DNA of 64,000 nucleotides, taken from NCBI GenBank assembly GCA_030390025.1, contig CM059432.1, positions 76,820,001 through 76,884,000 on the forward strand. Reading direction: 5' to 3'. A program made the position numbers and the translations under genes. This document shows, in pieces, positions 1-64,000 of the stretch (position 1 is the stretch's first letter; each line of letters opens with the position of its first letter). The notes under the pieces are model-generated. The model had not been told where the DNA came from. It saw only the letters and a program-made list of their open reading frames with translations, and searched no databases. The stretch is from Squalus acanthias (lineage: Eukaryota).

Positions 1-386
1 ATAGGGGAGGGGGGTTTTATTAAGGATAATTATAATGTGTGTCCCCTTTTTCGATGTGTCGTGCGCTCCTCGTTTCCCTAAACCTAGTTTAATAAATGTA
101 TGTAAGCTTGTACTGTCATTAATCTGTGCTTATGACATGTATTTCGTAATTCTGAACAATATGCAATAAAGATTTCCATTTCGTACTATTCAACCGGCTC
201 TATCTGAGTTTTTCTCTGCATTACTGCTCTCGCACCTAAGTCCAGTGTTAGAACCGTAAGGGCGAGTGGGTCGAACCACTCACAGGTGCTTATTGCAACA
301 AGGCTGGCCGGAGACCAGAGCAAGCAATAGTATTAGGCAACGAAGGCCTAACCTCGCACAAGCACCCTGAACCGTAACCCCTTACA
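1..386 (+). mobile_element. Probable 3' part of an LTR (5' part outside the window)
   Basis: Two AATAAA (about 91 and 165) followed by a U5-like stretch ending ...CCCCTTACA, similar to the TCTTACA end of the proviral LTR. No TSD can be checked. Confidence 0.4.
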
Positions 387-3159
387 GTATCTCACTTTTT
401 GATTTTCCGCAGAAACTCCTTGTGGAGAAGTTCCCAAGGTGGAAAGGCTCCCCTCCAAGTCACACACCACCCGCATTGGAAATATATCACCGTTCCTTCA
501 TTGTCTAGGGGTCAAAATCCTGGAACTCCCTAACTAACAACACATTTCAAGAAGGTGGCTCACCACCACTTTCTCAACGGCAATTAAGTATGGGCAATAA
601 ATGCAGGCGCAAATAGCCATGTGGGAATATGTTCTAGTGGTGATAACTGAGACCTGGTTCAAAAAAGGGGAGGATTGGATGCTTAATATTCCTGGGTAAA
701 AGGTATTCAGGAAAGATAGGGAAGGGAAAAAAGGAGGAGGGGTAGCAATTTTGATTAAGGAAAATATTACAGTGCTAGAAAGAGAGAATGTCCTTGAAGG
801 ATCAAAGACAGAATCTATTTGGTTGGAGCTGAGAAACAATAGAGGAGCTATTACACTACTTGGTGTATTTTATAGACCACCAAATAGTGGGAAGGAGACT
901 GAGGAGCAGATTTGCAAAGAAATTACCGAGAGGTGCAAGAACTATAGATTAGTGATAATGGGAGACTTTAACTACCCCAATATTGAATGGGGCAGTGATT
1001 GTGTTAAGAGCAGAGAAGGGGAGGGATTTCTGAAGTGTGTTCAGGAGAATTTTCTTGATCAGTATGTTTCCTGCCCAAAGAGGAAGGAGGCACTGCTGGA
1101 TCTAGTCCTGGAGAATTAAATGGGTCAAGTGGAGAATGTCATAGTTGGAGAGCATCTTGGGAATAGTGATCTTAGTATCATAATGTTTAGATTAGTTATG
1201 GAGAAGGACAAGGAGCAATCTAGAATAAGAGTACTTAACTGGAGAAGGGCTAATTTCAGAGAATTGAGGAGTGATCTAGCCCGGGGAAATTGGAGTCAAT
1301 GACTGGCAGGCAGAAATGTAATGGAGCAATGGGTGGCCTTTAAAGAGGAGATGGTTCGGGTACAGTCTAGGTACATTCCTACAAAGGGGGAAAGGGAGGG
1401 CAACTAAAGCCAGAGCTCCCTGGATGTCGAAGCAGTAGGATGAAGCAGAAAAAGTGGGCTTATGACAGATGTCAGCTTAATAATACAAGGGAGAATCAGG
1501 CTGAATATAAAAAGTACAGAGGAGAAGTGAAAAAGGAATTAAGGGGGCAAAGAGACAGTACGGGAATAGATTGGCGGCTAACATAAAAGGGAATCCAAAG
1601 GTCTTCTATAGGCATATTAACAGTAAAAGGGTTGTCAGAGGAGTGGTGGGGTCAATTAGGGACTAAAATGGAGAACTATTGGTGGAGGCAGAGGGCATGG
1701 CTGAGGTAATAAATGAGTACTTTGCATCGGTGTTTACCAGGAAGAGGACATTGCTAAAGCTATGGTAAACTAGGAGGTTGCTAGGATACTGGATGAGATA
1801 AAGTAGATAAAGAGGAGGTACTCGAAAGGCTGGCAGTAATTAAAGTGGATAAGTCACCTGCTCCAGATGGGATGCAGCCTAGGTTGCTGAGGGAAGTAAG
1901 GGTAGAAATTGCGGAGGTGCTGGTCACAATCTTGCAATCTTCCTTAGATACAGGGGTGGTGCCAAAGGACTGGAGGATTGCAAATGTTACACCCTTGTTC
2001 AAAAAAGGGGAGAAGGATAAACCTGGAAATTACAGGCCAGTCAGTTTAACGTCAGTGGTGAGGAAGCTTTTAGAAACAATAATCTGGGAGAAAATTAACA
2101 GCCACTTTGACAAGCATGGACTAATAAAGTAGAGCCAACACAGACTTGTTAAGGGCAAATTGTCTTTGACTAACTTGACTGAGTTTTTTGATGAGGTAAC
2201 AGAGAGGGTGGGTGAGGGCAGTGCAGTTGATGTTGTGTATATGGACTTTCAAAAGGCTTTTGATAAAGTACTACATATTAGGCTTGTTAGCAAATTGAAG
2301 CCCATGGCATAAAAGGGGCAGTAGCAGCATGGATACAAAATTGTTGAAGGGATAGAAAACAGAGAGTTGTGGTGAATGGCTGTTATTCAGACTGGAGGAA
2401 GGTATACAGTGGCGTTACCCAAGGTTCAATACTAGGACCACTGCTGTTTTTGATATACATTAATGACTTGGACTTGGGGGTACGGGGCACAATTTCAAAA
2501 TTTGCAGATGACACAAAACTTGGAAGTGCAGTAAACAGTGAGGAAGATCGTAATAGACTTCAAGAGACATAGACAGGCTGGTGGAATGGGCAGACCCATG
2601 GCAGATGAAAGTCAATGCAGAGAAGTGTGACGTAATACATTTTGGCATGAAGAATGAGGAAAGACCATACATACTAAATGGTACAATTCTAAAGGGGGTA
2701 CAAGAACAGGGAGACCCAGGGGCGTTTGTGCACAAATCTTTGAAGGTGCCAGGACAGGTTAACAAAGCAGTTAATAAAGCAGATGGGATCCTGGGCTTTA
2801 TAAATAGAGGCATAGAGTACAAAAGCTAAAGCTACGTAAAACACTAATTCGACCCCAGCTGGAGTATTGTGTCCAATTCTGGGCACCACACTTTAGGAAG
2901 GACGTGAAAGCTTTGGAGAGGGTACAGAAGAGATTTACTGGAATGGTTCCAGGAATGAGGGATTAGAGTTATGTGGATAGACTGGAGAAGCTAGGGTTGT
3001 TCTTCTTAGAGCAGGGAAGGCTAAGAGGAGATTTGATAGAGGTGTTTAAAATCATAACAGGTTTAGATGGAGTAAATAAAGAGAAACTGTTTCCAATGGC
3101 TGAAGGGTGGATAACCAGAGGACACAGATTTAAGGTGGATTCGCAAAAAAAACAGAGGT

Positions 3160-5106
3160 TGTGAAGGAATATACTATGGGCCAGAAATTCGGCTGTTGTC
3201 GGGTGAGTACACGCTGTGTACTCACCCGTAAGGCCACCTGAAGTGCTGGTTTCCTGCATGCACTGCGCATGCGCGGGAAACCGGAACTTCCGTTCCCCTG
3301 AAGGGAGGGGTTCAGAAGTCAAACGCGTGCACGGGAGAGGCTGCGCGCACGCAGCGAACTTCGGGGTTTTTTTTCAGGTTTCTCCGGGAAGGTAAGTATG
3401 AAAAAGCTGCACTTTTAAAAAGGAGGCGCAAGGCCTGTTTTTAACAAGGTAAGTGGTTAATTAATTACAATTTAAAAAATTTTCAACAGGTTTATCTTTT
3501 TTAGATACTTTAAAGAAAGGTAAGTTTATTTTTAGCACCGTTAAAAAGTATAATTAATCTTTTCAAAAATTTAAATTTTTGTTTTAAGTAGTTAATTTAT
3601 TTAACTTATAGTTATTTTAAAAATGTGATTTAAAAAAAATAATTTGAAGTTTAAGTGTGGTTTTGGGGCCGATCTTCCTGTCAAATCTATGAATGAAAAT
3701 GCCCTGCTAGGACTGGCTCTCCATGGCCCATGTGATCCCAGGGGATGCTTCGAACTAACTGCGCCCCAGGGATACACAAGCACTGTGCGCCGGCAGCTGC
3801 AGGAGGCCCAGGACCCGAAGTCCTCGTGGGCCCAAAGCACAACTGCAGGCGCGGTAGGCACGTACGCGTGCAATGCTTGCACCCGCAGGAAGCCTGAAAG
3901 CTGAATTTCTGGCCCAATATAACCTTTTTAGAAAACCATACTATATAGCCTTTTTAGAAAAATACACTATCTTATGAAAGAATTCTGGCCTTGTGAGATA
4001 AGACAGTGGTTGACCCTGAAAAGTAACTTATAAGGAACTCTACCTTATAAATTCTTTAAAACATGACAAACTGGGTTTGGAAATTTAGAAACCTAACTAT
4101 GAAATAGCTATGAAAGAATTCTGGCTATTGAAACAGGACAAGTTTTGACCCTGAATAAATAACCTGTTTGAAACAGAAGAATGGGATGGCTCCGAGTAAC
4201 TGACCTTTTGGGAACAACACAATAGTCAACCCTGAATAAGTGATTTCAATTGAACTTTGTAAAGATGACACATAAAATAAGGGACACCTGCCTTTCACAC
4301 CTTTTTATATGGTGAACCCAGAACACCTGGAGATGCGGCAGATTCTGGAATATTACAAGCTGATGTGGTAGTAAAGAATTGCAGAGGTCAGCAGAAAGAT
4401 GAATAGTGATAATTAACTTGCATCAGCAGAAACCTTAAAGGAAATACAACTGAAAAAGGGTATAAATATTGAAGTCTCAAATGAGATAGCAGAGTCGCTT
4501 TAATCGGGCAAGGCGATTCTCGACTACAGAGGCAGCTCTGTGGTCTTCCACTCTTTGTACCTCGGGGATCAAAGGTATTTTGATATTGATGGATATCCTG
4601 TATAGAAAACTTTAAGAACTGTAATACTGTAGCAAAGTTAAGATTTAAAAGTAAGATTCACTGTTAAAAAGATCGTATTTTTTCTCTTTTTAGAACTGTT
4701 AATGTTGCGATTGACTGATTCACCAACTGTAAATTGCATGTCGGTTCTTTTAATAAATCTCTATATAGTTTTAGAATTGTCTCACATAAGTCTTCTGTAT
4801 CAATAACTCGCGAACTCAATCTCTGTACACTCTTTGGTGAAGAGTTACATTTCTGAAGGAGATGTCCGGACCATCATAATATTTGGGACGTTACAGTCTG
4901 GCTAAACTTATTAAAAGCGCTATCTAGAGGACGGTAACATTCTCGGGTTGTTCCTTTCCTTTAGGGAGAGATAGCCCGGACCTTTAGACCCAGTTAAGCG
5001 CCTTTAGGATTCAGCTACCTCAAACTTTAGTTGAAAGTGAATATCTGAGAAATACGCCTGATCCGGGATAGCCCCAAAGCGGCTAGGACTAGTAATTATC
5101 CTTTCA
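3160..5106 (+). mobile_element. Solo LTR (about 1.2 kb without its MITE insertion)
   Basis: TG...CA termini, 4-bp TSD AGGT (3156-3159 / 5107-5110), TATAAATA at 4461, AATAAA at 4752. A homologous copy lies in reverse orientation at 61521-62652. Confidence 0.85.
3178..3915 (+). mobile_element. PIF/Harbinger-type MITE, family 1
   Basis: TIR GGGCCAGAAATTC at both ends, 3-bp flanks TAT/AAT. Absent from the paralogous LTR at about 62630-62645. Confidence 0.85.
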
Positions 5107-5639
5107 AGGTGACATGAGGAAAAACTGTTTTATGCAATGCGTGATTAGGATTTGGAATGCACTGCCTGATAGGGTGGTGGATACAGATTCAATAGTAGCC
5201 TTCAAAAGGGAATTGGATAAATACTTGAAGGAGAAATAATTGCAGGGATATGGGGAAAGAGCGGGGGAGTGGGACTAACTGGATTGCTCTTCGAAACAGC
5301 CGGCACAGACTTGATGGGCCGAATGGCCTCCTTCTGTGTGGTACTATTCTATGATTCTATGATTCTGGCCTTGCCAGCGACACCCACATCCCATGAATGA
5401 ATCAATAAAAAAAAGTCTAAATTTCATGTTAAACAAATCACAACTGACCAGCTAATAAACATAACCATAAATTTACAAATAAAGCAAAGCAAAACAAAAC
5501 CTGAACCATTGTGAGCTCATCTCAGAAGCATCATCCATAACTTAGAATGAATAACCAGCAGCTGTGAAGATATGAGCAAAATAATGACTGCTGTAGGGTA
5601 ATTATCAGTGGTTCTATATTTTTGAAAGTGTATAGCCTA

Positions 5640-5886
5640 AAAATGATTGCTGCTGATATTAAAATAAGGAGAAGTTAGGTAAATTTTTTATGCTGTAGTG
5701 GAAACAGAATGCGTGATAGATTTTAAAAAGGAAATGGATAAACATTTGAAAATGAAATAATAAAAAAGCATAGGAAAAGTGTATGGGGGTCTTGGTGGAA
5801 AAGACTAAGTGGTCAGACCTTTCAGAGAGCCGGCACAGGCATGATAGGCCAAGTCTCCTCCTGTACTGTACAATTCTATGATTCTA
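5640..5886 (+). mobile_element. Old CR1 3' fragment
   Basis: FKKEMDKHL-like coding remnant, GCCGGCACAGGCATGATAGGCC 3' UTR and ATTCTATGATTCTA tail. Confidence 0.7.
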
Positions 5887-6680
5887 AGGCAGTTAATGTC
5901 TGCAGTAAAACAGGATAAGGGGATGTCATGTGAACAGTTCATCTGCTGTTATTTCCAATAGTAATTTCTATTATATTATAAATGAGACCCCTATGTACAA
6001 TTACTGAAGGAAGAGTGTAATTCGTATCAATGAACATGGCTAATAATTTTATAATATAAATGATGCAACATTGTGCATGTTTTTTAAACAACTTACCAGA
6101 TTCAGACAAATTAGTTGCGTCTCCTCCTTGCTTGTAACGTGGAAGCTTTAGGCAACCCTAAATTTGGTAGCTGTCAAGGTGTTGGTGGGGAGTACAGATA
6201 CTTTTGGCAGAAAAACAGAAAATGCTGGAAATACACAGTGAGGGGAATTTAAACCTGGAGGAGCGCGTGAGTTTGGGTGCGGGTGAGGCGTTAAAACCAG
6301 CAAAAATGTCAGTGCATTGAGAAGACGGCTCCAACCCACTGACTTCCGCATTTCACTGGAGCGCGTTTTTCCGCTTGCGCGCAGCCTCCTCAGGAGCGGC
6401 AGGTTGTCTATTAACATATGGTAATCGTTCAATTAGAACAATATTTCAACTGACTTTTAAATTTAACAGTGCATCCACAGGTTTCCTGAAATTCACCAGT
6501 GAAAGCAAGGCGAGAACACAGCGGCAATTGAGGTGGCTGAAACAATCTCATGGAAATACCGCAATAAATACACAGTACTCACAGCTGCTTTCTTACCTGC
6601 TCATGAGAAGAGGTTTGTTCACCGTACTTTTGCTGAGAGATTACTTTCTACACTTTGGAGGTTTTCTCAATCACATCAGG

Positions 6681-7879
6681 ATGGGTGCCTTAGATTGGAT
6701 CTCGGGCAAGGACCAATATGACCACCAGCACCAGCAGTAGCACCAGCACCAGGCTGCTGTTCAGAGACCTGTAGCTGGACAGCAGAGAGGGAGCAACAGA
6801 GAGGGGAGAAGCAGAGGGGTGTAGCTTTCAGGCAGCACTACCCGCGCAACAGGGTGTAATGGCAGAGGCTAAGTTTCCTTGACATGTCTGAACACCAGTG
6901 TCTCAGGAGGCTCAGGTTGTCACATCAGGTGATGGCAGACATCTGCAGCCTTCTGAAAGAAGACCTGCTGCCTGCTGGACCTGGTGGCCACGTGATACCA
7001 GTGGCTGTCAAAGTCACCACCGTCCTCAACTTTTTTGCCTCCAGATCCTTCCAGGGCTCTGCCAGAGACATATCCAGGATCTCCCAGTCGACGGCCCACA
7101 AATGCATAAGACAGGTGACTGATGGCTTGTTTGCCAGGGCCTGCAGTTATGTCAACTTCACCTGCAATGTTGCCAGTCAGAATGAGTGGGCGCTTGGGTT
7201 TGTGGCTCTAGCTGGCTTCCCACAGGTACAGGGCATCATCAACTGCACACACGTGGCAATCCGGGCACCCCCAGATCAACCAGAGTATTCGTCAACCACA
7301 AGGACTTCCATTCCATTAATGTGCAGCTGGTGTGCAGCCACAAAAAGATATTTCTGCAGGTGCACGCCAGATTCCTGGGGAGCTTCCATGATGCTTTCAC
7401 CCTGTGCCAGTCCAAGCTCCCTGACGTCTTCGGACCTGCAAGCAGACTTAAGGGGTGGCTGCTAGGAGACAAGGGATACCCACTTCAAACTTGGCTGCTG
7501 ACACCCGTCAGAAACCCGACCAATGAAGCCCAACAGTGCTACAATGAATGCCATATGACCACCAGATGTGTGATCGAACAAGCTATCGACATGCGGAAGA
7601 TACGCTTCAGGTGCCTAGACAAATCTGGAAGTGCCCTTCAGTACGCACCAACCAGGGTCCCCAGAATGGTCGTGGTGTGCTGTGCTCTGCACAACATTGC
7701 ACAGCAGCGAGGTTTGGACCTGCAGGAGGAACCAAACAAAGAGATCAGATCCACTTTGGATGATTCTGAGGAGTAGGAGGAGGTGGAGGAGGAAGGTAAT
7801 GAGGGCAATGCACCACGAGCTGCTCACATTGCTGCCCAGGATGCCAGGGATGCCCTTATTAATTCAAGGTTCATTTAGG
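6681..7879 (+). pseudogene. Harbinger (HARBI1-like) DDE transposase, disrupted
   Basis: AGFPQVQGIINCTHV (catalytic D changed to N), HSINVQLVC, LLGDKGYPL, IEQAI...RFRCLD, CCALHN. Stops and a frameshift near 7285. Confidence 0.92.
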
Positions 7880-8108
7880 TTGCACCAGTGGACCTACGTC
7901 ACAAGCACATGCAATGGCCACTCTCCCTGCCCCCCAGTAATTCCACTGACAGAAAGCAGTCCTGCAAACAATCAACCACCCCTTGCACATCCCCCAATTG
8001 GTCCCCATCAATTCATGATTTCCCATTCATCATCAAACAACTTAAAAGGCGACTCGCCACCCAGCAACCAAGAATGGGCAAGACGGGAAAGTGATGCATA
8101 AGTATAAT

Positions 8109-8871
8109 GGCCCAGAAATTGGACTTGGAGGCTTGCCGCGGGGGTAAGGATCGCGCGCGATCTTACCTACCGCGCCTGCCTTTATGTTTTGGGCCCACAC
8201 GAACTTCTGGTCCTGGGCCTCTCCCTGGTGCCGGCGTGCAGTGTGTGCGTGTCCCAGAGGCGCAGTTAGTTCGATGCGACCTCTGGGATCACGTGGGACA
8301 TGGAGAGCCAATGGCAGCACACCATCTTTCATTCATAGTTTTGACAGGAGAACTGTCAAAACTATGAATACAAATTGCCCCCAAAAGAACAGCTAAACCT
8401 CAAATAAATTTTAAAAAACCCATCACATTAATAAAATAACTATAGTTAAATAGATTAACCACTTTAAACAAAAATTAAAATTTTTGAAAAAATTTAAATT
8501 CTTTTTAAAAGTTATAAAAATAAACTTACCTTTCTTTAAAGTCTCTAAAAAAGATAAACATGTTGAAAAAAATTTAAAATAATACTTAATTAACTACTTA
8601 CTTTGTTAAAAGGGGGTCTTACGCCTCCTTTCTTCATGTGTAAAATCTTCCATACTTACCCTCGCGTTCCAACCTGAAAAAAAACCTAAGTGCGCTGCGT
8701 GCGCACAGCCCGTAGTACGCACGCGGTTCACTTAGGAACCGCCCCCTTAGCAATACCGGAAGTGCCGGTTTCCCGCGCATGCGCTGTGCATGCAGGAAAC
8801 CGACACTTCGGGACCGAATACGCGAGAGTACACAGTGCATACTCTCCCGTATTCAGCCGAATTTTTGGGCC
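8109..8871 (-). mobile_element. Harbinger-type MITE, family 1 (reverse orientation to 3178-3915)
   Basis: TIR GGCCCA(G/A)AAATT, perfect TSD AAT, extensive reverse-complement similarity to 3178-3915. Confidence 0.88.
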
Positions 8872-8917
8872 AATATTTATTTGCTTTAACTAAACAACAG
8901 AAATTTAGCAACATAAC

Positions 8918-9682
8918 GGCCCAGATTTTGCGTTGGTAATGATGTCGAAACTGTCAGCGTTCACTGTCATTACTCCTCTGAAAGTGACAGCAACTTCTGG
9001 AGTCAGCACATGCACAGATAAATGCAGAAATCCAAAAGTTGTTGTCAGTGATTCTACGCTTCTCCACAGGTTGCGCTGTGGAACTCCCCAGAGCTGACAA
9101 TCAATTCAAATCACACTGAAATGTAGTTCCTGACAATAGCTTCCCCTGTTATGCTGGAATATCGCTGTTAAAAAAAAAAACTTAAGCCTTGTTGAAAGAG
9201 GTGTAACTGGGTTTTTAACAGTGTATTGACTGCTGAACAACCATTCTGGCCCTTAAAAACTAATTTTATATTTGTGTAATGTCAAATGTTTCCATTAATA
9301 TGATAGCAATGGCATTGTTTATAGTAGAATAATTTTTTTTAAGTTTGTTTATGGTATTTCAGCTTCTACCTTAGTCCTATGTGTATGTCCCAATCTTTAT
9401 TTCGCTCTCTGTAAAATTTATAATAAAAAATAAATTATAATCTTTGCGTTTTACTTCCTGGTTTGCTGTCTATGAGAATGCTTCAATGTGATTGGCCGCT
9501 TAGCCTGCTTGATGGCATCACTGTTGCTGGACGCTGGAGATCCACTTGATTTGACACCAAATTCAAACTAACGTCATGAGAGGTGAAATTCACACCACAG
9601 AGTTTGCTAAATATTTGTGGACAGCTTTCCTCGAGGTCAGCGGCGAGCACGCTGCTTCGCCACTGACCATAAATTCCGGGCC
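8918..9682. mobile_element. Harbinger-type MITE, family 2
   Basis: Ends GGCCCAGATTTT / AAATTCCGGGCC, flanks AAC/AAT. Shares the CAGCAACTTC...GAAGTTGCTG-type hairpin with 13461-13797. Confidence 0.75.
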
Positions 9683-9729
9683 AATATGATATCATACACC
9701 CATGTACATACCCTTGTGCAACTACAAAG

Positions 9730-11863
9730 CCTTACTCATTCCTTTCCTACTACTCCTATGTGGTGCAACCCCTGTGGCTTGAGCAGAGGTAGAGGCAGAC
9801 TGCTCAAATCCCTGCTCTGACTGCTCAGATGCTCTTGGCCAACGACCTCCAGGTTTTGGAGCCCGCGAGGGCCCCGTCAAAGACTGCACCACCTGCAGCT
9901 GTGCAGGGGCAGACTCTGCCATTGGGAGATGAGGCAGCATGTGGGATACTGACTGAGGGGAGCAACATGTGAGAAGTGGAAGGAGTTTGAGTGGAGTCCC
10001 CACTTCCATCTTCTCTTTCGCTATCATCCCTCTCATGGCCCAGCCGCATTTCACCGCCACCACTGTAGTGGAAAGCACATTGGTGCAGGTCAGCGCGGCA
10101 CAGTACGGCCAAGGCTAAAGTATCTGTCATCCTATTTAAGGTTGCAGACATCATGTCATGCAGAGTCTACACGGCTGTGGTCAAGGCATGTATGGACTCA
10201 TTTGATTGGAGCATATGACGGTCCATGGCACTGACCACTCTATCCATGGAAGAAGACGTCATCTCAGTGGCTTGTGATAGCACCCCCCTCATGCTTGAGG
10301 TGGACTCCTCCAATCTCTCTGCAATCGTGGTGAGTCCATTTTGACAGCCTGTCAATGCATCGCACATTGTCTGCTGCTGCTCAATGATTCTCCTCTTTAT
10401 CGACAGCTCCCGGGGTACAGCATCTGTGTCCAGCTGAGCAGAGCTTGGAGAGGGCTGCACCCTCCAACGCAGACTCTCAACTGCTGTCTCTGCCAACACC
10501 ATCTGCTATTGCTCACTTGTGAAGTGTGAAGTGTGAGTCACCAGATGAAAACCCAACTATGTGTCTAACCGGTCCCACCGAAATCGTCGTTAGCGACCTC
10601 CACTGACTCCTGCTGCATGCATGAAGGCCCTGTCAGAGATAAAAGACATGAATTAGTCCTGGCAAGGTAAAAATGTTGCAACTTATCATTATGAAGATGA
10701 TCATATTTGACTCACTGTTGAAATCAGGTCAACATGACTGAGTGCCATATGACACGTGGGTCACTAATATTTAATTGTGTCGCCAGGTAGCTGGGAGCTG
10801 CCTATCTCCCCATCTCCAACGGCCAGGGATGTCGAAACTCCGCTGATCGCCAGCACCTCCTCCTCTGTGCTTGTTAGCTGACAAATGTGTGGAACATAAG
10901 AAAATAAGAAATAGGAGCAGGAATAGGCCATTTGGCCCCTGCAGCCTGCTCCGCCATTCAATAAGATCATGGCTGATCTTGGGCTCAAAGCCACTTCCCT
11001 GCCCGTTCCCCATAACCCTTCACTCCCTTATCTTGTAAAAATCTGTCTATCTCCACCTTAAATGTATTTAATGACCCAGCCTCCACGGCTCTCTGGGGCA
11101 GAGAATTCCACAGATTTATGACCCTCTGAGAGAAGAAATTCCTCCTCATCTCAGTTCTAAAAGGGCGACCCTTTATTCTGAAACTATGCTCCCGAGTTCT
11201 AGATTTCCCCACGAGGTGAAACATCCTCTCTGCATCTACCTTGTCGAGCCCCCTCAGTATCTTATATGTTTCAGTGGAGACCCACCTCTGGTTCTCTCCC
11301 TCTCCCTCGTGTTCTGTGCTCTCTTCTCCTGCAGTGAGGGAAAGAACAGACCTATGCATGAGTGTAATGGCATGTATGGATGGAGTGCATTTGGTGAGCT
11401 TGAATATAAGGGAGTGGCATTAAATTGCATAAGGATGAGGGTGAGTGGCGGTGGTGGATGGATAGATGGGGATCTGAGGAAGTGCATAGAAAGAGAAGGA
11501 TGGGTGGGCATGCAAGGTAAGTGGGTGTGAGGAGTGATGTAATGGAGTAGGCTTGACAAGGCAGCGTGAGGGGGCGGGATGTTGTGCATAGCAGGATGTA
11601 GGTGAATGTGCAACTATACTCACTTTTCCTGACCTGGTTAGATTATTAAATCGCTTCCTGCTCTGAATTCAGGAGCATGGCTCTACGCTTCTGCTGATCA
11701 CCTCCTGGGCCACCTCCAAACACACCTTCTTCGTGGCAGCAGCAGGAATCTTCCTCCCATTGCTGGGAAAGATTATCTCTCTGCTGGTCCTCACAGCCCC
11801 CAGCAGTACATCAAGGGAGGCATCATTGAGACACGGTGCAGCCTTTGCCCGTCTCCCATCCAT
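9730..11863 (-). pseudogene. Harbinger Myb/SANT-like DNA-binding protein gene, about 3 exons, disrupted
   Basis: Exon 1 MDGRRAKAAPCLNDASLDVLLGAV...QSRKRFNNL with a GTGAGT donor at 11623. Exon 2 EKRAQNTRE...LTSTEEEVL. Coiled-coil-like exon 3. Confidence 0.85.
10894..11273 (-). mobile_element. 5'-truncated CR1 (380 bp) inserted in Myb exon 2
   Basis: ETYKILRGLD...FFSQRVINLWNSLP, (TTCTTATG)n-type tail, candidate TSD GTGGA. Confidence 0.92.
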
Positions 11864-12232
11864 TACTTAACTTCCTTTTCCTTTTTTGCAAACTCCAACT
11901 CCTCCAAATTTCATCTTTGGATTGTCCTTTTAAGGATTGGAGTTGAGATCGTGTCATGCGGGTCCCCATCACGCCCGCTGCCACGCATTAGATGGCAAAC
12001 CCGAAAGCAAAATGCTAATAAATTGGCTGAGTTAAAAAGTCACTGACAGAGGCACTGAATTTACTTCCAGGTTTCCCGCGCGATATCGGGCCAGCCCACG
12101 CCCCCCCGCCCCCCCACTCCCAATGCGTCTCCGAGTAAGTATCGGGGCCAGAATGTCTATCAGCATCAGAAAGAGAAAAATGGGTTAATGTTGCAAGTGG
12201 AGATATTGCATCAGACTAACAGTAGTCAGGGG

Positions 12233-12423
12233 CAATGTTCCCTCTAACTTTTTTTGGCCCGTACGGCCCCTTTAAAGGGCTGCGTGGGCCATTCAAGATT
12301 CCGTGCATGCGCGGTTTTTCTATTTAAAAGCCAGCTCACCAGCTGTGCGGGACCTGCAGAGTGCTGCGCGGCCTGATTGGTCAGGAGACCCCCTTTACAC
12401 AACCAATGAAAATAAAGAGGGAA
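12233..12423. mobile_element. Possible hAT-type MITE with a damaged right end
   Basis: Left end CAATGTTCCCTCTAA resembles the TIR of 46979-47126. Partial inverse AGAGGGAA near 12416-12423. Confidence 0.4.
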
Positions 12424-12432
12424 GGGCAATCA

Positions 12433-12782
12433 TTTTTTTTTATTTGTTCCTGGGATGTGGGCGTCTCTGGCAAGGCCAGCATTTATTGCCCATCCCTAAT
12501 TGCCCTTGAGAAGGTGGTGGTGAGCCGTCTTCTTGAACCGTTGCCATCCGTGAGGTGAAGGTACTCCCACAGTGCTGTTAGGGAGGAAGTTCCTGGATTT
12601 TGACCCAGTGACGACAAAGGATCGGCGATATATTTCCAAGTTAGGATGTTGTGTGACTTGGAGGGGAACTTGGAGGTGGTGGTGTTCCCATGCTCCTGCT
12701 GCCCTTGTCCTTCTAGGTGGTAGAGGTCGCGGGTTTGGGAGTTGCTGCCGAAGAAGCCTTGGCGAGTTGCTACAGTGCATCT
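12433..12782 (-). mobile_element. 3' fragment of the divergent CR1-group LINE
   Basis: MHCSNSPRLLRQQLPNPRPLPP...HHHLLKGN plus A-tail. Close match to 62660-63000. Confidence 0.85.
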
Positions 12783-13460
12783 GATCAATAATGCATAGAG
12801 ATCCAGCATTCACAATTTTTTGTTTTTAATCTCTATCATTGACATGTTTTTTCCTCTGTTGTTTGTATACCACTTTCGGTCCAATTACACTTCGGTGGAT
12901 ATTAAAACCCTTCATTATGCACTTTTATATCCCTGTTGATGTGGAATTACTTGGTGACTTTATGATTATTTCAGACCAGGCATTGGATCCTGAAGATTTT
13001 GAACATTTGTTGGACATTTATTTTGTTTTCCTGGTGTTCAACATGTTCTTTAACCAATACTTTTAATTAAATTCTCTTGAAGCATGCCTTCCTTGTCAAT
13101 GTTATTTGCCATTTTTTACTGCCACACCAAACTAAGCTCATTAACAAAGCCCAATTGGTTCACTTCCAGTTGTTAAATTAGTGAGTATGCACAATTTCAT
13201 TTAATTTACTATTTAACAGCTTATGTTTTCATAAACAGTAATTACCATAATGAAATGCAAGCAATGTTGTACTTAAGGATCAGAATTTATTATTTGCAAA
13301 TATTAAACGTCAATGACATCTGAACACCACCAGAGGATGTTTTATCCTTTTTTGATACTTTCATTTTGTATTTTAACAAAAGGGAAAGTCCACATATCAC
13401 TTTAATATACAGACAGAGGTTGACATAAAGTGCAGATCAACATAGAAAGAATAAGAGCAC

Positions 13461-13797
13461 GGTCCTGATTTTGCGATCAGTGGTGAAGAGACGGTGCTTG
13501 TCGTTCATTACGCTTACAGCTGCCCACAGACATTTTGCGGGCTTTGAGCAGCAACTTGCTGTCACTGGGCATCTGAACCAGCACAGATCCCTCTACAGGG
13601 GATCTGTGGTGTTTGTGAGCAGAGCAAGCAACAGTGTGGCTCGTCAACCAATCAGATTGAAGAAACTCGGACAGCAACTTCCGGATTTCCACATTTAACT
13701 GCGCATATGCGGATTCCAGAAGTTGCTGTCCGATTTACTCCATAATAACAGTGAACGCTGTTAGCCTCACCATTATTCTTAATGCAAAATCCAGGCC
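13461..13797. mobile_element. Harbinger-type MITE, family 2
   Basis: TIR GG(T/C)C(C/T)(T/G)GATTTTGC, flanks CAC/CAT. Confidence 0.75.
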
Positions 13798-14327
13798 CAT
13801 ATGTTATTTCCCACCCAGTGTACCCAAAACCCTAAGGGGGAAAAATTTGGTTGGTTAGCGTCTCCTGTTAGTGCCTCCGGGGGGAGCTAACGGGGCGCTA
13901 ATGACTTACTGCCCGAGCGCAGCAATTTTAGCGGCGCCGCAAAATTGACCTGGTGGTTTGCGGCGGCACTAAACACTACCGCCACGATCTCCTGCGCCCG
14001 GTGATTGTGACGTTATCGAAGCGCGCATCGCCCCGGTAGCGCCCTGGACAAGGAAATTGATTCTCGCCCCCTGCCTCAGCGCCTGCCGCTGGGAACGACA
14101 GTAGAGGGGGACGGTTTGCAGTCGGCTGGGAGCTGGGGGAGCGCTATTTAAAGGCATGCACTTCCTGCTTTTTCCTGTCAGCAAAATATTCTGCATACGC
14201 AGGTTGAGAGAGGGAGAGAGGTGTCTGGAGACATTTAACGCTGTCCTACAAGGGGTTTTGTTCCTCAGCAAGACTTTTCAGGTTCCCATTTCTGTCAGCT
14301 TTATTACTACCACATTTAGAAGATTTA

Positions 14328-15508
14328 ATGGGGGCTGTACTGGCAGGGGGCCTCGTCCTCCAGCTTCACAGTCGGAGACAGTGGAGGCTGAGAGAGAGAG
14401 AGTGGAAAACGTGGCCAGAGGAAGGAGGGCCAACAGGGCTCTGCACAGGAGACCTTACCCTCCAAGGATATTCCGGGAGCAATTCTCATACATTCATCTG
14501 TCCGAGGAGCAGTGTTTCCGCAGGCTCCGCTTCAGCAAGGAGGTGGTCACAGAGCTCTGTCACCTCCTGCAACCAGAGCTCCAGCCTCAGCTCAGGACCA
14601 GGACACGTCTCTGTTGGTGACAGTGAAGGTGACGGTGACCCTCAATTTCTATGCCAGCAGCTCCTTCCAGACTTCAACAGGGGATATTGCGAACATCTCC
14701 CAGTTCACTGTTCATTGCTGCTTCTGGGAGGTCACAAATGCTCTATACCAAAGGAGAAGGGAGTGCATCTCATTCCCCATGACCCGAGACAAACAGTGTG
14801 AACGCGCATGTGGCTTCGCTAGGATAGCGGGCTTCCCATAGTTCAGGGCGCCATTGACTGCATGCTCATGGCATTGCGGGCACCTCATGAAAATGCAAAA
14901 GTTTTCCGCAACCGCAAAGGCTTCCACTCTCTGAACGTCCAGTTGGTTTGCGACCACAGACATCACATCCTCGCCGTCAATGCCCGCTATCCTGGCAGCA
15001 GCCACGATGCATTCATCCTGTGCCAGACTGGTGTCCCAGACCTGTTCCAACCACTGCATCAACCTGGTGGCTGGGGCCTCAGAGACAAGGGTTATCCACT
15101 CTGCACCTGGCTGATGACACCGCTCCGTAACCCCAACAATCCTGCTGAGCTCACATACAATGAGAGCCATAGCACCACTAGGAACCTCATTGAACAGACG
15201 ATCGGCGTGCTGAAGCAATGGTTCCGGTGTCTTGACTACTTTGGATGAGCCCTGCAGTACTCCCCCGATCGAGTATCGGTTTTCATTGTTGTGTGCTGTA
15301 TGCTTCACAACCTCGCAATTCCACTCAGCTATTGCCACCAGGGATTGGTGCACCATCTCAGGAGGAGGAAGAGGTAGAGGAGTAGGAGGAGGCGGAGGCG
15401 CTGGAGGAAGATGAAGAGGAGGATGAGCAGCAACAATGTGGGAGGGAGGCGCTCAATGTTGCTTCTGTAAGGGCCGTTTGTGAACGTCTCATAAGACACC
15501 GCTTCTGA
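14328..15508 (+). pseudogene. Harbinger transposase, disrupted
   Basis: RPYPPRIFR, RIAGFP*, GAIDC, NRKGFHSLNVQLVCD, YPGSSHDAFIL, DKGYPL, IEQTIGVLKQWFRCLD, acidic tail. Frameshifts present. Confidence 0.92.
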
Positions 15509-16074
15509 TGAATGACAGAGAAGATATACATCGAGATATATAAAGGGATATACAAGGCCTACAATTCAGAGCAGCTGAAGGCAGTTAATTAGGGAAACTA
15601 GATTAAGCTGGTTTTCCTGTAGCAGGGCTCAGCTAGCTCCTTTGTTTCAGGGCCTATAAAAACAGGCTTCGCAGTGCGATTTGCACTCAGTGTGGTTTGA
15701 ACAGAGTGCTGGGAGTTGGGTGAGTCAGGGAGTTAGGTGAGGATTGGAAGGAGGAGCTCCCTTGCTTTGCTTTTGTTTTTCCTAACTTTTCACCCTTTAG
15801 GAATTGGTTCTTACTTTACACCAAGGAAAGAGTCCGAGATTGGGAGCAGTCAAACAACAACAACAACAATTGCAAAACCGCTAAAGTGACGTCACAACCA
15901 GGGAAGGAGCTGATTGGTAAGTAGGAGCTGGTGAGTGTTTCTACAGTCCAGTCGTTAAAGTAAAAGTAAGGTCTCTAGTTTAGAGTAAGTAGTGTGTAAA
16001 GTGAAGTAAGGTCCCTAGTGTATTTAATATTCTTTAATTTAGAGGAAGTAGAGGGAGTAAATTAAGGGTAGGAC

Positions 16075-17640
16075 ATGGCAGGGCAGCTCGGCAGCGCGGA
16101 GTGCTCCTCCTGTGCTGTGTGGGAAGTCAGGGACACTTTCGGTGTCCAGGGCGAACATGTGTGCAGGAAGTGTCTCCAGCTGCAGCTACTCGAAATCCGC
16201 ATTTCGGATCCGGAGCTGCGGCTGGAGTCACTGTGGCGCATTCGCGAGGCTGAGATCTATGTGGATAGTACATTTAATGAGGTGGTCACACCACAGGTAA
16301 AGAGTGCACAGGCAGAAAGGGAATGGATGACCACCAGACAGAATAAAAGAACTAGGAAGGTAGAGCAGGAGTCCCCTGGGTCCATCTCCCTCTCCAACAG
16401 ATTTTCCGTTTTGGATAATTTAATAGGACAAAGTCAGCATGGTTTTACGAAGGGGAAGTCATGTTTGACAAATTTGCTGGAGTTCTTTGAGGAAGTAACA
16501 TATAGAGTGGATAAAGGGGAACCAGTGGACGTAGTGTATTTAGACTTCCAAAAGGCATTTGACAAGGTGCCACACAAAAGATTATTGCTTAAGGTAAAAA
16601 ATCACGGGATTGGGGGTAATATTCTGGCATGGATAGAGGATTGGCTATCTAACAGAAAGCAAAGAGTTGGGATAAATGGTTCATTCTCAGACTGGCAATC
16701 AGTAACTAGTGGTGTTCCACAGGGGTCAGTGCTGGGTCCCCAACTCTTCACAATCTATATTAACGATTTGGAGGAAGGGACCAAGTGTAACATATCAAAA
16801 TTTGCAGATGATACAAAGATGGGAGGGAAAGTAGTGAGTGAGGAGGACATAAAAAACCTGCAAGGGGACATAGACAGGCTAAGTAAGTGGGCAGAGATTT
16901 GGCAGATGGAATACAACACTGGAAAGTGTGAGGTGATGCACTTTGGCAGGAAAAATCCTAGAGCAATTTATTATCTTAATGGCAAGAAACTGGAGAGTAC
17001 TGAAGTGCAAAGGGATCTGGGGGTCCTGGTGCACGAAACTCAAAAGGTTAGTATGCAGGTGCAGCAAGTGATTAAGAAGGCAAATGGAATGTTGGCTTTC
17101 ATTGCTAGGGGGATAGAATATAAAAATAGGGAGGTATTGCTTCAGTTGTACAAGGTATTGGTGAGACCGCACCTGGAATACTGCATACAGTTTTGGTGTC
17201 CTTACTTAAGGAAAGACATCCTTGCTCTCGAGGCAGTGCAAAAAAGGTTCACTCGGTTAATCCCGGGGATGAGGGGGTGGTCATATGAGGAGAGGTTGGG
17301 TAGATTGGGACTCTACTCATTGGAGTTCAGAAGAATGAGAGGCGATCTTATTGAAACATATAAGATTGTGAAGGGGTTGGATCGGGTGGATGCGGGGAGG
17401 ATGTTCCCGATGACGGGTGAGACGAGAACTAGGGGACATAGTCTTAGAATAAGGGGCTGCTCTTTCAAAACTGAGATGAGGAGGAACTACTTCACTCAGA
17501 GGGTGGTAGGTCCATGGAATATGCTGCCACAAAAAGCTGTAGAAGCTACAACATTAATTAAATTTAAAACAGAAATAGACAGTTTCCTAGAAGTAAAGGG
17601 CATTAAGGGTTACGGGGAGCGGGCAGGAATTTGGACATGA
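16075..17640 (+). CDS. Open 521-aa chimeric ORF: CR1 ORF1 N-terminus (about 114 aa) fused in frame to the RT C-terminal region of a nested CR1
   Basis: ORF track. Junction ...NRFSVLD|NLIGQSQHGF. Intact GVPQGSVLGP and KFADD. Expression is unknown. Confidence 0.55.
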   Translation: MAGQLGSAECSSCAVWEVRDTFGVQGEHVCRKCLQLQLLEIRISDPELRLESLWRIREAEIYVDSTFNEVVTPQVKSAQAEREWMTTRQNKRTRKVEQESPGSISLSNRFSVLDNLIGQSQHGFTKGKSCLTNLLEFFEEVTYRVDKGEPVDVVYLDFQKAFDKVPHKRLLLKVKNHGIGGNILAWIEDWLSNRKQRVGINGSFSDWQSVTSGVPQGSVLGPQLFTIYINDLEEGTKCNISKFADDTKMGGKVVSEEDIKNLQGDIDRLSKWAEIWQMEYNTGKCEVMHFGRKNPRAIYYLNGKKLESTEVQRDLGVLVHETQKVSMQVQQVIKKANGMLAFIARGIEYKNREVLLQLYKVLVRPHLEYCIQFWCPYLRKDILALEAVQKRFTRLIPGMRGWSYEERLGRLGLYSLEFRRMRGDLIETYKIVKGLDRVDAGRMFPMTGETRTRGHSLRIRGCSFKTEMRRNYFTQRVVGPWNMLPQKAVEATTLIKFKTEIDSFLEVKGIKGYGERAGIWT

Positions 17641-17877
17641 GTCTAGGTTCGGATCGGTCATGGCCCTGTGGGTAGTGGAGCGGGCCCAGGGACTGTGTAG
17701 CCTGATTCTGCTCCTATTTCGTGTGTGCAATTCTGTTAGATGCAGGAGATGGTTCTGTGATAGATAGTAGATTGGCGGTTAGGATCAGATCAGCCATGAT
17801 CTTATTGAATGGCGGAGCAGGCTCGAGGGGCCGATTGGCCTACTCCTGCTCCTATTTCTTATGTTCTTATGTTCTTA
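16418..17877 (+). mobile_element. Young 5'-truncated CR1 nested in ORF1 of the host CR1
   Basis: TSD TGGATA (16412-16417 / 17878-17883). Stop-free RT. Host ORF1 resumes as DTAGGDG after the tail. Confidence 0.93.
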
Positions 17878-18497
17878 TGGATACTGCTGGGGGAGATGGT
17901 TTCTCAGGGGAATGCAGCAAGAGCCAAGTTCGTGGCACTACGAGTGGCTCAGCTGCACAGGAGGGGAGGAAAAGAGTGGGAGAGCAATAGTGATAGGGGA
18001 TTCAATCGTAAGGGGAACAGATAGACGTTTCTGTGGCCACAGACGTGACTCCAGGATGGTATGTTGCCTCCCTGGTGCCAGGGTTAAGGATGTCACTGAG
18101 CGGTTGCAGGACATTCTGAAAGGGGAGGGTGAACAGCCAGAGGTCATGGTCCATATTGGTACCAACGACATAGGTAGAAAGAGGGACGAGGTCCTGCAAG
18201 CAGAATATAGGGAGCTAGGAAATAAATTAAAAAGCAGGACCTCAAAGGTAGTAATCTCAGGATTACTCCCAGTGCCACATGCTAGCGAGAGCAGAAATAG
18301 GAGAATAGACCAGATGAATGCGGCTGGAGAGATGGTGTAGGAGGGAAGGATTTAAATTCCTGAGACATTGGGACCGATTCTGGGGAAGCTGGACGGATTA
18401 CACCTCGGCAGAACTGGGACAATATCCTCGCAGGGGGATTTGCTAGTGCTGTTGGGAAGGATTTAAAGTAGTTTGTCAGGGGGCTGGGAACCTAAGT

Positions 18498-21422
18498 GTG
18501 AGCCCAGAATGGAGAGAAACAAAGCTGGAAGTGCAAGTTAGAAAAGTAGTCAGCAAAACTAGTAGGGAGCAGAAACAAAGGCCAACAGTAAAGAGGGTCA
18601 AAGTGCAGAAAAATATTAAACAGGCAAAGTTGAAGGCACGTTATCTAAATGCACGTAGCATTCGCAACAAGGTGGATGAATTAATGGCACAAATAGAAGT
18701 AAATGGGTATGATGTAATTGCCATTACAGAGACATGGTTACAGGGTAACCAAAGCTGGGAACTGCATGTTTCAGGGTACTCAACATTTAGGAAGGACAGA
18801 CAAAAAGGAAAAGGAGGTGGCGTAGCGCTGTTAATAAGGGATGAGATCGGTATGGTAGAGATAAAAGATCTTGGCTCGGCAGATCATGATGTGGAACTGG
18901 AATCAGTTTGGGTGGAGCTAAGAAACAGCAAAGGGAGGAAAACATTGGTGGGAGTTGTGTATAGGCCACCAAACAGTAGTGGTAATGTAGGGCACAGTAT
19001 CAATCAAGAAATTAGAAGTGTATGTAACAAGGGAAATATGGTAATCATGGGGGAATTTAATCTACATATTGATTGGGCAAATCAAATTACCACTAATGGT
19101 GTGGAGGACGAATTCTTGGAATGCATGCAAGATGGTTTCCTGGATCAGTATGTGGAGGAACCAACCAGGTAACAGGCGATTCTGGACCTGGTACTGAGTA
19201 ATGAGAAAGGGCTAATCAATAATCTTGTGGTAAAGGGGCCTTTAGGGACAAGTGACCATAATATGATTGAATTTTACATTAAGTTTGAGAGTGATGTAGT
19301 CCAATCTGAAACTAAAGTCTTCAATCTAAACCGAGGAAACTACAAGGGTATGAGGGACAAGTTGGCTATGGTAGATTGGGAGACTACACTAAAAGGTATG
19401 AAGGTGGACTTACAATGGCTAACATTCAAGGAAATAATGCATAATTTGCAAAAAACATATATTCCTCTAGGAAAAGTGATCCAACCATGGCTAACAAAAG
19501 AAATTAAAGCTAGTATTAAGTCCAAAGGAGGAAGCTTATAAAGTTGCCAGAAAAAGCGGTCAGCCTGAGGATTGGGATTTTTTAGAAATCAGCAAAAGGG
19601 GACCAAGAAATTGATAAAGAAAGGGAAAATGGAATATGAGCACAAACTAGCAAAAAATATAAAAACAGATTGTAAAAGCTTCTATAGGTATGTGAAAAGG
19701 AAAAGACTGGCAAAGGTAAATGTAGGTCTTTTACAGTCAGACGGGAGAATTTATAATGGGGAATGAGGAAATGGCTTGGAAATTAAATAAATACTTTGTT
19801 TCTGTCTTCACGAAGGAAGACACAAAAAACCTCCCAGAAATACGAGAAAACCAAGGGTGTGGTGAGAATGAGGAACTTAAAGAAATTACCATTAGTAAAA
19901 AAAACAGTACTAGCAAAATTAATTGGACTAAAAGTCGATAAATCCCAAGGACCGGATGACCTACATCCTAGGGTTTTGAAAGAGGTGGCCATTGGGATAG
20001 TGGACGCATTGGTTGTCATCTTCCAAAATTCTAGAGATTCTGGAACGGTTCCTGCAGATTGAAGGATAGCAAATGTAACCCCGCTATTTAAGAAAGGAGG
20101 GAGAGAGAAAACGGGGAACTACAGACCTGTTAGCCTCACATCAGTAGTTGGGAAAATGTTGGAATCTATTATAAAGGATGCAATAACTGGGCACTTAGAA
20201 ACTAATAGTAAGATTGGGCAGAGTCAGCATGGATTTATGAAAGGGAAATCCTGTTTAACAAACCTATTGGAGTTCTTTGAGGATGTAACTAGTGGACTAG
20301 ACAAAGGGGAACCGGTAGATGTGGTGTATCTGGATTTTCAGAAGGCCTTCGCTAAGGTCCCACACAAGAGGTTGGTGAACAAAGTTAGGGCACATGGAAT
20401 TGGGGGTAATATACTAGCATGGATTGAGAATTGGTTAACAGACAGAAAACAAAGAGTAGGGATAAACGAGTCTTTTTCAGGATGGCAGGCTGTGACTAGT
20501 GGGGTACCGCAAGGATCGGTGCTTGGGCCTCAGCTATTCACAATCTATATCAATGATTTGGATGTGGGGACTAAATGTAACATTTCCAAATTTGCTGATG
20601 ATACAAAGCTAGGTGGCAGTGTCAGTTGGGAAGAGGATGTGAAGAGGCTTCAAGGGGATCGCGACAGGCTCAGTGAGTGGGTGAGAACAAGGCAGATGGA
20701 ATATAATGTGGATAAATGTGAAGTTATCCACTTTGGTAGAAAAAACAGAGGCAGAGTATTTCCTAAATGGTGAAAGATTGGGGGATGCTCAAAGGGACCT
20801 GGGTGTCCTTGTACATGAGTCACTGAAAGTGAATGTGCAGGTGCAGCAAGCCATTAGGAAGGCAAATGGTATGCTGGCCTTCATTACAAGAGGATTTGAG
20901 TACAGGAGTAAAGAAGTCTTACTCCAATTATATAGGGCCTTGGTGAGACCACACCTGGAGTACTGTGTACAATTTTGGTCTCCTTACCTAAGGAAGGATA
21001 TACTTGCCATAGAGGGAGTGCAACGAAGGTTCATGAGATTGATTCCTGGGATGGTGGGACTGTCGTATGAGAAGAGATTGAGTAAACTAGGCCTGTATAC
21101 TCTTGAATTCAGAAGAATGAGAGGAGATCTCATTGAAGCATACAAAAATAATACAGGGCTTGATAGGGTGGATGCTGGGAGAACGTTTTCCTTGGCTGGG
21201 GAGTCTAGAACCAGGGGCCACAGCCTCAGGATAAAGGATAGGCCATTCAGGACTGAGATGAGAAGAAATTTCTTCACACAGAGGGTGGTGAATCTTTGGA
21301 ATTCTCTACCCCAGAGGGCTGTGGAGGCTCAGTCATTGGGTATATTCAAAACAGAAGTCGATAGATTTCTGACTAGTAAGGGCATCAAGGGATATGGCGA
21401 TAGGGCTGGTGAATGGAGTTGA
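18498..21422 (+). pseudogene. CR1 ORF2 (APE endonuclease - reverse transcriptase), frameshifted
   Basis: YLNARSIRNK, ITETW, VYRPP, SDH, YLDFQKAF, GVPQGSVLGP, KFADDTKL, FFTQRVVNLWNSLP spread over several ORFs. Confidence 0.95.
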
Positions 21423-21789
21423 GGCAGAAGATCAGCCATGATCTCGAAGGGCCGAATGGCCTACTCCTGCTCCTATTTCTTATGTTCTTATGTTCTTAAG
21501 ATGGCTTTTGGGATGAACAAGCACATCATTACAGCAATCCCGCAGTCCCTATTACCGGGCAAAGCTCCAATGAGTAACATGAGGAAATTTGTAATATTTC
21601 AATAAAAAAAATTATTTTTCTGACAACTGTGTCTTATTAAGCAAAACCAATAACAACCAAACACAACAGTTCATTAACAAACAAAACTGGTTCTTACCAC
21701 ATCAAGATAAGTCTTACCAGAGTGAACAATATATTAACATACACATCCAACTTTGGGACAAACATTCCCCCCATTTGTTAGAGAATTAT

Positions 21790-23356
21790 TAGTTATTCAC
21801 CCTTCGAGAATGATCTCCCTCCCTTCGCACTTCCCCCCCTTCCAACCCTACTGCTCCTCCGTAATCTGGCCCCAGTGGGTGCAGCAAGGCTGGCGGAAGG
21901 CTGCTGAATTTCGGATCCAGAGACTGCAGACCACCTTTGGGCCTGGAAGGCCCGGCTGCAGACTGCGCCAACTCTGCCTGGGTGGCAGCAGTCTGGGCTG
22001 GCTGGGTTACAGGCTGTGGCAAGTGCAATGGCGGAGTGGCAGTGGTGGGAGCAGGAATGCTGTCATCCTGAGAGAGGACAGCACCTTCCTGCTCGACCGA
22101 CACACTGGCACTCCCACGGGGCAGTACCTCAGCATCCGGAACAATCTGCTCGAACACAGATTGCTGGCCTGCTGTAGCACCATGAGGTCAACGGTGGACA
22201 GTGGGTGACCCAGCGACGATGGCAGCAGTCAGTGCTTGCGCGAAATCAATCTGAGACTGCATGAGAGCAGTCTGAGATTGGATGGCACCAACCACTGACT
22301 CGATTCCAGCACTAAGCCGTTACATTGCCTCGGCCTGTGCTGCAATAGATGCTGCCACCTCACCCATTACACGCGTCATGTGGTCTGGGTCCCCACGGTC
22401 TCAGCAATTCAACCATCCTCTGCAATGAAGCAAGGATGGGTTCAAGGGTTTGCACACAAATGACAGCTGTGCTGGCGGCGAGGCTCCGGCTTGGTGTTCC
22501 TCTTCCTCTCCCACGTCATTGCTACTGGGAGGCTGAGGGACAGACTGGTCAGCTGGTGGCTCACTATCTGAAAGCAGGAAGGTGCAAGAGTGACTTTAAT
22601 GTGAGGGCAGGGGGGCAGGAAGGGAGCAAGGAATGGAGACAGTATAGTTAGGTGGAAAGTGGAAAAGGCTGGTGTTGTGAGGGGGAAGTGGTATGAGAGA
22701 GGAGGTAAAGATGATGAACATACCGTTGCTGTCCCCAAGGGGGTCGACCTCTCCAACTGCCACAGCGCCCACGACATGGCTGAAGTTGAGTCTGTGAACT
22801 CGCTCCTCCAGCTGTGTGAGGGGGTGTAGCTCCGCCTGACCTCGTCCTGTGCGTTGCTGCTCCCTCCTGTTATGAGAAAGCTTGGCCTGCAAGAAAAAGG
22901 ACAGCATGTGAGTGAGTGTGCAGCCATGTGTTTGGCAGATGTGCCTACCATAGTTGAATAGCCGTTAATGTCTGCAAGGTGTGGGATGTGGATGTGACTT
23001 TTAGTAGATGGGCATAGTTGGTGGGTGAGTGTTGGAGATTTGGCAGTTTATACCATCTGTGCACAGAGTGAGGTTAAGATGGTGGGGTGTAGAGGTTTTT
23101 CAAGCATGCACTCACTCTGACCACCCAAGTGAGGTTGTTGAACTTCCTGCGGCACTGCGTGAGTCCTTTGGGCCAGGCTCCTGGATGAAATGTACAGGGC
23201 AACCTCGCTCCACACCCTTGTAAACTCCCGGAGCAATGGCCTCCTGCCAGTGTCTGGAAACAGCACTGCCCGTCGGCGTTCCAGAGTGCCAACCAGAGCC
23301 ACCAATACCTGGTCGCTAAACTGGTGAGCTCTCTCCCTGGGCCTCTGAGTAGCCAT
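21790..23356 (-). pseudogene. Harbinger B Myb/SANT-like gene, disrupted
   Basis: MATQRPRERAHQFSDQVLVALV...W.EVA...QCRRKFNNL. Exon 2 QAKLSHNRREQQRTGRG...LTQLEE after a CTTGCAG acceptor. Confidence 0.85.
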
Positions 23357-23920
23357 GATAATCTTTGGCGAAGATTTGCACCTCCCTGCAGGCCCAGGTG
23401 AAATGCAGCAATGAGCAGGGTGTGGCTGTGAGGCATGATGGACCCTCCCCTTTAGGAACTGGAAGGTGTTAGTGGTGGCACTGTAACAACTCCATTTTGC
23501 ATCTCCAAACTCCTCAGCATCCTGTACTGCAGATTCCCAAATTTCAGTAGCTTTTTACCTTTCACTATGAAGAATAATAATATAAAAATATTATTTCAAA
23601 AATGACAAAATGGGAACCAATGGAATCACTCGAAATGCTTTTTCAAAACGAATGAATCTTCCTTTTTTTCTCACTAACTGAAATCTACAATGTCAAAAAT
23701 AAGATTTTAAATAAAATTAAAAATTAAACATCTACATTTCATAAAAAAATATATTTCATAAAAACATGACTAAAATGTACCCATTGCATTGTCTCTTGTG
23801 TCTTTTAATAGCTTCATCAAAGTTTTTACTCAAGGCTTCGGCCTCTCTCAAAAGCCTGTGCATTGACTGCATTTTAAAAATCTCAACAGTCTAAAGCTTT
23901 CAATCAGATAGAATCATAAT

Positions 23921-24673
23921 GGAGGTGAAATTGGGTATCGCCCCGTTTGGGGCGATAATACTTTAAAAGTTGAGAAAAAGGCGCTAATGTTTCTAAACCT
24001 TTCAAAAATTCGGTTTTGCGCTCCAGGAAGGAAGCGGATCTAAATCAAGAGCTCCACTTCCTTCTTGGAGCGCAATCAGCAGCAGACGGGGCGGAGACTT
24101 CAGTAGCGCTGCACACTGGGCCGTGCAGCGCTGCCGCGTTCAAAGGCTCCTTCCCTCCCTTAAAGGGAAGGGCCATCGCTGCAGGCTCTGCAATTTAAAA
24201 ATTACCTACCTGGACCACCAAGGCAGCCGTGATCCCGCGCGATCAGCCCGGCTCTCAAGCAGAGCGCCGGGCTGATCGATCGTGGGCAGGAACCTACGAA
24301 AAAAACTTCAACAACAAAGGTAATTTTTTTTTTTACTTACCTCGGCCACCTCGCCTTTAATCATCGCCCCCGAAGCAGCCGGCCGCCCGATGCACGCCTC
24401 CTGCAGCTGTCGGTGTTATCGACCGGCGCTGCTGCAGGGGGCGAAAGTCAATTTCGGGTCCAGGGCGCTACCGGGACGATGCGCACGACGATGACGTCAC
24501 GATCTCCAGGCGAAGGAGATTGGGGCACAACGCCGTAGCGCCACCGCAAAACTGCCGCCGAATATGGCGGGAGTTGATGTCAGCGCCGTACCCGGTCACA
24601 AAGCCATTTGTGCCCCGTTAGCGCCCTCCTGGGGATGCTAATGGCAGGCGTAAAGGCACCCAATTTCACCCCC
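23921..24673 (-). mobile_element. Harbinger-type MITE related to element B, inserted in a CR1 tail
   Basis: TIR GG(A/G)GGTGAAATTGGGT. The reverse complement of its right 230 bp resembles 13836-14075. TSD unclear. Confidence 0.85.
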
Positions 24674-26551
24674 ATAGAATCTTAAAGTACAGAAGGAGGC
24701 ATATGGCCTATCATGCCTGTGCCGGCTCTTTAAAAGAGCTCTCCAATTAGTCCCACTTCCCTGCTTTTTCTCTATCGCCCTGCAAGTTTTTCATTTTCAA
24801 GTATATATCCAATAACATTTTGAAATCTGCTTCCACCACCCTTTCAGGCAGTGCTTAATAACTTGCATAAAAAGTGCATAAAAGAATTTCTCCTCATCTC
24901 CCTCTGGTTATTTTGCCAATAATCTTAAATCTGTGTCCTCTGGTTACCGACCCTTCTGCAAGTGGAAACAGTTTTTCCCTACCTAATCTATCAAAACCTT
25001 TGATAATTTTGAACACCTCTATTAAATCTCCCCTTAACCTTCTCTGCTCTATGGAGAAGAACCCCAGCTTCTCCAGTCTCTCCACGTAATGGAAGTCCCT
25101 TATCCCTCGTACCATTCTAGTAAATCTTCTTTGCATTCTTTCCAAGGTCTTGACATCTTTCCTAAAGTGTGGTGCCCAGAATTGGAAACAATGGCCAGAA
25201 TTTTGCCTACCTGGGCAGGTCCAGTACGGGCGGTGTCCGTGGCGGGTCGCGACACCGCTGCTGGCTCCATCCCACTGTTGAAAATGAACTGACCTTAATG
25301 GGGCTTATTAAGCCCGCCCAGTGCGTTACCCGGCCCAATGAGATGGAGCGGGCCTAGTGACGTCATTCATGACGCGTTTTCAGCCGGGATCTATAAAGGG
25401 ATCATGGCCACATTAGATTTGAAGTTTAATCTAACAGTGCTGTCAGTGCACTCCAGCATTGGAGTGCTGCAAACACTGACAATGACTGCACAGAGGCAGA
25501 GGGCTGCACCCAGGTTCTCTGATGACTCCCTCCATATGCTTGTGGAGGGACTCAGAGCACGCTGGGAGGTCCTCTTTCCTTCGGATGGGTGGGACAGACC
25601 TCCCCAGGAGACCAAGACAGCCTGGTTGCAGATTGCAGAGGAGGTCACAAGCAGGGATGTGGTCAGGAGGACCTGGGTGCAGTGCCTCAAACATTTCAAT
25701 GATCTCATTAGATCAGGAAACGTTAGTACAAAGCCACACTCAACTTCATCCTGCTGTGCCTCTCATCACATCCCCATCACGCTGCCTTCCCAACCCTGCT
25801 CCTGCACATCCTTACACCAACTTACCTTGCACGTCCACCCATCCCTCTCTCTATCTACATTATCACATCCCCATCTCAATAGCCACCCCTCAAACTCACC
25901 CTCATCCTAGTGCAATCATACCAACTAGCAACACACAAGGGTACTCACTTGGGTGTTTTATCCAATGTTTATGTAAAGTTTCTGTTAATGTGGTGTCAAA
26001 CGTAAAAATCTTTATTTTCAACACTTTCCGTCTTGGACAGATTTGTGTGCACCTTTCAAAGTTGTTATGAGTTGCAGTGAATGGTGGGACATAACGGTAC
26101 CCCCTGCAATGGTGATGAGTGTGAAAGGAATGGCTTGGTCATTGTAGGGATGTTTTATGGTGTTGGTGTGGGGTGGTGCCAACCTGGTGCATCATGTGGC
26201 AGCCATATGTACAGCGTAAAGTTAACGAAATCTGGCCATGATGAGGCCATCCCTGGCCTCTCGGGCAGCAATGTGCTTGGGTGCTGATGCCCCGTGTCCT
26301 GTGCAGCATCAGATGATTGCGGAGAAGGTTGGTGTTGTTGGTGCTGCTGGTGTTGGGGCTCACCGTGGTCCGATTCTGAGGACCAAGGTGAGACAGTATA
26401 AACGGCACCCATGTTGATGGAATAGATGGCAGGTGAAGCACAGAAGACAGAAGCATTCTGTCAATGGTGAGAGAGGTAATGAGGTGAGACTGGATGTAGA
26501 CTTTGCTGGAAACGCTTGCAGCCTGCAGAATTTGTGCTGGAAATGGACTGA

Positions 26552-27351
26552 TGTAAGAAACAGCTGTTAGATTCAGAGATGAAGTTTGACTCTTAGAACA
26601 GAAATTAAAATGCAGCCAGGAACAAATGGGTGAAGTGTCAGCAAGGTCAATTAACAAACACCAAAATGATAAGAAGGTCGTAAAATGCAAGAAAACACGG
26701 GAGGATAGTCATAGCTAGACAATAAGGAGACACGAAGCCATAAAATGTCCTTAAAGAAACATAACAAAACATTCCTCAGAAAGATAAGAGAAAAGGCCTC
26801 TGCAGCCATGCAGAAAGAAGCAGTGAGGGATGTTTTCCGGCACCACACTTGGGTTATAGATGATTATAGGTGATTGACATTAGCGAGATCACAGCCCACC
26901 GAAATAACTATAAATATAGTGGGCTGAGAGCAGAAGTCAGACAGCGAGGGACGAAGGCTTCTTCAAGGTGGAAATCAATGCTGGCTCAGGCCTAACACCT
27001 TGACTAAGTTCAGCCTCTGAGGTGGATCAATGCTGGCTTATGCTGAACACCTCCAACAGCCAGGGGGACAAATCAACAGAGGTGACTGCTGTTGCTGACT
27101 GCAGAGACTCGCTGACCCAAGACCTCCACGCTGTCTCATTGGGCATCTAACCAACCGTCCATCCGGTCGTGGCGTTCCGCTTCGGGAGTCGTAGATCGCT
27201 CTCTACTGTCACGGGTTGTATGTCTATTATATTCAGCTTAAACCATATGTAATACCTGATTATGCTTTAAAACTGAGCTCTTTAATAAAAGCCTTGCAAC
27301 TCCTAAAACCCTTTGGGTAATCTGTGTGTGGCCTGTGATCCTAATCTTACA
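26552..27351 (+). repeat. 5' LTR (800 bp)
   Basis: TGTAAG...CTTACA inverted ends, TATAAATA at 26909, AATAAA at 27284. Direct repeat of 36123-38090. Confidence 0.97.
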
Positions 27352-27352
27352 G

Positions 27353-27370
27353 TGGTGTCAGAAGTGGGAT
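27353..27370 (+). promoter_or_regulatory. Primer-binding site, tRNA-Leu (CAA/CAG type)
   Basis: TGGTGTCAGAAGTGGGAT is the 18-nt complement of the vertebrate tRNA-Leu 3' end (...ATCCCACTTCTGACACCA), 1 nt after the LTR. Confidence 0.9.
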
Positions 27371-27522
27371 CACAGAGTTAGGAGTTGTAAGGTTCCGGTC
27401 AAGGTGACCGGAGGGACTCGGTCAAATGCATGTGATCGTTGCTGAGACGGAGTATAGTGTTGTATTCTCTCTGAAAGAAGGGAGCGGTAAAGAGCTTGTT
27501 GAAAGGTAAAACCAGAAATACA

Positions 27523-29118
27523 ATGGCGTTGGCATATCATCGAGAATTATTAATAGACAGCCTGGCAGAAAAAGTCGGTAAGGCTGCGGCCACGGGCGTT
27601 CTAGGAATTTTAGAAGATAGTAGCGGGAACTATGATTGCATTCTTGACAAACTTTCGGCAGATATCCACCAAAACAAACTTAAGCTGAAGAAGGGCCGGG
27701 ATCAGTTGGCGTACGGGGCACACCTATTTGCTGAGCAGCTAAATCTGGAGGCTAAAGGGTTAAGGGAGTCAGTGCGTCAGCTGCAGCAGGACAACTCCGA
27801 GCTCCGCACCCAGCTATCCCGGGAGCAAAGAGAAAATGAGAAAGCACAGCGTGCCCAAAGGAAGCCAGACCAGATCCTAGACAATGACATTGAGTTACAG
27901 GCAGAGAACCGTAGGTTGAGAGAGGAGTTGGAAGATGCAAGAGGGGCAGAAAGGGAACTGAATCAACAGCAAAGCACCGTTTCCCCCGGGGCAGACCACG
28001 CCCTGTACCTAGAAAAAATCCAACAGCTGCAGGCACAAATTGGCCAACAGCGAGCAGTAGTGGCAGCCGTTTCCAAAATTAAACCAGCAGATCCCGACTC
28101 TTGTTGGGATGGTTTCGGACCGAGCCCTATTCCCTCTGCTCCTCCAGCTCCGCCTTCGTTGGTAGAGGGGGGCGAGGCAGACAAGATGCCAGTGTGCGTG
28201 GTCACCCGATCAAAGGCGGAATCGGAGCCCAAGGAAGCAGAAGGCGCGGAGACCCCCTCGAGCACTAGTATGATAGAGACAATTACCCGACGGCCCCTTA
28301 CTGCGGTCGAGGTCGGGACACTAAAAACTAACTTGGGAGCGTTGGGAGTCCGCACCGATCCCCTCGAGCTCAGGCAGCGTTGGAGGATTTTTAAAATTAC
28401 TCATCCAGAACTAGAAGGGAGCGACCTTAAACAGGTCCTCCTGGAGGCATGTTCCACAGAACTGAAACAAGAAATGGGTCAGGGCATTTTAGAAGGGGGC
28501 GATGTTGAGGATATTGGGACGGAGCTATGCCGAGTGTTGGGGGAGGGTAGCCTGGACTTCCACCAACTCCTTGCTAACGCCAAGCAGGGCCCTACTGAGA
28601 GCCCGCACGCTTTTGGGCAGAAACTTCACGATATCTTTCAGCGCATCGGGGGGGGACAGGGGAACACTACGACAACCCGGGCTTCAAAATCCTCTTCCTT
28701 AATGGCCTCCAACCATTGGTCCGCAAAGCGCTAGGCGTTTACGTTTCTAAAGACACCAACTGGGAAAAAATTGCAGATTCGCACCCAGGCTGCGTGGGAC
28801 CAGACCCTTACCAGTATTCCCCAAGGCGCAGTAGCGGCCTTTGAAGGCCCGCTGCCTAACCAGAGGTCAGGGGAGCCCAGAACATCCGTGATGGGGAAAA
28901 ACAGCTCAATATGCTGCTATCGCTGTCACCGCCTAGCCCACTATGCCCATCAATGCTACAATTCCCCAAGGCAGGTAGGCCCCAACACAGCCGACCAGCG
29001 GCTTGAGAGTGTGGAGGCAGCCCTAGCCGCCCTAAGCCTCAGTCAGAAAGCCCTACCGTGGTGCAACAGCAGGATGGGTCATTTCCACCACCGCCCGCGT
29101 TATGACTCCCGGGGTTAA
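27523..29118 (+). pseudogene. gag: gag, frameshifted near 28650 and 28780
   Basis: Long heptad/coiled-coil region, PSAPP late-domain-like motif, MHR-like QGPTESPHAFGQKL, CCHC knuckle CYRCHRLAHYAHQC. Confidence 0.88.
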
Positions 29119-31507
29119 CAGAGGGAGCGGGGGGCTTCCCCTCTCCAACACGATGAACACGGGAGGCCGGTAGTCCACATTGTTGATTCGGGAGGCCATC
29201 AACAACTAATGCTGGTCGACTCTGGCACCTCTATCACCATCATCCACAATCCCCACCCTGGCCCCAGTAAGGCTGTGCCCCAGCTTCTATCAGGCTTCAA
29301 CAATTCAACCCAGGTGACCATACAAGGGTCTCTTCCCATAGTATTGGACATAGGAGGGGCGCAGGTCGCAGTTCAAAACCCCATTTATATGTCCATGCAT
29401 ACCGGGCAGGGAATATTAGGCAGTGATGTGCTCGGCAGTCATCGGGCAGTGATTGATTATGCCAACAATTGTATCTGGTGGAACCTTCAAAACGGACCCC
29501 CCAACCCAGCGCGCATTCGGTATTCATGATTAAAAAAACAGAGGACTACGAACCAGTTACCTCTGCAGACCCGGAAGTCCGGGCGATCCTAGAGTCAGTC
29601 CTGGGAGTATTCGCGACTCACAAACATGATTGCGAGGGCATGACCGAACCCGAGGAGATTAATGGTCCGGTCCACGCTCCCATAAAACAGTACTCATACC
29701 CGGCTGGGAGTATACCATATATTCGAACTACCATCGAGTCATTGTTAAAGCAGGGTGTTGTCCGCAAAGGTACATTTACAACTAGCTCCCTCGTCTGGCC
29801 AGTCAAAAAGCCGGATGACAGTTGACGGGTAACTATCGACTACCGTAAGCTCAATTCAGTTACCCCCGCTTGCACTCCGGTGGTTCGAGAAACACCCACC
29901 CTACTCTCACAGATCCCCAACGGCAGCAAAGTCTTCTCCACCCTCGATATCTCGAATGGTTTCTGGAGTATCCCCGTAAGGCAGGAAGATCAGTTTAAAT
30001 TTGCTTTTACGTTCGAGGATCAGAGTTATACCTGGACGTGCCGGCCACAAGGGTTCCATAACGCCCCCACCATTTTCCACAAGCGTATGGCCGGGGCCCT
30101 GAAGAACTTTTCACGGCCCTCCTGTTTGCTTCAGTATGTTGATGATATCCCGCTTGCTACCACGGACCAAGCATTTGACACTCCTTCAGGAACTGCTGCA
30201 GCTACTTTTAAAAGCCGGACTGAAGGTCCACCCGTGGAAGGCCCAGCTGGTGCAGGATTGTGTCACCTTTTTAGGCGTCCGAATTGGAGCTTCTGGCATC
30301 AGCCCGGATCAGCATCAGATCGAAACCATTCAGCACCTCCCCCTGCCCACTTCAAAGACCGCCCTGCGTTCCTTTCTCGGGCTGGTGGGAGACCAGCGGA
30401 CTTTCATTCCACGATTTGCAGAAACAGCCGCGCCGCTTTATCAACTACTTAAAGGAAACGACGACCAAGTCCGACTCGGCTGGACTGAGGACTGTACAAA
30501 CGCAGTGACACAGTTGAAGCAAGCTGTCGCACAGGCTACGTGTCTGGTTCCAACCAAGCCCAGCGAGCCCTTTCATATGGAGGTAGGGGCCACAGAGAAA
30601 AGCCTCACAGCCGCCCTATGCCAGGATAACCAGGGCAGACTATTACCTATCGCCTATGCCTCCAGGATCTTAAGGGGGGCTGAACTGACTTACTCTGCCT
30701 GCAAAAGACACTTGCTGGCCACCTTTTGGGCCGTCAAACACTTCACCTACATAACGGGGTTCAATCAAGTGATACTACACAGCCCACATACGCCACTCAA
30801 ACTGCTGCTACGGCCCGGGGACACGCTAGTGTCATCGGCTCGGCTGAGCCACTGGACATTGGAACTGACTCAGCGTGACTTGGAGGTCACTCCCAAACGA
30901 ACTACTTTGCTGCCCCAATGACTCTTATACGACGGACCCCCGCACGAATGTCCCCTTCCTCCGCTGGACTTCCACACCACCACGGTCCAGGCAGAACCGA
31001 TTCAGGGGGCACCAGATGTCTTTATTGATGGATCATCATTCCACAAGGATGGGAAACCGCACACCGGATTTGCCGTTATCCTAACGAATGAGGTTATCCA
31101 ATCCAGTTGCACCCCTCATTCTGCGCAATACGCCGAGGTGACTGCTCTCGTAACCGCCGTTTAGATTACCGCCTCCCAAAGCATTAACATTTGGTCCGAC
31201 TGTGCCTCTGCTATCAACACCCTGCTGTCCTTGCCAATGTATGCGCGAAATAACTTTTGTACCACCGACGGTAAACCCCTGTTGCATGCCACCTTGTTTC
31301 AGGCCTTGGACGCGGGGTTGCGGGGACGTACGGCACCTGTTTATGTGGGTAAGGTTAAGGCACATTCCCGGTCCATAGAACCGCTAGCTAGGGGTAATTC
31401 CATGGCCGACCAGGCTGCCAAGCAAGCTGCTATAAACGCCCCGGTGTGGGAACGACCCCGGGAACCCAACACCCTACCCGTGGCAGCAATCAGCTTGGCC
31501 AACGACC

Positions 31508-32368
31508 GCTCCCTCCGCGACACCCTAGTCCACTCCTCTACCACCCCCAGCACCCCTTCCCCTTCGCCCGGCACCTTCCCGTGCACGCGCAGGAGATGCA
31601 ACACATGCCCTTATACCTCCCCTCTTCCCACTGTCCAGGGCCCCAAACACCCCTTCCAGGTGAAACAGCGATTTACTTGTACTTCCTGCAATTTAGTATA
31701 CTGTGTTCGCTGCTCACGATGTGGTCTCCTCTACATTGGGGAGACCAAACGCAGATTGGGTGACCGCTTTGCGGAACACCTCCGTTCAGTCTGTAAGGGG
31801 GACCCCGAGTTCCCGGTCGCCTGTCACTTTAATTCACCGCTTCACTCCCACTCTGACCTCACCGTCCTCGGCCTATTACACTGTTCCACGGAAGCGCAGC
31901 GTAAGCTCGAGGAACAGCACCTCATCTTTTGTTTAGGCACGCTACAGCCCTCTGGACTCAATATCGAGTTCAACAATTTTAGATCATAACCTCAGCTCCA
32001 ATCACATTTATATTTTATTTTTTCCACCCTTTTATTTGCCCCCCCCCCACCTTTTTTTTCCTCCTAGAAGCTGGCAGCTGTCCTTCATTCTGCCAGTGGA
32101 TTTCACACTTCTTTCAGCCTTAATCTGTCACATTAACACCACCTCTAGCCTTGCATATCTCTTAATGTCTCTTAATGTCTCTTCATCTCCCCCTTTGTTC
32201 CTTTATCCCCTCCCCCTTTTCCCAGCTTTACCCTGGCCTTAAATCTATTTGATTTCCGGCTCTTCCCAGTTCTGATGAAAGGTCATCGACCTGAAACGTT
32301 AACTCTCTTTCTCTCTCCACGGATGCTGCCTGGCCTGCTGAGTTTTTCCAGCGTTTTCTGTTGTTATT
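31508..32368 (+). mobile_element. 5'-truncated Penelope-like element (GIY-YIG domain plus terminal repeat)
   Basis: 13-bp TSD TTGGCCAACGACC. NLVYCVRCSRCGLLYIGETKRRLGDRFAEH...GLN. Removing it restores the pol frame (AISLANDLASLQ). Confidence 0.95.
32268..32304 (+). ncRNA. Minimal type I hammerhead ribozyme motif of a Penelope-like element
   Basis: AGTT-CTGATGA-A-AGGTC(ATC)GACCT-GAAACGTT-AACT: stem I, core, stem II, GAAA and palindromic AACGTT. Confidence 0.8.
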
Positions 32369-34841
32369 TTGGCCAACGACCTAGCCTCCCTACAGGCCGG
32401 GTATGACCCTTACTCTATAGTCATTGCATGGCACCAACAGGGCCCGCCCCTGCCAGCTCCAACCCCATGGGCCTCGCTCACTTTCCTCTACCAGGACACG
32501 ATCAGTACCCTGATGCCCATCCTCATATACGGTGACATCCCGGATTATTCTGTAACCTGTGTTCCCCCATCTATGGGAGATGAACTATTTGATCTGCTAC
32601 ACGCCCACCCGGTGGGGGGACATTATTCTGCAAAGATCACCCTGGAGAAACTCTCCACCACGGCCTGGTACCCCGGTTGTAATGAGGACTTTGAAAACAG
32701 GGTCCACAGGTGCCTTGCGTGTCTTCAGCATAACCCAGGCAATCACTCTAATAGGGCACCACTACGACAGCCGCCACCACCAAACGGGCCCTGGACACAT
32801 GTCCACATTGACTTTATAGGCCCTCTAGCCACGGCGCCCCTGGGCTACAAGTACTGTCTGGTCCTGATAGACAAATTCACAAAATGGATTGAGGCCTTCC
32901 CCTGCAGAGTCAACACCACTCTCACGGCAGCAAAACTGCTATTGTGCGAGGTGGTCTGCAGGTGGGGAATCCCGATCCAGGTAGATAGTGACCAAGGCTC
33001 ACACTTTACCAGGGAAGTCTTCACTGAACTCCAGAGACTCCTGGAAATCCCCCACAAACTACACATAGCACACCACCCACAATCATCAGGAGTGGTGGAA
33101 AGGGGGAACCGGACCCTTAAAACTATATTGAAAAAGTTTTGTGCGGACCACCCCGCACAATGGGCTAACATGCTGCCCATGTGCCTGATGGCGATAAGAG
33201 CAACCTCACATAGCACCATGGGTATTTCACCTTACCAGGCTATGACGGGGCGGCTAATGAGAACGTCGGCCCAGCTCCTCACTCCATCTCTCACCCCACT
33301 CCTGCAGGGGGCGGCCAACCAGAGGTGGTTAGAATCAATGATAGAACACATTCAGAGAACGAATGAGTTCGTAGCCCAACAGACCGGGAAAAGACAACAA
33401 CAGATAAAAAAGTACTTTGACAAAAAGGTTCGGCCTTTCGAGTATCAGATTGAGGATGTGGTTATGGTCCTAACTACCGAAGAAGGGAATATGCCTTCGA
33501 ATCTAAATGGGTGGAACCCTGCCCAATCAAAAACCGAGCCAGCCCCGCGGTATACCTGGTCCAAATCCCATATAAAAAGGGGAAGAAAAGGCCCAGGTGG
33601 TACCACATCAATCAGTTGAAAACTGTGAAAGGATAAATACTCCACATTTTCTGTTGTAGGTCACGGCACAGGATGACTCCACTCAAGATTCTGATAGAAC
33701 TGGCAGCAATCATCGGTATCATCCACCCGATGAACATAAACATCATCGTGAGACAAGGATTGATCCTGCGACCTACTAACGAGTCCACAGAGGACAACAC
33801 TTGGACTATTCCAGAGGATGGGTGTAATATGACTTTCTATTGTAATTACTGCAGCTGGGTGAGGCCCTATGAAAACGGACCCCCTGTAGAATGAGCACGG
33901 GAGGGGGAGGGGCTAAAGGTAGCATGCCAGTGTATTAAAGATCGAAATAGCGTAACACCAAACTTCCAATTGGGAAAGGGGAGTTATGGAGACCGGGGAT
34001 TCGGATTCGAGGATTCGGTTAGGATCACACCAGAGAGCGTGGGAATCCCCTAACTAGGGCAAAACCAGGACACACTAAACTGGCCAAAACTGAGCCAGAG
34101 GCACAGAGGGATGATTGGATGCCTTGATGCAGGCCCCCTGGGATGGGATCATCCAGGTAGCAGGGAGGGAAGGGTCCAACAGATTGAGATATATAAAGAG
34201 GAGAAAGGCAACAGCCAGGAAACAAGCAGCGCCAGAGTGAGGAAATGCCCACTGCTAGAGAAAGGGCCAAGGAATGGGTTAGTGGTCACCCACACCTATA
34301 AGAAGCTACACAACGACGTGAGATATGAGATAGTGCCCATTCTACTCCACTTCAGGGACATCCCTCTCCCGCAGGGGCTGTGTCCCGCAGGACACCGCAT
34401 CTACTTCAATCAGCTGGTGGGAGAAACAGTGAGGGATTTTGTAGCAAAAAACCAGGCACAGGATAACTGGGGATCATGGGACGAGAAAAAGGTAACAGCA
34501 GAAGTAAACATGACCAAAGCCAGGAGGAAACAAAGAACGAAAAGGGGATTGGGGGAGTGGGTCGGAATAGGGGCAGTGGCAGGGACAGCTGCCTGGAATC
34601 GGGTCGATGTAGAGAACATGTGGGAACACAACGAGGCAATGAGGAGTCAATTAAAAGGGATTCTATCAGGAACAAACAAAGAAGGGCGGGATGTGATCCA
34701 AGAACTGTCCCAAAATCTCTTGACAGTCAGAGGCGAGGTAAAGGTGTTCCAACAAATAGAAAAAACAGTTAATGAAATCATCAAGGATAAGGGGGAAGCA
34801 GAGAAAAACATATCCAGGGCTATGGTCTGTTCTGTTTATGG

Positions 34842-35052
34842 GAAGTCGCACAACACCAGGTTATAGTCCAATAGCTTTATTTGAAAACACAAGCTTTCGG
34901 AGCGCTGCTCCTTCGTCAGGTGAAGACTTCACCTGACGAAGGAGCAGCACTCCGAAAGCTTGTAATTTCAAATAAAGCTGTTGGACTATAACCTGGTGTT
35001 GTGCGACTTCTCATATTTGTCCACCCCAGTCCAACACCGGCATCTCCACATC
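34842..35052. mobile_element. 211-bp Penelope-derived foldback insertion in env
   Basis: 10-bp TSD CTGTTTATGG. 84-bp inverted arms around a 1-nt loop plus a 42-nt unpaired tail. Confidence 0.92.
34929..34965 (+). ncRNA. Minimal hammerhead motif (mirror copy on the minus strand at 34887-34923)
   Basis: TCAC-CTGACGA-A-GGAG(CAGCA)CTCC-GAAAGCTT-GTAA. Confidence 0.7.
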
Positions 35053-36110
35053 CTGTTTATGGAGTTATATGCTCAGCCAGATAGCAGACGGACTCAGAGA
35101 TATAGGAGACAATCGAATTCCATCCTTCATAAATGACAGCCTAATTAGTAGATGGTTCGCCAGGCACAACTACACCAGAGGAGCCCGACAGCATGGGCTA
35201 TCTTACCTAGTTAAAGGGAACGGGGTTCAGGGAAGCATGGTACCAGTGGTCTTGTGGCTACCCCGCCTCCAGGTAGAAGGCGAGTGGGAAGTATTCAAGG
35301 TAGAATCCATAGGGACCATGGACCGGGACATCCACACGTTATATGAAACTCCCCCCCCAATCCTGATCAACCAAGCTCAGACATGGGATAGCCCCAACAC
35401 CGAATGCTGCTCTGATCGAGGAGGGTCCTATTTGTGCCGCTGTGATGTAAGGAACCCAGGAAAGCCAGTCTGTGGCTTCACTCTGGATCCAGAGTCGCCC
35501 ACGTCTGGCGGTGGGGGCCAGATAGCGCAAAATATACGTCCCTCCAGATGGGAAAGTACTGTGTCACCACCAATGCCGAGACGATGAAACATGGGAATCA
35601 GGAATGTCCCATCCAGAGCCCTACATTCTGCTTTAAGCCGACCCAAACAACCATAATAGGGGGTCAGGTCCTACTCCCCGTCTCAGCTCACAACATCACA
35701 GAACTCAGAGTTAACATCTCCATGCTGAACGAAGCGCTCGAGGCCGTGACCCAGTTCGGCTACCCGATTCTCCCATTGTCTCTGAACCTCAAATCGATCT
35801 TAGACAGGACTAGCACCTCGGAAGCTCACTTAGTTAAAATGACCCAGCAGAATGAGGAGATGGAATCAGAAATCCAAAATCTAGGGGAACGGAAGTGGTA
35901 TGAATCAGTCTACAATGTTAGCCAAACTCCTTGGTTAAGGATGCTGACCCTGTTAGTAGTAGGGCAAGGATCCATACTGATAATCTTGGTAATACTGGTA
36001 TGCTACCTACGGCACCTAATCAAACGGATGGGGAGATGAGCCAATAACTTAGAATTAGCTAGAGTAGTTAAGAGTAAGTTGTGAGAAGTCAATAAGGCTA
36101 TTTCCTTCTC

Positions 36111-36122
36111 AAAGAAGGGAAT
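36111..36122 (+). promoter_or_regulatory. Polypurine tract
   Basis: AAAGAAGGGAAT immediately before the 3' LTR. Confidence 0.8.
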
Positions 36123-36582
36123 TGTAAGAAATAGCTATGAGATTCATAGATGAAGTTTGACTCTTAGAACAGAAATTAAAATGCAGCCAGGAACAAATGG
36201 GTGAAGTGTCAGCAAGGTCAATTAACAAACACCAGAATGATAAGAAGGTCGTAAAATGCAAGAAAACACGGGAGGAAAGTCATAGCTAGACAATAAGGAG
36301 ACACGAAGCCATAAAATGTCCTTAAAGAAACATAACAAAACATTCCTCAGAAAGATAAGAGAAAAGGCCTCTGCAGCCATGCAGAAAGAAGGAGTGAGGG
36401 ATGTTTTCCCACACCACAGTTGGGATATAGATGATTATAAGTGATTGACATTAGAGAGGTCACAGCCCACCGAAATAATTATAAATATAGTGGGCTGAGA
36501 GCAGAAGTCAGACAGCGAGGGGCGAAGGCTTCTTCAAGGTGGAAATCAATGCTGGCTCAGGCCTAACACCTTGACTAAGTTC

Positions 36583-37741
36583 GAAGTCGCACAACACCAG
36601 GTTATAGTCCAACAGTTTTATTTGAAATCACAAGCTTTCGGAGCTGCTGCTCCTTCGTCAGGTGAAGTGAAGGAATACAAATCGGCAAAGCATATATAGA
36701 CAGAGAACAATGCATGTGCAGAGTACAATGTCAGACGACTACAGTTAATCTTTCTGACTGCCTTTTATCACACCTCGGCAGAGATCAAAGACATAGCAAA
36801 ATACAACTAAGACAATGAGGTGGGGTCACAGGGGGGTCTAATGTGTCAAATGCTGCAGTCTGTATGGAAAACCATAAACTTTAAACTTTTTACTTTTTTT
36901 ACTGGAAATCACATCTGTGAACAAGCCAACGACGACTCTAGTCTGGATGACTCTACGTCAGGTGGGGTTACATGTAGTGTGACATGAACCCAAGATCCCG
37001 GTTGAGGCCGTCCTCATTGGTGCGGAACTTAGCTATCAGTTTCTGCTCGATGATTTTGCGTTGTCGTGTGTCTCGAAGGCCGTCTTGGAGAACGCTTACC
37101 CGCCACAGCGAAAAATCGCATAGACCTCCTCAGAAGGCGAACACGGGACACAACCAACAGGGTACCCTACATCGTCCAGTACTTCCCCGGAGCGGAGAAA
37201 CTACGCCATGTTGTTCGCAGCCTTCAACATGTCATCGATGACGATGAACACCTCGCTAAGGCCATCCCCACGCCTCCACTACTCGCCTTCAAACAGCCGC
37301 CTAACCTCAAAAGTACCATCGTTCGCAGCAAATTACCCAGCTTTCAGGAGAACAGCGACCACGACACCACACAACCCTGCCACGGCAAAAGTAAAAAGTT
37401 TAAAGTTTATGGTTTTCCATACAGACTGCAGCATTTGACACATTAGACCCCCTGTGACCCTACCTCATTGTCTTAGTTGTATTTTGCTATGTCTTTGATC
37501 TCTGTCGAGGTGTGATAAAAGGCAGTCAGAAAGATTAACTGTAGTCATCTGACATTGTACGCTGCACAGGCATTGTTCTCTGTCTATATATGCTTTGCCG
37601 ATTTGTATTCCTTCACTTCACCTGATGAAGGAGCAGCAGCTCCGAAAGCTTGTGATTTCAAATAAAACTGTTGGACTATAACCTGGTGTTGTGCGACTTC
37701 TCACTTTTGTCCACCCCAGTCCAACACCGGTATCTCCGCAT
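36583..37741. mobile_element. Rearranged Penelope/Poseidon-like element with about 315-bp inverted terminal repeats
   Basis: 13-bp TSD CTTGACTAAGTTC. Arms 36583-about 36897 and about 37387-37700, plus a 41-nt tail. Linker peptide PLLAFKQPPNLKSTIVRSKL on +, endonuclease C-terminus EQKLIAKFRT...GLNRD on -. Confidence 0.92.
37618..37655 (+). ncRNA. Minimal hammerhead motif (mirror copy on the minus strand at 36628-36665)
   Basis: TCAC-CTGATGA-A-GGAGC(AGCA)GCTCC-GAAAGCTT-GTGA with intact stems I and II. Confidence 0.8.
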
Positions 37742-38637
37742 CTTGACTAAGTTCAGCCTCTGAGGTGGATCAATGCTGGCTTATGCCTAACACCTCCAAC
37801 AGCCAGGGGGATGAATCAACAGAAGTGCCTGCTGTTGCTGACTGCAGAGACTTGCTGACCCAAGACCGCCACGCTGTCTCAACGGGCATCTAACCAACCG
37901 TCCGTCGTGGCATTCCGCTTCGGGAGTCGTAGATCGCTCTCTACTGTCACGGGTTGTATGTCTATTATATTCAGCTTAAACCATATGTAATATCTGATTA
38001 TGCTTTAAAACTGTAGCTCTTTAATAAAAGCCTTGCAACTCCTAAAACCCTTTGGGTAATCTGTGTGTGGCCTGTTATCCTAATCTTATACTGAGCAATA
38101 GCTTCTGCCTGAGGAAAGTGATCATCTGTCGGGTGGGAGCTCTTACTGAACATTTGATGCTGTCAAGTAATCAGCTGGAGCAATGGCCACTCAACTCCCG
38201 CCTCAGGTTGACAGACGTGGTTCCCGAGCTGCGTGAATCCCGTGGCCATGCAGGGAAATTTAAAAAGTAAGTGAAAAAAGACTTTGAAGTGCCTGTAAAC
38301 AACCTCATAATGATTTCAATCGGGTCGCCCACCGCTGCCAGTCTGGTCGGCACCGCGGTGACAGACGTGCCTGGGGGAAAGGCGCGGAGGGCGAGATGAC
38401 AGCGGGTTCCTGACCCGCTGTCAAAAAAAACAACTTTCCCACCCGACCCACCACCGATTGCGCCCGCTACCTCCCCCGAAAATTCCAGCCAATACTCCAG
38501 CTGAGGCCTAACCAGTGATTTATAAAAGTTTATCATAACTTCTTTTCTTTTGTACTCTATGCCTCTATTTCTAAAGCCAAGGATCCTATATGCTTTATTT
38601 TAACAGCTTTATCAACTTGTCCTGCCAGATTTGTGTC

Positions 38638-39476
38638 TGTGTTCCTGCACACGCTTTCTTTCTGATTGCCATAAGACACATAGACAACTTATTCGCCCAT
38701 TGAGTGGGGTGATCTGCACAAAATTTCTTTAACTTAGTTTTCAGGGTCTGTAAGTCTTTCTCTTACTACTGTTCGGACCTCGAGAATTACGAATTAGCTT
38801 AACAATGACAGACAAGGATGTGATCGATAAAATTGATCTTTATTCACACTATAGTTCAAAATTTGAGTGTGCATAGAAGCACCTTCAGCAATAAATTCAA
38901 AGAATTCTTGGCAATGAATATGCCTGCATCTTATTAATTCAAACGTACATAAAAGTACCCCCTTAACAACATCTAAGCTTATGTCCGACTTTCATACATA
39001 CTCCTTTATCTCTAGGTGATCGGTCCAGGGAAATTGTAAGTCGAAACATAGACTGGCCAGCTTTCTCAGTTCAATCTTCCTCTTGCTCTGTCTTCTGTGT
39101 TCCTTTTGAATCTTGAATCTCCCACCCCTGGGTTATTTCTGTTTTTGACCTTTTCTGCCGGCCTCCGTCGTAAATTACTCTCTGCCTACCTCTGATATGT
39201 CAGTTTCACTCCAAACCTTCCCTGATTGGAGTTCCTTCCGCATGACACGTCCCTGTTCCTGTGAGATGTGTGGGGGCGGGACTTCCTTGTCAATCATGTT
39301 CTTCCTTCTTGTCCATGTGGCCTCTCAAACAAAGGACCATGCTGACCACTAGGCAAAGGACCCCCTGCTGACTTCTGCCATTTTGTCTCTTCACAAACAA
39401 AGAACACATGCTATTTCCTACATTTTGAATCCGTCCGTTATCATCTCACAATTCATTCACAATTTCGATCTCCACA
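38638..39476 (-). mobile_element. Possible LTR of another family
   Basis: On the minus strand it begins TGTGGAGA and ends ...ACACA, with GC-box and CCAAT-like motifs and AATAAA near 38840. No TSD. Abuts the integrase fragment. Confidence 0.45.
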
Positions 39477-40254
39477 CGGTAGCAGCGGTTTTAATACAAT
39501 TTTCAGAATCTTACAGGGTCCAATTTCCCCTTTCTGCTACACCTGAGGACTGTGGGTGATGTGAAATATGCAACTTGTGCTTAATGCCCATAAGTTTATG
39601 GAGCTCAGTAAACAAAATTCTCGTAAAATGTGATCCTTGATCACTATCTACCTGTATAGGTACTCCCCACCTGCAGATCACTTCACTCAATAAAATTCTA
39701 GCTGCAGTGATAGCCGTATTATTTCTGCATGGGAATGCTTCCATCCCTTTTGTAAATGTATCAATAACTACCAGGCAATGTAAGTAGCCTGAAGGTGCTT
39801 GGTATAAAGGTCCTATAAAATCAATTTGTAAGTGTGTCCAGGGTCCCTCAGGGGGGCGGGGCATCTCTGAGGAATGATCTATTTGTGTGCAACGCTGAGT
39901 TGTGCTGCAGGCATACCAGACAATGTGCTGTCCTCCGAATGATATCATCCTTACAGTCGGGCCTTTTGTATTTTTTCAGCAGTGGTTTCTGCTGAACAGT
40001 GTCCTCCAACAGTGTGACTGTGGAACGTGTCAAAGAATTCCTCTGCCATGGTGGGTGGAACGCACACTACTGGGATGAGTTTGATTTCGGCTGGTACATA
40101 AGAGGGGAATTTTCTGCGTGCTGAGACTCTCCCCTTGGAACACAGATGGTGTGGTTTCCCATGCGGTGGGTTGGGGTAGCAGTTTTCCCGCTTGATGGAA
40201 GGCCATGGTTTGTTCATACGGTGGCCATGACATTTGTATAGCAATTATGTCTAA

Positions 40255-42161
40255 GGTCGAGAAATTGAATATGGCCACAAAATGGGCAGTGTTAGGGAGA
40301 AAGGGATAGACCAAGTAATTATAGCCTAACCTCGATGGTGGGCAAATTGTTGGAAAAAATTCTGAGGGACAGTGTTAATCATCATTTAGAAAGGCATGGA
40401 TTAATCAAGGACAGTCAGCATGGATTTGTTAAGGAAAGGTCATGTCTGACTAACTTGATTGCATTTTTTGAGGAGGTAACAAGCAGGGTTGATAAGGATA
40501 GTGCGTTTGATGCAGTCTATATGGATTTTAGCAAGGCCTTTGACAAGGTCCCACATGGCAGATTGGTCAGAAAAGTAAAAGCCCATGGGATCAAAGGGAA
40601 AGTGGCAAGTTGGGTCCAAAATTGGCTCAGTGACAGGAAGCAAAGGGTAATGGTCGATGGATGCTTTTGTGACTAGAAAGCTGTTTCCAGTGGGGTTCCG
40701 CAGGGCTCAGTACTAGGTCCCTTGCTTTTTGTGGTATACATCAATGATTTAGACTTCAATGTAGGGGGCATGATTAAGAAGTTTGCAGATGATACAAAAA
40801 TTGGCCGTGTGGTTGATAGTGAGGAAGAAAGTTGTAGACTACAGGAAGATATCAATGGACTGGTCAGGTGGGCAGAAGAGTGGCAAATGCAATTCAATCC
40901 GGAGAAGTAGGTAATGCATTTGGGAAGCGCTAACAAAGCAAGGAAATACACAATAAATGGCAGGATACTGAGAAGTGTAGAGGAACAGAGGGACCTTGGA
41001 GTGCATGTCCACAGATCCCTGAAGGTAGCAGGACAGGTAGATAAGGTGGTTAAGAAGTCATACGGGATACTTTCCTTTATTAGCTGAAGCATAGGCTATA
41101 AGAGCAGGGAGGTTATGCTTAACTATACAAAACACTAGTTAGGCCACAGCTGGAGTACTGTGTACAGTTTTGTTCACCACATTACAGGAAAGATGTAATT
41201 TCACTAGAAAGGGTACAAAGGAGATTTACGAAGATGTCGCCAGGACTGGAGAATTTTAATTATGAGGAAAGATTGGATAGGCTAGGGTTGTTTTCTTTGG
41301 AGCAGAGGAGGCTGAGGGGAAATTTGATTGAGGTGTATAAAAGTATGAGTGGATAGGAAGGACCTATTTCCCCGAGCAGAGAGGTCAATAACCAGGAGGC
41401 ATAGATTTAAAGTAATTGGTAGAAAGATTAGAGGGGAGTTGAGGAGAACTTTTTTCACCCAGAGGGTGGTGGGGGTCTGGAACTCACTGCCTAAAAGGGT
41501 GGTAGAGGCAGAAACCCTCATCACATTTAAAAAGTACTTGGATATGCACTTGAAGTGGCGTAACCCTCAAGACTACAGACCAAGAGCTGGAAAGTGGGAT
41601 TAGGCTGGATAGCTCTTTTTCGGCTGGCACAGACACGATGGCTTGAATGGCCTCCTTCTCTGCCATAAATTTCTATGATTCTATGAATCTAAGCCTTTAC
41701 TTAAGAATGAAGGTGTTCTCCACTTGCAACAACGCTCCCTGTTATCTTAGAACCTTGAAAGATGTTAATAAAGCTGCTGGAATTGCAGAAATATGCACAG
41801 AGCCTGTTAGAAACATGTCAGGTGAAAGTTGTCTGATGACCCCTTTTAATACTGCTGCTGGAGCCTCCTTCCTGCTTGTCAACGCTTGCTTAGCTCGTTG
41901 CACTTAAGACATTCCGATAAGTGGAGCAGCAAAGACGAAACTCACAGATTGGGCGTCAAGTGTGCGTTGCACACTCACTGACGTCACGATCTGCATAATC
42001 TACATAATTTTGTCGAGCACCGACATTGGCAGTGCTGCTGGCCATCTGAAAATGACGGCTGCCACAGGACCCATCGGCAGCAGGTGGAAGAGCAGCGGGT
42101 GCTATTTTTTTCCCTGAATCTGGCAGTAACGGGTGGGGCTAAACCTCCAAATTTCGTCCTT
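40255..42161. mobile_element. Harbinger-type MITE split by a CR1
   Basis: TSD TAA, ends N6-GAAATT. Removing it rejoins pol as IELQL|DIIAIQ. Confidence 0.7.
40292..41690 (+). mobile_element. 5'-truncated CR1 (RT region)
   Basis: QHGF, YMDFSKAFDKVPH, KFADDTK, FFTQRVV and a CTATGATT tail. Confidence 0.95.
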
Positions 42162-43196
42162 TAATTGTAGCTCAATTGTGTTAACAGGGGCACCAGAGGA
42201 AAATGGGCCATAGGAAAGACCTACATGTGTGGCCTCTTAGGCTGCTTTGTCAGCTTGGGAGTTACCGATTGAGTGTAGACCAGTTGCCTTGGTGTGGGCT
42301 TTTACTTTACCAATAAAACATGGTTGCTTCCTATCTCTCAATGCTTCCCACAATGATCTAAACAAATTACCATGTACCAAAGATTTGCCGTTAGAAGTTC
42401 TATAATCATTTTTATAATACAAAGGAAGTGACAATATAGTGTTGATAGCATAGGCACTGTCAGACCAAATATTAACTGATTGGTCCCTAGTCTGAATTAC
42501 AGCTGTCAAGAGGGCTGCAATCTAAAAAATAATAGACATTATCATTGGGCATGTGATCTCAATACTTATATTATCATGGAGAATGCAGGTGTACTTTATT
42601 TTTTGTGTGCTAAGACAAAAAGCAGAGTGGGTGAGTGTTTGGTGATCATTGAGTGTGCTTTACTTCCTTGAATACTGCTTATTGGCTTACTGCTGACTGG
42701 TGTGTAACACCGAAGAAAATGGCAGACTTCAGCACCATGGAAACACCAACAACATTGTACGGAAAGGGGAGGTGTCATCATGGTCAGCTTGATCAATCGG
42801 AATAACGACTCCAGGCCAGCAGAAGAAAGCAAGTCCAACCAAAAATGAGCAGTTCCAACAGAGCATGTCATGGCAAAGGGCAAGCAGCAGCCAACCACAT
42901 CCTGGATAGAGAGCAGGGGCAGATCTGGCCTGTCTCGCTGTGCGAGTCAACATTCTAAGCAATCTCTCTGATGAAGTCGAGCTGATGTGTGATGGTGTGT
43001 TTCAAAAATATGTGTTAAAAAATGAAAGATGCAAATTTGTTTAATTTTTAATTTTTTTGATATATGTCTAGCCTTTCTTATAAAAATTCAGCTTAAACAG
43101 ACAGTTGCTCCCCATATTAAATGCAGAGATTTATCTAATTGTGTAGCTATAGTATTTATTTATTGAGCTACCTTCAGTGGGTAAGCAAAACACTAT

Positions 43197-43303
43197 GGAG
43201 ATGAATTTCCACGGGGCTCTTCCCATATGTCCATCATAAATTGGGCGGAAGAGCCGTGGAAATCTCATAAAAATGGCAAGAACCCCCACAAAAATTCATC
43301 CCC
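43197..43303. mobile_element. 107-bp Harbinger-type MITE
   Basis: TIR GG(A/G)GATGAATTT, TSD TAT. Confidence 0.7.
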
Positions 43304-43709
43304 TATTTATTTTTGAGGAATAAGTCAATAAAAAACTTACTGCACAATTTTTAAGGAAACCTCTTAGATATTCCTTTCAGATTCTCTCAATGGAGATGTC
43401 ACCCATCACACACTATTCTTCCCCAATTCCCCCACACCCTTGTCTCTGATTCACGCTGACAATGCCACAGAAATTTGCTAATATTTTTAATGCTTGCAGA
43501 AGCTCTACTAAATTTATTGCAGAATTAATTTGTCATTATTACTTTAATTATTTCTTTGTATGCTTCAATTCAATAAATATCAACATTATAGCCATATCCT
43601 TGTACCTGGGGAAATTTAGCACTGTTTAGCACTATTTGCATAAAAGTATTACTATTTCTGCATATCTCACCATTTCAACTGAGTAAAAAATCTGCAAAAT
43701 CTAAGTAAA

Positions 43710-45700
43710 GTCTAAGGCAGATGAAATTTAACTTGGACAAGAGTAAAGGAAATTAAAAGAGGGTGTCATATATACTCAATAAATGGTGTTGGCACAGTTA
43801 AAGGTGAAGTTGAAAGAGGTTTAACCATATCAATAGACTCTGTGGTCAAAGTGCAGTGTGGAGCAGCAACCAACAAAGCAAATACAATGCTCAAGCATAT
43901 AGATCAAAAACAGCAGAATACATGTTGGAGAAAGTCATGCTTAAACTGTACTGCTGTGGTCAGATCACACCTTGAATAAATCTCAAACATTACTTCAAAT
44001 TAAACTGTGACAGTAAGGCATGGTCATAATAAGCCAGAGGACTGGAGGACAGATAACGTAGTACCATTATTCAAGAAGGGTAGTAGGGATAAACCAGGGA
44101 ATTACAGGCCTGTGAGCCTAACATCAGTGGTAGGGAAATTATTGGAAAAAATTCTGAGGGACAGAATCAGTCTCCACTTGGAGAGGCAAGGATTAATCAA
44201 AAATAGTCAGCATGGCTTTGTCAGGCGGAGATCATGTCTGACCAATTTGATTGAATTTTTCGAGGGGGTGACTAGGTGCGTGGATGAGGGTAGTGCAGTT
44301 GATGTAGTCTACATGGACTTCAGTAAGGCTTTTGACAAAGTTCCACATGGGAGACTGGTCAAGAAGGTAAGAGCCCATGGGATCCAGGGCAATTTGGCAC
44401 ATTGGATCCAAAATTGACTTAGTGGCAGGAGGCAGAGGGTGATGGTCGAAGGTTGTTTTTGTGACTGGAAGCCTGTGTCCAGTCGTGTACTGCAGGGATC
44501 GGTACTGGGTACTTTGCTGTTTGTAGTGTACATTAATGATTTAGATATGAATGTAGGAGGTATGATCAGTAATTTCGCAGATGACATGAAAATTGGTGGA
44601 GTGGTAAATAGCGAGGAGGGAAGCCTCAGGCTACAGGATGATATAGATGGGTTGGTCAGATGGGCGGAACAGTGGCAAATGGAATTTAACCCTGAAAAGT
44701 GTGAGGTGATGCATTTTGGGAGGACTAACAAGGCAAGGGAATACACAATGAATGGTAGGACCCTAGGAAGGACAGAGGATCAGAGGGACCTTGGTGTGCA
44801 TGTACGTAGATCCCTGAAGGCAGCAGGACAGGTAGATAAGGTGGTTAAAAAGGCATATGGGATATTTGCCTTCATTAGCCGAGGCATAGAATATAAGAAC
44901 AGGGAGGTTATGATGGAGCTGTACAAAACGTTAGTTAGGCCACAGCTGGAATATTGTGTGCAGTTCTGGTCGCCACACTATAGGAAGGATGTGATTGCAT
45001 TGGAGAGGGTGCAAAGGAGATTCACCAGGATGTTACCTGGGCTGGAGCGCTTCAGCTATGAAGAGAGACTGGACAGGCTGGGGTTGTTTTCCTTAGAGCA
45101 GAGAAGGCTGAGGGGGGACCTGATTGAGGTGTACAAAATTATGAGGGGCATAGATAGGGTAGATAGAAAGGAACTTTTCCCCTTAGTAGAGGGGTCAATA
45201 ACCAGGGGGCATAGTTTCAAGGTAAGGGGCAGGAGGTTTAGAGGGGATTTGAGGAAAAACTTTTTCACCCAGAGGGTGGTTGGAATCTGGAACTCACTGC
45301 CTGAAAGGGTGGTAGAGGCAGGAACCCTCACAACATTCAAGAAGTATTTAGATGAGCACTTGAAATGCCATAGCATACAAGGCTACGGACCAAGTGCTGG
45401 AAAATGGGATTAGAATAGACAGGGCTTGATGGCCGGTGCAGACACGATGGGCCGAAGGGCCTTTCTGTGCTGTATAACTCTATGACTATGAGTCTATGAG
45501 TTCCAACTAGCCAAAGGTAAATTTAGGATTAATACCAAGAAATTACCCTTTTGCATAAAGAGTACTCAACAAGTGGAATGGAATTCCAGGTATGGTAGTA
45601 GAAGCACAAACTGTGGAATCATGCAAGAAATAGCTGATGGGGCAAATGTGTGATGTGATCTTTCTGTATTAGTGAGCTAGGATGGGTCAAATGAAGCTTC
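43710..45700 (+). mobile_element. Very old CR1 relic (about 43710-44028 and 45500-45700) flanking a younger CR1
   Basis: Eroded WQMKFN, KAN.ML, KLY..VR.HLE and RV...WN motifs. GGTCATAA|GTTCCAACT rejoins across the younger insert. Confidence 0.55.
44030..45499 (+). mobile_element. Young 5'-truncated CR1, RT nearly intact
   Basis: ORFs 44007-44417 and 44439-45413 are in the same frame and separated by one TGA. CTATGA tail. Confidence 0.95.
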
Positions 45701-45796
45701 CATATGATTAGCTACTCAAATAATACAAGAAAATTGATTATGAAAAGCAAGTGGTAACACAGAGAACATTAGCAAATGGTTTCTTCCTCTCATGCA

Positions 45797-46396
45797 GGAG
45801 TGGAAATTGCTTTAGGCCCATTTTCAGGCCTGAAATGCGCGCCATGCATGGAACAAACATCCCAAACAGAAGGCCCGAGCCCAGCCGGAAGTTGGGCTTT
45901 GGGCCTCATTAACATTATCTGGGTGAGCTCCGCCACCTGTGGTGCCTCTACAGACAATGCGCCCACTTGACGCGTTGGCAACGGTCTGAAGGTGAATCCT
46001 GGGGGAAGTGGGTGGAGTGACCATGGCAGTGGGGGGCAATAAAGATACTGTGGAATTGGGGGCACACTTCTGCTCCTCTTGGCTACACAGGATTGGATTT
46101 AAAAAAATTTAATGAACAATCTTTTGGTGGCAGCCACTCCTTGGGCCACAGTGGGTGCTGAAGAATCCCAAGCAGAACTGGCACTTGCTCCTGTTTCATC
46201 CGCTCCGCGATGTCCAGTTTGATAGAGAGGGCCTAAAACAGGCCTCTTATTTACATACCTAAAGTGTTTCGCACCTGTTTTAGATGGCCTGGAAAATGGC
46301 CCAACCCAATTTCGGGATTCTTTCAGGCATTCTTTGGGCGTGAGATATTGGTCCCTGAAATTGGCACTCATAGCGACAAGGTCCAATTTCTACCCT
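45797..46396. mobile_element. Harbinger-type MITE
   Basis: Ends GGAGTGGAAATTG / CAATTTCTACCCT, TSD GCA. Confidence 0.7.
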
Positions 46397-46786
46397 GCAG
46401 ACTTTATTTTCATAACTAAACTTCATAAAAATCTCTGACATCCTTTTCAACATTTTCAAAAGACATTGGCTGCCTAAAAAATGGGTGCTGACAGAACAAA
46501 ATTGAAGGGGAGAACCTCGGCATTTCCTTGGATACCTAAGGGCCATCTGATGCAATTTTCAGGTGGGTCTTTTCACGGGTGCACTGCATGCCCGCCTGTT
46601 TCAGGTGGGAGGCTGTTTAAATATGTAAATCGAGGCACTATAGTGTAGCAGAACCTCAATTGCAATTTAAAGTACAAATAGGCAGTGTGTGCACTGCGCA
46701 TGCTCCGCCCATTTGTACAAGCATCCTAACCAATGGCCCTTAAAGTGTCTACTTGGTCACTTCATAAAAGGACACTAAAACCCTTT

Positions 46787-49432
46787 GGGGGTTAAATTGG
46801 TTAGCCCCTGAAAACAGGTGCAGGGATCGCGATGTGCGATTAACCCGCGCCCGTAGGCAGCACGCCAACTTCGTGCTGCCTGCTCATTATAATTATTGCT
46901 GCATGCAGCCAGCACTCCCCGCGGTGTTCATTGGCTGCACGAATCAGCAGGGGGCCCAATATCGTGAGTGCCTAGCAGCAATTTTCTCTTCAAGCTGCGC
47001 CGTTGCGCAGCCGTGCAGCTGTCTGCTGGTCCCGCACAGGCCGCTTGCCAGCTTTACAATAGGAAAAACTACACTTGCGTGAATTTGAATGGGCCGCGCA
47101 CCCAAAAAAAATTATAGGGAGCATTGCCTAGCAGTACTTAAAGCTAGACTGCACTACTTAAAGCTGGCCTGCACCTTGTAAAGGGGGCTGCATTGAGGCT
47201 GGAGTAGTTGCTGGGAGGCGTTCTACAAGTTAATCTGGCTTGGGAAAGAGTGAAGAATGGCAGACCACGGGAGAGAGAAGACACCAAAGTTTTCGGACGC
47301 TGCACTGGAGGTCTTGGTTGAAGATGTGGAATGGAGGTGAGATGTCCTCTATCCTCAGGGGGGCTGGATACCCTCCAGGCACTTGCGCAGAAGGTAGTGG
47401 CAAGAGATAGTCGCGGAGGTCAATGCCAGGAGTAGAACTCCAAGAGCATGAATGCAATGCAGGAAGAAGTTTAATAATTTCACACGAGTGGTCAAGGTCA
47501 GTGAATGCATCTTCAAATGCCATATCCTACCAACTGCACCATTAGCCTCAGCCACTGGTCAATTCACCACACTCCCATCACTCACCTACCAACAATCGCT
47601 ATCAATCAGAACTCATACCTCACATTCATAGCTGCACCTCACCTTCACACACTTACCACTGCTGCAAGCCTCACACTCACATCTCACAGCTTGCACATAC
47701 TGGCAGCTATTCAACCATGACAGCCGCATCACCTAAACAGATTGCACAACACTCACTGACACACTTCCCTTCTGTTGCAGGAGAAGGTGGCACACAACCG
47801 AAGGCAGCAGGAACTAACCGGAGGGGGATAGGTGCGCCTGCATGCTCTAACCCCCATGGAGGAGATGGCGCTGACCATTATGGGAAGGGCCATTGCTGAG
47901 GCTGTGGCCACCGGCAGGGCAGAATCCATTGAAGATAAGATTATCCACATACCTAATCCTCGTTCTCACATCCCACTTTCCTCTCATCCCACAATCTCTT
48001 CTGACTTACAAGCTGCAGATGGTGCAAGCACGCACTTCTTATTTTCTCCTCTCCTCTCACCACAACTGTACCTTGTCTCTTTTTCCTTTCAGACACCCAA
48101 GAACTCTAACCTGGGCAGGCAGTGGTGGAAGAGCAAGACAAGAGTGAAGATGAAGACATGCTGTCACTCAATTTCACAGTCGCAGCCACCAGTTCAGATA
48201 CTGACACTGTGCGTAATTTAGAGGAAAGCATAGAGGCGAGATCTGCACATGGTAAGACACCGTGTACAAGTGCGCTGGAGTCAGGGCAGGGGGACAGGAT
48301 AGCGCAGGTGCCAGCTCACCGGAGGGCGAGGTCGCACACTAGTTCTGCTGCAGAGGACTCAGGCGATGACTTCGATGGGCCAGGCTACAGAAGAAGGCTT
48401 CTTCTGTAGCCTGGCCCAGTGCACTGGAAAGCCTGCCAGAAAGCCTGCATTCAATGTCAAGGAGCATGGAGGAGTCCAGGACCAACCTTGCACAGGGCTT
48501 TGCGTAGAACTTGGAGGCCATCCTTTCCAACATGGAATGGGTGGCTACCTCCAGCAGCACACCTGCACAACCCACCATGATGCAGCATCTGATGGTCAAT
48601 GTCTCAGCTTCCATTGCAGCACAAGCAGCAGCCACCTGAGTCTGAGAGCTGAGTGGAAGCTCAGACTGCTGCCATGCAATCTCAGCTTGCTGCCATGGAA
48701 GCTCAGACTGCTGTCATCACTGCTCTGGATACCAGTGTGCAAAGGGTCTTCCAGGGCATCATAGCACTCCAGCAACCTGTTGTCCAACAGATACGCACCC
48801 TAAAGACCCTCTGTGGCTATGGCCTCCTGCTGTGAGCCTTTCCCCCCCTCTTCTAGCAACATCTCCTGCACTGCGTGGCCTCTGCTCATTCTCCTAGCCA
48901 TGCTCAATGCCAAGAGGAAGCCCTACTAGGCCACCTAAGTCTGGAAGCAACTGGTTTGTGCACAAGCCTTTATGTCACCAAAAAAGTACTTCAGCACCAG
49001 CCACACCACTCCTTGTAGACTACTGAAACTTTTAACAAGTATGGAAAAGCACCCAGAAGTTGTAGAATTGCAGCAAAAGCCAGAAGAAATAAACCAGCAG
49101 CTAACCTGTTAGTAGTTGATGATCCCTTTAAATAGCGCTGGTGGGGTGTCCTTCATGCCGTTTAACATTGTGTTCAGCTGTGGGAGGTTAAGAGAGAGTG
49201 TAGGCTGGAGCGTGCAGCTCCAAAATGGCAGCACTGGTGTCAAATCAGCATTGCATGCTGATTGACACCATGATCTGCCTGCTCTACATGCTGGCGACTA
49301 ACCCTTTTACAAATATGGTGTTCAACGCACTTCCTGTCGGAATGTGTGCGTGCACCATGGACCCCATTTTGGACGCTTAACGGGCCTTGTAGTGCCCAAA
49401 GATAAGGCGCTACCGAGCCCAATTTCACCGCC
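46787..49432 (+). mobile_element. Harbinger D: Myb-retaining, transposase-deleted relative of element C
   Basis: TSD TTT. TIR GG(G/C)GGT(T/G)AAATTGG. Degraded 3-exon Myb gene from 47257. Colinear with 55480-59614 except for a central deletion at about 48790. Confidence 0.88.
46979..47126. mobile_element. 148-bp hAT-type MITE
   Basis: Perfect 8-bp TSD CCTAGCAG, imperfect TIR CAAT..TC.CT. Absent at the matching position of element C. Confidence 0.8.
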
Positions 49433-51799
49433 TTTATCTTTTATTTTTGTGAAGCCAGGAGTGCTTCTCACGCCTCCACAAAAATACTGCAGTCCGCTGG
49501 CAGCCCGTGCTCACCTCTCTCCAGGATCGCCACACCCCCCTTTCCCCATCCCCATCCCCAAGCCCGACCTGCCAACCGGCCAAGTGTAGGAGCCAACTGA
49601 TTTTCCGCCCTCCCACAACTGATGAGCTGCAGTGGTGCGCCCATTTGGTGCCTACAGTTAGCCGGCTGCATTCAAATGAGGCCGAACATGAAAATGGTTC
49701 GATGCTGGCTTCGGGCAAGCTGCACAGCTGCTCTGATGACCTCTCGCCCATTTTCGGAGGAAGTTAAAAATACCGACCATTATGAATGGTATCATGTCAA
49801 ACAATCAAGTACAGCACTTTTAGGTTTCAAATTACAGCACAATTTACGCATGGAACAGGAACTGAAAAACATTTGCATTGTCAAAATAATGCCAAACTGT
49901 CTGAACAATATCCAACTGAAAGCGTTTATGCTTCGTAATATAGCACATAAGCTTCATTCTCAGTACACATGATACTAGCAGCCAGTTCTTGTGAAGGCCA
50001 GCACTAATCCTGCAATGTTTACCCTTTGGCTTGAGAATGAAGTCATGGGGCAGTACTTGCCTGTAGCTCTTAGGAGGAAGAGCAAAAAAGTGACTTAAGT
50101 AAGTGAACACACCATACTGTGACAGCCCAATAAAGAAACAGTCAAGAAATATTCACAGTAATTATGTAAATAGTAAAATGAAAAGAACGGCTTTTCCTCT
50201 AGGGTTTCACTCCACTTCAATTAAGAACAAGTAATGGGCAGTTTACAAGTTAGCACAAAATGATAATAAATATGATCTAGCAATTAACCTCCATCTATTA
50301 ACTGTGTGATTCTCTGCTTAATCGTCAAGTATGTCCACACATTTTATATCAACATAATCTTCTCTAAGGTCTAATTAAATAATGAAATAGATCATGTGCA
50401 AACAGCAATTTTTAATTATTCAGTAATGCAAGTACCTAAGGATGGTAATAAGCCTTAATAGTAATATAAAGATAATAATTATGTACTTGACATCTAATTA
50501 TCTTCTTAAATAGTAAGAACACAAGCACACAAAATTACTTCACCATTTTTGAAAAATCCAAAGGTCCAGTAAAACAAATATTGATTGCAATTTTGAAAAA
50601 AAATATTATTCCTCAGGCGACTAATAAGCTATTATAGGCCTTAATTGTAGTCTATAAATTTATAATTACATACACTTCCACAAACACATTTTTAATAAAA
50701 TGTTGCAAAACAAATGCCAAGAGATAAAATAAAAGATCAGATATGAGCTGAGAGCAATATAATAGAGATTAGCCAAAATTTCAAGGAAGAAATGTAATAG
50801 TTTCACAAAGCTGTCTCAATTTATAGCTGTCGTCCAAACTCTGGTATTGGGCCACCATCGTGTAACCTCACCACTGTATGTTTTTGCTGCTATAATGTAA
50901 ATTATACAGGCTGGTTTTATTCAGTGTAACTAATGACTTTCAGTAAGGAAGAAAGGACAACCAATTTGTTAATTTGAGTAGTTTTAGATAACAAAAAAAA
51001 TTTGTGCCTAACTATTATAATTATCAACTAATATATCAATTAAACATTGAAGGATTTGTCAACTGAGTTAGCATCTAATTGATGTTTAATAACTTTCACA
51101 CTGAAAAAATAATGACAGTGGCATAATTATTGAAATGTTTCCAACAATAATTTGTATTTTATTAAATGGAAGTCTATGGCCATTTTTAAGTTGAACAACT
51201 CAAATGACTAAAATTACTATAGTGAGTGCAAGTGCTAATGAGAAACATGTCACATTGAAAAATGTTTTCCCTCATAGATACACAGGAGTGACCTTGTGAT
51301 GGTTGTCACTCCAATTTTCCCTCCTCTCACTTAGCACTTCCTCTCCAGAATGACACAGTTGAGATTAGTCGCTCAGTGCTGTGGGTGAAAGCAGTCACTA
51401 ATTTATCTCCCACCATTCCATGGTGCGGTGCATTGAGCATTGCACGACCTGTGTTAAGTACCTTCAAAAATTATCATTCAGAATTTAAAATTAGAAAATA
51501 AAAGTTCACTTCAGAACAATTAAAAACAATTAAGAGGAATTTTGGTTCAACTGAATGAGCAGGTGAAGGAGTCAGTGTATTACTCTAAACATGTGTATCT
51601 TCTGCCACACTGTGGCAAACTAGAACTATTGCACAGAGCACAGAGTATGGGCAGTATTCTATAAAGCTGAATGGTAATGAAATGCATCACTAGTCTCCCA
51701 AGAAATGCTGTGCTTGGATGATTTAAAAAAAAATACAGATTGCATATTCTACTTCAGTGCATTTAATCACTCATCTAAATTGGAAAACTACAAAATACT

Positions 51800-52526
51800 G
51801 GGGTCTGCTTTGGGCACAAACAGGAAATTGCGCCCAAAATGCGCCCGAAATTGCACTGGTTAGGATACAGTTCAAGTTTCTGATAAAATTAATTTGCATA
51901 ATCACAAACAAAAAATCTTCAATAAACCAATGAACCAATGCAATCGGGCAATGTAATAGAATGTAATTGTTTATCTTTTTCCATTAAGAAGTATTCGTTG
52001 ATGTATTTAAGAGTGGTAACCCGGTGCAGTTTTATTAATACAGCTGAAAATGGGTTTATCAAGAAAAATAAGCATTTTTAATAAGAGAGCCCAGTCCTCC
52101 ATCTGTGATAACCTGATTTAAAATCACTGAAAATGACTTAAAAATCTATCCTGAACCGTTTATGCCCTTCATTGGTGTATACAAATCAGTTTCTTCATAA
52201 ATTCAACATTTTTTGATATGAAAAAACTTTTAAAACATGCCTACGAGTGCCTGTGTGCCTCAGAAAATTAGCATAATTTTTAGAGCCTTCCCAAATCAGC
52301 GCAGTCTGCGGAATCTCGCAATGTCGACCTGGGGGCTTGGCCAGTTTTGTGGGTGGGGCCTGATCCGGGCGAATTGAATCTTAAACCAGCATAAAAGATC
52401 ATGGAAAACACAAATGTAAGTGGTTTAGGCTGTAACTCATTTATGTTTAAAATTCCCCGATATTTTGCACTGGTTTGGCTGATTCCACCCAGATTGCATT
52501 GATATTACTAATGGAATCTCTACCCC
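51800..52526. mobile_element. Old Harbinger-type MITE
   Basis: GGGGT...ACCCC ends with TSD ACT. Confidence 0.55.
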
Positions 52527-52538
52527 ACTGTATATAAC

Positions 52539-53280
52539 GGCCCAGATATTCCGATCCCTACGGGTGGATACGCGCTGTGTACCCATCCACAGGGACACCG
52601 GAAATGCCGGTTTCAGGCGCATGCGCTGAAAACCGGCATTTCCGATCTGTCAAGAATGGTCTTGACAGATCCTCCGGCTGCCCTGGAGAAGGGCCTCTGC
52701 GGGCGGATAGTTCCGTTTTTTGGAGACCCTCCACCCGCAGAAAACCCTCACAATTCTTACACCTGGTAAAAGCAGACGTAAGGCCTGCTTTTACCAGGAT
52801 AAGAGTTGAAAAAAGTTTTTAAAAAATTCACTGATTTATCATTTAAAAATACTTTAAAAAAAGGTAAGTTTATTTTTAGCCCTGTAAAAAACTTTAATTA
52901 TTTTTTCAAAAAATTAAATTTTTGTTTAAAATACTTAATTTATTGTAATTTCAAGTCATTTTAAAAATGTGATGTTTTTTTTTATTTATTTAAAGTTTTA
53001 CTATGTTTTTTCATTGATCTCCATTCATATATTTGACAGGTCTTCCTGTCAAATGTATGAAGGGAGATTCCCTCCTGTGATTGGCTCCCCATGGCCCACG
53101 TGATCCCAGGGACGCTGCGAACTACATGCGCCTCTGGGATACGTGGGCCCTGCGCACTTCAAGTTTGGTGAGGCCCAGGAGCGGAAGTGTGTGCGTCCCG
53201 GGAGCCCTCAGGTAAGAGCGCAGATTTTTCCAGATCACAGGCCTCCGCCCGGGTGGGCCTGCGATCGGAAAATACGGGCC
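52539..53280 (+). mobile_element. Harbinger-type MITE, family 1
   Basis: TIR GGCCC...T(A/T)TTCCGATC. Same internal layout as 3178-3915 and 60535-61286. TSD imperfect. Confidence 0.85.
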
Positions 53281-54128
53281 ATTCCTTTACACATTGTTTC
53301 CCCTCATTCTTTCCCTAGTGCACATCTTCACACCTATTTTTCACTGGGCCTTTATATCTTCAAATTTGTCAAACTATTGAGGTTATTCAAATGCTTTATA
53401 TATTACTCCTGATTTTTGGGGAACTATTTTGGCCCACGCTAATTGATGCCTGTAACTGTAGTAATTATGGTGACCAAAAACATGCTTTCTCTTTTGTTTT
53501 AGTGCAATACTTGACTAAATTTGAAGCACTTTAGAAATATAGCTTACAGATTAGTGTGCATTTATTACCAGCAGGAACAATGCTGTGGGTTGAATTTTAA
53601 CCATTCCGGCCAGGCAGGAAATGGACAGCAATGGGTTGGCCATCCATTTTACACCCTGCCCAATTTTTCATTGACTTCTAAACGAAAAGATGAATCCAGT
53701 AATTTCCAGTTGTTAAGGTGTTTAACTTGCATTGTAACTTCAAACATGCCATTAGATGACCTCACCTACCATCAACAATAAATTATCTTGTGACAATGTA
53801 GAAAATATCATGCTCATAGTTTGGTGGTAACTATCTGTATTACAACAACCATTTTGATAGCTCGCCCCAGGTATCTGACAGAACTTTACAGGGTGAGGGA
53901 AAACAGTGGATGCTTAGGCAAAAAGAGAAAATTGAAAAGTTTGGGATGGGACTAAGGCACAAACAAAAAGAAAGGCTTTTATGGGAGTTTTGAAAGCAGG
54001 GAAAGAGGCCTAAATTCCACCTCTTTCCCAGTTCTATGCTCCCCATTGGCACATCTAAGGCTTTGCAGGTTAGATTTAAATAGTCTGCACACGTCTCCTT
54101 ACTCTAATTAACTGACCTCATAATTTAT

Positions 54129-54227
54129 GAGAAGTCGCACAACACCAGGTTATAGTCCAACAGTTTTATTTGAAATTACGAGCTTTCGGAGCTCTGCTCC
54201 TTCTTCAGGTACAGAGATAATTTATAA
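54129..54227 (-). mobile_element. Penelope terminal-repeat fragment with a hammerhead motif
   Basis: Same sequence as the arm at 36583. The minus strand reads CTGAAGA-AGGAGCAGAGCTCC-GAAAGCTC. Candidate TSD CATAATTTAT. Confidence 0.75.
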
Positions 54228-54583
54228 CATAATTTATAGTAGGGTTGGTGTCATGACCTCGTGGCAGCCAGCAATCCCGCCTGCTTCACTTTTGGCAGCA
54301 CAACAGCGGCATGAGAATTTCAGGCCCATTAATCTTCACACATACCCCTAAATAGGTAATTTTCTTGCCAACAAAACAATCACAGCCCACATGAATAGGC
54401 CTGCTATAGCTAAGTTTACTCCATTGTTATTTCATTAAACCTGATGAGCTTCTATAATTTCAAGGATGTTTGGCGTCAAATCAAAATATTGACTTTACAG
54501 AAGAGCAATGGGAGGCAATATATCTGTCCTTGTGCCACCAAGGCATGGGTAGGAATTCAGACAAAATAAAACTAAGATTCAAT

Positions 54584-55476
54584 GGGGTAAAAATTCACTT
54601 GGTTGCGCCTCCCGTTAGCGCCTTAAGAGGGCGCTAATGGGGCGCAAAGCTGCTAACGCCCGGGCGCAGCGATGTTTGCGCCGCTCGAGAACTTAACTTG
54701 AGATTGTGCGGCGGCGCTAAAACTTACCGCTGCGACCACCTGCGCGCGCAGATTGTGACGTCATTCCATGGTGCAACGCCCTTGTGGCGCCCCGGAGCGG
54801 AAATTGAGTGGCGCCCCCTGCCTTACCGCCTGGCGCTTCCAACGACCAGAAGACTGGAACGCTATCAATCGCTGTGGGGCTGGGGGGGGCGCTATTTAAA
54901 GGGGGCCTCTTCCTGTCTTTTATTGTTGGTGGCATTTTTGAACTACGCATTCTGAGAGAGAGAGGGAGAGACTTCTGGAGAGATTCAACGTTGTGTGAAG
55001 GAGTTTTGGGTACTGAGCAGCACTTTGCAGGTTCATTTTGATTTGCCATTCCTTGTATCGATTTAGCAGAGACTGTGGGAGCTGCACTCTGAGCTCTTTG
55101 CCTGGTACTTTCCATTGTTCTTTCCAGCACATTTGATGTGCAAGTCTCTCCAGGCCGAGATTCAAGGCAGCAATGAACAGGATGTGGATGGAAAGCAAGA
55201 TTAACCATCCCCTTTAAGAACTGGCCCGTGCCATTGTGTGTGTGTTCCATTGCTGACTGACATTACATGAGCTTCGCCAGCGCTCCGAGTTAGCGCCTCA
55301 CTGCTCGGCCTTTGCGCCTTAAGAGAGGTGTGCAGCGCCTGCTTTAGCGCTCCACTCACCTCCCGGGGCGGTAAAAGTGAAGTTTCCTGTCAGTGCCGAT
55401 AATTAGCGCCAGGCGCTAATATTTGCGTCCGGACGATATTTGCGCCTCAAATGGGGCGCGACCTAATTTCTACCCC
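54584..55476 (+). mobile_element. Non-autonomous derivative of the Harbinger B family
   Basis: TIR GGGGTA(A/G)AAATT, TSD AAT. Left part resembles 13836-14270 and an internal part resembles 23390-23462. Confidence 0.88.
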
Positions 55477-55660
55477 AATGGGTGCTAAATTGGACAGGAT
55501 CACGATGCGGGATTAATTCGCGCCTGTTGCTTCCGATGCAGGCTACACATCAACTTCGTGCTGCCTGCTAATTAACATGATTGCAGTGGGCAGCCAGCAC
55601 TAACCATGCTGTTGAGTGGCTGCACACCTTAGTAGGGGGCCCAAAATTGTGAGAGGCTTG

Positions 55661-55804
55661 CACCACTTAAAGCCAGCCTGCACCGCTTAAAGCCAGCCTG
55701 CACTGCTTAAAGCCAGCCTGCACCACTTAAAGCCAGCCTGCACTACTTAAAGCCAGCTTGCACTACTTAAAGCCAGCCTGCACCACTTAAAGCCAGCCTG
55801 CACC
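55661..55804 (+). repeat. 20-bp tandem repeat, 7.2 copies (CACYRCTTAAAGCCAGCCTG)
   Basis: Directly visible in the sequence. Confidence 0.97.
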
Positions 55805-55887
55805 TTTTAAATGGGAGGTTCATTATGGCTGGAGCAGGAGATGGAAGCCGTTGTGGAACTCATTCTGACGTGGAAAAAGACTGAATA

Positions 55888-57756
55888 ATGGCACAACATG
55901 GCAGAGAGCGGGCGCCAAGATTTTCTGACGCTGCACTGGAGGCCTTGTTGGAGGAGATGGAGAGGAGGAGAGATGTGGTCTATCCTCAGGGGGGCAGAAG
56001 GGCCTCCAGCCAAACTCTCAGAAGACAGTGGGAGCAGATAGCTGTGGCGGTCAATGCCAGGAGTCAAGCCCCGAGGACCTGGATGCAGTGCCACAAAAAG
56101 TTCAATGGCCTTACATGTGTGTGCAAACTCAGTGAATGTATCTTCAAATGTCATATCCCACCAACTCTACCACTAGCCTCAGCAACTGCTCAATGCACCA
56201 CATCCCCATCACTCACCTACCAACAATCTCTATCAATTAGGACTCATACCTCGCATTCATAGCTTATCCTCACTCTCACACAGTTAGCACTGCTGCAAGC
56301 CTAACATCCACATCTCAAAGCTTGCACACATTGCCAGCTATTCAACCGTAACAGCCGCATCACCAAAACAGATTTCAGGACACTCACTGACACACTTCCC
56401 TTTCTCTTGCAGGACAAGGTGGCACACAACTGGAGGCAGCAGGACCTAACCGGTGGGGGTCAGCCATGGCTGCACGTCCTTACTCCCAAGGAGGAGACGG
56501 TGCTGGCCATCATTGGAGCAGCCATTGCTGAGGCCGTGGCCAGCGGCGGGGCTGAAACCATCGAAGATGACATCCCACTTCCCCCTCATCCCACACTCTC
56601 TTCTGATTTACAACCTGCAGATGGTGTAAGCATACACCTCTTGCTTTACCACCCCTCCTCACCACAACTCTATCCTTGGGCCTTTCTCCTTTCAGATACC
56701 CAAGTACTGCAACCTGGCCAGGCAGTGGTAGAAGAGCAACAGGTGGAAGTGCAAGAAGACAGTGATGACAAAGAAACACCTTCACTCTATTTCACACTCG
56801 CAGCCATCAGTTCAGATGCTGACACTGCGCGTAATTTAGAGGATAGCTTAGAGGCGGGGTCTGCATGTGGTGAGATAACGGGCCTGAGTGGCCTGCAGCC
56901 AAGGTAAGAGGCAAGGGTAGCACAGATGCCAGCTCGCTGGAGGGCGAGGTAGCACACGAGTTCTGCTGCAGAGGACTCAGTTGAGCACTTCAATGGGGCA
57001 GGCTACAGAAGAAGGCTGATGGGTATGCACAATGAAATGCTAGGTGCATTGGCAAGCCTGCCAGAAAGCCTGCGTGCAATGTCAAAGAGCATGGAGGAGT
57101 CCAGCACCAACTTGGCACAGGGCTTTGTGCAGAGCTTGGAGCCCATCCTTTCCAGCATGGAAGTGGTGGCCAACTCCATTAGCACACTTGTGGACCCAAC
57201 CATGATGCAGCATCTGATGACTGATGTCTCAGCTTCTATTGCAGCACCAGCAGAAGTCATCCAACATCTGGGTGCTGCAGTGGAAGCTCAGACTTCAGTC
57301 ATGCAAGCTCAACTTGCTGCCATCATGGCTGCGGATACCAGTGTTCAAAGGGGCTTGCACAGTGTCACAGGAGTCCAGCAATGTCTCCTCCAACAGATTA
57401 CTAGGATTGCTGAGGCGCCGTCCCAGGAGGAGTGGCAGTGGCTCCGTGGAGAATGAACCCGATGTCCTCTATCAGGATGACAGCATTCGTTCTCCCACCC
57501 CTTCCACTTCACCAGTGCCCTTGCTATCTATCAGCCCCTATCAGCTAGCCAGCAAAGACTACTGCCGCCCATGATGAGATGGTGCAGTCTGAAGCTCGGC
57601 ATTTTAGGCCCAGAGTTGCTCAAGGTCATCCTCCAAGGCCATCTGCAATCTCCCCCCACGGAAGGTTCGCAACATTCCACCAGCAATGTTGCAGCCACTG
57701 GGGTAGCACTGCGTAGGAGCACTAGGAGAGGCAGGCACACGGAAGACAGGAATTAA
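55888..57756 (+). pseudogene. Harbinger C Myb/SANT-like gene, 3 exons, disrupted
   Basis: MAQHGRERAPRFSDAALEALL...WEQIA...TWMQCHKKFNGL. Acceptors TCTTGCAG (56412) and CTTTCAG (56696). Stops in exon 3. Confidence 0.9.
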
Positions 57757-57947
57757 AGTAATGCACAAGGGTGATTAGTTGATGTTTGTATACAATATGG
57801 CAAGTTTTGATTTATAAGTTTGGTTTGGAAGGTTTATTTTGTGTTGGCTTTTATTTTTGCATTTTGGCCATGCGGACGCTGTGATGGTCAGTAACAGAGG
57901 GAAGGTAAGGTGTGGGACTGTTAGTGAATGGGTAATTGGGGTTTCCT

Positions 57948-59105
57948 TTACTGGTATCGCAGTTGGATGAGCTGTTCATGGACAGCCCGGCCTGAAAGGG
58001 TCTGTCTAGGTTGCCTCCTCCCTTTTTCCTCCTCCTACTCCTCCTCTTCCTCCTCTTCCTGCTCCTCCTAATGCTCCTCAGCTGCTCGCTGTATGGCAAA
58101 GGCTGTGCCCTCATGATGGCAAGGTTGTGTAGCATGCAGCAGGCCACCACAAATCTTGACACCCGCTCTGCCGAGTACTGCAGGGCTCCTCCAGAGCGGT
58201 CCAGGCAGCGGACGCGTAGTTTCAGCACGCCAATGGTCAGCTCTATCACATTTCATGTGGCAGCATGGCTTTCGTTGTATGCATGCTGCCGCCGTGTGTA
58301 CGTGGGTTGTGCACCAGAGTCATGAGACATGTCGTCAATGGATGGCCTTTGTTGCCCAGTAGCCACCCTTTGGTTTGTTGTGGTGGCTCAAATGCAGGCG
58401 GCACAGCGGACTACCGCAGAATGAAGGCATCATGTATGATACGCTGCGTATAGTCGCACACCAACTGGACATTGAGGGAGTGGAATGTCTTTTGATTGTG
58501 GTGCATCTCGGAGTTGACATGCAGCGCCCGCAAAATGTCGTGTATGCGGTCAATGGCACCCTGCACCATGGGAAAGCCTGCAATCCTCGCAAAGCCACAT
58601 GCTCACTCTGCCTGCTGCTCTCTGGCATGAGAGAATGAAATGTAGTCAGCTCTCTTGGAATACAGAGCCTCAGTGACCTCCTTTACGCAACGGTGGACGG
58701 CAAAATGTGAGATGTTGCAAATATCTCCAGCTCCAGCCTGGAAGGAGCCTGATGCATAAAGGTTCATCACCACGGTCACCTTCACAGCCACTGGCAATGA
58801 GGCCCTCGCTCTGCTCTGAGGTTGCAGTTGTGGCTGCAGCAGGTGGCAGATTTCAGTGAGGACATCCTTAATGAAGCACCAATGTCTCGCACACTGTTTC
58901 TCGCTGAGGTTCAGGAAGGAGAATTGCTCCCTAAACAACCTAGGCGGATACACAACCTTTGACATCACTTTCATCTGTGCCTGCTGAGAGCCCTTCTCCC
59001 CCACCTCCTCTCCCCTCTTCTTGTAGCTTGCTCTGCTCTGTGTCACCTCTTCTCATTCTCCCAGTCATGTTGTATTGCAAGGGGAATGCCTACTACTACA
59101 CCCAT
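57948..59105 (-). pseudogene. Harbinger C transposase, disrupted
   Basis: YPPRLFREQFSFL, LPVAVKVT, ASGSFQ, HSLNVQLVCD, IELTIGVLKLRVRCLD, CCMLHN. Confidence 0.92.
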
Positions 59106-59707
59106 GTCTGGGAGTGAGTTTGTGCAGAAGCCTTTAAGTCTAGACAAAGTCCTTCAGCACCTGCCACTCCACTCCCTGTAGACTTTAGCAACTTTAAAGA
59201 ACTCTAGAAAGCACCAAACACTTGTGCAATCATAGCAAGAGCCAGTAGAAATCAATCAGCAACTAACCTGAAAATATTTGATGATCGTTTTAAATAACGC
59301 TGGTGGGGGTCCTTGCTGCTGCTGAACGTGTGTTCAGCTGTGCGTGCTTAACAGAGGGCGTTCGCTGGAGCATTGAACTCCAAAATGGCAGCGCTGGCAT
59401 CAAATCAGCGTTAGATGCGGATTGACATCATGATCTGCCTACTCTGCATACTTCCGGCGGACATTCACTGCGCGTACGCTAACACCCTCACCAATACAGC
59501 GTCCGATGCGACTCACACCATAAGTATGCACGCACGCCATGGACACCATTTTGGACCTCTAAGGGCATTCGGAGCATCCAAAAAATGGGCACTACGGATC
59601 CAAATTTTGCACTCAATGTATTTACCATACCCCCATATGATTTTACCATTGAGATCCCTCATCTCTTCATATATGCTGCAGAGACTGAGGTCAGATTGGG
59701 AGCCTTG

Positions 59708-60408
59708 TGTACTGTGTAATGAAACAGAATTAATTAATGATCTCATAGTAAAGGATCCTCTAGAGAAGAGTGATCATAACATGATAGAATTCCACATTCA
59801 GTTTCAAGGTGAGAAACTTGGGTCTGAAACTAGAGTATTAAACTTAAATAAAGGCAATTACAAAGGTATGAGGAGAGAGTTGGCTAAAGTGGATTGGGAA
59901 AATAGATTAGAAGGTAAGACGATAGAAAAGCAGTGGCAGACATTTAAAGAGATATTTCATGACTCTCAACAAAGATATATTTCAGTGAGAAAGAAAGACT
60001 CGAAGAGAAGGATGAACCAACCATGGCTAACCAAGGAAGTTAAGGATGGTATCAAATTGAAAGAAAAGGCATACAATGTTGCAAAGATTAGTGGTAGGCC
60101 AGAAGATTGGGACATTTTAGAAACCAGCAAAGGATGACTAAAAAATTAATAATTTCTTCTCTCAGGGGGTCGTGAATCTTTGGAATTCTTTACCCCAGAG
60201 AGCTGTGGAAGCTGAGTCATTGAATATATTCAAGGCTGAGATAGACAGATTTTTGTGCAACAGGGGAGTCAAGGGTTATGGGGAGCAGGCGGGAAAATGG
60301 AGTTGAGGCCAAAATCAGATCAGCCATGATCTCATTAAATGGCGGAGCAGGCTCAAGGGGCCGAATGGCCTGCTCCTGCTCCTATTTCTTATGTTCTTAT
60401 GTTCTTAT
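59708..60408 (+). mobile_element. CR1 fragment with a large internal deletion (EN end and linker joined to the 3' tail at about 60150)
   Basis: SDHNMIEF...PWLTKEVK, then FFSQ.VVNLWNSLP and a (TTCTTATG)n tail. Confidence 0.88.
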
Positions 60409-60534
60409 ACCTATTTATGGATCTGGCCTGTCATTCAACCTTATTGATAGTCTGTGAGAATGCAATTTACCATTGCCAGACCCCAATACACTACTGGCTG
60501 CACCTCACATTGAGTGCCAGTGAACTCATTCATT

Positions 60535-61286
60535 GGCCCATATTTTCCGACCCCCACAGATGCGTACGAGGAGCGTACATGCCCATAGGGGCCACGCAAG
60601 TTCCGGGTTTAGGCATGCAAAGCGCATGCGCTGAAACCCGGAACATGCAATCTGTCAAGAATTCTCTTGACAGATCCAACGCTTGCCCAAGAAAAGTGCC
60701 TCTGCTGTTTGCTCAACCTCCGCCCGCAGAAAGACCAGCAAATTCTTATGGCTGGTAAAAGCAAGCATAAGGCCTGCTTTTACCAGCATTAGAGTTTAAA
60801 AAATAGAAAAATAAGATTTTATCACTCACTTATAAATTAAAAACCCTGTCCAATAAGGTAAGTTTATATTAAGCCCCGTTAAAACATATAAAAAAAATTC
60901 AAAAAATTAAATTTTTGTTTAACATATTTAATTAAATGCCATTTTAATTAATTTATATATGTAATGGTTTTTATTTATTTATTTCAGTGTGTTGGTGCAT
61001 TTTTGTAGTCATCCCCATTCATACTTTTGACAGTTCTGTGCGTAGAGAACTGTGAAAAATATGAAGGGGGATTCCCTTCTTCCATTGGTTGAGCTGGCCC
61101 ACGTGATCCCAGGGGCGCTTGCGAACCGCATGCGCCCCTGGGATATGTGGATCTCTGCACATTTCCAAGAGGAGAGGACCAGGATCAGAGGTCTTTGTAT
61201 CTCTGGGACCAACAGGTAGGTTCGTAGATTTTTTGCTGATTGGAGGCATCCGCCCGCAGGAAGCCTCCGATCGGAAATTCAGGGCC
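60535..61286 (+). mobile_element. Harbinger-type MITE, family 1
   Basis: TIR GGCCC...TTTCCGA. Colinear with 52539-53280. No clear TSD. Confidence 0.82.
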
Positions 61287-61520
61287 TGTGTGTATGTTCG
61301 ACTGCTTCCTAGTTGCCAATTTTTAATGTTATGGTTGGGAGCGAGAGAGACTGCTAACAAAATATGTTAACTTCCCAGTAGTTCCAATGGACCACCTGAG
61401 CATTTATGAAATGTAGCTTTGCAATGGACTGGAATGAAACTACACCCAGTGCAGAGCTCTCATTTCTTCAAGTTTCTGTGTATTCTGCAGTCAGATCAGG
61501 CTCTGACGCTCTAGCTTTTT

Positions 61521-62652
61521 TGAAGGGATAATTACTAGTTCTAGCCCCTTTAGGGCTACCCCGGATCAGGCGTATTTCTCAGACATTCACTTTCAACTAA
61601 AGTTTGAGGTAGCCGAATCCTAAAGATGCTTAATTGGGTCTAAAGGTCCGGTCTATCTCTCCCTAAAGGAAAGGAACAACCTGAAAATGTTACCGTCCTC
61701 CAGATAGCACTTTTAATAAGTTTAGCTAGACTGTAACATTCCGGATATTATGAGGGTCTGGAAAACTCCCCCAGAATTCTGAAACTCCTCACCAAAGAGT
61801 GTACAGAGATTGAGTTCGCGAGTTTTTGATGCAGAAGCCTTATGTGAGACTATTCTAAAAATATATAGATTTATTAAAGAACCGACATGCAGTTTACAGT
61901 TGGTGAGTCAATCGCAACATTAACAGTTCCAAAAAGAGAAAGCTTACAATCTTATTATCAGAGAACCTTACTTTCAAATCTTAACTTCGCTACAGTATTA
62001 CAGTTCTCAGTGTTCTACAGGATATCCACCAAAATCAAATACCTTTGATCCCCGAGGTACAAAGAGAGGTAGACTACAGAGCTGCCTCTGAAGCTGAGAA
62101 TCACTTTGCCCGATTAAAGCGAGTCTACTATCCCATTTGAGAGTTCAATATTTATAACCTTTTCCAGTGGTATTTCCTTTAAGGTTTTCTGCTGATGCAA
62201 GCTAATTATCTCTAGTAATTTTTCTGCTGACCTCTGCAATTCTTACTGCCAGCTCAGCCAGACTCATGTCTCATCTCGAGGTGTTCTAAGTTTACCATAT
62301 AAAAAACGGTGTGACAGCAGATGTTCCTTACTTGATGTCATCTTTATGAGGGCAGATGTTCCTTACTTTATGTGCTTCTTTAAGAAGTGCAAATTAAAAC
62401 ACCTTATCCAGGGTGAACCATTGTTTCGTTCCAAAAAGTTCAGCCTGTCGGAGCCCTTAACCTTCTGTTTCAATAGGGTTATTTATTCAGGGTCAACAAC
62501 TACCTTATCTCAATAGCCAGAATGCTTTCATAGCTATTTCATAGTTAAGTTTCGAAATTTCCAAACCCAGTTTGTCATGTTTTAATAAGGCCAGAATTCT
62601 TTCATGAGATAGTCTATTTTTCTGAATAGGTTATATGGCTTATTCCTTCAAA
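61521..62652 (-). mobile_element. Solo LTR, same family as 3160-5106
   Basis: Reverse-complement homology over its length. T-run flanks are compatible with a TTTT TSD inside the A-tail of the adjacent LINE. Confidence 0.85.
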
Positions 62653-64000
62653 TTTTTTTATTTGTTTATGGGATGTGGGCATCGCTGACAAGGCCAGCAT
62701 TTATTGCCCATCCCTAATTGCCCTTGAGAAGGTGATGGTGAGCCGCCTTCTTGAAACGCTGCAGTCCATGTGGTGAATGTACTCCCACAGTGCTGTTAGC
62801 TAGGGAGTTCCAGGATTTTGACCCAGTGACGATGAAGGATCGGCGATATACTTCTAAGTCAGGATGGTGTGTGACTTGGAGGGGAACTTGGAGGTGGTGG
62901 TGTTCCCATGCGCCTGCTGCCCTTGTCCTTCTAGGTGGAAGAGGTCGCGGGTTTGGGAGGTGCTGCCGAAGAAGCCTTGGCGAGTTACTGCAGTGCATCT
63001 TGTAGATGGTACACACTGCAGCCACGGTATGCCGGTGGTGGAGGGAGTGAATGTTTAAGGTGGTGGATGGGGTGCCAATCAAGCGGGCTGCTTTGTCCTG
63101 GATGGTGTCGAGCTTCTTGAGTGTTGTTGGAGCTGCACTCATCCAGGCAAGTGGAGAGTATTCTATCACATTCCTTACTTGTGCCTTGTAGATGGTGGAA
63201 AGGCTTTGGGGAATCAGGAGGTGAGACACTCACCGCAGAATACCTAGCCTCTGACCTGCTCTTGTTGCCACAGTATGTATGTGGCTGGTCCAGTTAACTT
63301 TCTTGTCAATGGTGACCCCCAGGATGTTGATGATCGGGGATTTGGCGATGATAATACCGTTGAATGTCAAGGGGAGGTGGTTAGACTCTCACTTGTTGGA
63401 GATAGTCATTGCCTGGCACTTCTGTGGCGCGAATGTTAGCTGCCACTTATCAGCCCAAGCCTGAACGTTGTCCAGGTCTTGTTGCATGCGGGCATGGACT
63501 GCTTCATTATCTGAGGAATTGTGAATGGCGCTGAACACTGTGCAATCATCAGCGAACATCACCATTTCTGACCTTATGTTGGAGCGAAGGTCATTAATGA
63601 AGCAGCTGAAGATGTTTGGGCCGAGGACACTGCCCTGAGGAACTCCTGTAGCGATGTCCTGGGGCTGTGATGATTGACCTTCAACCACCACAACCATCTT
63701 CCTTTGTGCTAGGTATGACTCAAGCAAGTGGAACGTTTTCCCCCCGATTCCCATTGACTTCAGTTTTACTAGGGCTCCTTGATGCCACACTTGGTCAAAT
63801 GCAGCCATGATCTTATTGAATGGCGGAGCAGGCTCAAGGGGCCATATGGCCTACACCTGCTCTTATTTCTTATGTTCTTATGTTGATGTCAAGGGCAGTC
63901 ACTCTCACTTCACCTCTGGAATTCAGCTCCTTTGTCCATGTTTGGACCAAGGCTGTAATGAGGTCGGGAGCCGAGTGGTCTTGGCGGAACCCAAACTGGG
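62653..64000 (-). mobile_element. Divergent CR1-group LINE, RT region running off the window
   Basis: AAFDQVWH, GVPQGSVLGP, MFADDC, YKAQVRNVIEYSPLAW, HHHLLKGN, A-tail. Confidence 0.9.
63803..63882 (+). mobile_element. About 80-bp CR1 3' tail inserted antisense into the LINE
   Basis: GCCATGATCTTATTGAATGGCGGAGCAGG...TTCTTATG interrupts the ALDIK|AAFD codons. Confidence 0.85.

What the first reader, a model, noticed from the sequence alone, without database searches (positions are those of the whole stretch)
33673..34260. Candidate immunoglobulin-like domain at the N-terminus of the viral envelope protein
Seen: 33673 and 34111 are in the same frame, separated by two stops. Reading through gives a signal-like peptide, then IPEDGCNMTFYC...PPVE*(TGA, plausibly from TGG Trp)...TLNWPKLSQRHRGMIGC...VQQIEIY. 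This fits the Ig pattern: B-strand G-x-x-x-T-x-x-C, C-strand V-x-W, and E/F strands L-x4-L-x3-(D)-x-G-x-(Y)-x-C. It lies ahead of the F2-like segment. Inference: a captured Ig-fold receptor-binding or immune-mimic module fused to a fusogen, an architecture I do not recognise from retroviral Env or paramyxoviral F.
Basis: inference. Interest (0 to 1): 0.8.

Follow-up and report, generated by a model that had tools for sequence, protein, structure and literature searches.

The report
Ig-like head on shark-retrovirus F-type envelope
The broken envelope gene of a dead endogenous retrovirus in a cartilaginous-fish-type genome begins with a domain predicted to have the antibody-like (immunoglobulin) fold, placed in front of a predicted measles/RSV-type fusion machine, and that domain was likely the part that gripped the host cell.

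Summary
33673-36084 is the broken env of an LTR provirus (26552-38090). Read with X at its two stops, the N-terminal part folds in AlphaFold2 to a beta-sandwich (mean pLDDT 60, about 33811-34203). All 50 listed rows of a search over 48,161 PDB chains are Ig-superfamily entries (best Z 9.7). A naturally open sister-family Env matches paramyxo/pneumovirus F only downstream of this head, so the head is an add-on, not F's own domain II. None of 28 aligned sister copies has Trp at the first stop; the strand called 'B' is strand A; the canonical Trp and tyrosine corner are missing; no Pfam or PDB sequence hit; no host donor found. The head is conserved between virus families yet diverges faster than the fusion core, as a receptor-binding domain would (inferred). 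Ig-like N-terminal receptor-binding domains are known in gamma- and alpha-type Env; on an F-type Env I found none in 8 paper searches. By hand count the RT is nearer snakehead retrovirus than lokiretrovirus. The scan has noted Ig heads on other env DNA of this genome before.

The parts
26552..27351 (+). 5' LTR (TG...CA); 4-nt target-site duplication at 26548-26551 and 38091-38094
   Evidence: 765 of 796 aligned bases identical to the 3' LTR
27353..27370 (+). primer-binding-site-like 18-mer right after the 5' LTR (tRNA identity not tested)
   Evidence: sequence
27475..29118 (+). gag region, broken; weak zinc-knuckle hit near its end
   Evidence: zf-CCHC_3 E 0.0085, below cut-off
29119..33619 (+). 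pro-pol, broken: protease, RT (YVDD), tether RNase H, second RNase H, integrase; an unrelated insert with a weak GIY-YIG hit lies at about 31520-32370 (edges by eye)
   Evidence: RVP, RVT_1, RT_RNaseH_2, RNase_H, rve, Integrase_H2C2; best PDB sequence hits are foamy-virus Pol and integrase
33673..33729 (+). env start and signal-peptide-like stretch; a pyrimidine-rich tract ending in AG just upstream (33640-33660) looks like the env splice acceptor (inferred)
   Evidence: sequence
33811..34203 (+). Predicted Ig-like beta-sandwich head (model residues 28-158). Strands by order: A 33820-33840, A' about 33892-33906, B 33913-33939, C 33958-33978, E 34072-34083, F 34108-34128, G 34168-34185 (letters inferred from order and aligned ranges)
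33892..33894 (+). premature TGA; not shared by any of the 28 aligned sister copies
34051..34053 (+). premature TAA; not shared by any of the 26 aligned sister copies
34204..34254 (+). low-confidence linker ending in a Cys-Pro motif shared with distant Envs
34255..34545 (+). F2-like segment ending in a furin-type site RTKR (34534-34545)
   Evidence: 49% identical over 202 columns to the sister-family Env whose model matches F
34546..36084 (+). F1-like segment: fusion-peptide-like start, heptad helix, Cys-rich part, TM-like stretch about 35941-36009. Broken by a 220-nt insertion near 34841, a frameshifting deletion near 35504 and probably a further premature TGA at 36037
   Evidence: (inverted pair I16)
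36123..38090 (+). 3' LTR after a purine tract, split by a 1172-nt insertion at 36570-37741

Best explanation
This is the front end of the broken env gene of a multi-copy endogenous retrovirus: after a signal-like peptide comes a roughly 130-residue domain predicted to have an immunoglobulin-like fold, then a predicted paramyxovirus-F-type fusion protein, and the domain was likely the virus's built-in receptor-binding head. Shown: provirus anatomy, two private stops, many sister copies, order of parts, conservation of the head between virus families. Predicted: Ig fold of the head; F fold of the core, starting right after the head. Inferred: after cleavage at RTKR the head stays on the F2-like surface subunit, three per trimer, binds a cell-surface molecule and so positions or triggers the fusion core, the job that paramyxoviruses give to a separate attachment protein and gammaretroviruses to an N-terminal IgV-like RBD. 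This copy is dead: the first stop ends translation at codon 74.
For: Model of the X-read head with 22 rows: nine strands, pTM 0.61, 81 of 187 residues at pLDDT 70-90. Foldseek PDB: 12 matches at E<=0.001, best 2.3e-4, listed rows are Ig-domain or antibody entries. VIA on Foldseek's best 1000: NCAM Ig1 Z 9.5, rmsd 2.6 over 93 residues. VIA over 48,161 chains: best Z 9.7 (Necl-4, rmsd 3.0, 92 residues), Z 8.2 at rank 50, all 50 rows Ig-superfamily entries, against 7-8 and 4-5 for models with no clear match. BFVD: top rows include viral CD200-like and Ig-like proteins. Sister-family Env model: residues 184-604 match paramyxo/pneumovirus F from about its residue 26 (Z 11.9 to 9.8 with rmsd 5-23; weak PF00523 hit E 0.035), and its own head is modelled as nine strands at 28-161. 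Head under purifying selection between families: dN/dS 0.10-0.17 in 6 pairs with dS near saturation; head identity 21-40% versus core 46-55% to the farther families. Homologue P0005 (37% over query 72-432) is auto-named Ig-like domain-containing protein; P0008 has a weak V-set hit, E 0.045. Precedent for N-terminal IgV-like RBDs: bioRxiv 10.1101/2024.03.17.585361.
Against: Model confidence is moderate: mean pLDDT 60.3, the other four models 50.0, 43.6, 39.8, 33.1, from a shallow alignment. No Ig family hit in Pfam for any of 19 head sequences at E<=10 or for the window read-through; no significant PDB sequence hit for head profiles; ESM Atlas gave only a low-score haemagglutinin lead and a blank. 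Canonical IgSF marks are partly missing: Phe where the C-strand Trp is expected, no D-x-G-x-Y before the F-strand Cys, and that Cys is kept in only 21 of 27 aligned sisters. No binding evidence of any kind. Some related Envs lack the head (P0009) or carry a different Cys-rich one (P0012, P0014, by eye), so it is not needed by every F-type Env. Between close subfamilies head dN/dS is only 0.49-0.61, and near 1 among close copies.
Confidence: 0.62

Rival explanations
1. The head is Ig-like but is not the receptor-binding part: it is an immune mimic or decoy (CD200/SIRP/CEACAM-like), or a cap that stabilises the prefusion trimer, and attachment is done by the F core.
For: Viral Ig-fold immune modulators are among its top BFVD neighbours (CD200-like poxvirus protein E 2.4e-4, CMV RL11 family). 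P0009 has an F-type core with no head. Pneumovirus F can attach without a partner (recalled, no call).
Against: Structural hits are spread evenly over I- and V-set domains at 7-19% identity, with no specific host model to mimic. N-terminal position and faster divergence than the core match known retroviral RBDs.
Confidence: 0.2
2. The head is a viral beta-sandwich of independent origin that only resembles Ig, or the Ig topology is partly an AlphaFold bias from a shallow alignment.
For: No sequence-level Ig hit for this family; four of five models below pLDDT 51; canonical Trp and tyrosine corner absent.
Against: Two aligners and three libraries agree on IgSF, with the whole domain from strand A to G aligned; homologous heads in other families are more canonical and one is auto-named Ig-like.
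Confidence: 0.13
3. The head is a piece of the F fold itself (F domain II has an Ig-superfamily fold) rather than an added domain.
For: Domain II of foamy Env and F has an immunoglobulin-superfamily fold (PMC11468914, passage).
Against: In the sister-family model the F match starts at residue 182-184 and covers F from about its residue 24-34 onward; the head at 28-161 lies wholly before it.
Confidence: 0.05

Closest known systems
Gamma-type Env RBD-C (MLV, FeLV, EnvP(b)1, ZFERV) and Env-Dbi SIRP-like IgV RBD (bioRxiv 10.1101/2024.03.17.585361; abstract and passages read; supplements closed)
   Same: An independently folding Ig/IgV-like domain at the N-terminus of the surface subunit, joined by a linker to the rest of Env, and more variable than the fusion part.
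   Different: Those sit on gamma- or alpha-type Env; here the core is predicted F-type. Env-Dbi has a clear host donor (SIRP); here none was found. Binding is proven for MLV/FeLV, untested here.
Lokiretrovirus Env (PMC7947760; parts 1-2 of 4 of the text, passages, supplement searches and supplement part 68 of 82 read)
   Same: LTR-gag-pol-env, dual RNase H, Env with signal peptide, RXKR site, fusion peptide, coiled coil, TM and similarity to PF00523.
   Different: No Ig domain is mentioned (0 occurrences of 'immunoglob' in text or held supplement). The paper lists no cartilaginous-fish host. By hand count the window's RT matches the printed SnRV RT better (about 80 of 149 positions) than the one Loki RT counted, Loki-Bpe (about 61 of 149).
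Snakehead-retrovirus-like ERVs, CmiERV lineage I of elephant shark (PMC4422223, part 1 of 2 read; PMC4977317 passages)
   Same: SnRV-like ERVs are known in cartilaginous fish; the complete lineage I element spans about 9.6 kb with 0.033 LTR divergence, similar to this one.
   Different: The parts read do not describe Env structure. Membership here rests on a hand count, not a tree.
Paramyxo/pneumovirus F and foamy-virus Env (PMC11468914, passages read)
   Same: F-type domains I-III fold, furin-type cleavage, heptad helices.
   Different: F has no N-terminal add-on domain; the foamy RBD is a large insert of a different fold (residues 217-543), not an N-terminal Ig domain.

Membership tests
Ig-like fold | Two-sheet beta-sandwich of 7-9 strands with Ig topology | tested here: met
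   Predicted only: (Z 9.7, rmsd 3.0, 92 residues; all 50 rows IgSF entries); model confidence moderate
IgSF V/I-set (sequence sense) | Match to V-set, I-set or ig profiles | tested here: not met
   0 of 19 head sequences hit an Ig family at E<=10; window read-through none. Only distant P0008 gives V-set E 0.045, below cut-off
IgSF V/I-set (sequence sense) | C-strand Trp | tested here: not met
Strand letter inferred
IgSF V/I-set (sequence sense) | B-F disulfide | tested here: inconclusive
   Cys in the B-like strand (33925, 33931: 26 of 28 and 28 of 29 kept) and in the F-like strand (34120: 21 of 27 kept); model coordinates not available, so pairing not measured
IgSF V/I-set (sequence sense) | D-x-G-x-Y-x-C tyrosine corner | tested here: not met
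   Only the Gly (27 of 27 aligned sisters) and Cys are present; a short helix precedes strand F in the model
F-type class I fusogen | F domains I-III fold | tested here: met
   On a sister-family Env 49% identical in the F2/heptad part: all 50 rows paramyxo/pneumovirus F, Z 9.8-11.9, rmsd 5-23; BFVD rows mostly viral F-like and fish-retrovirus glycoproteins. Not folded for the window's own broken copy
F-type class I fusogen | Furin-type site, fusion peptide, heptad helix, TM | tested here: met
   Sequence; helices in the sister-family model
Retroviral receptor-binding domain | Binds a host receptor | not testable with these tools
   No data; inferred from position and divergence
Lokiretrovirus | Dual RNase H and F-like Env with RXKR | tested here: met
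Lokiretrovirus | RT inside the Loki clade | tested here: inconclusive
   No tree. Hand count favours SnRV, about 80 versus 61 of 149; Loki RT motifs printed are absent
Lokiretrovirus | Integrase closest to CGIN1 | not tested
   Best PDB sequence hits are foamy integrase, but CGIN1 and Loki integrases were not in that comparison
SnRV-like ERV | RT clusters with snakehead retrovirus | tested here: inconclusive

The most novel reading that the evidence does not exclude
F-type retroviral envelopes of sharks, rays and amphibians carry a swappable N-terminal attachment slot that has been filled, more than once, with Ig domains taken from host cell-adhesion or immune-receptor genes. This would give a one-chain equivalent of the paramyxovirus attachment-plus-F pair, reached independently of the gammaretroviral RBD, and it appears in a snakehead-retrovirus-like lineage not yet described as having F-type Env.
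Probability: 0.3. Interest if true: 0.72.

Novelty: new variant of a known kind. Interest (0 to 1): 0.5.

Why it matters
F-type fusogens are now linked across paramyxo/pneumoviruses, foamy viruses, lokiretroviruses and errantiviruses, but how retroviral versions find their target cell is open outside foamy viruses. A discrete, variable Ig-like head is a concrete candidate that can be tested as an isolated domain, and the family series (degenerate Ig here, more canonical Ig in sister families, no head or another head elsewhere) is a natural data set for how attachment domains are gained and exchanged. The concept of an Ig-like RBD on Env is not new and this copy is dead, which caps the interest.

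Tried and rejected
Sequence-level Ig detection: negative in Pfam (for P0002, 47, 54), PDB sequences and ESM Atlas. Word-based homologue searches were insensitive: 0 hits and 2 hits each. Profile comparison of the head alignment with distant Envs P0007, P0011, P0008, P0012 aligned mainly the F2 start carried by one row, so it does not show that their heads are homologous; only the L084 head aligned over the head itself (prob 54.5, E 1.2e-4). Co-option of the intact env frames: dropped as a main reading, since both the L084 family (41 matches) and the P0034 family (many broken matches at 65-88%) are multi-copy in G000; L087 and L088 were fetched but not analysed. Head as F domain II: rejected. 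The motif-versus-shuffle count is post hoc and not used. No snakehead-retrovirus Env was named in the 50 BFVD rows shown; this absence says nothing. Complex prediction and read-mapping tools were not used. Literature: 8 searches found no paper describing an Ig domain on an F-type retroviral Env; subscription journals are mostly outside the library, bioRxiv supplements were closed and the PMC7947760 supplement is cut, so whether published Loki or SnRV Envs carry such heads is unchecked.

Full report
Setting. The stretch lies in an LTR provirus at 26552-38090: LTRs 765 of 796 aligned bases identical, the 3' one split by a 1172-nt insert, with a 4-nt target-site duplication. Pfam finds protease, RT, two RNase H domains and integrase in broken frames. 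env runs from 33673 to about 36084 and is broken by stops at 33892 and 34051, a 220-nt insertion near 34841 and a frameshift near 35504. A DNA search of the genome with 33673-34300 gave 42 matches from 40 scored of 50 candidates, 80-100% identical; a protein search with a sister head gave 150 listed matches down to 33%. Named homologues come from sharks, a skate and frogs, so the host is probably a cartilaginous fish (inference). LTR divergence of about 4% means roughly 90 million years under the shark rate assumed in PMC4422223, a figure that paper itself calls uncertain.

Observation. The register is not. Among 29 sister loci, 28 align at the first stop: all have a sense codon, none Trp; 26 align at the second stop, all sense. 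Both stops are private decay. Cys at 33823, 33841, 33850, 33925, 33931 and 34120 are kept in 23 of 28, 23 of 28, 27 of 28, 26 of 28, 28 of 29 and 21 of 27 aligned sisters.

Fold of the head. Sequence searches see no Ig: no Ig family in 19 heads, none for the window, no significant PDB sequence hit, nothing usable in the ESM Atlas. AlphaFold2 on 33730-34290 read with X at the stops, with 21 natural relatives, gave a beta-sandwich: mean pLDDT 60.3, pTM 0.61, 81 of 187 residues at 70-90, the other four models 33-50. Foldseek against PDB returned Ig-domain and antibody entries (best E 2.3e-4; 12 at E<=0.001). VIA gave NCAM Ig1 Z 9.5, rmsd 2.6 over 93 residues, model 30-158 against chain 1-99; the Foldseek-independent run over 48,161 chains gave Z 9.7 at the top and 8.2 at rank 50, all 50 rows Ig-superfamily entries. 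The domain therefore spans about 33811-34203. Strand letters are inferred from order and aligned ranges; I saw no residue-level superposition. Independent hints: a bamboo-shark homologue is auto-named 'Ig-like domain-containing protein' in UniRef, a distant Env has a weak V-set hit, and a sister family in this genome has a homologous head that looks more canonical by eye.

The core. A naturally open Env of that sister family (L084), 49% identical to the window over the F2/heptad part, was folded unaltered (mean pLDDT 61, pTM 0.38). Its residues 184-604 match paramyxo- and pneumovirus F from near their N-terminus (Z 9.8-11.9 but rmsd 5-23); BFVD gives F-like viral glycoproteins, fish epsilonretrovirus Envs and feline foamy Env; Pfam PF00523 is weak (E 0.035). 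The head lies wholly before the F match, so it is an added domain and not F's Ig-fold domain II (PMC11468914).

Selection. Ten natural open frames were compared pairwise. Between the window's subfamily and the L061 family head dN/dS is 0.10-0.17 in 6 pairs (dS above 2, so rough; the other 6 such pairs were saturated); between close subfamilies 0.49-0.61; among close copies mostly near 1, as expected after insertion. Against the two farther families heads are 21-40% identical and cores 46-55%. The head was thus a maintained coding domain that changes faster than the fusion core.

Mechanism. Most likely the head is the attachment module: secreted with Env, kept on the F2-like subunit after cleavage at RTKR (34534-34545), displayed on the trimer and binding a cell-surface molecule. 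Fold and order are predicted; display, binding and triggering are inferred by analogy. Rivals: immune mimic or prefusion cap (0.2), non-Ig sandwich or modelling bias (0.13), part of F (0.05). Capture from a host gene is neither shown nor excluded: the 1.84-billion-protein search with a sister Env returned 13 proteins, all matching through Env-like parts.

Comparison with what is known. N-terminal Ig-like RBDs are established for MLV, FeLV and EnvP(b)1, and a SIRP-derived IgV RBD is described for Env-Dbi (bioRxiv 10.1101/2024.03.17.585361, abstract and passages). F-like Env is described for lokiretroviruses (PMC7947760), foamy viruses (PMC11468914) and errantiviruses (bioRxiv 10.1101/2023.10.26.564294; abstract, passages and part 1 of 2 of section 6; 0 occurrences of 'immunoglob' or 'Ig-like'). 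PMC13709493 (one passage) and PMC10435555 (passages) added nothing. Eight searches found no report of the two together; closed or cut supplements and subscription journals limit that. For the element's lineage, PDB hits put RT and integrase nearest foamy virus; a hand count against RTs printed in the PMC7947760 supplement gives about 80 of 149 identities with SnRV and 61 of 149 with Loki-Bpe, the one Loki RT counted; SnRV-like ERVs are known in elephant shark (PMC4422223). I file it as probably SnRV-like, working like a lokiretrovirus in Env type, with membership untested by tree.

Earlier scan notes. Sixteen notes hold the words lokiretrovirus, env, Ig, shark; the 8 shown are on other DNA of this genome; a look-up by sequence with a sister Env of this family found none. 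They are unchecked repeats of the idea and are not counted as support.

Verdict. A real, degenerate Ig-like head on a predicted F-type retroviral Env in a dead provirus; new variant of a known kind; interest 0.5.

Noticed in passing
window 29640-30150: RT looks closer to snakehead retrovirus than to lokiretroviruses by hand count, while earlier scan notes on Ig-headed Envs of this genome name lokiretrovirus Env as closest. F-type Env in an SnRV-like lineage was not found in one search.
   Followed up: partly
L084:1189-3543 (G000:C4): A 784-codon open frame covering a whole env of a sister family with a more canonical Ig-looking head; the family has at least 41 matches in G000.
   Followed up: partly
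P0005 and P0034: Full-length open Envs in two named sharks (Chiloscyllium punctatum, Scyliorhinus torazame), 86% identical; relatives in G000 are broken and multi-copy. Co-option or shared recent activity not tested.
   Followed up: partly
P0006, P0017, P0018: RefSeq-predicted transcripts in Carcharodon carcharias (LOC121280168) encode signal peptide plus head only, ending before the fusion core; could be a soluble head or just a truncated copy.
   Followed up: no
P0007, P0008, P0011, P0013, P0009, P0012, P0014: F-type Envs from frogs, a skate, sharks and unnamed records have different N-termini: Ig-looking by eye, absent, or another Cys-rich domain.
   Followed up: partly
BFVD rows 2 and 22: Predicted structures of walleye epsilonretrovirus Envs (WEHV-1 E 4.2e-14, WDSV E 1.7e-8) rank among the best matches to the F-type Env model, hinting that epsilonretroviral Env is F-type too; low TM-scores.
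   Followed up: no
window 34837-35015, 36570-37741, 54124-54215, about 31520-32370: Repeats inserted into the provirus: an 89-nt head-to-head inverted pair in env, the same end sequence bounding a 1.17-kb insert with 259-nt inverted arms in the 3' LTR, and a fragment with a weak GIY-YIG hit in pol; possibly Penelope-like (recalled label, not tested).
   Followed up: no
window 2043-3061, 16423-17643, 20132-21425, 40323-41617, 44115-45427: Several diverged copies of a LINE-like repeat (label from sequence look, not tested).
   Followed up: no
G000:C3:116.3-118.4 Mb: A cluster of at least ten related env matches within about 2 Mb, suggesting local duplication after insertion.
   Followed up: no
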